A DNA stretch of 64,000 nucleotides. Source: Alphaproteobacteria bacterium. GTDB taxonomy: Bacteria > Pseudomonadota > Alphaproteobacteria > RF32 > CAG-239. The notes beneath the pieces were generated by a model. The model was not told the origin of the DNA and did not search any database. It saw only the letters and a program-made list of their open reading frames with translations. Positions 1-64,000 of the stretch are shown one piece after another. The stretch lies in the NCBI GenBank assembly GCA_015062305.1, contig SUUX01000001.1, forward strand, positions 154,808 through 218,807, given 5' to 3'. Position numbers and translations under genes: made by a program. Position 1 is the first letter of the stretch. The number at the start of each line of letters is the position of its first letter.

Positions 1-1
1 G

Positions 2-694
2 GCCGGTGCTTCTTTGAATGATATTGCTCAAGAATATAAATCGACAGTGCAAAAAGCAACAGGAATCAAAGAAGATGGAACAATTAAAAATGTTGCAGAA
101 AAATATAAGAAGATTGTTAGCTCTGCAGACTTTGTAGAAACGGCTTTTTCATATAATCAAGGAGAGGTTTCTCAGGTTATAGAAACGGATAATGGCTTTG
201 TTTTGTTGCAGGTTGATGCAATTAATGAGGCTCACTTGAAAGACTTGTCTGTGGTTCGTCCTATTATTGAAAAAATGTGGAAAGAAAATGAACGTAGTGC
301 AATAGCTCAAGAAATTGTAAACGATGTGAGCCATGATTTGGAAGATGGCGATAGCTTTGTAGATGTGGCTCGTCGCTTTGAGCTTAAACTGCAAACAACT
401 TCCCCTCTAAAAAAAGGACAAGAGTTTGCCGGATTGCCTGCTTATCAGTTGCTTGAAGCATATCAAGAAAAACTTGGACAACCTAAAATATTTGCCAATG
501 ATAATAAAATTATTATTGTTGCCACAAAAAAGGTTGTGCGCAATGCTAACAAGCTTTCTAAAGAAAAGGTAGAAGCTCTGAGAGCTAAGGCTCAATCTGA
601 TTTGACAGAGGAAATGAGTAAAGAGTTGATAGATGCTTATGGTTCTAATTATAAGGTTAGAGTAAAATATAAGTATTTGGGACTAACCGATTAA
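2..694 (+). CDS. PpiD/SurA-like periplasmic chaperone/PPIase, C-terminal part (5' end lies outside the window)
   Basis: The reading frame is open from window position 2; the track start at 14 is an internal TTG. The C-terminal region resembles the PpiD-type chaperone tail. An intrinsic terminator follows the stop. Confidence 0.5.
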   Translation, partial: AGASLNDIAQEYKSTVQKATGIKEDGTIKNVAEKYKKIVSSADFVETAFSYNQGEVSQVIETDNGFVLLQVDAINEAHLKDLSVVRPIIEKMWKENERSAIAQEIVNDVSHDLEDGDSFVDVARRFELKLQTTSPLKKGQEFAGLPAYQLLEAYQEKLGQPKIFANDNKIIIVATKKVVRNANKLSKEKVEALRAKAQSDLTEEMSKELIDAYGSNYKVRVKYKYLGLTD

Positions 695-710
695 AATATC
701 TGCAATCAAA

Positions 711-738
711 AAAGAGGGATTTTCCCTCTTTTTTTTGA
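711..738 (+). terminator. Intrinsic terminator
   Basis: Stem AGAGGGA (713-719) pairs with TCCCTCT (723-729), followed by a T-run to 738. Confidence 0.75.
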
Positions 739-824
739 CTTATGCAACACCTTTGATCAATCTCTTGTTTTTGTTTTTTTTGGTGATATAGTCGCCATAT
801 ATTATGATTGTGTTGAGGTGAATA

Positions 825-1427
825 ATGTTAGGTGTTTTTAATTTTCAAGAATTTGTAAGTGCTTTTTTTGTATTATTTGCAATTATTGATATTGTTGGTT
901 CTATACCAATTATATTGGCGCTAAAAAAACGCAAACACCAAATAAAGGCAGGCAAAGCTACTCTGTTATCTTTTTTGATGTTTGTGATATTCTTTTTTGT
1001 CGGAGAAGCCTTTTTGCGTTTGTTTAACGTAGATATTGCTTCCTTTGCTATTGCAGGTTCTTTAATTGTATTTGTGATGGCTTTGGAGATGATATTAGAC
1101 ATTCAGATTTTTCAAGAAACAGAAGATTCTCCCAAGGATTCAACATTTTTTCCGGTGGTGTTTCCACTGATTGCGGGGGCTGGTTCACTGACAACCCTCA
1201 TCTCTATCAGATCTGAGTTTGATAATATAAATATCTTTTTGGCTGTACTGGCAAATATGGTAGTGATTTATTTGATTCTGAAATTAACTAAGAAAATTGA
1301 ACAAATACTGAGTATCGGTATTTTGTATATGATTAGAAAGTTTTTTGGAATCATTCTTATGGCAATCGCTGTTAAATTGTTTACCAGCAACTTGGCATAT
1401 TTAATTGATACATATATGAACAGATAA
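825..1427 (+). CDS. MarC family integral membrane protein
   Basis: 200-aa polytopic membrane ORF with MarC-like N-terminus (FVSAFFVLFAIIDIVGSIPI). ATG start with GAGGTG upstream. Confidence 0.7.
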   Translation: MLGVFNFQEFVSAFFVLFAIIDIVGSIPIILALKKRKHQIKAGKATLLSFLMFVIFFFVGEAFLRLFNVDIASFAIAGSLIVFVMALEMILDIQIFQETEDSPKDSTFFPVVFPLIAGAGSLTTLISIRSEFDNINIFLAVLANMVVIYLILKLTKKIEQILSIGILYMIRKFFGIILMAIAVKLFTSNLAYLIDTYMNR

Positions 1428-1431
1428 TATA

Positions 1432-2139
1432 TTATCCCAAATTGTGCAGATGCAAATGCTGTGCAAAGCTGAAGTTGTTGTTACGGCTGATAATCAGATG
1501 GTCTAGAAGTCTTATTCCGATTGAGGATAAGGCTTCTTCTATTTTTTTGGTCATTTCAATGTCGGCCTTAGATGGTTGAACATTACCAGATGGGTGATTG
1601 TGAACCATAATAACAGAAGATGCATGATTGTTCATCACAAGTTTGACAATTTCTCTGGGATGAACTGCCACACTATTTATTGTACCTTTCTGAGCAATAT
1701 CTTGCCCCAAAACACGAAGACTGCTATCTAAGTATATTAAACGCAACTCTTCTACATCTGAAAAACACATAGATGTTCGACAATAATCAACCAACGAATC
1801 GAAATTGGATATGATCGGACCTTCAAATGATTTGAGATTTTGCCACGATGTGCGTTGTGCTGCCACATTGACAATTTTGAATACGGTGAGAGTGCCTTCT
1901 TTTATTCCCTTTACAGACAACAAATCTTCTGCTGGGGCGTTTATGACATTGGCAAAACTTCCAAACTTGGCTATCAATTGTTTGGCTAACGGTTTAACAT
2001 CTTTTCTGGGCAAAGCAATTGTGAGAAGCAACTCCAGAAGCTCATAATCGGCCATATCTCGCCCCTCACCCAACAGAAAACGTTGACGCAAGCGCTCTCT
2101 GTGCCCAAGGTAATCTGGTTTGTTCTCTCTGTTCATCAT
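1432..2139 (-). CDS. radC: RadC-family (JAB/MPN domain) protein
   Basis: Contains LGHRERLRQRF, an HhH region, and the JAB motif HNHPSG..PS..D. Confidence 0.85.
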   Translation of the reverse strand: MMNRENKPDYLGHRERLRQRFLLGEGRDMADYELLELLLTIALPRKDVKPLAKQLIAKFGSFANVINAPAEDLLSVKGIKEGTLTVFKIVNVAAQRTSWQNLKSFEGPIISNFDSLVDYCRTSMCFSDVEELRLIYLDSSLRVLGQDIAQKGTINSVAVHPREIVKLVMNNHASSVIMVHNHPSGNVQPSKADIEMTKKIEEALSSIGIRLLDHLIISRNNNFSFAQHLHLHNLG

Positions 2140-2151
2140 TAGTCCTGTTTT

Positions 2152-2955
2152 TTATAGTTTGTATGGAGGCTTGTCCAAACCTTTTGGAGAAAAAGTAAAT
2201 ACCTCACAGCCATCTGAAGTAACCCCCAAAGAATGCTCAAACTGAGCAGAAAGGCTCTTATCTCTGGTTGTGGCAGTCCAACCATTTTGCAAAATTATAC
2301 CATCTGGCTTGCCAATATTTATCATAGGCTCAATAGTGAAAAACATACCTTCTTCTATTAGAGCTCCGGTACCTTTGCGCCCAAAGTGCAATACATTTGG
2401 CTCATCATGGAATACCTGCCCCAAGCCATGACCGCAAAACATCTCCACAACAGAATACCCATATTTGTGTGCATATTCTTCTATCACAGCCCCAATATCT
2501 CCCATGCGGGCTCCGGGCTTGACTACATCTATGGCGCGCATTAGACACTCATAAGTTACTTCACACAAGCGCTTGGCTTTTATCTTTGGATTGCCGACAT
2601 AATACATACGGCTAGTATCGCCATACCAGCCATCTACAATTACTGTGACATCTATGTTTATGATATCGCCATCTACAAGCTTGCGTTCATCTGGTATGCC
2701 ATGACAAATAACATGGTTAATAGAGGTGCAAATGGTTTTGGGATAACCATGGTACCCCAAACAAGCTGGAACAGCGTGATGGTCCAAAATAAATTTATTG
2801 CATAAATTGTCTAGTTCTTCGGTAGACACGCCAACTTGTACATAGGGAGTTATAAAATCCAGACATTCGGCAGCCAATTTGCCGGCAACTCGCATTTTGG
2901 CAAAATCTGCCGGATCATCATGTATTAGGATGCCATCTTTGCGTTTGTATGACAC
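2152..2955 (-). CDS. map: Type I methionine aminopeptidase
   Basis: MetAP motifs are present (MRVAGKLAAE, DGWYGDTSRMY, FCGHGLG, FTIEPM). I prefer the GTG start at 2955, which has GAAAGGA 6 nt upstream and lies 13 nt after the sfsA stop, over the track start at 3006. Confidence 0.85.
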   Translation of the reverse strand: MSYKRKDGILIHDDPADFAKMRVAGKLAAECLDFITPYVQVGVSTEELDNLCNKFILDHHAVPACLGYHGYPKTICTSINHVICHGIPDERKLVDGDIINIDVTVIVDGWYGDTSRMYYVGNPKIKAKRLCEVTYECLMRAIDVVKPGARMGDIGAVIEEYAHKYGYSVVEMFCGHGLGQVFHDEPNVLHFGRKGTGALIEEGMFFTIEPMINIGKPDGIILQNGWTATTRDKSLSAQFEHSLGVTSDGCEVFTFSPKGLDKPPYKL

Positions 2956-2968
2956 AACTATTCCTTTC

Positions 2969-3664
2969 TTAGTATAAAATTGGTATGCTTTGAGATATTG
3001 ATACACTTTTTTTATCTATTTTGCAACCATAACCAATAAACTTGAGGCCTTTTTTTGCTTCTTCAAACAATTTGGCGGCAGCTAGTGGTGAGTGCTTCCA
3101 GCTAAACTGCATTTGAGAGCAATCTTGACGAGGTACAATCATCACAGCATAGGTATTGTGACCTGCTGCTTGAAGTTGATTCATCTCTTCAAACATCTCT
3201 AGCTCAAAAAAATTCACTTCCATAGGGAAAACCGCTTTGTCGCCAATTTTATGGTATACATTAGTAACAAATATGTAGGCTTTTTCTCCATTGGCTTTGC
3301 TTAGCTCAAAATCAATATGAGAAAGGTTGTCTTCTGCTTCCAGTTTGCGACACTCGGTATATTCGGAAAACTCAGGCAACAAGCCAGCCCAAAAGGCTTC
3401 TTGAAAAAGATCGTTATTATTGTTGGGGCAAGCATAAATTAGGCTTTGTTCTTGCTCTACAAAAACAAGTATCCATTTGACGTGTCTGGATTGATTGATG
3501 TTTTTTGATATATATATGGTTGTGTTTGGGGTACACATTTGTACAACATCAAGAGCTGAGCAAAACACGGCAACATTTTCGCCAGTTTCGGTGTTGGCAT
3601 CTATTATTACTCCATTGTAGCGGCCAATTACCTTAGCTCGTATCAGTTCTCTATCATATTTCAT
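2969..3664 (-). CDS. sfsA: SfsA-like (sugar fermentation stimulation / nuclease-fold) protein, divergent
   Basis: Length (231 aa) and pattern match SfsA: RA.VIGRY, CPN-like, IDF.L, FPM, C-terminal G..F.GY. Start trimmed to the ATG at 3664, which has GAAAGG upstream. Confidence 0.55.
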   Translation of the reverse strand: MKYDRELIRAKVIGRYNGVIIDANTETGENVAVFCSALDVVQMCTPNTTIYISKNINQSRHVKWILVFVEQEQSLIYACPNNNNDLFQEAFWAGLLPEFSEYTECRKLEAEDNLSHIDFELSKANGEKAYIFVTNVYHKIGDKAVFPMEVNFFELEMFEEMNQLQAAGHNTYAVMIVPRQDCSQMQFSWKHSPLAAAKLFEEAKKGLKFIGYGCKIDKKSVSISQSIPILY

Positions 3665-3817
3665 CTGTGACCTTTCTGCAATTGATGAGAGAATATTATA
3701 TCTTTTTATCAATTTGGCAAGAATAAGTATTGTTTTTTTGAAAAAAATTGCTAGACAGAAGCGCAAGTTTGCTATATTTATTGTAAGCTAATATTTTGGA
3801 TTTTGGGAAATAAAAAA

Positions 3818-6442
3818 ATGACAACATCTGTAAAAGAAATTAGAAGTACTTTTTTGAACTACTTTGCAAAGAACGGACATAAAATTATTCCGTCATCTTC
3901 TTTGGTGCCTAATAACGACCCTACCCTAATGTTTACAAATTCGGGAATGGTGCAATTTAAGAACATTTTTACCGGTAATGAAACTGCCCCATTTAAGCGT
4001 GCGACAACTTCCCAAAAATCTGTGCGTGCGGGCGGAAAACATAATGACTTGGACAGTGTTGGATATGATGTGCGCCACCATACATTCTTTGAGATGTTGG
4101 GAAACTTCTCTTTTGGAGATTATTTTAAGGATGAGGCAATTGCTTTTGCTTGGGAATTGGTAACTAAAGAGTTTGGCTTGCCTAAAGATAAATTAGCTGT
4201 GACTGTTTTTCACACAGACGAGGTTTCTCGCAATATTTGGCGTAAAGTATCTGGCTTGCCAGAAGATAGAATTATTGGCATCAAAACTAAGGATAACTTT
4301 TGGCAGATGGGCGATACAGGCCCTTGTGGCTATTGTTCTGAAATTTTTTATGACCATGGTGAACAAGTTTGGGGCGGATTGCCCGGTACTCCAGAAGAAG
4401 ACGGCGATAGATGGATAGAAATTTGGAACTTGGTATTTGATGAATTTGAGGACCTGCCTGATGGTAGCCGAATCGAGTTGAAGCAAAAATGTATTGATAC
4501 GGGTATGGGGTTGGAACGTTTTGCCGCTATATTGCAGGGTGTGCATTCCAACTATGATATTGATTTGTTTCAAAACATAATAAAAAGTATTGCAGATATT
4601 GCAAATTCTGATCCCAAAGGGCCATTGCAATCATCTCATAATGTGATTGCAGATCACTTGCGTTCTTCTGCATTTTTGATTGCAGATGGTGTATTACCTT
4701 CTAATGAAGGCAGAGGATATGTGTTGCGCAGAATTATGCGTCGTGCAATGAGACACGCTCATTTGATTGGAGTAAATGAGCCGATGATGTATAAGTTATT
4801 GCCAACATTGCAAAAAGAAATGGGTGAAGCTTATCCGGAATTGTATCAGGCAGAAGATTTGATTAGAGAAACAATAAAACTGGAAGAAGAACGCTTTATC
4901 AAAACCATGGACAAAGGTCTTAAACTATTAGATGAAGAATCTGCAAACCTTAAGGCCGGAGATGTATTTGATGGAGAAACCGCTTTTAGGCTGTATGATA
5001 CATATGGATTCCCTCTGGATTTGACACAAGATGCCTTGAAATCAAGAAATATTGAAGTTGATACCAAAGCATTTGATGCAGCTATGGAAAAACAAAAAGC
5101 TGAAGCTCGTAAAAATTGGGCCGGCTCCGGTGATGCAGGAACCGAAAAAATTTGGTTTGAACTACAAGACAAACTCGGAAATTGTGAATTTTTGGGTTAT
5201 AACACCTTGAAGTCTGATGCTGTGATTTGCGCATTGGTAAAAGATGGAAAAGAAGTTGAAACCGTGAAAGATGGTGACTTCTATTTGTTGGCAAACCAAA
5301 CACCCTTCTATGGTGAAATGGGCGGACAAGTTGGAGATAAGGGTTTGATCTCCAGTGATAAGTTTGAGGCTCAAGTCGTTGATACAAAGAAAAAACTTGA
5401 TGGCCTATATGTGCATGTTTGCAAATTGATTAAAGGAGAAGCCCAATGCGGAGAAACAGCAAATTTTGCAGTTGATGCCGATAATCGTCATGCTATTGAG
5501 GGCAACCATACTGTTACTCACCTATTGCATAAGGCTTTACAAAACAAATACGGCAAAACCGTAACCCAAAAAGGATCTATGGTTGCGGCTGATAGAATGC
5601 GTTTTGACATTGCATATCCCAAACAAATATCTGAAAATGAATTGAGAGAATTGGAAGCAGATGTTAATAAAATGATACGTAACAACCATGCTGTTTGCAC
5701 AAAATTGATGAGCCAAGAAGAAGCTGTGGCAGAAGGTGCTATGGCTCTGTTTGGTGAAAAATATGGTGATGAGGTTAGAGTTGTTTGTGTGGGTGATGGG
5801 TTGTCTAAAGAATTGTGTGGCGGAACCCACGTTAAGCAAACCGGAGATATCGGATATTTTAATATAATCAGTGAGGGAGCTGTTGCTGCAGGTGTCAGAC
5901 GTTTGGAATGTGTAACTGGTGTTGCAGCTGAAAAATATGCCCAAGATATTGAAGATAAACTGCATCGTGTAGGCCAATGTTTGAAAGCAGGTGTTGCAGA
6001 TATTGAAGCTCGTATAAATCAGTTGTTGGAAGAGAAAAAAGAGCTGGAAAATAAATTGTTTGAACTAAAGAAAAAAATGGTGAGCAATAAAACTGCCGAC
6101 AACCAGCAAGATTTTGAAGATGTAAACGGCGTGCGTTTTGTGGCCAAGATTTTGGAAGGTGTGTCTGCTAAAGAATTAAAAGCTTTTGTAGATGATATTA
6201 AGGCACAATATCAAAACAATTTGGTAGTGGCTTTGTTCTCGGTTAATGACGGAAAAGTCTCTTTGGTTATTGGTGTAAGCGATGATTTGAAAGACAAATG
6301 TTCTGCTGTTGACTTGATTAAAAAAGTTGCTCCATTTGTGGGGGCTCAAGGCGGTGGAGGCCGAGCTGATATGGCGCAGACCGGTGGTTCTGATGCTTCT
6401 AGATTAAATGAAGCAATTGGAGCATTACGCTCTGCCATTTAA
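3818..6442 (+). CDS. alaS: Alanine--tRNA ligase
   Basis: Full-length class II AlaRS (FTNSGM, GGKHNDL, editing-domain HTxxHLLH, C-terminal DHHA1 GGGG). ATG at 3818 preferred over TTG at 3803. Confidence 0.95.
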   Translation: MTTSVKEIRSTFLNYFAKNGHKIIPSSSLVPNNDPTLMFTNSGMVQFKNIFTGNETAPFKRATTSQKSVRAGGKHNDLDSVGYDVRHHTFFEMLGNFSFGDYFKDEAIAFAWELVTKEFGLPKDKLAVTVFHTDEVSRNIWRKVSGLPEDRIIGIKTKDNFWQMGDTGPCGYCSEIFYDHGEQVWGGLPGTPEEDGDRWIEIWNLVFDEFEDLPDGSRIELKQKCIDTGMGLERFAAILQGVHSNYDIDLFQNIIKSIADIANSDPKGPLQSSHNVIADHLRSSAFLIADGVLPSNEGRGYVLRRIMRRAMRHAHLIGVNEPMMYKLLPTLQKEMGEAYPELYQAEDLIRETIKLEEERFIKTMDKGLKLLDEESANLKAGDVFDGETAFRLYDTYGFPLDLTQDALKSRNIEVDTKAFDAAMEKQKAEARKNWAGSGDAGTEKIWFELQDKLGNCEFLGYNTLKSDAVICALVKDGKEVETVKDGDFYLLANQTPFYGEMGGQVGDKGLISSDKFEAQVVDTKKKLDGLYVHVCKLIKGEAQCGETANFAVDADNRHAIEGNHTVTHLLHKALQNKYGKTVTQKGSMVAADRMRFDIAYPKQISENELRELEADVNKMIRNNHAVCTKLMSQEEAVAEGAMALFGEKYGDEVRVVCVGDGLSKELCGGTHVKQTGDIGYFNIISEGAVAAGVRRLECVTGVAAEKYAQDIEDKLHRVGQCLKAGVADIEARINQLLEEKKELENKLFELKKKMVSNKTADNQQDFEDVNGVRFVAKILEGVSAKELKAFVDDIKAQYQNNLVVALFSVNDGKVSLVIGVSDDLKDKCSAVDLIKKVAPFVGAQGGGGRADMAQTGGSDASRLNEAIGALRSAI

Positions 6443-6449
6443 GATTGAT

Positions 6450-6480
6450 AAAAAAATCAGCCCATGAGGGCTGATTTTTA
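6450..6480. terminator. Bidirectional intrinsic terminator between convergent alaS and clpX
   Basis: Stem ATCAGCCC pairs with GGGCTGAT, with an A-run on one side and a T-run on the other. Confidence 0.75.
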
Positions 6481-6492
6481 CATAACAATTGG

Positions 6493-7758
6493 TTAAGAGG
6501 CTTTTTTATCGCTTTTATGTGTTATAAACTTTGGTGCCTTCTTTTCGTTTATAACATGTTCATCAATTACGATCTCAGAAACATCTTTTTTATCTGGAAT
6601 GTCGTACATTAGTTCTAACAAATTATCTTCCATAATTGCACGCAGTCCTCTTGCACCTGTTTTGCGCTCAATTGCCTTTTTGGCTATTGCCTTGAGAGCA
6701 CCTTCGGTAAGAGTGAGTTTTACACCTTCCATATCAAACATACAGGTATATTGTTTAACTAATGCATTTTTAGGTTCGGTCAATACTTTTACCAAGGCTT
6801 CTTCATTGAGATCTCCTAATGTGGCTATGATAGGAAGACGACCAACAAACTCCGGTATAAGCCCAAATTTTAATAAATCTTCTGGTTGGACTTCTTTGAT
6901 AATATCTCCAATGCCACGTTCTTCTTTGGCTGCAACTTTGGCTCCAAAACCAATAGAGGTTTCTTTGCCTCGACGGCTGACAATCTTTTCCAATCCGGCA
7001 AAAGCACCGCCGCATATAAACAATATGTTGGTGGTGTCAACGTGCAAAAATTCTTGTTGCGGATGTTTGCGTCCACCTTGAGGAGGAACATTGGCAACGG
7101 TTCCTTCTATAATCTTGAGCAGAGCCTGTTGAACACCCTCGCCTGATACGTCTCTGGTAATTGAAGGACCATCTGTCTTGCGAGTAATCTTATCTATTTC
7201 ATCAATATAAACAATGCCTCTTTGGGCTTTTTCGATATCATAATTTGCATTTTGTACCAATTTAAGGATAATATTCTCAACATCTTCGCCAACATAACCG
7301 GCTTCGGTTAGAGTTGTAGCGTCGGCAATAGCGAAAGGAACATCTAAAATTTTGGCCAAAGTCTGAGCTAATAGTGTTTTTCCGCTACCGGTAGAACCAA
7401 TCAATATCACGTTAGATTTTGCAATTTCTACATCGGAATTGTTTTTTTGAGAATTGAGGCGTTTGTAGTGATTATATACGGCAACAGACAAAACTTTTTT
7501 GGCGTAATCTTGACCAATGACATATTGATCAAGAAACTCTTTTATTTTTGATGGTGTGGGCAATGATTCTGCTGTATTGCCACCTTCTTTGCTTTCTTGT
7601 TCTGCCATCTCATCGGCAACAATATTAATGCAAACCTCGATACATTCATCACAAATATATACACCCCTACCGGCAATGAGTTTTTTTACCTCATTCTGAC
7701 TTTTGCCACAGAAAGAACAATGCAACAAGTCTTCGTTATTTTCGTTTTTATCTGTCAT
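6493..7758 (-). CDS. clpX: ATP-dependent Clp protease ATP-binding subunit ClpX
   Basis: N-terminal zinc finger (CSFCGK...CDEC), Walker A (GSTGSGKT) and IGF-like loop region. Confidence 0.95.
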
Positions 7759-7767
7759 TGTTTGCTC

Positions 7768-8397
7768 CTATTTTAAAATTTCTTCACGAGAAGTTACAAT
7801 GTGATCGATAAGCCCAAATTTTTTGGCCTCTTCCGGTGTCATAAAATTGTCTCGTTCCATAGCTTTTTCGATAACAGAAAGCTTTTGTCCTGTCTTATCG
7901 GCATAAATTTTGTTGAGACGTTTTTTCATGTTTAGGATAAGACGAGTTCTGATTTCCATGTCTGTTGCTTGCCCTTGAAAGCCTCCTGACGGCTGGTGAA
8001 TCATAATCTGAGAGTTTGGCAGAGCAAAACGTTTGCCTTTGGCTCCTGCGGTGAGCAACAATGACCCCATAGAGCAAGCTTGACCAATGCAAAGAGTGTT
8101 AACATCACAACTGATATATTGCATAGTATCAAACATTGCCATGCCTGCGGTTACAGAACCACCAGGTGAATTGATATATAAGAAAATGTCTTTTTTGGGG
8201 TTTTCTGATTCCAAAAACAGCAATTGCGCACAAACCAAAGAGGATACCTCGTCATTGACCTCCCCGGTCAAAAAGATAATACGCTCTTTGAGCAAACGAG
8301 AATAGATATCAAATGAGCGTTCTCCTTTTGATGTTTGCTCAATTACCATCGGCACCAGTGCGCCATCATATATTTCGTGTTCTCTATAGTTTACCAT
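7768..8397 (-). CDS. clpP: ATP-dependent Clp protease proteolytic subunit ClpP
   Basis: Contains [14 protein letters not shown] (active-site Ser) and IMIHQP. Lies immediately upstream of clpX. Confidence 0.95.
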
Positions 8398-8481
8398 TTT
8401 CTTATCCTTATATTAGTCTGTTATCTGGTAGATACTAATACAATATATTCAAGAAAAAGTTAATATAAATATATTTGCTGA

Positions 8482-9165
8482 TTATTTTTTGATTGCCTGC
8501 AAACAAATATTTTTACCAAGCAATTTTCCTTGTGTCAGACAGTCCAACAAACGGCTAAACGGAAAAATAAATTTATCATAAAACTTGAGATGACGAATAT
8601 TTAGGTTGCCACAACTCCTTGAAAATAACTTGAAAAATAAAGTTGCAAAAAATCCGGCAAAATCAGCATAACGACAATCTACAATATCAAAACCGGCTTG
8701 TGAAACTTTTGATATTAGCTCTTTTTTTGAGTATCGACGATAGTGTCCAACTTTTTTATCCATTGCCGAATACAACAACATGAAAGCGGGAACATATATA
8801 AAAATACGCCCGTGTCTTTTTAATTTTTGGTGCATTTCTGCCAAAACAAAAGTATCGTCTTCTATATGCTCAAGCACATTCAGACTGTATATAAAATCTT
8901 GTGATTTGTCTGACAAATCTTGTAAACTGTTGTGGAGTATAAAACCTTTGAGATGATGGTGCATATTGTGTGCAGGCTCGATACAGATAATATGCTTGTT
9001 GTATTGTTTGGATAGTTTTTTGGCAAAGCACCCATTACCGGCGCCAAAATCAACAATATTGTTTGCAGATGAAGGCATTGTATTAATAATTTTTTTTAAA
9101 AGTAAATTGTTGTAATTATCTGCATATTGCATAACTTCTAAATTTTCTTCACCGGAATATTGCAC
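8482..9165 (-). CDS. Class I SAM-dependent methyltransferase
   Basis: SAM motif I (VDFGAGNG) and post-I region. Last gene of a same-strand envelope-type cluster. Confidence 0.7.
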   Translation of the reverse strand: MQYSGEENLEVMQYADNYNNLLLKKIINTMPSSANNIVDFGAGNGCFAKKLSKQYNKHIICIEPAHNMHHHLKGFILHNSLQDLSDKSQDFIYSLNVLEHIEDDTFVLAEMHQKLKRHGRIFIYVPAFMLLYSAMDKKVGHYRRYSKKELISKVSQAGFDIVDCRYADFAGFFATLFFKLFSRSCGNLNIRHLKFYDKFIFPFSRLLDCLTQGKLLGKNICLQAIKK

Positions 9166-9167
9166 TA

Positions 9168-10583
9168 CTATTCTCCGAATTTATTAGATAAAAAAGAATT
9201 ATAGGTATCACTGTTTTTGAGCAATTCTTGTTCCAATTTTTTGTTTCCCAAGCGTTCCAAAAGTGTCTGTTTTTTATCTGGTGCAAACAATGAAACTCCC
9301 AGCGCTGCTCGGTTGTCTTTAAGTGTGAAGCCCAAACTTTCTAAAATAGTTGGGAAAATATCGACAGCCGTAAATTTGCGTTGTATCTCTGCTGATATTT
9401 TGGATTTAGAGTTTATGAACAAATTGAAAATGGTTCTGTTTTGAGAAGGAAATTTGATATCTGTTCTTTCGAGTTGAGCATCCATAAACAAATGATCTCC
9501 GACTATTACCAATACTGTATTAGCTGAAAAACTTTGCTGATAAAACCACTTTATAAAATCTGCGGCTTGCTTATCTGCACAAGAAACCACGTCATAGAAG
9601 TTATCTTTATCTCCCTTGCAGGTTGCAGGCAACTTGGGAAAAGGAGTGTGCATATCAATGGTTGACATTGCAGCAAAAAATGGTTTTTCATCTTGTGACA
9701 TTTTAATAATTTTATTCTTAAACATCTGATAAACGCTTGAGTCTTCAACTCCCCAAACATCTCGATATATAAGGGGATTTTGTTTGGCGATGCTTAGCTC
9801 ATCTACAATATCTTTATCTGTATAACCATGCGACTTTAGAAAAACATCCATACCGGCAAATTTGGTTGCCCCACCTGTTATATAAAATAAATTATATTCA
9901 TTAGCTTTAAGAATATCAGGCAAACAATATGCATTGCCCAAAAAATCTGTGTTGTTATATAAAACGTTTATCCCTGTTGGCAAGGTTAGAGGAATGCCGC
10001 ACCAGGCGCCAACAATATTGCCCATGGTCCACCAAGTGCCAGATGTATTGTTATAACCAGAAAAAGAATATCCTTTTTGTTGGTAAGCACTCAAATTGGG
10101 AATTAAATTTTTGCCCCACCAGTTTTTATCGGCAAATGTTTCTTCCATGGATTCCATGATCAGCATAATGAGATTTGGTTTCTTTGGGCCGACAAACAAG
10201 GCCTCCGGTTTCACCCAATTGTGGATGTAAAAATCATCTTGTGAATGGCGCAATTTTATATAGTTTATAATATCTAATTTTATAAAAATCAAACATGCTA
10301 AACTCATGGTGATTAAAGTGGTGATTTTGCCTTTGTGTTGAGGAATAATGCGCAGCAAAAGATAATATAAAAGCGCCACACCAACAAATGTTATTGCAAC
10401 AAAAAATAATAAGTTGTGAGTCAATACAACGCCTATAGAAAAAGTATTGACATATTGCAGATGAAACCAAATACCATCAAAAGTTATATTTGTCATATTT
10501 ACTAAATAGGTGGTTAGCACAAAAACCAAACTCAATAGCCATATTGATATATAATATAGAATGTCTTTCCAACCTATATGCAT
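9168..10583 (-). CDS. LtaS/sulfatase-family phospho-transferase (membrane N-terminus plus extracytoplasmic catalytic domain)
   Basis: Several N-terminal TM helices are followed by KKPNLIMLIMES and a DMHTP-type alkaline-phosphatase-superfamily core. Confidence 0.7.
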   Translation of the reverse strand: MHIGWKDILYYISIWLLSLVFVLTTYLVNMTNITFDGIWFHLQYVNTFSIGVVLTHNLLFFVAITFVGVALLYYLLLRIIPQHKGKITTLITMSLACLIFIKLDIINYIKLRHSQDDFYIHNWVKPEALFVGPKKPNLIMLIMESMEETFADKNWWGKNLIPNLSAYQQKGYSFSGYNNTSGTWWTMGNIVGAWCGIPLTLPTGINVLYNNTDFLGNAYCLPDILKANEYNLFYITGGATKFAGMDVFLKSHGYTDKDIVDELSIAKQNPLIYRDVWGVEDSSVYQMFKNKIIKMSQDEKPFFAAMSTIDMHTPFPKLPATCKGDKDNFYDVVSCADKQAADFIKWFYQQSFSANTVLVIVGDHLFMDAQLERTDIKFPSQNRTIFNLFINSKSKISAEIQRKFTAVDIFPTILESLGFTLKDNRAALGVSLFAPDKKQTLLERLGNKKLEQELLKNSDTYNSFLSNKFGE

Positions 10584-10597
10584 GCATTTTCTCTTAA

Positions 10598-27967: not shown

Positions 27968-28774
27968 CTAATAAATTTTTAGAATTCCGCTTCTTTTGGA
28001 AGAAAAATTGCTTCTTAGCTTTTCTACATCATTTGTAGAGCATCTGAATTTGGTTACCAATCGTTCTATTGTTCCGATGTTTTTGTTTTTTAGGATATTG
28101 CAAAAAGGAGCAACGTCTTTGACGATGTGCGACATCATAGATGTGAAGCACCCCTCTCCCAATGAAGAAAATTCTCTTATATATGTTCCACTACTAAGCT
28201 CGGCTCCTTTTCTAACTTGAACAAAGCCGTTTAGGCAGCAACCAGAGCAAATAACCGTATCATAGGGATCGTTGCTATCCGGCAAATCACCTAAGCCTAC
28301 GCGGCAGTTGTGGTGGATTATAACATTGTTTAGGATATAACATCTATTGCCTATGATGGTTGCATCTTCATTTTCGGCGCTGGGAGCATCAACCAAAGAA
28401 TAAGCCAACAACTCCGGATGAGAATCAGACAAGTGATTATTACCACAATCTATTGAACAATTATTGTTGATAAAGTTATTGTTGCCAATGATTACCTTAC
28501 CCTGATAAAAATGGTAACCAATATGCTTGCCAGACAAACCGATTACTGTATTGTCTAAAATATGGTTATTGTTGCCGATTGTTGTTTTGCCTTTAATATG
28601 AACTGCTGTTCCTATATAGTTGTTTTCTCCAATAGAAACATCTTTATCAATATAGCAAAAATCACCTATGATTGTACCTGCTCCTATTTTTGCTCCGGAT
28701 TTGATAATCGAATTATAGCCTATTTTTACATCTTGGGCAATTTGAGCGCCGTCTTCGACAATAAAATTCTGCAC
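27968..28774 (-). CDS. LpxA-like left-handed beta-helix acyltransferase (orphan paralog with insertions)
   Basis: Hexapeptide repeats run through the N-terminal two thirds and a helical C-terminal domain follows, as in LpxA. Start set at GTG 28774, which has AAGGAG 6 nt upstream. The long N-terminal extension in the track is rejected. Confidence 0.55.
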   Translation of the reverse strand: MQNFIVEDGAQIAQDVKIGYNSIIKSGAKIGAGTIIGDFCYIDKDVSIGENNYIGTAVHIKGKTTIGNNNHILDNTVIGLSGKHIGYHFYQGKVIIGNNNFINNNCSIDCGNNHLSDSHPELLAYSLVDAPSAENEDATIIGNRCYILNNVIIHHNCRVGLGDLPDSNDPYDTVICSGCCLNGFVQVRKGAELSSGTYIREFSSLGEGCFTSMMSHIVKDVAPFCNILKNKNIGTIERLVTKFRCSTNDVEKLRSNFSSKRSGILKIY

Positions 28775-28918
28775 AATCTTCTCCTTTGCAATATTGATAT
28801 GGTTCGAATATATAGCAAAGATTGTAAAATAGCAAATACAAAAAATTAATTTGACAATATGGATTAATGGTGATTTATAATGCTTTGAAAATTCAATTAT
28901 TGTTAAACTAAAAAACAT

Positions 28919-29179
28919 ATGATTATGAAAACGCTTGTAGAGTTTATGTGTTATGTATTTTTCATTTTTGTAGCGATGATTGCTCTGGTTTTGTATGGTG
29001 CCTTCTTTGGTTGGTTTATCGGGCTGATTATGGGCAAACCCATATTGGCAGCGTTGGCCGGTTTTGGCATTAGCGGCATCACCATGTGGCAAATTGGCGC
29101 CCTACTCGGTTTTGTATCTTCTTTTTTTATCAGAAGAGGAGTTATCAACTATAAAAAAAATGATAAATACAGATACTAA
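28919..29179 (+). CDS. Small membrane protein (2-3 TM helices)
   Basis: 86-aa hydrophobic ORF with Gly-zipper-like GFGISGITMWQIGALLG. A TTGACA/TATAAT-like promoter lies about 28849-28880 and a hairpin follows at about 29233-29262. Confidence 0.45.
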   Translation: MIMKTLVEFMCYVFFIFVAMIALVLYGAFFGWFIGLIMGKPILAALAGFGISGITMWQIGALLGFVSSFFIRRGVINYKKNDKYRY

Positions 29180-29271
29180 AATGCTTAAATCAGCAGTTTG
29201 CTTTTTTGTGGCAAGCTGTTGTTTTTTTTATAAAAAACCACAGCTTTGTGAGCTGTGGTTAGAATGAGCTA

Positions 29272-29505
29272 TCAGATGTGATTGCGTTTATATAGCTCTC
29301 GCATCATCATGTTGAACTCAATTTCTTTTTTGGGAGAATAGCTTTTTCCCATTTCTTCAAATAAATAGTCAGCTCTTGCTCTGAGTTCTGAAACTGACAT
29401 TTGAGAAACCTTTTGAGATATCTCCCTGCCCCATTTGACTTTGAAATAACAATTTGTGAGCCATGAGACAATCAAAATAATAGAAAGCAGTAATAAAAAA
29501 AGCAT
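29272..29505 (-). CDS. Small single-pass membrane protein
   Basis: 77-aa ORF with one N-terminal TM helix and a charged helical tail. No family recognised. Confidence 0.35.
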   Translation of the reverse strand: MLFLLLLSIILIVSWLTNCYFKVKWGREISQKVSQMSVSELRARADYLFEEMGKSYSPKKEIEFNMMMRELYKRNHI

Positions 29506-29592
29506 GTGTTTTTGGGTTTTAAATTATGTAACAATTGTATATTTTCGGTTTTTTTATATAAAAATTACACTCAGATGTCAATATTATTGCAC

Positions 29593-29626
29593 AAAAAACC
29601 CCGCCCTGCAAGCAAGGCGGGGATTT
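29593..29626 (-). terminator. Intrinsic terminator of the flagellin gene
   Basis: On the minus strand, CCCCGCC...GGCGGGG is followed by T6. Confidence 0.8.
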
Positions 29627-29643
29627 GCTTTGGCCTGTGGAGA

Positions 29644-30687
29644 TTAGAACAGTTTCAGAACTGACTGAGCAGCCTGAGAAGCCAAAGACAAAGAGTTAAT
29701 AGCCAACTGCTGTCTGGTTTGAAGAGCAAGCATGTTAGCAGATTCTTCGTTCATATCGGCCAAGGTCAATTTATCGGCACCTTCGGTCAATACGTTAATC
29801 AAGTTTTCGGTAAACTCTTCACGGTTTTGAACGATTGAGTAGTTGTTACCAAATTTAGAAGACCAACCACGCAAGGTGGCAATAGCAGTCTCTACTTTGG
29901 TCATAGATTCGCCAATCTTGCCGTTTCCGGCTACGATATCGGCAGCAACTTTTTCATCATAAGCAGTTTGTTTGGCTTTCAATTGGCCTTGAGCAGTTAC
30001 AAGTTCGCCTTTTGCTGTGTTGAGAGCTTCCAAAGCGGCAGCTTTGCCAGCTGCATCAGCAGTATCATAATCAGCTTGAGCACTTTTAACATTACCTTCA
30101 GCCGTCTTAAGATTTTCTTTTGCTGTATTTAACTCTTCAAGAGCTGTGGTAGTTGCGTCTGCAACTTTACCCCAATCTTCACCATCTGCCATACCTAAGC
30201 CTGTAGAAGTGGCATCTTCACCTTCAATAGACAAAGATGATCCATTTTCACTGAATTTAACGGTCAAGTTGCCGTCTTTTAAGAGGTTTACACCTTTATA
30301 GCCGGAGTCGTTTGCCAATTCATCAATTTGGGTCATAATCTTGTTGAATTGTTCCATGTAGTTAGCACGCTCTGTACCATCGTTACTATCAGCGGCAGAC
30401 TGAGCAATAGCTTTTGCTTGCTGAGCAAATGTGGTGATAGCTTCGATACCTTCATCGGCAGCTTTAATAGTTTGAATAGCTTGACCCATGCTGTCTAACA
30501 AAGAAGACAAGTCACTGGCACGGTTGTTCAAAGACTGTGCTGTGTAGTAAGATGATGGGTTATCGATAGCTGAGTTAACTTTTTTTCCGGTGGACAAACG
30601 CTCTTGCGTTGTATCCATTAAGCTTTGAGTGTTCTGCAATGATAGCAGGTTAGATCTCATAGAAGCGGTCAAAGAAATATTAGACAT
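29644..30687 (-). CDS. Flagellin
   Basis: Conserved N-terminal D0/D1 (RSNLLSLQNTQ...LSTGKKVNSA.DNPS) and C-terminal D0 (LALQTRQQLAINSLSLASQAAQSVLKLF). Confidence 0.9.
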   Translation of the reverse strand: MSNISLTASMRSNLLSLQNTQSLMDTTQERLSTGKKVNSAIDNPSSYYTAQSLNNRASDLSSLLDSMGQAIQTIKAADEGIEAITTFAQQAKAIAQSAADSNDGTERANYMEQFNKIMTQIDELANDSGYKGVNLLKDGNLTVKFSENGSSLSIEGEDATSTGLGMADGEDWGKVADATTTALEELNTAKENLKTAEGNVKSAQADYDTADAAGKAAALEALNTAKGELVTAQGQLKAKQTAYDEKVAADIVAGNGKIGESMTKVETAIATLRGWSSKFGNNYSIVQNREEFTENLINVLTEGADKLTLADMNEESANMLALQTRQQLAINSLSLASQAAQSVLKLF

Positions 30688-30816
30688 GATTTTTCTCCAT
30701 ATACTGTGGACACAATGTTCGTCTTACTGACGTTACATTTGTCACTCTATCACAAAAAAACAAAAAAATCAACTGTTTTTTAATAAAAACTCATATTTTT
30801 ATTATTAATCAAACAG

Positions 30817-31371
30817 TTAGCTTATTTTACCAAAAGTGTTTTTGAGGTCTTTATAAGTGAGATATTCCCAAATTTCGATGATGCCGTATATGAAGATATA
30901 TGCCCCCATAAACGCAGTGATTGTTATCTCACCAACAACCGGATATGCCAATATCAGAAACGAAAACAACACCCCTATTACACCGGAACCAAGGCTCCAA
31001 CTCCATGGTAAACGGAGTCGATGCAGCTGATATGAAGCGGCAATCTGCACGATTCCTACAGCCAAACACCACAAAGCAAATATTATAGGCAAAGATGCGG
31101 CGGTAACCCCAAGATTTATAACAAAAATTGTGCCTACAAATATATCTAACAGAGCTAATAACAAATATTTGGTTGATGGCGACTCGGAAGAATATAGCAA
31201 ATAACCGCAACCGACAAATATGAATGCAACCCCTAAATATAAAGCCAGAGCCAACAAACTGATGGCAGGGTTGAACCACACATACACACCAAGAGCAGTC
31301 ATGATAGCTCCGGCAACAATGTGCCAAGAACCTAAACGCCCAGATGTCTTGGATATATTAATTTTTACCAT
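30817..31371 (-). CDS. HdeD-family (DUF308 repeat) membrane protein
   Basis: Six TM helices with repeated G..L...G......NP-type DUF308 pattern. Confidence 0.6.
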   Translation of the reverse strand: MVKINISKTSGRLGSWHIVAGAIMTALGVYVWFNPAISLLALALYLGVAFIFVGCGYLLYSSESPSTKYLLLALLDIFVGTIFVINLGVTAASLPIIFALWCLAVGIVQIAASYQLHRLRLPWSWSLGSGVIGVLFSFLILAYPVVGEITITAFMGAYIFIYGIIEIWEYLTYKDLKNTFGKIS

Positions 31372-31466
31372 AGGTTTTCTCCTAAAATTTTGTTGCTTCT
31401 AACCATATATAATCCGACTCTGAGGTTTTGTTAGATAAGTGCCAAAAAAAAATAGTAAAAAAAATA

Positions 31467-31495
31467 TTGACATTTGACAAATTTGACAATATTTT
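31467..31495 (+). promoter_or_regulatory. Sigma-70-type promoter P3 with A-tract; three phased TTGACA hexamers
   Basis: TTGACA at 31467, 31474 and 31483. TATTTT at 31490-31495 lies 17 nt from the first. AAAAATAGTAAAAAAAATATTGACATTTGACA is nearly identical to P1. Confidence 0.6.
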
Positions 31496-31501
31496 GCTCG
31501 T

Positions 31502-31906
31502 ACAATTTAATTAGTATGAATTTATTATTTCAATCAGAATAGCCTCTCCCGTTTGCACAGGTGTCGCTTCCATAATATCGTCAAAAAAATAAAGAACACC
31601 GGCCATCTCCACTGTTACATTCTCGGTTTCGTAATATGAGGTTGGGACGCTACTCTGATTTTTTAAGATATAACCAAATTTATATAGTAAGCCGTATAAT
31701 TTGGTTGAGGAGATTGAGTACTCTGGGTTACTCCTCTCCTCTTTGATAAACGCCAAGGGTCGTATCTCTAGTTTTTTCAACTTGCCATGTATTTCTAATT
31801 CTACTTAGGTTCTTGGCGTAGTGACAGCTCCCTGCTGTGACAGCAGTGCGTTTTCATGATTTCTTTTTGTTAGCGGAGATTGTCGTGTACAATCTCCTTT
31901 TTTTTT
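31502..31906 (+). ncRNA. Candidate structured RNA, copy 2 (5' module 31502-31664, 3' module to terminator)
   Basis: AATCAGAATAGC (31532-31543) pairs with GCTACTCTGATT (31649-31660), followed by T6. Then hairpins AACCAAATT/AATTTGGTT, GAGGAGA/TCTCCTC, CGCCAAG/CTTGGCG, CTGCTG/CAGCAG. Terminator GGAGATTG/CAATCTCC plus T9 at 31875-31906. Confidence 0.5.
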
Positions 31907-31964
31907 GCACAAAATTAAACCTCCTCTTTGCCTAAGAGGAGGTTTTTGAGCATAGATAGAATAT

Positions 31965-32381
31965 CTATTTGGCCTCTGCCGAAGTTGGCTTATGCTTATC
32001 TTGGAAAAATTTGCGATGCCAAGGACCTCTTTTGCCTTTATGTTCTTTAACCTTTGCTTTGTGTTCTGCTTTTATCTTGGCAAAGTTTTCTTTCTGCTCA
32101 GGAGTGAGAATATTTTCAAAATCGGCCATGTTTTGTTTGCGTAGTTCTTCCATTTGACGGTGATGTTCTTTCATTTTGGCTCGTCCGTCTTCTCTAATTT
32201 GTTTGGCCTTTGCTTTTTGTTCTTCTGTAAGATTTAATTTTTTTGCCAAATCTTGTTCCATTTTTTGCATATGCTCTATGCGTTTTTCCGGTGTCGGGTG
32301 CTTGGGTTCATTGGCAATAGAAACACCAGAGCAAAGCATGAGGACAGAAGCGCAAATAATTGTTGGATATAGTTTTTTCAT
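31965..32381 (-). CDS. Periplasmic Spy/CpxP-like (LTXXQ motif) protein
   Basis: Signal peptide plus repeated L(T/N)xEQ motifs (LNLTEEQKAK, LTPEQKENF). Confidence 0.7.
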   Translation of the reverse strand: MKKLYPTIICASVLMLCSGVSIANEPKHPTPEKRIEHMQKMEQDLAKKLNLTEEQKAKAKQIREDGRAKMKEHHRQMEELRKQNMADFENILTPEQKENFAKIKAEHKAKVKEHKGKRGPWHRKFFQDKHKPTSAEAK

Positions 32382-32382
32382 G

Positions 32383-32877
32383 TTATTCTCCTTTCAGAAA
32401 TTTTAAACGTTCAGCCAATATTTGGCGAGCAGAGTGCAATCTGGACTTGATGGTGCCAACCGGCAAACGCATTTTGTTTGCAATTTGCTCATATGATAGT
32501 TCTTCAAACTCGTACCAAATAACAATTTGGCGATATTTGGCAGGAAGATTGTCTACAGCTTTGAGAATGATTTTTTGACGTGTTTTGGTGTCTATAATCT
32601 TCTCCGGAGTTTCTGCCCCTGCTATGTTTTGCAAAGCCTCTTCATTGCCATCTTCAGATGAAGATTGTTTGTATTGACGAGAACGAAAATAATCTCGACA
32701 AACATTGGCTGCAAGTTGACTAATCCACTGCGTAAAGCGACCTTCTTCGTGATAGTTTGGCAAGTTCTTCCATGTTTTGATGAAAACTTCTTGCTCAATA
32801 TCTTCATTGTAGGTGCCGGTGAGTTTTTTGATGATGGCTCTAATTCGCCCACGGTTTTCTTTTATTATTTGTTGCAT
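32383..32877 (-). CDS. ECF-type RNA polymerase sigma factor
   Basis: Sigma-70 region 2 (EDIEQEVFIKTWKNL..Y) and region 4 (LS..EIA..M..P.GT.KSRLH.AR). Confidence 0.85.
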   Translation of the reverse strand: MQQIIKENRGRIRAIIKKLTGTYNEDIEQEVFIKTWKNLPNYHEEGRFTQWISQLAANVCRDYFRSRQYKQSSSEDGNEEALQNIAGAETPEKIIDTKTRQKIILKAVDNLPAKYRQIVIWYEFEELSYEQIANKMRLPVGTIKSRLHSARQILAERLKFLKGE

Positions 32878-32883
32878 GATATA

Positions 32884-33135
32884 TTATCCAACTAATAACA
32901 AACCATATTCATCTGTTGGCAGACCCATCTCTTCTATGCAAGACGGAGTGTCTGAAACAGCAAATTCCGTATCCCAATAATAGTGGTAACTATTGTGAGA
33001 AACAGGATTATAGGCCAAAACACCTACCCACATTATGGCGACTGTAGCTATGATAGATTTGATAGCATTGCGGCGGCGTTTGCGTGCAAAATAGAGTGGT
33101 TTGGCTTCTTTTATGATGAGCGAGATATCGTCCAT
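32884..33135 (-). CDS. Small single-pass membrane protein upstream of the ECF sigma gene (possible cognate regulator)
   Basis: 83 aa with a basic stretch, one TM helix and a short extracytoplasmic tail. The role is inferred from position only. Confidence 0.35.
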   Translation of the reverse strand: MDDISLIIKEAKPLYFARKRRRNAIKSIIATVAIMWVGVLAYNPVSHNSYHYYWDTEFAVSDTPSCIEEMGLPTDEYGLLLVG

Positions 33136-33196
33136 TGTTGTCTCCTTTCAAACCTTATAACGAATATTATAATCATAAGGTTCGAAAAAAATAAAA

Positions 33197-33781
33197 TTAT
33201 TTTTTCAGCTTGGTGATTTTTTGGGCAACTTCTGCTGAAAGTTGTGCTACTAAGTTGCTGTATTTGATGGCTAAATCATCATACGTGGTTTTGATATTTT
33301 GTTGCAAGTTTGTGCGTCCCTGCAATAGAACCTTGCCTTTGCCATTGTATATGCTCCACCAGGCGCTAAGAGTGGCTTCTTGCCCAAAAGTGGCATCAAA
33401 ACGGTTGACTTCTATCCAAACAAGATAATCAAATTGTTCTTGCCGAAAAGATGTGGGTTTAACTATAGAATTGGGGAGATAAACACTCAGATTATCGGCG
33501 ATTGCTGTTTGCATTGCATCACCCAATGGCTCACTCCAACGATGAAACTCTGATATGTTTAGTTCCACTTGATTGCTATCTCTGGTGACAATTTGCGGTT
33601 TGTCAAGATATTGAGGAATCTTAACTACTTCAATACCAATATTGGCTCTGATCTGCGGTTGGGCTTGAAATGTGTTATTGATAGGGTTGATGGTATAAAA
33701 TTGTGATGGAGCAGATACACCCACACAAGCTGAGACTGCAAACAGAGCTAAAAGTATATAATATTTTATGTATTTTTTCAT
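33197..33781 (-). CDS. ABC-transport auxiliary lipoprotein (PqiC/DUF330-like)
   Basis: Lipobox LFAVSAC. Immediately follows the MCE gene with a 1-nt gap. Confidence 0.65.
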   Translation of the reverse strand: MKKYIKYYILLALFAVSACVGVSAPSQFYTINPINNTFQAQPQIRANIGIEVVKIPQYLDKPQIVTRDSNQVELNISEFHRWSEPLGDAMQTAIADNLSVYLPNSIVKPTSFRQEQFDYLVWIEVNRFDATFGQEATLSAWWSIYNGKGKVLLQGRTNLQQNIKTTYDDLAIKYSNLVAQLSAEVAQKITKLKK

Positions 33782-33782
33782 G

Positions 33783-34565
33783 TTATTTGGCTCCTTGTTT
33801 TCCTTTGATTACGGATTCCGGATGACGTTCTAAATAATCTGCCAAATTACGAATGGAACGAGCGGCATCACTGATATTGGACATGGTGCGGTTAAAATTG
33901 GCAAGGGTGTCCGAAGAGGCTCCTGATTTGTCTGAGATGGAACGATTTATTTGATTTACCATACGTGTTATTTGTGGTAAAAATTTGGGAAATTCAGCAT
34001 TGAGTGTGGCAAAAAATTTGTTAAACTCAGCTACACTTTTTTGGATGGGCAAATTTTGAATACCTTTTGAAAGTTCTCCGATTGGAGAAAGAGTTGTGGG
34101 AATTTCTAAAACGTCTTTTTTGTGACTATGGTGCAAATGAATGGGGGTGCCTGGTAAAAGTTCTAGTTCTATCATTAGCATTCCGGTGAGATAACTTTGT
34201 GTTACCAAGCGAGCTCTTAACCCTTTTGCAATTAATTCATCTAATACCACTGCTCGCTCGTCAAACGAACTGTCTTCTACGTTTTTGCGTGGTTCAACTC
34301 TGGCATATACGGGTATCGAAAACTCTAAATCTTTGGCATCGGCTATGAGGTCTATGGATACAACCTTGCCTATATGCACCCCTTTAAATACAACAGGTGA
34401 CCCTACGTTTAGACCATTTATAGATTCTTCAAAATACATGACAATCATTTTGCCATCTTCGGAAAAAACTTTTTCTTTGACATAATATGCAAAAACAGCG
34501 AGCAAAACCAAAAAGCCGCTAACCATAAATATTCCAATGAGTTTTTTGTTTGGTTCTTTGCGCAT
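33783..34565 (-). CDS. MlaD/MCE-domain substrate-binding protein
   Basis: N-terminal TM anchor followed by the MCE core (GLNVGSPVVFKGVHIGKV). Confidence 0.75.
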   Translation of the reverse strand: MRKEPNKKLIGIFMVSGFLVLLAVFAYYVKEKVFSEDGKMIVMYFEESINGLNVGSPVVFKGVHIGKVVSIDLIADAKDLEFSIPVYARVEPRKNVEDSSFDERAVVLDELIAKGLRARLVTQSYLTGMLMIELELLPGTPIHLHHSHKKDVLEIPTTLSPIGELSKGIQNLPIQKSVAEFNKFFATLNAEFPKFLPQITRMVNQINRSISDKSGASSDTLANFNRTMSNISDAARSIRNLADYLERHPESVIKGKQGAK

Positions 34566-34566
34566 A

Positions 34567-35322
34567 TTATTTGCCTCCTCTGGTTAAAAATCGAGCAACC
34601 TCCGAATTGGGGGGATTTTTTAGTAATTCTTTGGGATTGCCTCTGGCGCCAATTTGTTTGATATTGGCGTCTAAAAAAATGGAATTGGTTCCAATATTGA
34701 AAATTGATTCTAACTCATGCGTAACGATTACTATAGTGGTGCCTAAACTCTGGTTTATGTCTAAAATTAAATCATCTAAAAGCTTGGAACTAACCGGGTC
34801 TAGTCCTGCGGACGGTTCATCAAAATAGACAATAGAAGGATCTAGGGCAAGCGCTCTGGCAAGTCCGGCTCGTTTCTTCATGCCTCCGCTAATCTCTGAT
34901 GGAAAATAATCGCCAAACCCGGCCAAGCCAACCAAAGATAGCTTAAACTCAACCAACTCACGAATAAATTTATCTGAATAGTTGCTGTATTGCTGTAGAG
35001 GCAAGGCAACGTTTTCTGCCAATGTCATAGAGCTGAACAAGGCACCGCTTTGATATAAAATTCCACAACGTTGCATAAGCTTGTCTTGCTCTGCTTTGGT
35101 AGAGGCAGTAAAATCTATGTTATCTATGATAATGTGTCCTTTTGAAGCCGGAACCAAACCGGTTAAAACGTGTAACAAACTGCTCTTGCCACAACCACTG
35201 CCGCCCATTATGATGAAAATATCACCCTTATTAATGCTGAAATTGAGTTTTTTGAGCAACACAAAATCGCCATAAGCAATAGTAAGATTTTTGACAATGA
35301 TTTGAGGTGTTTTTGCTATCAT
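34567..35322 (-). CDS. MlaF-like ABC ATP-binding protein
   Basis: Walker A (GGSGCGKS), signature (ISGGMKKR) and Walker B (VYFDEP). Confidence 0.85.
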   Translation of the reverse strand: MIAKTPQIIVKNLTIAYGDFVLLKKLNFSINKGDIFIIMGGSGCGKSSLLHVLTGLVPASKGHIIIDNIDFTASTKAEQDKLMQRCGILYQSGALFSSMTLAENVALPLQQYSNYSDKFIRELVEFKLSLVGLAGFGDYFPSEISGGMKKRAGLARALALDPSIVYFDEPSAGLDPVSSKLLDDLILDINQSLGTTIVIVTHELESIFNIGTNSIFLDANIKQIGARGNPKELLKNPPNSEVARFLTRGGK

Positions 35323-36434
35323 ATTCCTAATACCTCAAAAATAAGAGTGATAAAACCCGTGGCAACGATCATCCACACAATTGAACTGACAACTGCTTTG
35401 GTGGTGGCAAATCCGACGCTATCGGCATTGCGGCCGCAATTGATGCCATAAAAGCATCCGCATAAAGATATAATTATCCCAAAAACAAACGAATGAAAAA
35501 TTCCAACCCAAAAGTTTGTGAGAGAAAGTGCTTTGTGAGTATATAACAAGTATTCTTCGGGCGGAATATTAAGAGTCAGCACACCGACGGCAAAACCGCC
35601 TAATATACCCATAAAATCCGCTAAAATAGTAAGAATAGGCATAGATAATACAAGAGCTGTAATGCGTGGCAAAACTAAAAAATCGGTGCTGGAAATACCC
35701 ATGGTTTTGAGAGCGTCTACTTCTTCGTTTACTTGCATACTGCCTATTGATGCAGCATAGGCTGCTCCGGTTCTTCCGGCCATGACAACACCTACCATTA
35801 TTGCTCCCATGATGCGTGTCATGCCAATGGCAACCAAACTGGAAACGTATATCTGTGCTCCAAAACTCTTTAGCTGTATGGCGCCAACAAAAGCTAATAT
35901 TAGCCCGACCATAAAACTAACCAAAGAAACTATCCCAACAGCACGATATGTGCAGTCTTCTAAAGCATATAACCAATCTATTTTGCGCATGGTGGCCTGA
36001 GCTGAAAATAAACGTTCAATAGAATGCCAAACATCAATGATGAATAAAAATGTTTTTTTGATATTAGCGAGAATAACAAGTGTAAGACTACCAACTGAAG
36101 CAAAAAAAGATTCACAGACTTCTTTGTTTTGAGGAGGCTTGCGATTGACCAATAAGGCCAAGCGAACAAGACGTTGCAAATTTGATGGCATATTGCTTGT
36201 GGTGACATCTATTTGCCGGTGAGCAGCAAGTTTGTATAAATTAAATAAAACTGTGGCTAAAGAAGTATCCCACTGCTCAAGTGATGATGCTGTTATATGA
36301 ATTTGGCGAATGTTTTTTGAAGAAGCCGCAGACATCAATTTGGCGATAGAATTATCGTCATTAAAATGAATAAAGTTGCCACGCAAAAACACTTCCAATA
36401 TTTGGTTTGTGATAGAAAACTCTATTTGCACCAC
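35319..36434 (-). CDS. MlaE-like ABC permease with N-terminal STAS-like extension
   Basis: The C-terminal ~250 aa match the MlaE permease pattern (GAQIYVSSLVAIGMTRIMGAIM...). About 110 extra N-terminal residues are present. GTG start after GGGGGAAA. Confidence 0.7.
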   Translation of the reverse strand: MVQIEFSITNQILEVFLRGNFIHFNDDNSIAKLMSAASSKNIRQIHITASSLEQWDTSLATVLFNLYKLAAHRQIDVTTSNMPSNLQRLVRLALLVNRKPPQNKEVCESFFASVGSLTLVILANIKKTFLFIIDVWHSIERLFSAQATMRKIDWLYALEDCTYRAVGIVSLVSFMVGLILAFVGAIQLKSFGAQIYVSSLVAIGMTRIMGAIMVGVVMAGRTGAAYAASIGSMQVNEEVDALKTMGISSTDFLVLPRITALVLSMPILTILADFMGILGGFAVGVLTLNIPPEEYLLYTHKALSLTNFWVGIFHSFVFGIIISLCGCFYGINCGRNADSVGFATTKAVVSSIVWMIVATGFITLIFEVLGI

Positions 36435-36491
36435 TTTCCCCCTGCTCTATCGATTGTTTTTAAATTATTATCAATGGTACAATTGTCAAGG

Positions 36492-36785
36492 TTATTGGGC
36501 AAGAGTTCTTAAAAAACTATGTATGGCAAAACGGTTGATATGACCAATTCCCTCCCAAAATTTGGCATTATAATAGCCTCTGGGATTGTCGCTCATTTGG
36601 CGAAAATCGTTTCGAGAAAGTCCTCGAATACGAAGAGGAGAATTGTAGTAATTATAGCCTCCAAAACCACTGCTATATGTGGAGTTTTTTGGGGTGCGCA
36701 AATAACTTTGCTCATATCCCTCATAATAAGAGACACAACCAAACAGAATTAAGCTTGTTAGCAATATGCATATTTTTTTGCTCAT
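36492..36785 (-). CDS. Small lipoprotein
   Basis: ATG 36785 with AGGAG upstream and lipobox LILFGC. Tyr/Gly-rich mature part. Confidence 0.5.
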   Translation of the reverse strand: MSKKICILLTSLILFGCVSYYEGYEQSYLRTPKNSTYSSGFGGYNYYNSPLRIRGLSRNDFRQMSDNPRGYYNAKFWEGIGHINRFAIHSFLRTLAQ

Positions 36786-36957
36786 CAAAAAACTCCTATC
36801 TGAGTGGTATTTTAGCATAAAATGATATGGTCTGTCTATTAATTTAAACAAATTTCAAAACCAGGTATGTATAGAAATGCAAAAATATTATTTTTTGAAA
36901 AATTTTATTTGCTTTTTTATTTGGCTTGGTATATACACTTTTTTTAGAAAATATTAT

Positions 36958-37031
36958 TGCCTCATCGTCTAATGGTAGGACAGCAGATTCTGACTCTGTT
37001 AATCGTGGTTCGAATCCATGTGAGGCAGCCA
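36958..37031 (+). tRNA. tRNA-Gln (anticodon CTG), CCA encoded
   Basis: Acceptor TGCCTCA/TGAGGCA, anticodon loop TT-CTG-AC, and T arm GTGGT-TCGAATC-CATG. Confidence 0.85.
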
Positions 37032-37032
37032 A

Positions 37033-37355
37033 TAAAAAAACACCCGATTGGGTGTTTTTTTATGCTGAGAACATGAGATGAGAACCACGATTTGGTTCGG
37101 ATTCGAGCAAACGATTTATTTGTTTGCGAGAACGTGTCAACCCTATAGGGTGCGTAGTGCGAAGCGCTCGCACAATCCATGTGAGGCAGCCAATAAAAAA
37201 ACACCCGATTGGGTGTTTTTTTTATGCTGAGAACATGAGATGAGAACCACGATTTGGTTCGGATTCGAGCAAACGATTTATTTGTTTGCGAGAACGTATC
37301 AACCCGATAGGGTGCGTAGTGCGAAGCGCTCGCACAATCCATGTGAGGCAGCCAA
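37033..37355 (+). repeat. Two tandem 161/162-bp units, each ending in a copy of the last 20 nt of tRNA-Gln
   Basis: AATCCATGTGAGGCAGCCAA occurs at 37013-37032 (in the tRNA), 37174-37193 and 37336-37355. Each unit starts with the terminator hairpin AAAAAAACACCCGATTGGGTGTTTTTTT. The units differ by a few substitutions and one T. Confidence 0.9.
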
Positions 37356-37429
37356 TTTGAACAGGCTTGTGATTTTAGGCCGCAAGCCTTTGTTTTTACT
37401 TGATTTTCAAGAAAATATCCTACGTTATC

Positions 37430-38128
37430 TTACTTAAACACCGCGGATACCATTTTTTCTAGGGTTTTACCTTCAGACTTGCCGTCATAAATCACTTTGC
37501 CTTGGTCTAAAATATAGGCCCAATCGGTAAGCGGAAGCAAAGTTTTCAAGTTATGTTCTACAATCACAAAAGCAGTTCCCAGACCATCTTTTATTTCTTT
37601 GATTTTATGGAATGTATCGTTAATTAGCTTTGGTGACAAACCGATTGACGGCTCATCCATAAACACCATTTTGGGCTTGTTTAAAAGACCTCTGGCTAAA
37701 GCAACCATTTGCTGTTGTCCTCCAGATAGATTACCCGCTAAATCGTCCAAACGTTCTCTCAAATCAGGAAAATGTGCCAAAACTTCTTCCAATCGTTCGG
37801 GGAATATTGTCCTATCTTTCCAAAAGTGAGTTGCAAGCTCAAGGTTTTCCATAACTGTCATTTTACGAAAGACTCTTTTTCCTTGCGGAACCATAAATAT
37901 TCCAGCTTCCACCAACTTTTGCGGTGTCGGGACAATCTTTTTATCATCAAGCAAAATATCTCCTGATGAGGTTTTTATCAAACCATAGGCTGTTTTTAAC
38001 AATGTCGATTTTCCGGCACCATTAGGCCCCATAACAACGGTAATAGTGTTGTCATTAAGCTTAACAGAAACATCGCTAAGCACCATTTTTTTACCATATC
38101 CGGCAGTTATATTTTTTAGTTCTAGCAT
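37430..38128 (-). CDS. livF: LivF-type branched-chain amino acid ABC ATP-binding protein
   Basis: GYGKK start, Walker A (GPNGAGKST), VPQGKRVF..MTV.ENL, and signature LSGGQQQM. Confidence 0.85.
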   Translation of the reverse strand: MLELKNITAGYGKKMVLSDVSVKLNDNTITVVMGPNGAGKSTLLKTAYGLIKTSSGDILLDDKKIVPTPQKLVEAGIFMVPQGKRVFRKMTVMENLELATHFWKDRTIFPERLEEVLAHFPDLRERLDDLAGNLSGGQQQMVALARGLLNKPKMVFMDEPSIGLSPKLINDTFHKIKEIKDGLGTAFVIVEHNLKTLLPLTDWAYILDQGKVIYDGKSEGKTLEKMVSAVFK

Positions 38129-38130
38129 TT

Positions 38131-39153
38131 TTACTCCACTACTTCTACAATTGGCAAATATCTTATTGAACGACCATCTAAGGTCAATTTTCCAAAAATA
38201 CTTTTGTTGTTCTCTATTGTTTCATTTATATCTTTATCTTTGTTTGATAAAATATCTAATATCAACGCCAGCTGAGCATAAGAAGTGGCTGACATTTGTT
38301 CCAACTTTTTGCTATATTTTTGATAAAACGCTTTTTTAAATACTTCATCATTACTTCCGACATTTAAACAAAAACGTCCTTTATATAATTCCGGATTAGA
38401 CGATATAAAAAATGCGTATTGTGAAGTTATTTTAGCATTAGGGCTAATTTCTAACAATTGTTTAGTCAGAATATCAATCTCAGGTGGCCAAGTTTCTATA
38501 AAATAAATATCAGGATTAGCCTGAGCTGCTTTATGCAACAAAATGCGATAATCTGTCGACCCGAGATTAAACTTTTCATTAAAAACAACTTGCATTCCGT
38601 AATTTTCAGCCAATTTATTTACATTTTCTTCAACCAAATTGCCATACATTTCATTAGCTGTGAGCAAGGCAATCTTACGATACCCCATGTCCTGCATATG
38701 TTTTAGTAATACAGCCGTTTCATCTTGTGCCGCCGGAGCCATGGTATAATTATAGTCTTTTTCGGTAAAACGGTTATCACTGGACATTCCTAAATGAATT
38801 ATTTTAGCATTTTGAGCTGCATCAGCTGCAATAGCAGCGGTTTGAGATGTTCCGGTCAGTAAAACATCAACTTTATCAACATCAATCAATTTTTTAACTC
38901 CGACAGCGGCCTTGGCTGAAGATTGTTGATCATCAAAATACACCAATTCATAGTCGATATCTGGGTTCAAATACTCTCTAACAAACCCATATCCTTCTTG
39001 CATTTGTTTGCCCATATATGAGTTAGCACCTGTCAAAGGCAAAACCACTCCAATCTTGACCACTGGTTTGGTGTTTTCTTTGGGAGTTTCTGCTTTGTCA
39101 CCGCAGGCCACCAAGCTCAATGCAATCACCAAACCCAATAAAACCTTTTTCAT
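38131..39153 (-). CDS. Type I periplasmic solute-binding lipoprotein (LivJ/K class), paralog 3
   Basis: Lipobox LVACG, then KPVVKIGVVLPLTG. 340 aa. Confidence 0.75.
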   Translation of the reverse strand: MKKVLLGLVIALSLVACGDKAETPKENTKPVVKIGVVLPLTGANSYMGKQMQEGYGFVREYLNPDIDYELVYFDDQQSSAKAAVGVKKLIDVDKVDVLLTGTSQTAAIAADAAQNAKIIHLGMSSDNRFTEKDYNYTMAPAAQDETAVLLKHMQDMGYRKIALLTANEMYGNLVEENVNKLAENYGMQVVFNEKFNLGSTDYRILLHKAAQANPDIYFIETWPPEIDILTKQLLEISPNAKITSQYAFFISSNPELYKGRFCLNVGSNDEVFKKAFYQKYSKKLEQMSATSYAQLALILDILSNKDKDINETIENNKSIFGKLTLDGRSIRYLPIVEVVE

Positions 39154-39317
39154 TTCTTAGTTCCCTTCATTTTATTCTTCCCTTAATTTTAAGGGAAGAT
39201 AAGATTTTTTGCAACTTAAGTTGCTTAAAAATCTAGATGAGTTTAAACAGACTTCTCTTCATATCTTATTAAACTCACCCTAACCCTCTCTTAAAATTAA
39301 GAGAGGGAATTTGCTTT
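39154..39317. repeat. Structured intergenic repeat, copy A (four palindromic hairpins)
   Basis: Nearly identical to 40407-40569 (three small differences). Contains TTCCCTTAA-TT-TTAAGGGAA, GCAACTTAAGTTGC, GAGTTTAA...TTAAACTC and CCCTCTCTTAA..TTAAGAGAGGG. Confidence 0.9.
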
Positions 39318-40406
39318 TTATTCCTCTACCACAACCGGCTGTCCGTTGATGATTTGCTTAATTATTGGTTTAACTTCGAGTAAGCGTTCAGCCGACCATT
39401 TGATGCTACCTACTACACTTTTTTCTTTATGTATATTCATTAAGCCTGATGCAATTTGTTGTTTTGATGGTTTTTCATTATATTGTTCTATAACATCAAT
39501 CAGCAAGTCTAGAGAGGCATAAGCAAAAAATGCTTGGGTAATTATCAGTTCTTTTTTGAATTTTTGCTTATATTTTTCAGACATTTCTTCATTTATCAGA
39601 CTATCAGAAACATACCAACTTCCTTCAAACATCTCTTTGTTTGTTGAATAATCCAATGTGTCCATTCCAGTAATGGGAGTCGAAATGTTTTGCCTAATTA
39701 ATGCTGTTTTCCATCTGTCTAGGCTAGGTGGAAACAGTGTAGTAACATAAATTTCCGGATTTTTTTCTTTCATTTTTGCTACAAGTAATGAGAAATCGAC
39801 ATTATCTAAATTTACTAATTCCTCATCAATAATATTTATTCCATATTTTGTGGCATAATTTTTAAATTCATTTATAGAAAGAATAGATCCTTTATGGTTG
39901 TTGATTATAGTTGACACATTTTTAATGTTTCTTCTTTTTAATTCTTGTGCCAAAACTTCGGCATGCTGTTCCGGAGTTGGGACATAATTAAAGAAGAAAT
40001 CATTATTTTTAGGCAAATTTTTATCCCACAAATTAGAAAAGACTATCGTATTTTTTCCTCGTGCGATGTCAGCAATGGCCTCTTCTCCGCCGGCAGAGGA
40101 TGTAAAAACAACATCAACATTGTCAATATTTATCAGCTTTTGTGCTGCAATAATTTCTTTTTTTATATTGAACTGATCATCTTCAAAAATAATCTCATAT
40201 TTGAATTTTGAATTTTCAGTCACTTCATCTAAACGCATTAAAAAAAGATTTTTATAAGACTCTCCCATCACGGTATTATTACCACTCAAAGGCAAAACCA
40301 CTCCTATCTTGACCACTGGTTTGGTGTTTTCTTTGGGTGTTTCTGCTTTGTCACCGCAAGCGGTTAAGGCCAAAACAAGTAACAAACCCAATAAAACCTT
40401 TTTCAT
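39318..40406 (-). CDS. Type I periplasmic solute-binding lipoprotein (LivJ/K class), paralog 2
   Basis: Lipobox LTACG. The first ~42 aa are almost identical to paralog 3, and the C-terminus INGQPVVVEE is shared with paralog 1. Confidence 0.75.
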   Translation of the reverse strand: MKKVLLGLLLVLALTACGDKAETPKENTKPVVKIGVVLPLSGNNTVMGESYKNLFLMRLDEVTENSKFKYEIIFEDDQFNIKKEIIAAQKLINIDNVDVVFTSSAGGEEAIADIARGKNTIVFSNLWDKNLPKNNDFFFNYVPTPEQHAEVLAQELKRRNIKNVSTIINNHKGSILSINEFKNYATKYGINIIDEELVNLDNVDFSLLVAKMKEKNPEIYVTTLFPPSLDRWKTALIRQNISTPITGMDTLDYSTNKEMFEGSWYVSDSLINEEMSEKYKQKFKKELIITQAFFAYASLDLLIDVIEQYNEKPSKQQIASGLMNIHKEKSVVGSIKWSAERLLEVKPIIKQIINGQPVVVEE

Positions 40407-40569
40407 TTCTTAGTTCCCTTCATTTTATTCTTCCCTTAATTTTAAGGGAAGATAAGATTTTTTGCAACTTCAGTTGCTTAAAAATCTAGATGAGTTTAAA
40501 CAGACTTCACTTCATATCTTATTAAACTCACCCTAACCCTCTCTTAAAATTAAGAGAGGGAATTTATTT
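40407..40569. repeat. Structured intergenic repeat, copy B
   Basis: See copy A. Confidence 0.9.
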
Positions 40570-41652
40570 TTACTCCTCTACCACAACCGGCTGTCCGTTG
40601 ATGATTTTCTTAATTACAGCCCCGGATCCGAAATTTCCGTTTTTGGTTACGGTATATTTTCCCATAGCACCTAGATATTCATTCATGTTGTGTAAATGGC
40701 TAATAACCTCGCTATTTGTGGGTTTTGTTTTATTTTTAGTATATAAAGATTCGTATGTTGTTATAATAAGATTTGCCAGGTCGTGAGCGTATATCAGACC
40801 AAACTCGTTATTAATATTAAGTTGCTGCATAATATCATCTAATATAGCTCTGTCTCCAATAGCTGAATCAATAAAAGGTATATTTTCATAAAGTTCTTTG
40901 TGATTTGAAAATACAAAATATTCGACACCTAACATAGGGGTTGTTACATTTGCTTCCTTAAATTGTTTCATTAAAATATCACTTTCAGGCATTCTGACAA
41001 TCATCAGAATTAAATCATGATTTTGATTTTTAATTTTTTCTATAACACCTCTAAAATCTCTGACACCACTTTGTATTGAATATTTTGTTATATTAGACGA
41101 AGTGTAATTTTTCTCAATTCCTTCTGCATATTTTTCAGCATTAACATAATTAGATACAACCATAGCAATATTTTTGTAGTCGCCTTCATTGAGTTTGCTA
41201 ACTGTTTTTTTTATAAAATTGTCGTTAACAGCATAGAATGTAAAAGCATTTTCGCCATTGGCAATAGATGTATCCGGAACAATAGCAAATAATGAAACAT
41301 CTTGTCCTTTCATTTCTTTAGCTACTGCTTTGGATACATTCACCATTGATAAAATTAATACATCTACATCATCTACATATTTTAATTTTTTTGCAGCAGA
41401 GATACCTTTTATAGGGTTTCCTGCACTATCTTCGGTTATTAGTTTATATTCCAAACTACTATTGTTTTTCTTATTAAATGTATATTGCAATGCGTGCAAG
41501 ATATTATTGTTTAGTTCTGTTGCTTCCCCTGTCAACTGAAAGACAACTCCTATCTTCACCACTGGTTTTTTATTTTCATTCGGCGCTTCAGTTTTTTCTC
41601 CGCAGGCGGTTAAGGCCAAAACAAGTAACAAACCCAGCAAACCCTTTTTCAT
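40570..41652 (-). CDS. Type I periplasmic solute-binding lipoprotein (LivJ/K class), paralog 1
   Basis: Lipobox LTACG, KPVVKIGVVFQLTG, and C-terminal INGQPVVVEE. Confidence 0.75.
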   Translation of the reverse strand: MKKGLLGLLLVLALTACGEKTEAPNENKKPVVKIGVVFQLTGEATELNNNILHALQYTFNKKNNSSLEYKLITEDSAGNPIKGISAAKKLKYVDDVDVLILSMVNVSKAVAKEMKGQDVSLFAIVPDTSIANGENAFTFYAVNDNFIKKTVSKLNEGDYKNIAMVVSNYVNAEKYAEGIEKNYTSSNITKYSIQSGVRDFRGVIEKIKNQNHDLILMIVRMPESDILMKQFKEANVTTPMLGVEYFVFSNHKELYENIPFIDSAIGDRAILDDIMQQLNINNEFGLIYAHDLANLIITTYESLYTKNKTKPTNSEVISHLHNMNEYLGAMGKYTVTKNGNFGSGAVIKKIINGQPVVVEE

Positions 41653-42519
41653 TTACTTATTCTCCTTTTTTTGAAAAATTCCTTTCGGACGGAGTGATAA
41701 AAATGTTATAAATATTACAAAAGCAATCAAATCACGCCATTCTGATGCAAACAGCAAAACTCCTATATTCTCTGCCAAAGCCAAGAAAAGTGCTCCAAAG
41801 AAAGCCCCGCGCAAGTTGGCAAGCCCACCAATAATTGCACCAATCATACCTTTAAACAACAAATTAAAGCCCATTGTCGGCTCCATTCCGGTATCATATC
41901 CGACCAAAACGCCGTCTAACCCAAGAATAAATCCGGTCAAAATCGACACCAACAAGATTATTTGGTTGTTTTTCATACCAATTATATTGGCCAAGGTAGA
42001 GCTATCATTAACCGCTCTGATTTGTTTTCCGGTAAATGTATGATGTAAAAAGTAATTTAAGAAAACAAAGACCACAACATTGGCAATAATGGTTAAAAAC
42101 TGCACTAATGGGATATTTGCAAAGCCTAAATTTACATTGATTGCTCCGTTAATGTTGCCCAAAGTCTGATATTGAGGACCAAAAATCAAGTGAATAACCG
42201 ATTCAAAGATCGTATAAACACCCAAAGATGCCACCATTAATATCATTGATGAAGCGCCATGACTGCGCATTGGGGTATAAATGCAAATCTCTAAAAAGCT
42301 TGAAAACAAAGCGCTCATCAACAGTGCAGCAACCACCACTACCGGCAATGGCGTACCAAGGTTTAGCAACCAATAGGCCGTATAAGCACCCAAAGTGGCT
42401 ATAGCACCGAGAGTCATATTAAAAAATGGAGAAACAGAATACATCAGACGAAAAGCCATGGCAACCAAACCATAGCCAGACCCGACAATCAAAGTATTAA
42501 TTAATAAGTGCAATAACAT
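41653..42519 (-). CDS. livH: LivH-type branched-chain amino acid ABC permease
   Basis: 288-aa polytopic protein with LivH/LivM family pattern (GYGLVAMAFRLMY, GMIGAIIGGLANLRGAFFGA). Confidence 0.8.
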   Translation of the reverse strand: MLLHLLINTLIVGSGYGLVAMAFRLMYSVSPFFNMTLGAIATLGAYTAYWLLNLGTPLPVVVVAALLMSALFSSFLEICIYTPMRSHGASSMILMVASLGVYTIFESVIHLIFGPQYQTLGNINGAINVNLGFANIPLVQFLTIIANVVVFVFLNYFLHHTFTGKQIRAVNDSSTLANIIGMKNNQIILLVSILTGFILGLDGVLVGYDTGMEPTMGFNLLFKGMIGAIIGGLANLRGAFFGALFLALAENIGVLLFASEWRDLIAFVIFITFLSLRPKGIFQKKENK

Positions 42520-42683
42520 TTTGTATAAAAGACCTTCTCATAACAATTTTATTACATTATACAAAAGGTTGTTTTATTTTTCATTAAAAAATATTGTTTG
42601 ATAACAAATTTATAGAAATAAATTTTTGATAACGTATTACCAACACAAAAAAAATACGGCTCTGGTCGGAGCCGTATTTAAGT

Positions 42684-43340
42684 TTAGAATAAGATGTCTT
42701 GTACCACAAGACGGGCAGAACGCGCAGCCTCTTCTCTTCCATCCAGAAGAAAAGTATCATCCGCAATATCCCGCATTTTATCCCACAAGCAAGCAGTGTT
42801 TTGCTCATACTCTTCTATGCGCCTGAGGATATTGGCATCATCTTTGCGAATGACCGACTCTCCACCACACTTGGGACACTTGCGATCTTCTACGGTATGT
42901 GTGCAGTGGCATTTTTTGCAAACACGACGTTTGAAAACTCGTTCAAGGATAACTTCTTTGGGAGTGTTTCTCTTGATGCGAATAACGTAATGCCCCTGCT
43001 TTTGAATGATCTGACGAAGATCATCAAGTTGCGCCTGAGTGCGTGGATAACCGTCGAGGATGATAATTTTTGTCTCACAACCGACAAGAACATCTCGCAC
43101 CAGAGAAATTACAATCTCGTCTGAGACCAAACCTCCGGAATTGACAATCTGTTCAACCTTGCGGCCAATCTCTGATTGAGAAGCTATCGCCGCCCTAAGA
43201 ATGTCGCCGGTAGAGATGTATGTAATCTCTTCAGGTGATGCAATGTTGTGCTTAATAAGCTCTTGCTGCAAATACTCGATAAGAGCACCTTTTCCACAAC
43301 CGGGGCAGCCTGTAACAATAAGAACTGTCTGATTTTCCAT
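42684..43340 (-). CDS. adk: Adenylate kinase family protein with Cys4 lid and atypical P-loop
   Basis: STGDILRAA, ILDGYPRT, lid CKKC...CPKCGG, and RKDD. The P-loop reads GCPGCGKG. Start set to ATG 43340 because the upstream ATG lies inside the predicted -10 box. Confidence 0.75.
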   Translation of the reverse strand: MENQTVLIVTGCPGCGKGALIEYLQQELIKHNIASPEEITYISTGDILRAAIASQSEIGRKVEQIVNSGGLVSDEIVISLVRDVLVGCETKIIILDGYPRTQAQLDDLRQIIQKQGHYVIRIKRNTPKEVILERVFKRRVCKKCHCTHTVEDRKCPKCGGESVIRKDDANILRRIEEYEQNTACLWDKMRDIADDTFLLDGREEAARSARLVVQDILF

Positions 43341-43374
43341 AAAAATAAAATTAATAGTTAGGTTTGTTGACTGC

Positions 43375-43402
43375 ATTTTACAACAAAAACATATTTTGTC
43401 AA
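43375..43402 (-). promoter_or_regulatory. Sigma-70-type promoter of the adk-like gene
   Basis: Minus-strand TTGACA (43397-43402), a 16-nt spacer, and TAAAAT (43375-43380). Confidence 0.5.
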
Positions 43403-43450
43403 GTTTGCAAAAAAAACAGCCCCTGCTAAAAAATAGCGGAGGCTGCGAAA

Positions 43451-44275
43451 CTAACTGTTTTGTAGTTCAAAATCGGCTTTTAGCTTGGCGAGCAATAGTT
43501 TTACATATTTGTCTATTGCGCTACCATCAGAATAATCTGTCGGAGCAATGATATCTACTCTCTTGTCCTGCAACAGCTTTTGTGCTGTGAGCAATTGATG
43601 TGGCTGATTGGGATTGTATACCGCTGCTGTGTAGCCACCAAACTTTTTGAGTGTTGCCATGCTCGGAATATCGGTTATTCCATCTCCGATGTATAGCATT
43701 TGCTTGAAAGGAATAGCTCTATCTTCCGGCTTGGTACGATCGTTTACAGATTTGTCGCCTACATCCAAACACCCTTTGCTTATCCTGAAAAGATATTGGG
43801 TTTTGGTGGTGAAGTTGACAACTTGTCCGGGCCAAACGGCAACACCGTCTTCATACATAAAATTGCAGGCATATGTGCGTTTGAAATGCTTTGATATGGG
43901 CATTCCTTCTACAATTTCTTCCAGACCAGAGGATAGAAGATAGTGTTCAACAGATATGCCAAGCTGAAGAGCATATGAATTGATTCGTTCGAACCACTCG
44001 TTAACACCGGTGTAAAGAGGAATATTTTTGCCGCAATCGACAAGATCTTCTCTACTAATCCATTGGCCTTGGAGACGAGCTTCCTTGAGCATCTGATACA
44101 TATAAGCAAGATTGCTTTCTACCCCTTTGGTTTTTGCAAGAGAATCAGTCTTTTGCCAAAAATTTTGTGGGGAAATTTGAAGTTTTTCCATAAAACCATA
44201 TTCTTGCATATTTCCGGGGGCTAATGTGCCATCAAAATCGTAGCAAATAGCTACATTTAATAATATCTCATTCAT
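43451..44275 (-). CDS. HAD-superfamily hydrolase
   Basis: Motif I (YDFDGTL) and the late GDGITD motif. Confidence 0.75.
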   Translation of the reverse strand: MNEILLNVAICYDFDGTLAPGNMQEYGFMEKLQISPQNFWQKTDSLAKTKGVESNLAYMYQMLKEARLQGQWISREDLVDCGKNIPLYTGVNEWFERINSYALQLGISVEHYLLSSGLEEIVEGMPISKHFKRTYACNFMYEDGVAVWPGQVVNFTTKTQYLFRISKGCLDVGDKSVNDRTKPEDRAIPFKQMLYIGDGITDIPSMATLKKFGGYTAAVYNPNQPHQLLTAQKLLQDKRVDIIAPTDYSDGSAIDKYVKLLLAKLKADFELQNS

Positions 44276-44413
44276 ATAATCTAATTATTTTTAAGCAGTA
44301 GTTTTTCTAATACAAAAAATAACTCCTGTCAAGTTTGGTGATGGTTAAGAGTTTTTTAGGATAAACTGATTAGATTTAGCCGTATGCTAATTTAATTTGT
44401 GAAAAGAATCGAC

Positions 44414-45577
44414 ATGCGTAAAAACATATATCTGTTCAATATCTATCATTTGTTAAGCGGCTTGTGGCTTTTTTCGCCTCTGGCCGTGATATATTTTCAA
44501 GAAGTATGCAATTCTTATACAACTGCTATTTTGGCTTATTCACTAATTAATTTAACCCAAAGCATATCGGAAGTGCCTCTTGGAGTGTTATCTGACAGGA
44601 ATGGACGCAAAACAAATTTGTGCATATCGGCGGTTCTTTTGTGTTTGAACATGATATGTTGGGCGATTGCCGGTGTTGGTGGCGGGGTATGGATGCTGTT
44701 TTTGGGTTCTGTATTGAGAGGAGTCGGGATTTCTTTTATGACAGGAACTGATGCGGCTTTTTTATATGAAACAATGGCAGACCTCCGAAGAAAAAAACTC
44801 TTTGATAAAGTATATGCAAAGGCGATGAGCTATAATCAGCTTGGACTTTTGCTGAGTGCTATTTGTGCTACTGTTGTCACATTTTATCTGCCATTAATCT
44901 GGTTGGCTTGGTTGTCTGTTTTGCCCACAATCGGACTAATTATTTGCACATCATTGTTCAAAGAACCAAAGTCTAATTTTGATGAAAATTTATCACCATG
45001 GGAACAAATGAAAAAGAGCTTTTGGCTTTTGCTAAAAAGAAAAAAATTACGCAGTTATACAGCTATGAGAGTATTAAACTCCGGATTGGTGCTGAGTATT
45101 TATAGGTATGAAATTTTGTACTATGCTCAATTAATTGCCACATACCTAATTACGATTGTACGGATTATTATGCATTTGAGCGGATATATCAGCTTTTTAT
45201 TGGTGCCAATGGTGCGAAGGTTTAATTTTTTGCAATTGTTATTTTTATCATCTTTGGGAGCTGCAATTGTAAGAGGAATTGCTGTTGCGATTAATAACTC
45301 CCTCACCCCTTTTTTATCTGCATTTGCAAATTTGTCTTATGGTGTGGGAGTTACGGCTCAGACAACCCTGTTACAAAAAGAATATAACAAAAGTTTGAGA
45401 GCGACGATGCACTCATTATCTGATTTTTTGTGTGGATTTGCCGTCACAATCATTGGGTATTTGTATGGTTTGATGGCAGATTATACATCACCAAGGGTGG
45501 CCTTGAGTGTGGCTATCGGAGTGCAGGTTATTATTGCTATGCTCTATAAACAGTTGTTCAGAATCTATAAAAAATAA
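44414..45577 (+). CDS. MFS transporter
   Basis: About 12 TM helices with the loop 2-3 motif GVLSDRNGRK. Confidence 0.75.
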   Translation: MRKNIYLFNIYHLLSGLWLFSPLAVIYFQEVCNSYTTAILAYSLINLTQSISEVPLGVLSDRNGRKTNLCISAVLLCLNMICWAIAGVGGGVWMLFLGSVLRGVGISFMTGTDAAFLYETMADLRRKKLFDKVYAKAMSYNQLGLLLSAICATVVTFYLPLIWLAWLSVLPTIGLIICTSLFKEPKSNFDENLSPWEQMKKSFWLLLKRKKLRSYTAMRVLNSGLVLSIYRYEILYYAQLIATYLITIVRIIMHLSGYISFLLVPMVRRFNFLQLLFLSSLGAAIVRGIAVAINNSLTPFLSAFANLSYGVGVTAQTTLLQKEYNKSLRATMHSLSDFLCGFAVTIIGYLYGLMADYTSPRVALSVAIGVQVIIAMLYKQLFRIYKK

Positions 45578-45649
45578 ATGATAATCTTGACTTAACAAAA
45601 GTTTCTTTGCAAAATACAAAAAAAACATAAATTTCTGAAGGAGTAGAAA

Positions 45650-46285
45650 ATGAAAAAATCACTGATTTGTACTTTGATTGCAACCTCTTTGCTTGCGGCC
45701 TGTGCAACAGATCCTTATACCGGAGAAAGCAAAGTGTCTAAAACAGCTTGGGGAACAGGTATTGGAACTCTGGCAGGTGCCGGAATTGGCGCTTTGGTTG
45801 GAGGCGAAAAAGGTGCGCTTATCGGTGCAGGTGTTGGAGCTGCAACAGGTGCCGGAACAGGTGCATATATGGATGTGCAAGCCAGAAAGTTGCGTCAAGA
45901 ATTGGTTGGTACCGGTGTGCAAGTGAAAGAAGTTAACGGAATGGTATATTTGATTATGCCGGGAAATATTACTTTTGATACAAATAAAGATGTTATTAAA
46001 TCAACATTTATGCCTGTACTGAACTCAATATCAAAAGTGATTGTGGAATACAACAAAACTAAAGTACAGGTTAGCGGATATACTGACAACACCGGAAATG
46101 ACAGCATAAATATTCCTTTGTCTCAAAAAAGAGCTCAGGCAGTGGCTCATTATCTGAATTTGCATGGTGTTGCCAACAACAGAATCTCTGTTGTTGGATA
46201 TGGCTCAGCAAACCCTATTGCACCTAACAATACAGCTGCCGGAAGAGAACAAAATCGTCGTGTGGAGATTGCTCTTAGCAACTAA
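45650..46285 (+). CDS. OmpA-family lipoprotein with glycine-zipper region
   Basis: Lipobox LLAACA, a Gly-zipper stretch (GIGTLAGAGIGALVGG...), and an OmpA C-terminal domain (GYTDNTG...LSQKRAQAV...GYG...N.T..GR..NRRVEI). Confidence 0.85.
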   Translation: MKKSLICTLIATSLLAACATDPYTGESKVSKTAWGTGIGTLAGAGIGALVGGEKGALIGAGVGAATGAGTGAYMDVQARKLRQELVGTGVQVKEVNGMVYLIMPGNITFDTNKDVIKSTFMPVLNSISKVIVEYNKTKVQVSGYTDNTGNDSINIPLSQKRAQAVAHYLNLHGVANNRISVVGYGSANPIAPNNTAAGREQNRRVEIALSN

Positions 46286-46333
46286 GCATATAAAAAACAA
46301 AAAAACCTTCTGCTCAAACAGCAGAAGGTTTTT

Positions 46334-46999
46334 TTATATGCACAAATTTACTTTGATGCCAGCTTCTCTAAGGATTTGCAGCATTTCGGCCAAAAAAACT
46401 TTTTCTCGATAGTGCAATCGTCCGTCTGCTTGTGCAATTTTTAGTATTTCGTGGCACAATTCTGTAATTCTTTTGGTGCTACGGCAATCTAAGTTGGAGA
46501 TGGCTTCATAAAAATCTTCTTCTGAAGGAGTAAGAGAGCTGACATATGCTTGCAAATATTGGTTGCTAAGCAGTTTGGCTCTGGGCTCTTGATGCAAAAT
46601 ATAATCAAAAATTATTTTCTCTTTGATGGGCGAAAGGTATTTGCAGACATTGCCAAAAAAGGCCATAATAAGAAGCTCACTTTTGATGTTTTCAAATAGT
46701 TTGTTTTTAGTTTGAATATGGCTATTTTTATCGTGATTAGGCTGGATATCCTCCCCCCTAAAATCAACTAGAAAATCTTCAAGCTTTTTATAATATTTTT
46801 CGGTGCTTAAATCCGTTATGTCATGAATAAACATGGCATCAAAAATATGTGATTTGCGATTGCGATAAAAGTATATATCAAAAAAGGTGTTGCCATCTTT
46901 TTCCCATACATTTTTGATGGCAACATTTTCCTCAAAAATCTTATCATTTTTGATAAAACGAACCTTCATATTATAAAAACGTATGGCACTATTTTGCAT
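46334..46999 (-). CDS. Hypothetical protein; C-terminal ~45 aa faintly TerB/DjlA-N-like
   Basis: 221-aa ORF bounded by a bidirectional terminator at 46303-46336. The C-terminus is ITELCHEILKIAQADGRLHYREKVFLAEML. The family call is weak. Confidence 0.45.
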   Translation of the reverse strand: MQNSAIRFYNMKVRFIKNDKIFEENVAIKNVWEKDGNTFFDIYFYRNRKSHIFDAMFIHDITDLSTEKYYKKLEDFLVDFRGEDIQPNHDKNSHIQTKNKLFENIKSELLIMAFFGNVCKYLSPIKEKIIFDYILHQEPRAKLLSNQYLQAYVSSLTPSEEDFYEAISNLDCRSTKRITELCHEILKIAQADGRLHYREKVFLAEMLQILREAGIKVNLCI

Positions 47000-47116
47000 A
47001 TTATGCTCCTTATAATTGCAGAATAGCGTATTTTTTTAGGCCTGTAAATAAAATTGTTGATTTCTTTTTTTATGTGATTAGTATGTGCTTCTAACTTTTA
47101 TAATTGTATATGAATT

Positions 47117-47953
47117 ATGAGAAAATTTGCTATTATTGATTTACTGCAAAAAATTTGCGAAATTGCAGACTATAATCCAGAAGATTTGGAGCTAAAGTGT
47201 AATGCTTTGCTTTCTTCGGAACCTTTTTGCGAAGATGATTTTTATTTGTGCCAAGAGTGGAATATGCTGAAAAATCCATCTGCTTTTCCTGATGGAAATA
47301 TAGGAAAAATGGTGGAGCTCAAAATTGTAAAATTTATGAATCTAAAAAACGAAGATACATTGATTTTGTGGCATAGAAACTTTTGGAAAAAATTTGTGTT
47401 ACAGCAAAAAATTAGAAATCTAAAGAAAACATCTTTTTCTTTGATGGATGTGTTTTTGTTTGTATCATCAATGTATCTGTTGCATGGCACAGACAAGAAA
47501 CAAGTCGGAATGGCTAAAATTGTTGGCAACTATGCTCCCAAAAAGAACAAACTGTTTGATATCGGAATTTTGCACGATATCTATGAAACCAGTAAAAATG
47601 CACCAGATGTTGTGAAAAAAACTGCTCAGTTTTTAAAAGCACAATCTGCAAATGAAGAGACAGAATTTTATCAATGGATTATTTCTTATCTTCCAGTGTC
47701 GGGAGCCGGAAAAAATTTGCATAATGATGTGCGAACCGGCTGTGTTTTGCGAAAATTTGCAGCACAAAAATGTGGGTTAACAAAATGGTTGATGATGTTT
47801 GATCTTCAGCAACGTCAGAAACGAAAAATTGATGTTTATGATATCTTGAATTGGCTATATTACTATTGTTCTATTCTGGGTATGAACTCACAAGAGTTTG
47901 AAATTGCATTGATTGAAAGCATGGGAAAAACTACTAAAAAAGAAAGGCACTGA
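47117..47953 (+). CDS. Hypothetical protein
   Basis: 278-aa ORF divergent from the previous gene. A terminator hairpin GCACTG/CAGTGC follows. No family recognised. Confidence 0.45.
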   Translation: MRKFAIIDLLQKICEIADYNPEDLELKCNALLSSEPFCEDDFYLCQEWNMLKNPSAFPDGNIGKMVELKIVKFMNLKNEDTLILWHRNFWKKFVLQQKIRNLKKTSFSLMDVFLFVSSMYLLHGTDKKQVGMAKIVGNYAPKKNKLFDIGILHDIYETSKNAPDVVKKTAQFLKAQSANEETEFYQWIISYLPVSGAGKNLHNDVRTGCVLRKFAAQKCGLTKWLMMFDLQQRQKRKIDVYDILNWLYYYCSILGMNSQEFEIALIESMGKTTKKERH

Positions 47954-47974
47954 TTGCAGTGCTTTTCTTTTTTT

Positions 47975-50900
47975 TTATAAATTGTTAATCTGGCTTACAT
48001 ATTTTTTGATTGTTTCAACCCTTAGAGAATATTCCGATAAGTCTTTTTCTATAAACAATTTTTGGTCCGGACGTACCTTTATTTGCCCAAAAGAAGATAA
48101 GATTAAATTCATCAATTTTTCCGGTTTGGCAAAGCTATTGCCTCGCAAACCGATTAAAATACCCTTGGCTCCGGCATCTATTTTATCTATACCGGCGCTA
48201 CGACATAAGATTTTGATTTCTACGGTTTTGAGAAGATTTTCAACCTCTGTGGGAATTGCACCAAAACGATCAACTAATTCTTCTCTCATATCGGCGATAG
48301 CTTCAATATTTTCGAGTTCGCCAATACGTTTATATAGCCCCAGACGAACCCCCAAATCTCTGACATAAGTTTCTGGTATCATAATAGGAATGCCAGTAGT
48401 AATTTGAGGAGCCCAATCTTGTGTTGGGTGATTTTGCTCATCAGCAATAACCCCCGAACGCAAGCGCAAGATTTCTTCTTCTAACATATGTTGATATAGG
48501 GATATGCCGACTTCTTTGATGTGGCCGGATTGTTCTTCGCCCAATATGTTTCCGGAACCTCTGATATCCATATCGTGGCTAGCTAAAGAGAAACCTGCTC
48601 CCAAAGTATCTAGAGCTTGCAAAATGCCTAAACGGCGCTCGGCAATTGCAGTTAGCTTGCGTTTGGGCGGAATTGTAAAATATGCGTAGCCGCGCTTTTT
48701 GCCTCTTCCGATGCGCCCCTTGAGCTGATATAGTTGGGCCAAACCAAACATATCTGAACGATAAACTATCATGGTGTTGACACTGGGCATATCTATACCT
48801 GATTCAATTATTGTGGTTGATAATAATAAATCATATTGTCCATTGGCAAAATCGTTCATCACTTCTTCTAATTGTCTGACCGGCATTTGCCCATGTGCAA
48901 CTGCAATTTTGATATCGGGTGCAAGGGCTTTGAGTTCTTGTTCCACACCAAAAATATCGGAGACTCTGGGGCAAACAAAAAAGATTTGTCCTCCTCTGAA
49001 TTTTTCTCGGTAAATGGCTTCTTTTATCATGACTTTATCAAACGGCATAACAAAAGTTCTGGCCGCCAAACGGTCTACCGGAGGGGTTGCAATAATGGAT
49101 AGTTGTTTTACTCCGGTAAGAGAAAGTTGCAATGTGCGTGGTATGGGTGTGGCTGTCAGAGTCAATACATGGACATCTGACTTGATTTGTTTTAATTTTT
49201 CTTTGTGCGCAACACCAAAATGTTGCTCTTCGTCTATAATCAGTAGCCCCAGATTGCAAAACTTGATATCTTTGGCCAAAAGAGCATGGGTGCCAATAAC
49301 AATTTCTACTGCTCCATCTTGCAAGGCTTTTTTGGTTTCGGCTGTTTCTTTTGCTCCCACCAAACGAGAAAGCATTTTTACTCTGACAGGAAAACCTTCC
49401 ATCCTTTGTTTGAAGTTGAGATAGTGCTGGCGAGCCAATAATGTGGTGGGTACAATTAAAGCAACTTGAGCGCCGCTAGCGGCAACAGCAAATGCGGCTC
49501 GCAAAGCAACCTCTGTTTTGCCAAAACCAACATCTCCACAAACAAGCCTATCCATTGGTACAGAAGTGTTAAGATCTGATAAAACATCGTGGATGGCATT
49601 TAGCTGATCATTGGTTTCATTATATGCAAAACGAGAACAAAAATCATCAAACATTCCTTGCGGCGGAACAAAACAATCAGCTTTTTTGAGTTGGCGTTCA
49701 GCAGCAATCTTTATAAGTTTTTCAGCAATATCTCTTATCTTTTGTTTAACTTTGGCTTTTTTAGCTTGCCATGCTGCACCACCAAGCGTATCCAGCTGGA
49801 TATTTTCATCATCAACGCCATAGCGAGACAAAACATCTATGTTTTCGACAGGAACAAATAGCTTGGCATCGTTTGCATATATGATTTTGAGACAATCATG
49901 AGGAGCTCCTCCGGCAACAATATTTTCTAACCCCATAAAACGCCCTATTCCGTGTTCTATATGAACAACTAAATCTCCAATATTTAGAGCAGAAACATCA
50001 GCAATAAAATCTTTGGCTGTGACTTTTTTGGTATGTCTGCGATTTTGGCGTTCACCTAAGATATCTTGCTCTGATACCAGCAAATAGCCATCACCTTTGA
50101 AACCATGCGCCAAAGGCATGATTGTTAAGACTGTTTGATGTTCTGATTTTGAAAGCGTTTCTTTCCAGCTATCGGCAAGAGTGATATTTGTATATTGGTA
50201 TTCTTGCAAAAGTGAAGCTATGCGTTCTCTGGAACCTGGTGTATAGCATGCGATAATACGCTTGAATGAAGCGTTTGTCTGCAGATAGTTGCCAAGCTCT
50301 GTATATACTTGGCCAGCGGTAATATTTTTGGCATTGGAAAAATTGCGTCCGGGGACGATATTGCAGTTGATTGTATCTTGACCATCGGGTATAGACATCG
50401 TGCTAAATTTGAGTGGTTTTTTGCTTTGTAGTATAGATAAAAACTCATCTGCAGTATAATATAGCAACTCAGGTTTTAGCGGACGATAGGTGTCTATATC
50501 TGTGGCTGATTTTATTTGTAGAGCTTCTAATCTGGCCTGATAATAATCGGCAATGCTTTCTCCTTTTGAGCGTGCAGCTTCTTCAATGTTTTTACCCAAA
50601 ACAATTTTAGCTGATGGAATATAGTCCAGTAAACCGGGAAGAGCATCTTCGTAAAAAAATGGCAACCAGTTTTCCATACCGATATATTTTTTGCCGGCAG
50701 AAATAGCTTCGTATATTTCATCTTCATTAAAAGCAACACCAAAAGCTTCTCTATATTTGCTACGAAAACATTTGATGGTATTGGCATCTAAAACAACCTC
50801 TCCAGCGACTCTAAATACATAATATTTTATATCACCGGTGGTGCGTTGATTCATAACATCAAAGGTGCGAATGCGTTCAATCTCTTCATCAAATAAATCT

Positions 50901-51439
50901 ATGCGCAAGGGCTGCTCTGAGCCTATGGGAAAGATGTCTATGATATCGCCTCGCACAGCATATTCTCCCGGTTCAAAAACCTGTTCAACTCGAGAATAGC
51001 CATTTATTGAAAGATAGTGCAAAAAATTATCAAAATCCAGTTTATGTCCTATTTTTAGTTCTCGTGCAGAATTGAGAAATATTTTTTTGGGAGGCAGTTT
51101 TTGTAAAACTGCGCCTACACTGGTGACTATTATTCTGGCAGAGTTAGGGGTGGGAATGGTTGCCAACTGAGCCAAGGTTTCTATTCTTTCGGCGACAATA
51201 CTTATACTCGGTGATACCCTATCGTATGGAACAGTGTCCCATGCCGGAAAACGCAAAACCTGTAGTTTGGGATTTAGAAATTGCAACAAGTCTGCCGTGC
51301 GAGCAAGCTCCACACCATCACTGACGATGTATAAAATATCTTTGTTCTTGCGGCTGAATGTATCTAAAAGGAAAGCATCGTACCCCTCTGATACAGATGA
51401 TAATGTAAAACCGCTCAATTTGTTAATATCGTATTGCAT
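47975..51439 (-). CDS. mfd: Transcription-repair coupling factor
   Basis: 1154 aa with a UvrB-homology N-terminus, an RNAP-interaction domain, helicase motifs (GDVGFGKTEVA, DEEQHFG) and TRG region. Confidence 0.95.
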   Translation of the reverse strand: MQYDINKLSGFTLSSVSEGYDAFLLDTFSRKNKDILYIVSDGVELARTADLLQFLNPKLQVLRFPAWDTVPYDRVSPSISIVAERIETLAQLATIPTPNSARIIVTSVGAVLQKLPPKKIFLNSARELKIGHKLDFDNFLHYLSINGYSRVEQVFEPGEYAVRGDIIDIFPIGSEQPLRIDLFDEEIERIRTFDVMNQRTTGDIKYYVFRVAGEVVLDANTIKCFRSKYREAFGVAFNEDEIYEAISAGKKYIGMENWLPFFYEDALPGLLDYIPSAKIVLGKNIEEAARSKGESIADYYQARLEALQIKSATDIDTYRPLKPELLYYTADEFLSILQSKKPLKFSTMSIPDGQDTINCNIVPGRNFSNAKNITAGQVYTELGNYLQTNASFKRIIACYTPGSRERIASLLQEYQYTNITLADSWKETLSKSEHQTVLTIMPLAHGFKGDGYLLVSEQDILGERQNRRHTKKVTAKDFIADVSALNIGDLVVHIEHGIGRFMGLENIVAGGAPHDCLKIIYANDAKLFVPVENIDVLSRYGVDDENIQLDTLGGAAWQAKKAKVKQKIRDIAEKLIKIAAERQLKKADCFVPPQGMFDDFCSRFAYNETNDQLNAIHDVLSDLNTSVPMDRLVCGDVGFGKTEVALRAAFAVAASGAQVALIVPTTLLARQHYLNFKQRMEGFPVRVKMLSRLVGAKETAETKKALQDGAVEIVIGTHALLAKDIKFCNLGLLIIDEEQHFGVAHKEKLKQIKSDVHVLTLTATPIPRTLQLSLTGVKQLSIIATPPVDRLAARTFVMPFDKVMIKEAIYREKFRGGQIFFVCPRVSDIFGVEQELKALAPDIKIAVAHGQMPVRQLEEVMNDFANGQYDLLLSTTIIESGIDMPSVNTMIVYRSDMFGLAQLYQLKGRIGRGKKRGYAYFTIPPKRKLTAIAERRLGILQALDTLGAGFSLASHDMDIRGSGNILGEEQSGHIKEVGISLYQHMLEEEILRLRSGVIADEQNHPTQDWAPQITTGIPIMIPETYVRDLGVRLGLYKRIGELENIEAIADMREELVDRFGAIPTEVENLLKTVEIKILCRSAGIDKIDAGAKGILIGLRGNSFAKPEKLMNLILSSFGQIKVRPDQKLFIEKDLSEYSLRVETIKKYVSQINNL

Positions 51440-51529
51440 TTTATTGTCGTTATGTTGTTTTTGGTTTATTATATATATTGTTTTTGTGGCTTTGTCACCT
51501 GTTATTTGGCCCTATTAGAGGAGTAATTT

Positions 51530-53611
51530 ATGCGTCCGGAAATATTATATCCGTTATTTGCAGACATCAGCACTATAAAAGGTGTTGGAGAACGTGCGCA
51601 CAAATTATTGTCAAACCTTGTAGGCGGTAATAAAATTGTAGATATGCTGTGGCACTTGCCATCTAATATAATTGATAGAACATATTCTCCAAAACTGGCA
51701 AATGCAATACCCGGGCGTATTTGCACAATTGTGGCAAAGGTTGTGGAGCACATTCCCGCCAAAAACTCCAGACAGCCTTATAAAGTGGTGGTGGAAGATG
51801 GAACAGAGCAACTTATTTTGATATTTTTTAAGGTATATGCCGAATCGATTGCGAAAGCTCTGCCGGTGGGACAAACAAGAGTGATAAGCGGCAAGCTTGA
51901 AAGTTTTAACGGCCAATTACAAATGGCGCATCCGGACTATATTGTGCGACCACAAGAAATTGAAAAAGTTCTGAAAAAAGAAACAGTTTATCCGCTAACT
52001 GCCGGAATTAGCAATAAAGTTATGGGCCGTTTTATGGAGCAGGCATTGGCCAGAATCCCAAATTTGCCGGAGTGGCAAGACAAGAACTTTTTGCAACAAC
52101 AAAAATGGGGAAGCTTTAACGACGCATTGCTTGCGGCGCACTCCCCTGTATTTGCTTCTGATTTGGAAAGTTTTGCCAAAGAACGGTGTCGATTGGCCTA
52201 TGATGAATTGTTGGCTAATCAATTGGCTTTGGCTATTGTCAGACAAAGAGTAAAAAAACAAGCAGGTCGCAATTTGTGTGGCAATGGAGCTTTGCGCAAA
52301 AAAATATTGGATAAACTCCCTTTTAATCTGACAGATGCTCAACAAAAGGTATTGTCTGAAATATATGCAGAACAGCAACAACCATATCGGATGTTGAGAC
52401 TTTTGCAAGGAGATGTCGGAAGCGGAAAAACAATTGTAGCTTTGTTGGCAATGCTTAGCGCTGTTGAATGCGGTGCTCAAGCCGCAATTATGGCTCCAAC
52501 AGAAATATTGGCAAAACAACATTTGGAAACAATTGCTCCACTGTGTGAAGATATAGGTATCAAAGCTGAATTACTAACAGGCAAGACCAAAGGAAAATAT
52601 CGCAAACAAATTTTGGAAGACTTGCAGAATGGTAAAATTAATATTGCCATTGGAACACATGCTTTGTTCCAAGATGACGTGAAATTTGCAGATTTGGGCT
52701 TTGTGGTGGTAGATGAACAACATCGTTTTGGAGTACACCAGCGTATGCTTCTTTCAGAAAAAGGCAATAAAGCAGATATTTTGGTTATGACTGCAACCCC
52801 TATTCCGAGAACATTGGTGCTGACGGCCTATGGTGATATGGAATATTCTAAAATAGACCAAGTGCCGGAAGGGCGAAAACCTGTGGATACCAGAGTTTTA
52901 CCTTTGGGAAAACTGCCAGAAGTGGTGGCAGGTTTACAAAGAAAAATTGCCTGCGGTTGCCGTGCCTATTGGGTATGCCCTTTGGTGGAAGAATCTGAAA
53001 AATCTGACTTGGCTGCGGCCGAAGAAAGATTTGCTGCTTTGCAAAAAATATTTGGAGATGAAGTGGGTTTGGTACACGGCAAAATGAAAGAAAAAGATAA
53101 AGATGCCGTGATGGAAAAATTTAAAAAAGGAGAATATAAATTGCTGGTGGCAACCACTGTTATTGAGGTGGGAGTTAATGTGCCGGAAGCAACCGTTATG
53201 ATTATTGAGCATGCCGAACGTTTTGGTTTGGCTCAATTGCACCAATTGAGAGGAAGAATAAAAAGAGGGTTTGAAGCTTCTACTTGTATGTTGATGTATA
53301 GTCCTCCATTGAGCGAAACAGCTACAGAACGTTTGAATATCATGAAGAATAGTGAAGATGGTTTTTTGATTGCAGAAAAAGACTTGGAACTAAGAGGCGG
53401 AGGAGAAATATTGGGGACCAGACAAAGCGGTTTTGCCGATTTTAGAATTGCTGACTTGGAGGTACATAAAAATTTATTACAAATTGCCAATAAAGATGCA
53501 AAAATGATTTTAGAAATGGACCCTAAATTGGAAACTACAAGAGGAATGGCTTTGCGTACTCTGCTCTATTTGTTTGAAAAAGAAGATACTGTGCGCAATT
53601 ATAGAAGTTAA
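51530..53611 (+). CDS. recG: ATP-dependent DNA helicase RecG
   Basis: Wedge domain, GDVGSGKT, DEQHRFG, and the TRG motif QLHQLRGR. Confidence 0.95.
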   Translation: MRPEILYPLFADISTIKGVGERAHKLLSNLVGGNKIVDMLWHLPSNIIDRTYSPKLANAIPGRICTIVAKVVEHIPAKNSRQPYKVVVEDGTEQLILIFFKVYAESIAKALPVGQTRVISGKLESFNGQLQMAHPDYIVRPQEIEKVLKKETVYPLTAGISNKVMGRFMEQALARIPNLPEWQDKNFLQQQKWGSFNDALLAAHSPVFASDLESFAKERCRLAYDELLANQLALAIVRQRVKKQAGRNLCGNGALRKKILDKLPFNLTDAQQKVLSEIYAEQQQPYRMLRLLQGDVGSGKTIVALLAMLSAVECGAQAAIMAPTEILAKQHLETIAPLCEDIGIKAELLTGKTKGKYRKQILEDLQNGKINIAIGTHALFQDDVKFADLGFVVVDEQHRFGVHQRMLLSEKGNKADILVMTATPIPRTLVLTAYGDMEYSKIDQVPEGRKPVDTRVLPLGKLPEVVAGLQRKIACGCRAYWVCPLVEESEKSDLAAAEERFAALQKIFGDEVGLVHGKMKEKDKDAVMEKFKKGEYKLLVATTVIEVGVNVPEATVMIIEHAERFGLAQLHQLRGRIKRGFEASTCMLMYSPPLSETATERLNIMKNSEDGFLIAEKDLELRGGGEILGTRQSGFADFRIADLEVHKNLLQIANKDAKMILEMDPKLETTRGMALRTLLYLFEKEDTVRNYRS

Positions 53612-53662
53612 AAAAAAACAGCCTCCATTGCGGAAGCTGCTTTTTAACGGATAAACAATGCA

Positions 53663-54037
53663 TCAGACATCTGTCCACCTAATGCAAATTTGCCCTCCTT
53701 GGTTTTTATAAACTGTGCCCTTTTGGCGCTGTAGAGAATCATCTTCTTGTTTTATATTACGATACCATATTCGCCCTACTTCGGTCACCGGAATTGGTCT
53801 GGAAATACCATAATATACAATAAACAAATTGGTACATTCTTCTAATATGGCTATATCCCGATGAGAACCTTTTGTGAGATCCATGCACCAAATTGGTCCG
53901 GGTATACGTCCTTCTACTGTCGCCAAATAAGCTCTGCTTATTTTGTCATACCGCTTGATTTTTTTTCCGAGCTTGCGACGAAAAATATTCGTCATAATAC
54001 AGGGGGTATGAACTCCTGTTTTAGCTTTCTTTGCCAT
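53663..54037 (-). CDS. Hypothetical protein (second gene of a two-gene cassette)
   Basis: 124 aa from ATG 54037 (MAKKAKTGVH...). The longer track ORF overlaps the upstream gene in another frame and is trimmed. Confidence 0.35.
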   Translation of the reverse strand: MAKKAKTGVHTPCIMTNIFRRKLGKKIKRYDKISRAYLATVEGRIPGPIWCMDLTKGSHRDIAILEECTNLFIVYYGISRPIPVTEVGRIWYRNIKQEDDSLQRQKGTVYKNQGGQICIRWTDV

Positions 54038-54071
54038 AATTGTCGATTCTTTACCATTCAACAATAGAAAA

Positions 54072-54584
54072 TTAAAGCAGGCAAAGTGTCTCTTGGTTTG
54101 CAAACCAATCATCAACCTCTGCAACTTCATAATCGCTTTTTCCGTGTGGCAAGTCACAATCGGCGACATGATGCTTTTCACGATACGGCAAGTTAATAAT
54201 GGCAAAGCATGTGCTAATTTGCAATGCAGCTGTACTGCCAATCATAACCGGCTGCATGATACCTCTTTCTGTGTTGATAGTAGTATCATCGTGTCTTATG
54301 CAACAAACATTCGGGCGTTCGGTAACATGTGACCAGTGGTTATCTGCCGGATAGTATAACATATACTCTACCTTGCTATGACCAAACTTGCCTCGAAGCG
54401 GAAACATAAATGCTATGCTATATAGCACATTTTCAGCATCTGTTATGTTGACCAATTTGCCTTTGCCGATAATGTATAGCCTTCTAATGTTAGCAAAGTT
54501 ACGATCTTTGTTGATAAACTTTGCAACCATTTCAATGGTTAAAGTCCTGGACTTCATTCCCATTACACAGCTTTTTTTTGTCAT
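54072..54584 (-). CDS. Hypothetical protein (first gene of a two-gene cassette)
   Basis: 170-aa ORF with no signal peptide, no clear Shine-Dalgarno, and no recognisable family. Confidence 0.4.
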   Translation of the reverse strand: MTKKSCVMGMKSRTLTIEMVAKFINKDRNFANIRRLYIIGKGKLVNITDAENVLYSIAFMFPLRGKFGHSKVEYMLYYPADNHWSHVTERPNVCCIRHDDTTINTERGIMQPVMIGSTAALQISTCFAIINLPYREKHHVADCDLPHGKSDYEVAEVDDWFANQETLCLL

Positions 54585-54751
54585 GTTTTTAGGGTTTTAG
54601 AAAATAAATATTAAAAATAATGTATTGCCTTTATATTATTATTGATTGGACAAAAGTCAAGCGAATATTGTCTAAAAAAAGTTATTAATTGCTCTTTAAA
54701 TCGAATATCAAAAGCATATATGCATAAAAAACAATATTTTTGAGGAGCATA

Positions 54752-56014
54752 ATGATGAATAAATATTTGAATTTGTTGTTAGTTGGAGTAGCTTTTGGGG
54801 TATTGGCAGTTGATATTGAAAAAGCCTGTGGTGCAGAAGCTCCGGTTAGTGTTGCAAATCAAAAAACCAAAAAAGCTCGAGGAGCAGCAAACCGAGTCGC
54901 AGCATCAGAACATCGTAGAACACTCAATTTTTCTGATTTTGGTAAAGAATATACAGAGTTTAAGAACAGATTGCAAAATGAACATGGTTTGAGTTATGCC
55001 CTTGATGTATCTTTTATGCCACAATATGGAGCTCCCAGTGGCAAAAAAACAGCTTTTCAGACAATAATATATCCATCTGTAACATGGACAGCTTTTAACA
55101 ATGAATATGGAAATGCAACAGTTAATGCGGCATATAACATTGTCAGATATTCCGGTGATAGCGCAACACGAATCGGAAACCGACTTGGAACTGTGACCGC
55201 TATTAATGATTATTCATCAATGTCTAATGCTTTTGATGAGTTGTATTTATCTTATCAGTTGCCTGGAAAATGGAGTTGGTTGACATTGGCTTTGGGACAA
55301 TTTCCGATTTATAATTTTGACGGAACCGCATATGATTCCAACCAACAAGAAAACTTTGTAAACTTTGCTTTGGCACAAAATGCAACATCTACTTATCCGA
55401 CAGCATCGATGGGAGGATATTTACAGATTGCTCCGAATGATGAATGGAGTTTGGCTCTGGGAGCGCAAGATGCACACAATATTGATGGTGATGGAATATC
55501 TACATCGCATCTGACAAAAGATGCTCATTATACCAGTTTTGCATCCTTGAGCTACACTCCAAACATCAAAGGTCTGGGTGACGGTCAATATTCTGTTTTG
55601 GTTTATAATCAGCCTTATGTTGATGTGCAAAAAGAAACAACAAACGGGTGGTCGCTTAATGCCAGCCAAAATATTGGAGAAAAATGGGCAGTGTTTGGCA
55701 GAATAAATGGTGTGAGCGGCAGCACGGCAGAAATTAATCAGTCTTATGTGTTGGGTGCTGTCTATAATAACCCCTTGGATAGGAACCCTTTGGATCAAAT
55801 AGGTTTTGCGGCAGCTTATAATAAGATTGATGAAAAAGCGGTGGGTGAACCTTTGGCTCATGATGCAGAAAAAGTTTTGGAGGCATATTGGGCTTGGGGT
55901 GTGTCAAAATGGATGACCATTACTCCCGATGTGCAGTTCTATATTGATCCGGCTCTGAATACTAAATCTGACTATGCAACAGTGTTTACTTTGCGAGCAA
56001 GTGTATTCTTCTGA
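54752..56014 (+). CDS. OprB-like carbohydrate-selective porin
   Basis: GAGGAG Shine-Dalgarno, a signal peptide, alternating beta-strand pattern, and the terminal barrel signature ...TLRASVFF. Confidence 0.65.
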   Translation: MMNKYLNLLLVGVAFGVLAVDIEKACGAEAPVSVANQKTKKARGAANRVAASEHRRTLNFSDFGKEYTEFKNRLQNEHGLSYALDVSFMPQYGAPSGKKTAFQTIIYPSVTWTAFNNEYGNATVNAAYNIVRYSGDSATRIGNRLGTVTAINDYSSMSNAFDELYLSYQLPGKWSWLTLALGQFPIYNFDGTAYDSNQQENFVNFALAQNATSTYPTASMGGYLQIAPNDEWSLALGAQDAHNIDGDGISTSHLTKDAHYTSFASLSYTPNIKGLGDGQYSVLVYNQPYVDVQKETTNGWSLNASQNIGEKWAVFGRINGVSGSTAEINQSYVLGAVYNNPLDRNPLDQIGFAAAYNKIDEKAVGEPLAHDAEKVLEAYWAWGVSKWMTITPDVQFYIDPALNTKSDYATVFTLRASVFF

Positions 56015-56028
56015 TATGAGCAAATGCG

Positions 56029-57045
56029 CTATGAATTGGAGTTTGATCCTCGTTGTTTCATTTTTGCAAATTCTTGACTGAAATTTAAAGGAGGTTTATT
56101 TGTCTTTATGGACATGGATACGGGATTTTTACCTTCTCTAATTGTAATCCGCTCAGCTAACTTATCTGAAGAAATAATGTCTGGCGCATTTTGAGCTATA
56201 ATATCTTGGATTACTGGAGATGCTTTGTGAATATCTGTTACGCCTTCTCTTAATTCTTTATCAAAATCTTGTTGAAGCAAATCTTTATTTGCATCTTGCG
56301 AAATTTTAGTAAGATTGAGGATATATGCTTGTTTTATGCTGCTGTCAAAATAGGCGTCAACTTTTTCAACTTTCTCATTATTAAAACCACATATCATTCC
56401 ATTAGCCATAGTAACGGCATGGAACCCGCTACTATTGTTTTGCTCTGAATTATGAATTACCATAAATATATCGTTAGGATTATCTTGAATCATGTTATCA
56501 AGATTCTCTTTAACTTTGCCATTTATAAATTTGCAATGAGGATTTTTTTCATTAGCAAAATAACGATTTATTGGACCATACACTCCATATGGATTTATTT
56601 TTTTTATCTCATCCACAACCGTCGAAAATTCTTTACACCCTGTTTTTTGAACGCTTTCTTCTAGAGTGTTTAGCGCACTGACTACACAATAAAATCGAGG
56701 ATTAATTCCTTTATCATTCCAACGTTTTTGTAGCACAGAACTTCCGTGCTCTTGTATTTCTTTGTGGATTTCTGTTGCTGTTTCTATGAAAGTTTCAGAA
56801 ACTCGTCGAGAACGATCAGCACAATATATTTTAAGAGCCTCTTCATTTTGAGATATTTCTTGAACTACCTGGTTTATTCTAGTTTCTGTTGTCGAATGCT
56901 CAATAGTATCTTTGCTCTCTGCTTTATTAGTACCTCCAGTTTGTGCAGGAACACCGACAAAAGAAGTTAACATGGCAAGTTTCATAGCATTTAGCGCCAT
57001 TCTATCCTTTATCCTTCTAATTCTTTCCTGTATGTTTCCCATCAT
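56029..57045 (-). CDS. Hypothetical protein with a possible Cys...His catalytic pair
   Basis: 338 aa. Contains RFYCVVSALNTL, and ~85 residues later SSGFHAVTMANG. Polar C-terminal tail. Confidence 0.4.
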   Translation of the reverse strand: MMGNIQERIRRIKDRMALNAMKLAMLTSFVGVPAQTGGTNKAESKDTIEHSTTETRINQVVQEISQNEEALKIYCADRSRRVSETFIETATEIHKEIQEHGSSVLQKRWNDKGINPRFYCVVSALNTLEESVQKTGCKEFSTVVDEIKKINPYGVYGPINRYFANEKNPHCKFINGKVKENLDNMIQDNPNDIFMVIHNSEQNNSSGFHAVTMANGMICGFNNEKVEKVDAYFDSSIKQAYILNLTKISQDANKDLLQQDFDKELREGVTDIHKASPVIQDIIAQNAPDIISSDKLAERITIREGKNPVSMSIKTNKPPLNFSQEFAKMKQRGSNSNS

Positions 57046-57206
57046 AGTTGTCCATGCTTTGTATATTATTTATTGTTAGTATAACATAAATTTTTTAAAA
57101 AATCACTACTTTTACTAATGAATATCTTTAATTTTTGCTTTACAAGCCGTTGGTTTTGGGAATAAATATTGATTAGTATCAATTTTTTGCAAAAAAAGAA
57201 CTTAAG

Positions 57207-57734
57207 ATGATGTCTAATATTTTGAAACTAAGCAGTTTTGTTATTTGTATTTTGTTGGCCGGTTGCCAAAAACAAATTAAACCGGCGATAGTGCCTCCTC
57301 CGGCGGCAAAAGTTGTGACTGAGGTTGGTCTGCCGGTTATTGGCGGAGTTGAGCCAGTCTATTTTATGCCTATGCGCACACCGTTTGCGGCTCGCATTGA
57401 CACCGGAGCTGAGATTTCTTCTATTGATGTTGAAGAATTGACACCATTTGAACGTGATGGAGAAAAATGGGTGTCTTTTGTTATGCGGCACGCACAAAAC
57501 GGAGAAAGAAAAGTTTTTGAAAAAAGAGTGGTAAGACGTGTGTTAATCCGAAGAATCAACAAAAATGAGCGCCGTTATGTGGTGATGATGGATATTAAAA
57601 TCGGAAATGAACTGGTGAACACTGAATTTACTCTGGCTGATAGAGAAAAATTTGAATTTCAGGCTCTTATCGGACGTAATGTCTTAAATAGTCGTTTTGT
57701 TGTGGATCCGGCCATAGACAATACCCTGCACTAA
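57207..57734 (+). CDS. Retropepsin-like protease of the RimB / 'putative ATP-dependent zinc protease' family, lipoprotein
   Basis: Lipobox LLAGC, aspartyl-protease motif RIDTGAEISSI, and the family-typical C-terminal ALIGRNVL. Confidence 0.7.
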   Translation: MMSNILKLSSFVICILLAGCQKQIKPAIVPPPAAKVVTEVGLPVIGGVEPVYFMPMRTPFAARIDTGAEISSIDVEELTPFERDGEKWVSFVMRHAQNGERKVFEKRVVRRVLIRRINKNERRYVVMMDIKIGNELVNTEFTLADREKFEFQALIGRNVLNSRFVVDPAIDNTLH

Positions 57735-57752
57735 TTTGGAGAATTTGAAAAT

Positions 57753-59285
57753 ATGCTAAAAAAAATTGCATCTGTTCGTGGTATATTGACAACTTTGTTG
57801 ATGTTAGCCATTGTTTATGCTGCTTATAGCATTTATTATAAAATTGAATATTGGGGATTTAGTTTTGCTCCCAAACATAATACAAATTTGTGGTCTGTGG
57901 AAGCGCATATTGCTTTTGAGCCGACAGGTACCCCTATCAAGATAAATCTTACCACCCCCAGAAGCAATGAAGCATTTAAGATATTGGAAGAAAATGTTGT
58001 TGCTCCGGGGTATAAAGTAAAACGAAACAAAAGCGGATCTTTGCTGACTTTGACCTCTGCTCCTAAAGAAGAGCAACAGCATATATACTATAAGATTATG
58101 CTATTTGATAATGTTAACACCAGAGGAAAAACTTCTGCACCTCAGCCAAAGGCACCTGAACAACCGTTGTTTGATGCTCAAAAAATGGCCGAAGCAAAAC
58201 AGATTTTGAAGTTGGCTGAAACAATTGACGGAGATGCGGTGTCTCAGGTGATTAAGCTGTTTAATCAAGAACCCCTGTCTGCAGCCGTACAAGCATATTT
58301 GCCGATTCAGAAAAGTCCGCAACAAACCTTGGAAATTATCAGAGAATTGTTGGCTCTAAAAGGTATCGCCTCAAGACCGGCAAGAGGACTGTTGTTGGAA
58401 GAAAGCAAAAAATCTTTGACGCCAGATTTGATGTTGGAAGCCTATATTGACGGTAAATGGAAGATATATAATATGCAAACCGGAAAAAAAGGACTGCCAG
58501 ATAATTTCGTGCTGTTCCAAAGAGGTGGAAAATCTTTGATTGATGTGATTGGCGGAGAAAACTCTATTATTAAATATTCTATTCTGAAATCTGTGACATC
58601 AACAATGAATTTGGCCGGAAAAAGAGCCAAACTTGCAGGCAATGAAACATGGTATGACTACTCTATATATAATCTGCCGCTGGCAGAGCAAAATACTCTA
58701 AAGTGGCTTTCTATCTTTCCGTTGGCAATATTGATTATTGTAGTAATGCGCAATGTGGTTGGCTTGCAAACAATGGGAACCTTTACTCCGATGTTGTTGG
58801 CAATGGCTTTGGTTAAAACAGGTTTTGTACCAGGAATGTTGTGTTTTACCTTTATTGTGTTTTTGGGATTGATAATACGATTTTTTATGAGCAGATTTAA
58901 TTTGTTGTTGGTTCCCAGAATTTCTGCCGTGGTTATCTTTGTGATTATCATTATGCAAGGATTCACAATTTTGGGTTATCGCCTAAACCAAGATATTGCT
59001 CAATCGGCAGTGTTCTTCCCTATTATCATTATGGCTTGGATCATTGAGCGAGCCTCTATTACTTGGGAAGAAGATGGTCCTCTTAATGCCGGAAAAGAAA
59101 TTTTATTCTCAGTGCTAACAGCTATATTTGTATATTTGGTGATTAGTATTGACTATATCAGACACATTATGTTTGCCTTTAATGAGTTAAACATTGTGAT
59201 TTTGCTGATTGTAATGCTGTTGGGAACATATACGGGATATCGCCTGTTGGAGCTGAAACGTTTTCGCCCATTGGTAAAGAGGTAA
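57753..59285 (+). CDS. Inactive-transglutaminase-like domain fused to a 7-TM module
   Basis: One N-terminal TM helix, a ~300-aa extracytoplasmic domain, then seven TM helices. Sits between the protease and ATP-grasp genes, as described for this family. Confidence 0.6.
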   Translation: MLKKIASVRGILTTLLMLAIVYAAYSIYYKIEYWGFSFAPKHNTNLWSVEAHIAFEPTGTPIKINLTTPRSNEAFKILEENVVAPGYKVKRNKSGSLLTLTSAPKEEQQHIYYKIMLFDNVNTRGKTSAPQPKAPEQPLFDAQKMAEAKQILKLAETIDGDAVSQVIKLFNQEPLSAAVQAYLPIQKSPQQTLEIIRELLALKGIASRPARGLLLEESKKSLTPDLMLEAYIDGKWKIYNMQTGKKGLPDNFVLFQRGGKSLIDVIGGENSIIKYSILKSVTSTMNLAGKRAKLAGNETWYDYSIYNLPLAEQNTLKWLSIFPLAILIIVVMRNVVGLQTMGTFTPMLLAMALVKTGFVPGMLCFTFIVFLGLIIRFFMSRFNLLLVPRISAVVIFVIIIMQGFTILGYRLNQDIAQSAVFFPIIIMAWIIERASITWEEDGPLNAGKEILFSVLTAIFVYLVISIDYIRHIMFAFNELNIVILLIVMLLGTYTGYRLLELKRFRPLVKR

Positions 59286-59286
59286 G

Positions 59287-60252
59287 ATGATGTTTGCGTG
59301 GCTGAAAAAATATTGCAAACCATCTGAGCTGAGCAAAGCCGGCGTATTGGGAATGAACGCTCGCAATTTTGATGTAATTGGCAAATATAATAATCGACGT
59401 TTGTATCCGCTGGTTGATGACAAGGTGAAAACCAAGATGTTGGCAAACAACATCGGCATCAGCACTCCAAAGCTTATTGGTAAAATTGAATGCCAATATG
59501 AAGTGAAAGATATCTTGAAGATTATTGACGGTTATAAAGAATTTGTGATTAAACCGGCTCAAGGTAGCGGCGGCAAGGGCGTGTTGGTGATTGTTAATTA
59601 TGAAGACGGAATTTTTGAAACAGCATCAGGACGCAAAATCAGCTATCATGATGTGTATCAGCATATTTCTAATATATTGAGTGGGTTATATTCTTTAGGT
59701 GGAAAATATGACACGGCGATTATTGAAGAATTGGTGCATTTTTCTGATGTATTTAAGGAGTATAGTTATCAAGGCGTGCCTGATGTGAGATTGATTATCT
59801 ATAAGGGTTTTCCGATAATGGCAATGACAAGATTGCCAACTAAAGCATCGGGCGGAAGGGCTAACTTGCACCAAGGGGCTGTTGGAGTTGGTTTGGATAT
59901 CAGAACCGGAAGGGCTTTGCATGGTGTATTGCGCAATGTGCCGGTGACAGAGCAGCCAGATACCGGAGCAAATTTGATGCAAATACAGGTTCCTTTTTGG
60001 AAAGAACATTTGATTATCGGAGCTCTGGCATATGATATGACAAATCTGGGGTATTTGGGAGCAGATATTGTGCTTGATGCCAATAAAGGTCCTATGATGT
60101 TGGAACTTAATGCACGCCCCGGTCTGGCAATACAGATTGCAAACGGAATTGGCTTGAAAACCAGAATTAAAGAAGTAGATAAGTATTATCCGGAAGGGCT
60201 AAATGCTCAACAAAGAGTGGATTTTGTGCTTAATTATACACCCAAAGAATAA
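59287..60252 (+). CDS. Alpha-L-glutamate ligase-related (RimK-like ATP-grasp) protein
   Basis: GVLGMNARNFDVIGKYNNRRLYPLVDDKVKTK and the ATP-grasp core (FVIKPAQGSGGKG..., ELNARPGL). Confidence 0.75.
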   Translation: MMFAWLKKYCKPSELSKAGVLGMNARNFDVIGKYNNRRLYPLVDDKVKTKMLANNIGISTPKLIGKIECQYEVKDILKIIDGYKEFVIKPAQGSGGKGVLVIVNYEDGIFETASGRKISYHDVYQHISNILSGLYSLGGKYDTAIIEELVHFSDVFKEYSYQGVPDVRLIIYKGFPIMAMTRLPTKASGGRANLHQGAVGVGLDIRTGRALHGVLRNVPVTEQPDTGANLMQIQVPFWKEHLIIGALAYDMTNLGYLGADIVLDANKGPMMLELNARPGLAIQIANGIGLKTRIKEVDKYYPEGLNAQQRVDFVLNYTPKE

Positions 60253-60268
60253 TAGAAAGGATTATGTT

Positions 60269-60883
60269 ATGGCTAAAGAAACAAAACTGCTTAATGGTGA
60301 AAAAACTCCTAAGCTTCCAAAGGCTCAGACCAAAGGACTGAAATCTGCAGAGACAAAAAAACTGACAGTTAGCAAAAGCAGAGCAAAAAAAATAAAACAT
60401 TCTTATAAAGTGAAAGATGCTGAAAATGCACTACTCCTTAAGCTGAAAGATGGTGATGTAGTTATTGAAATGTTTGCAGATGTTGCACCAAATCATGTGG
60501 CAAGAATAAAAGAATTGGTTAGAGCCGGTTTCTATAATGGTTTGAAATTCCACAGAGTTATTGATGGTTTTATGGCTCAGACAGGTTGTCCTTATGGTAA
60601 TGGAACCGGCGGAAGCGGCAAAAAATTGAAAGCAGAATTTAATAAAATGCCTCATAAAAGAGGAACAGTATCTATGGCTCGCTCTATGTTTCCGGATTCA
60701 GCAGATAGTCAGTTTTTTATTTGTTTTGCAGATTGTGATTGGCTAAACGGACAATATACCGTTTGGGGTGAAGTATCGTCCGGTATGGAATATGTAGATA
60801 TGATAAAAAAAGGTGACGGAGCTAATGGAGCTGTTAGCGCACCTGATGAAATTATCAGCATGAGCGTAATTGCAGATATATAA
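60269..60883 (+). CDS. Cyclophilin-type peptidyl-prolyl isomerase with Lys-rich N-terminal extension
   Basis: Core motifs FHRVIDGFMAQTG, GGSG, MARS...DSADSQFFI, and YTVWG. About 55 basic residues precede the core, with no internal Met. Confidence 0.8.
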   Translation: MAKETKLLNGEKTPKLPKAQTKGLKSAETKKLTVSKSRAKKIKHSYKVKDAENALLLKLKDGDVVIEMFADVAPNHVARIKELVRAGFYNGLKFHRVIDGFMAQTGCPYGNGTGGSGKKLKAEFNKMPHKRGTVSMARSMFPDSADSQFFICFADCDWLNGQYTVWGEVSSGMEYVDMIKKGDGANGAVSAPDEIISMSVIADI

Positions 60884-60918
60884 TATTTTATGTAATATAT
60901 AATATTTTATGTATCACA

Positions 60919-61236
60919 TCAATCTTCGTCTTCATCATCTTCGGTTTCTTGACCGAAGATGATGTGCCATAGGGGTTTTCGATACATCCACAGATTGAAA
61001 GCACCAAGGGCAACAGAAATCATGCCAAATAAGAATAAAATATAGTACCAATTCAACTGATTGGCATCCATCATGACATCTTGACGGCTAAGACGAACAA
61101 AGCCAATGGCAATAGATGTGACAGCAAAAGAGATGATAAAAGCCAAAGTCCAAATTTTGTATTGTAAACGTTTGGGCAACATAAATGCGGTTATGATATA
61201 GAGTAACAAAAAGGCAAAAAATAAATATAGCTCCAT
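60919..61236 (-). CDS. Small membrane protein (3 TM helices) with acidic tail
   Basis: 105-aa hydrophobic ORF ending ETEDDEDED. Confidence 0.4.
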   Translation of the reverse strand: MELYLFFAFLLLYIITAFMLPKRLQYKIWTLAFIISFAVTSIAIGFVRLSRQDVMMDANQLNWYYILFLFGMISVALGAFNLWMYRKPLWHIIFGQETEDDEDED

Positions 61237-61361
61237 GAAAATATCCTCCCTTCGGTTGGTGATATATAGTCTGTGGTTAATATATTTATGATTTTGTAAT
61301 TTTCATCAGGGCAATATATAAAGGCAAAACCCGCCCTGCCATAAATAGCAGAGACGGGTTT

Positions 61362-61742
61362 TTACTTTTTGAACAGTCCGATTATAAAGCACGTTGCTAG
61401 TACGACTACTATTATAGAAATAATAGGTGAACCTACAACAAAAGCCAAAATATCGGCTCCAAATTCTATTAAGAGAAGAATTGCTATATAAACATATAGC
61501 AAATACCAGAACCATTTACACTGTATGAGAAAACATACGACAAAAAATAGTCCTAGTATAACTAACCAAGATGGTACACATCTGGTGCAAATCTCTTCTC
61601 CGTCGCCTACAAATCCTTTGATTACCAAAACTATTGCTCCTAAAAACAATAATCCGGCTACAAAAAAACCAAAGTTTGATGATTTGCTTGCAATATATAT
61701 ACCCAACACTACACATATTGCGGCTAGAATAAAGTAAGTCAT
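61362..61742 (-). CDS. Small membrane protein (4 TM helices)
   Basis: 126-aa hydrophobic ORF. Confidence 0.4.
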   Translation of the reverse strand: MTYFILAAICVVLGIYIASKSSNFGFFVAGLLFLGAIVLVIKGFVGDGEEICTRCVPSWLVILGLFFVVCFLIQCKWFWYLLYVYIAILLLIEFGADILAFVVGSPIISIIVVVLATCFIIGLFKK

Positions 61743-61838
61743 AATCTATAAATTTTTTTTTTAATAATATGTTTATCACTTACAATAGTATCATATTTTG
61801 CAGTGATAGTCTATAAAAAAACGAATCTGAAAAAACGG

Positions 61839-63554
61839 CTATTTTTCCAATATTGGCCATTGTCCGTTGGCAACCTGTTCCAAAGTTGGGTTATCCATTT
61901 GGAAACGCATATTATATATCCAATAGTTTGCCATTACTCTTTCGATATAAATTCTGGTTTCTGCAGCAGGTATTGCCTCTATAAACAGCAAAGCATCGTT
62001 ATTATATTTGGTGTTTTTTTGCCATTTTAGAAGATTTCCGGGGCCGGCATTATAAGCGGTCATCATGTAAAACAAGTTTCCATCGACAAATGTTTTGCCC
62101 AACAAATAGCTAACATATTTTTGCCCCAGTTCCAAATTGTATTCTGGCTTGAGTAGTCTGCTTTTGTCTCTCTTGAGAGAGGCGTCTCTGGTGATGTGAT
62201 ATGCTGTACGAGGCATTAGTTGCATAAGACCACAGGCGCCGGCAGAACTTTGCGCCTCTACCCTAAAAGATGATTCCTGGCGAACCAAAGCTAAAACCAA
62301 GGGTTCGTGCACACGCCAACCATGTGTGGGCCACCAACCGGGGATAGGATAGACAAGTGCGTCATAGCTTCTGCCTTGAGAAACATCTTTGCATTCGTTG
62401 CCGGCATAAATGGCTAGAGAATGGAACCCATATTGATTGGCAATAAAGACGACAGCTTCTTTTTGTTTGTCATTCATATCCGGATAGCCATGTCGAAGCT
62501 CTTTTTCTGCCAAAACCGGCTGTTTGGCGTGAAGCAAAATAATTGCTCTTCTAATATGAGGTGATGCCACCAACTCGTAGATATAATTAAGCGAAGTGAA
62601 ATCATTGTGATAAGCTTCGGCATCCCAATTATAAGTTAGAGTTTCTCCCAATTTATAAGCAGCCAAAATACCATACATGGTGTGTTTGTATTTGCTGGCA
62701 AGTTGTAACATAGATTGAGCTTTTTGTTTTTGACCCAATTGTTCATAGGCTCTATAAGCCCAATATCCCCCTGCAGAAACCAACCACTCGTCTTGGTTGT
62801 TTGAGGTGGCAAGACGATTAAAGTATGTGGCTGCGTTTTGGTATTGTTTTTGGCGCCATGCTGACAAACCTGCTATCCAATATGCTGTGCCAGAAGTGCG
62901 GCGGCGGGCAGCTTTAGTCGCCCATTGCCATGCTAATTTGTCATATCCATCAACAAAATATTTTTTAGCCAAATTGGCTGCCAGGTCATCCCATTTGGCA
63001 TCGGGAATAAGCTGACGGAATTTTGACTGCTCCAGCACCAAACGGGCTTTTTTGGTTTTTCCTTTGCGAAGAGCTTTCTGAAAGTTTTGCACTTGATTAT
63101 ATAAATAGCGCTTGGTGGCATTGTCATATTTTTTGGCTTTGAGGTATGCATTGCCGGGAATATCAGGATATGAGAATTCTTTTTTTTGGGTTTTGTCTTT
63201 GCGTTGGGCTAAGCGATAAATGCGAGAAGCCTCCGGCAAGTCGGCGTATTTATCCAGCCAAGATTGCAGCTCTTCTATGCTGCTGGTATATTTGGGATGA
63301 AGATATTTTTGAGCTAAAACAGTACCAAGCAAAATGTTGTTTTGCAAATCGGATATTTGTTCATCGGCTTTGGTAAAATCTGCTTTTTCGATATTACGAA
63401 ATATTTTTTTGTAAAGTTCAACATCTTCTTGATCGATGAGCAAAAAGCTAAGCATTTGCTCATAGGCAGGTTTGTTGATGATTTTTTGTTCAGCAGCAAA
63501 AGCTGAAAAAGATAAGCAAACAACACTAAAAATAACTATAAGTTTTTTTATCAT
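61839..63554 (-). CDS. slt: Soluble lytic murein transglycosylase (Slt70-like)
   Basis: Signal peptide from ATG 63554, a superhelical repeat region, and the SLT catalytic motif RQESSF...GLMQLMPRTA. Confidence 0.85.
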   Translation of the reverse strand: MIKKLIVIFSVVCLSFSAFAAEQKIINKPAYEQMLSFLLIDQEDVELYKKIFRNIEKADFTKADEQISDLQNNILLGTVLAQKYLHPKYTSSIEELQSWLDKYADLPEASRIYRLAQRKDKTQKKEFSYPDIPGNAYLKAKKYDNATKRYLYNQVQNFQKALRKGKTKKARLVLEQSKFRQLIPDAKWDDLAANLAKKYFVDGYDKLAWQWATKAARRRTSGTAYWIAGLSAWRQKQYQNAATYFNRLATSNNQDEWLVSAGGYWAYRAYEQLGQKQKAQSMLQLASKYKHTMYGILAAYKLGETLTYNWDAEAYHNDFTSLNYIYELVASPHIRRAIILLHAKQPVLAEKELRHGYPDMNDKQKEAVVFIANQYGFHSLAIYAGNECKDVSQGRSYDALVYPIPGWWPTHGWRVHEPLVLALVRQESSFRVEAQSSAGACGLMQLMPRTAYHITRDASLKRDKSRLLKPEYNLELGQKYVSYLLGKTFVDGNLFYMMTAYNAGPGNLLKWQKNTKYNNDALLFIEAIPAAETRIYIERVMANYWIYNMRFQMDNPTLEQVANGQWPILEK

Positions 63555-64000
63555 TTGCGGGCACTTGCACTCAACCAAACTATTTTGTTGGCACAATCAA
63601 CAGCACTCATACCTTTTACTCGACAACGGTTCACCACAATGTTTGGCATTTGATCCATGTTGTAGCAACCATTTCCCATCAAAGTATAATTGGTGTACGT
63701 TGGTGTATTGGGAGCAACATTGGAAAAAGACAAAGCAGTAGTCATCCCTGGCCATACGAGTTTGACGTCTAGGCTAACCAACTTGCGATTTAGATCTGGT
63801 AAAATAAAGAATCTCACATCGCAACTGGGGGCGCCTCCGGCAAAAGAAGAAATTTTGAAATTGTCATAATATAAAAATATTTTACCGGCACGACGAGAAT
63901 TGCCTTTCTCGTCCATTTGCACAGCAACAGCTCCACCTCTCTCTGAGCCGTCTATGGTTGGATAATATAAGGTATCCATGCCGCCGTCCGGAATAAAAAA
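63551..64000 (-). CDS. Hypothetical protein, 5' end outside the window
   Basis: The frame stays open to the window edge. The stop overlaps the slt start (ATGA). Confidence 0.4.
   Translation of the reverse strand, partial: FFIPDGGMDTLYYPTIDGSERGGAVAVQMDEKGNSRRAGKIFLYYDNFKISSFAGGAPSCDVRFFILPDLNRKLVSLDVKLVWPGMTTALSFSNVAPNTPTYTNYTLMGNGCYNMDQMPNIVVNRCRVKGMSAVDCANKIVWLSASARK

What the first reader, a model, noticed from the sequence alone, without database searches (positions are those of the whole stretch)
31445..31906. Copy 2 of the cassette, with triple phased TTGACA and an antisense 89-codon ORF
Copy 2 has three TTGACA hexamers at 31467, 31474 and 31483; copy 1 has TTGACA plus TTGTCA. These direct repeats extend beyond what a -35 box needs and could be an operator for a DNA-binding regulator. 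The predicted plus-strand RNA (about 31502-31906) ends in GGAGATTG/CAATCTCC plus T9. The only long ORF here (31511-31780, minus strand, 89 aa) lies fully antisense to the RNA, starts with TTG, and has no Shine-Dalgarno. It also has no counterpart in copy 1, whose minus strand is closed in all frames. Either the ORF is spurious, or this is a sense/antisense pair of the type I toxin-antitoxin kind that is specific to this copy.
Basis: partly seen in the sequence, partly recalled or inferred. Interest (0 to 1): 0.65.

Follow-up and report, generated by a model that had tools for sequence, protein, structure and literature searches.

The report
Duplicated small-RNA gene, spurious antisense ORF
This stretch is an extra, expressed copy of a roughly 400-base structured non-coding RNA gene from an undescribed family in uncultured gut Alphaproteobacteria, and the 89-codon reading frame on the opposite strand is almost certainly an accident rather than a toxin gene.

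Summary
There are three TTGACA hexamers at 31467, 31474 and 31483, a hairpin plus T9 terminator at 31875-31906, and an 89-codon TTG-started minus-strand ORF at 31511-31780.

The region is a stand-alone plus-strand RNA gene of about 405 nt (about 31502-31906). Its first ~215 nt are homologous to copy 1 (14159-14562; z=9.4). It shares a long-range closing helix (P1) with 16 relatives, and P1 shows covariation and a G.U excess that points to the plus strand.

Two gut metatranscriptomes contain only this RNA body out of ~29 kb of the window that was checked. Rfam 15 has no matching family.

Copy 1 sits in a conserved tandem RNA locus (A then B) next to dut-thyA-tmRNA in related MAGs. Copy 2 is absent from the same intergenic site in the two closest relatives found for this site, so it is a lineage-specific paralogue.

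The ORF has no Shine-Dalgarno and no transmembrane segment. It has no true homologue among 1.84 billion representative proteins. Among near-identical strains its ends are changed by indels and a nonsense change. The type I toxin-antitoxin reading is not supported.

The extra TTGACA boxes lie in the promoter spacer and are not conserved in copy 1 or in relatives. They may double as -35 boxes for the divergent DUF308 gene. The RNA's function is unknown.

The parts
31444..31466 (+). A-rich tract upstream of the -35 box (A9-TAGT-A8-TA), resembling an UP element. Thirteen nt of it (31442-31454) are deleted in 3 of 10 strain contigs.
31467..31495 (+). Promoter of the RNA: -35 TTGACA (31467-72), a 17-nt spacer holding two more TTGACA (31474-79, 31483-88), and -10 TATTTT (31490-95). 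The inferred transcription start is about 31502.
   Evidence: Using the first box as -35 puts the conserved leader motif UAGUAUGAA at the same distance from the start as in relative L086.
31461..31489 (-). Mirror-image promoter-like site on the minus strand: TTGTCA (31489-84), 17 nt, TATTTT (31466-61), pointing at the DUF308 gene. It forms because AAAATATTGACA occurs here as an inverted pair.
   Evidence: Inference only.
31502..31906 (+). Copy-2 RNA, about 405 nt, a non-coding multi-hairpin transcript.
31532..31543 (+). P1 5' strand, AAUCAGAAUAGC.
31649..31660 (+). P1 3' strand, GCUACUCUGAUU. It is followed by a U run and the linker AAGAUAUAA (31659-31673), which is conserved in the family.
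31673..31705 (+). P2 hairpin. Strain change A31676G keeps the pair as G.U. In L181 the changes G31687A and C31693T occur together, turning a possible G-C pair into A-U.
31707..31741 (+). P3 hairpin with apical loop CUCUGGGU (31721-28). This matches the family's UGGGUU loop module.
31751..31818 (+). P4 long hairpin. Its open apical region carries UUGCCAU (31782-88), the most enriched family motif. Strain change G31809A turns a U.G pair into U-A.
31875..31906 (+). Intrinsic terminator: a 9-bp stem followed by T9.
31511..31780 (-). 89-codon TTG ORF lying antisense to the RNA, judged spurious.
14118..14562 (+). Copy 1 (A-type RNA) with its promoter and terminator. It is the syntenic, ancestral member of the family.
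14579..15055 (+). B-type RNA in tandem after copy 1, with the same AAAAAAAATATTGACA promoter. It folds strongly (z=-6) and is conserved in relatives.

Best explanation
Positions 31445-31906 are a self-contained gene for a structured non-coding RNA of about 405 nt, read from the plus strand.

What is shown or directly read from the sequence. The gene has a near-consensus sigma-70-type promoter: an A-tract, -35 TTGACA at 31467, a 17-nt spacer and -10 TATTTT. It ends at a hairpin plus T9 terminator. It is a lineage-specific extra copy of the 'A-type' RNA. The ancestral A-type gene (copy 1) sits in tandem with a related 'B-type' RNA beside dut-thyA-tmRNA in this clade of uncultured gut Alphaproteobacteria.

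Structure. A long-range helix P1 closes a variable 5' domain. P1 is followed by a U run and a GAUAUAA linker, then by hairpins P2 to P5 and the terminator. Two motifs recur in the family. One is UGGGUU in a hairpin loop. The other is UUGCCAU, which in copy 2 lies in the open apical region of P4.

Inferred. The most likely mode of action is a trans-acting regulatory RNA that uses these exposed motifs to pair with mRNAs or to bind a protein. The target is unknown.

The antisense ORF. The 89-codon ORF is a chance open frame.

The extra TTGACA boxes. The second and third boxes lie in the promoter spacer and are specific to this copy. Read on the other strand they give TTGTCA-17-TATTTT, a plausible promoter for the divergent DUF308 gene. 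This too is inference.
For: Promoter and terminator.

Expression. Metatranscriptomes X25 and X26 hold contigs covering 31522-31819. These have no base mismatches; one X25 contig carries the +C strain variant at 31770. The same runs hold nothing matching this genome's own sequence elsewhere in 30000-33500; their only other hits, on the flagellin gene, are diverged. They also hold nothing from 13000-18500, which includes the tmRNA, or from 33501-53500. Copy 1 and the B RNA are seen in other metatranscriptomes.

Homology to copy 1: z=9.4 over the 5' ~215 nt.

P1 helix. Across 16 members 87% of cells are paired, against 69.5% in shuffles (0 of 500 reach the observed value). All 12 pairs show changes on both sides. 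Slid controls give 28-48%. G.U cells outnumber A.C cells 13 to 5, and 7 to 1 in the outer 9 pairs, which points to the plus strand.

Family motifs. UGCCAU occurs in 11 of 17 units (1.5 expected) and UGGGUU in 10 of 17 (1.9 expected). UGGGUU sits in hairpin loops on stems of different sequence.

Synteny and lineage. The A-B tandem arrangement is conserved in L044-L048, L051 and L096. Copy 2 is absent from the DUF308/LTXXQ intergenic region of L097 and L098. It is present in all 10 strain contigs.

Strain changes fit the structure: A-U to G.U, U.G to U-A, and a paired G-C to A-U change.

The ORF. No Pfam hit. No tblastn hit in 176 loci. Among 1.84e9 representative proteins it matches only itself plus three giant repeat proteins. 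No transmembrane segment and no Shine-Dalgarno. Indels and a nonsense change alter its ends.
Against: - The transcribed strand was not measured. Logan contigs carry no direction, and the minus strand folds at least as well thermodynamically (z=-5.7 against -2.4).
- The P1 blocks were picked by hand from sequence anchors, which favours the proposed pairing.
- Apart from copy 1, copy 2 has no homologue detectable by sequence search alone.
- The metatranscriptome depths are low (about 3-4).
- No target or protein partner has been identified.
- The indels do not close the ORF. A frame of 74-82 codons remains open in every variant.
Confidence: 0.8

Rival explanations
1. This is a type I toxin-antitoxin-like sense/antisense pair. 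The minus-strand 89-aa ORF would be a toxin and the plus-strand RNA would repress it.
For: The ORF lies wholly inside the RNA on the opposite strand. The frame is longer than in 97% of shuffles. Gene callers predicted it in 5 of 10 strain contigs.
Against: - The product is 89 aa with no hydrophobic segment (maximum Kyte-Doolittle 0.88).
- It has a TTG start and no Shine-Dalgarno.
- There is only a weak promoter-like site for it on the minus strand (9 of 12 matches).
- It has no real homologue among 1.84e9 representatives.
- There is no equivalent frame in copy 1 or in any relative.
- The changes +C at 31770, G31762A (making codon 7 TGA) and +AA at 31582 alter its first 8 and last 23 codons in near-identical strains.
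Confidence: 0.03
2. The 89-codon ORF is a genuine orphan protein gene, and the plus-strand features are incidental.
For: An open frame of 74-89 codons persists in all strain variants.
Against: - The points listed against the toxin reading apply here too.
- The plus strand has a consensus promoter and a strong terminator.
- P1 is conserved with a G.U bias for the plus strand.
- Homologous RNAs elsewhere have no such frame.
- At least nine ORFs of 120 codons or more are nested inside longer ORFs in this window, so long chance frames are common here.
Confidence: 0.04
3. The three TTGACA boxes are an operator for a DNA-binding regulator that controls the RNA, the divergent DUF308 gene, or both.
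For: The cluster is far beyond chance and is invariant in all 10 strain contigs. The 12-mer AAAATATTGACA occurs as an inverted pair around both promoters. In the B-type RNAs the promoter, spacer included, is more conserved across species than the RNA body.
Against: - Boxes 2 and 3 are absent from copy 1 (TTGTCA and TTGGCT at those places) and from all orthologous promoters.
- The spacing of the inverted 12-mers differs between the copies (49 against 35 bp).
- No regulator gene is linked to both copies.
Confidence: 0.2
4. The RNA is a precursor cut at the U-run/AU-rich linkers into several shorter RNAs. In that case the 5' P1 domain and the 3' hairpins would act separately.
For: The two copies share only the 5' ~215 nt. 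A single-stranded GA/UUUUUU-AAGAUAUAA linker follows P1 in most members. From general knowledge, this linker resembles an RNase E site.
Against: Metatranscriptome contigs run across the linker (31522-31674 and 31543-31694). No data on RNA ends are available.
Confidence: 0.15

Closest known systems
Stand-alone bacterial trans-acting small RNAs with their own promoter and intrinsic terminator, including tandem or paralogous alphaproteobacterial sRNAs such as AbcR1/AbcR2 (comparison from memory)
   Same: An intergenic, independently transcribed gene that ends in a hairpin plus U tail. Paralogous copies exist and one locus holds a tandem pair. The sequence evolves quickly while conserved exposed motifs are kept.
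   Different: It is about 400 nt long rather than about 100. There is no Rfam match. The conserved motifs are UGGGUU and UUGCCAU rather than the CU-rich anti-Shine-Dalgarno loops of those sRNAs. Whether it depends on Hfq, and what it targets, are unknown.
Abundant protein-binding RNAs (CsrB/RsmZ sponges, 6S RNA)
   Same: Similar size class, high apparent abundance, a multi-hairpin build, paralogues, and a strong promoter.
   Different: GGA is not enriched: 3 and 4 occurrences against 3.6 and 5.0 expected. There is no 6S match in Rfam and no rod-with-bubble shape.
Type I toxin-antitoxin loci (Hok/Sok, TisB/IstR, Fst and others)
   Same: An ORF and an RNA overlap on opposite strands.
   Different: The ORF is long, hydrophilic, unconserved and lacks translation signals. 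The RNA is the conserved partner, and it exists elsewhere without any ORF.

Membership tests
Type I toxin-antitoxin system | Small (usually under 60 aa) hydrophobic, membrane-active toxin ORF | tested here: not met
   The ORF is 89 aa. Maximum Kyte-Doolittle over 19 residues is 0.88 and the mean is -0.07.
Type I toxin-antitoxin system | Toxin ORF with translation signals, conserved among homologous loci | tested here: not met
   TTG start and no Shine-Dalgarno. No frame in copy 1. No tblastn hit in 176 related loci. Only a self-hit and repeat-protein artefacts among 1.84e9 proteins. The ends of the frame are altered in strains.
Type I toxin-antitoxin system | Transcripts from both strands, with the antisense RNA repressing the toxin | not testable with these tools
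   Only undirected contigs of metatranscriptomes were available.
Any Rfam 15 RNA family | Covariance-model score at or above the gathering threshold | tested here: not met
   No hit on copy 1, copy 2 or the B RNA, either at gathering score or at E<=10. Nothing consistent in relatives.
Independent sRNA gene (sigma-70 promoter plus intrinsic terminator) | -35 and -10 boxes at 17-nt spacing, and a GC-rich hairpin followed by a T run | tested here: met
   TTGACA-17-TATTTT with 10 of 12 matches. A 9-bp stem followed by T9.
Independent sRNA gene | A transcript confined to the unit and more abundant than the flanking genes | tested here: met
   In X25 and X26 only 31522-31819 is covered out of ~29 kb checked. 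Strand and RNA ends were not measured.
Structured RNA family (the A/B RNAs of this clade, defined here) | Helices kept through compensatory change | tested here: met
   P1: 87% of cells paired against 69.5% in shuffles, and all 12 pairs have changes on both sides. The UGGGUU hairpin sits on differing stems. Caveat: the blocks were anchored by hand.
CsrB/RsmZ-type sponge | Many GGA motifs in hairpin loops | tested here: not met
   GGA counts are at or below the shuffle expectation.

The most novel reading that the evidence does not exclude
The A/B RNAs, copy 2 included, are a previously undescribed class of abundant multi-hairpin RNAs of about 300-450 nt in gut RF32-like Alphaproteobacteria. 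Their conserved UGGGUU loop and UUGCCAU motif would bind a dedicated protein or form a ribonucleoprotein, comparable in standing to 6S, CsrB or Y RNA rather than to an ordinary base-pairing sRNA. Gene dosage would be tuned by tandem and dispersed duplication.
Probability: 0.2. Interest if true: 0.65.

Novelty: new member of a known kind. Interest (0 to 1): 0.4.

Why it matters
The result removes a false protein or toxin call that metagenome gene callers do make at this site: 5 of 10 strain contigs carry the prediction.

It also flags an unannotated RNA family in a widespread but uncultured gut lineage. The family is conserved in structure, and its members were detected in gut metatranscriptomes. 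It has a conserved home next to dut-thyA-tmRNA and at least one recent dispersed duplicate. If the family has a dedicated partner it would be a new regulatory RNA system. At the least it deserves a covariance model, so that these loci stop being annotated as hypothetical proteins.

Tried and rejected
Searches that found nothing
- Rfam at gathering score and at relaxed E-values, on the window and on 14 related loci, found nothing for these RNAs.
- blastn of copy 2 against the phage and plasmid collections found no match. An exact 26-mer in viral contigs found none. There is therefore no sign of a mobile or phage origin.
- A pattern scan of species-representative genomes for CTCTGATTTTTT..GATATA..CCA returned only chance hits in Bacteroidota and Bacillus.
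- One literature search returned nothing relevant.

Methods that failed or could not decide
- blastn and nhmmer with whole RNA bodies link only close subgroups. They do not link copy 1 to copy 2.
- MAFFT plus RNAalifold on full-length or half-length RNAs gave misaligned, meaningless structures. I replaced this with anchored helix blocks.
- MAFFT on the UGGGUU hairpins put the 3' strands out of register, so each hairpin was folded on its own.
- Thermodynamic folding does not decide the strand.
- A duplex-energy scan of the P4 loop against the start regions of 64 window genes gave no interpretable target.

Ideas dropped
- A pseudoknot between an A run inside P1 and the U run after it, because L048 lacks the A run.
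- A short conserved plus-strand peptide starting at the AUGAAU of the leader. The frames differ in every member and L047 has no AUG.
- The GTGC..A9 / T9..GCAC ends of the unit as terminal inverted repeats, because copy 1 does not share them.

Full report
**What is in the sequence**

The window is a chromosome piece of an uncultured, low-GC (about 37%) gut alphaproteobacterium. Neighbouring proteins find their best relatives in MAGs labelled uncultured Alphaproteobacteria, 'Azospirillum sp.' or CAG:495, from ruminant and human faeces. The DNA itself occurs in faecal and gut metagenomes, among them bovine and sheep gut.

The finding's coordinates hold up.
- TTGACA starts at 31467, 31474 and 31483. 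This is the only such triple in the window, against a rough expectation of 0.003.
- A 9-bp hairpin followed by T9 lies at 31875-31906.
- An 89-codon TTG ORF lies on the minus strand at 31511-31780.
- The neighbours are a DUF308 membrane-protein gene (30817-31371, minus, divergent) and an LTXXQ-family gene followed by an ECF sigma-factor gene (31965-32877, minus, convergent).
- Nothing downstream on the plus strand could be served by a leader, so the unit stands alone.

**Relation to copy 1 and to a third unit**

Copy 1 is at 14118-14562. A third unit (B) with the same AAAAAAAATATTGACA promoter follows it directly at 14579-15055.
- Copy 1 and copy 2 share the promoter block, 86% identical over 37 nt.
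- In the RNA body they share the leader motif GUAUGAAUU, AAUCAGA, CUCUGAUUUUUU and GAUAUAACCA, in the same order.
- A shuffle test puts the similarity of the first ~215 nt at z=9.4 (0 of 500 shuffles). The 3' halves are unrelated at sequence level (z=-0.5).
- None of the three units matches any Rfam 15 family at gathering score or at E<=10.

**Relatives**

Loci fetched through the dUTPase gene show that the copy-1 site is conserved. In MAGs L047, L048, L051 and L096 an A-type RNA is followed by a B-type RNA, and L046 also carries two tandem units. L044 and L045 each show a single unit. All lie downstream of dut-thyA-tmRNA, and every unit has a TTGACA promoter and a hairpin plus T-run terminator.

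Whole-body sequence searches link only close subgroups. Three features recur.
- (a) A long-range helix P1, whose 5' strand reads AAUCAGRGGC and whose 3' strand reads GCCYCUGAUU. It is followed by a U run and a GAUAUAA-type linker.
- (b) A hairpin whose loop reads UUGGGUU, on stems of different sequence.
- (c) The motif UUGCCAU.

Over 17 non-redundant units, UGCCAU occurs in 11 (1.5 expected), UGGGUU in 10 (1.9 expected) and GAUAUA in 9 (1.4 expected).

I took the two strands of P1 from 16 members, anchored on the outer UCA/UGA, and aligned them without gaps.
- 87% of cells form standard pairs, against 69.5% when partners are shuffled (0 of 500 reach the observed value).
- All 12 pairs show changes on both sides.
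- Sliding the partner strand by 1-3 columns gives 28-48%.
- The blocks were chosen by hand, so these numbers lean towards the structure. Even so, the differences between members are plain in the raw sequences.
- G.U cells outnumber A.C cells 13 to 5, and 7 to 1 in the outer nine pairs. This is what a plus-strand RNA predicts.
- Free-energy folding cannot settle the strand, because the reverse strand folds at least as well.

**Anatomy of copy 2**

| Element | Coordinates | Note |
|---|---|---|
| Leader | 31502-31531 | |
| P1 | 31532-31543 with 31649-31660 | closes a variable 5' domain |
| U run and linker | 31659-31673 | |
| P2 | 31673-31705 | |
| P3 | 31707-31741 | loop CUCUGGGU |
| P4 | 31751-31818 | open apical region carries UUGCCAU at 31782-88 |
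| Small hairpin | 31832-31846 | |
| Terminator | 31875-31906 | |

**Expression**

Two gut metatranscriptomes (X25, X26) hold contigs covering 31522-31819. They have no base mismatches to the window; one X25 contig carries a one-base insertion (+C at 31770) that is also found in three strain contigs.
- The same runs hold nothing matching this genome's own sequence elsewhere in 30000-33500. Their only other hits there are diverged flagellin sequences from other organisms.
- They also hold nothing from 13000-18500, which includes the tmRNA, or from 33501-53500.
- Uniform DNA contamination would not give this pattern. It fits a stable RNA much more abundant than the organism's mRNAs.
- Depths are low (about 3-4) and contigs carry no strand.
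- Copy 1 (14274-14483) and B (14581-14883) are seen in three other RNA runs.

**Copy 2 is a lineage-specific insertion**

In the two closest relatives found for this site (L097 and L098; sigma factor 79% identical) the gene order flagellin-DUF308-LTXXQ-sigma is kept. There the DUF308/LTXXQ intergenic region is only about 110 nt and holds just a terminator. L097 comes from the same MAG as L048, which has the A-B pair at the dut site. All ten strain-level contigs found through the identical sigma-factor protein do carry copy 2. There is no similarity to phage, plasmid or viral collections.

**Variation among strains**

Across 594 nt the changes are few.

| Change | Effect on the plus-strand RNA model |
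|---|---|
| A31676G | A-U becomes G.U in P2 |
| G31809A | U.G becomes U-A in P4 |
| G31687A with C31693T (together in L181) | a possible G-C pair in the P2 apex becomes A-U |
| G31762A | lies just beyond the 10-bp stem base of P4 |
| +C after 31770 | lies in the P4 apical region |
| +AA after 31582 | lies in an A run inside the P1 domain |
| one T fewer in the terminator tail | shortens the T run |
| 13-nt deletion in the upstream A-tract | upstream of the -35 box |

All are neutral or compensatory for the plus-strand structure. The promoter core 31455-31500 is invariant.

**The ORF**

- It has no Pfam domain, no Shine-Dalgarno and no hydrophobic segment.
- It has no tblastn match in 176 related loci.
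- A full HMMER pass over 1.84 billion representative proteins returned only its own metagenome prediction (99% identical) and three giant tandem-repeat proteins. In those, a 34%-identical 38-residue stretch is simply counted 5 to 13 times. These are artefacts.
- In strains, +C at 31770 moves the start 8 codons in. G31762A makes codon 7 a stop. +AA at 31582 replaces the last 23 residues.
- An open frame of 74-82 codons survives in every variant, so the frame is not closed, but its ends are clearly not under coding selection.
- Gene callers predicted it in only 5 of 10 contigs, in two different lengths.
- A frame this long arises in 2.75% of shuffles of this region, and long nested ORFs are common in the window.
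- Copy 1 and all relatives lack such a frame.

I conclude that the ORF is spurious and the type I toxin-antitoxin reading is not supported.

**The TTGACA boxes**

Taking the first box as -35 gives a 17-nt spacer to TATTTT. It also places the leader motif UAGUAUGAA at the same distance from the start as in L086. Boxes 2 and 3 therefore lie in the spacer.

At the same positions copy 1 has TTGTCA and TTGGCT. The orthologous A-type promoters read TTGACAAAACTTGTTTTGGGTAT. The triple is therefore a derived feature of this copy.

The 12-mer AAAATATTGACA occurs as an inverted pair around both promoters. In copy 2 this makes a mirror-image promoter-like site on the minus strand, TTGTCA-17-TATTTT. That site faces the DUF308 gene, which needs a promoter somewhere in 31372-31500. 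The 13-nt strain deletion leaves it intact. I read the region as a compact bidirectional promoter. This is inference.

A regulator-binding role cannot be excluded. In the B-type RNAs the promoter, spacer included (TTGACAAAATTTCnnAAAnATGTTTTATA), is better conserved across species than the transcribed part. That is more conservation than a plain sigma-70 promoter normally shows.

**Function**

Nothing here reveals the target.
- The build is a strong promoter, stable hairpins joined by U- or AU-rich single strands, two conserved exposed motifs, fast-evolving stems and paralogues. This is what trans-acting regulatory RNAs look like, whether they pair with mRNAs or hold a protein.
- GGA loops are not enriched, so it is not CsrB-like.
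- Because the two copies share only the 5' domain, that domain (P1 and its contents) may be the common functional module, with the 3' hairpins diverging.
- Processing at the linker is possible but unsupported. Contigs run across the linker.

**Verdict**

The region holds a real, expressed, structured RNA gene of an undescribed family. Copy 2 is a recent dispersed paralogue. The antisense ORF is noise, and the operator idea remains open.

Noticed in passing
window 14579-15055 (+): A third non-coding unit (B-type RNA, about 440 nt) lies in tandem after copy 1, with the same AAAAAAAATATTGACA promoter. It folds very strongly (z=-6.1). It is conserved at sequence level in L047-L051, and the same hairpin module is seen in L096. 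Shared features are a CUACCGCUUCGGCCGUAG hairpin and a long hairpin with a UUUUGGGUUA loop. It has no Rfam family and is seen in metatranscriptomes X29 and X30.
   Followed up: partly
window 14118-14166 and 31461-31495: The 12-mer AAAATATTGACA occurs as an inverted pair around both A-type promoters, but with different spans (49 and 35 bp). The window has 9 matches at up to 1 mismatch, against 1.6 expected. The reason for the pairing is unexplained.
   Followed up: partly
loci L044, L046-L053, L057, L096 (promoters of B-type RNAs): The promoter, including its 17-nt spacer (TTGACAAAATTTCnnAAAnATGTTTTATA), is more conserved between species than the RNA it drives. blastn finds only the promoter in several relatives.
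   Followed up: partly
window 36958-37356: tRNA-Gln (36958-37031) is followed by two tandem 162-nt units (93% identical). Each unit ends with a copy of the last ~19 nt of the tRNA (AATCCATGTGAGGCAGCCA). This looks like repeated attachment-site remnants of an integrating element. The 126-codon minus-strand ORF over them is probably spurious.
   Followed up: no
window 17136-17561 (+): A circularly permuted (two-piece) alphaproteobacterial tmRNA gene (RF01849, 203.6 bits). It is syntenic with thyA and dut and with the A/B RNA locus in all relatives examined.
   Followed up: partly
window 38131-41652 (-): Three tandem paralogous genes of about 340-362 aa, with repeats at 1253, 1253 and 1246-nt spacing (79-93% identity over the repeated blocks).
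   Followed up: no
loci L178, L181, L185 against the window, 29644-30687: Strains that carry the 13-nt A-tract deletion and +C at 31770 differ at the flagellin locus. In L178 and L181 a 273-aa flagellin gene is followed by a second one, instead of the single 347-aa gene; L185 is too short to tell. In L177 the DUF308 gene is split into two ORFs.
   Followed up: no
loci L044-L046, L056, L096, between the RNA locus and dut: A small conserved ORF (its product carries a conserved HEAVKA motif) sits between the RNA genes and dut in several relatives. It is absent from the window.
   Followed up: no
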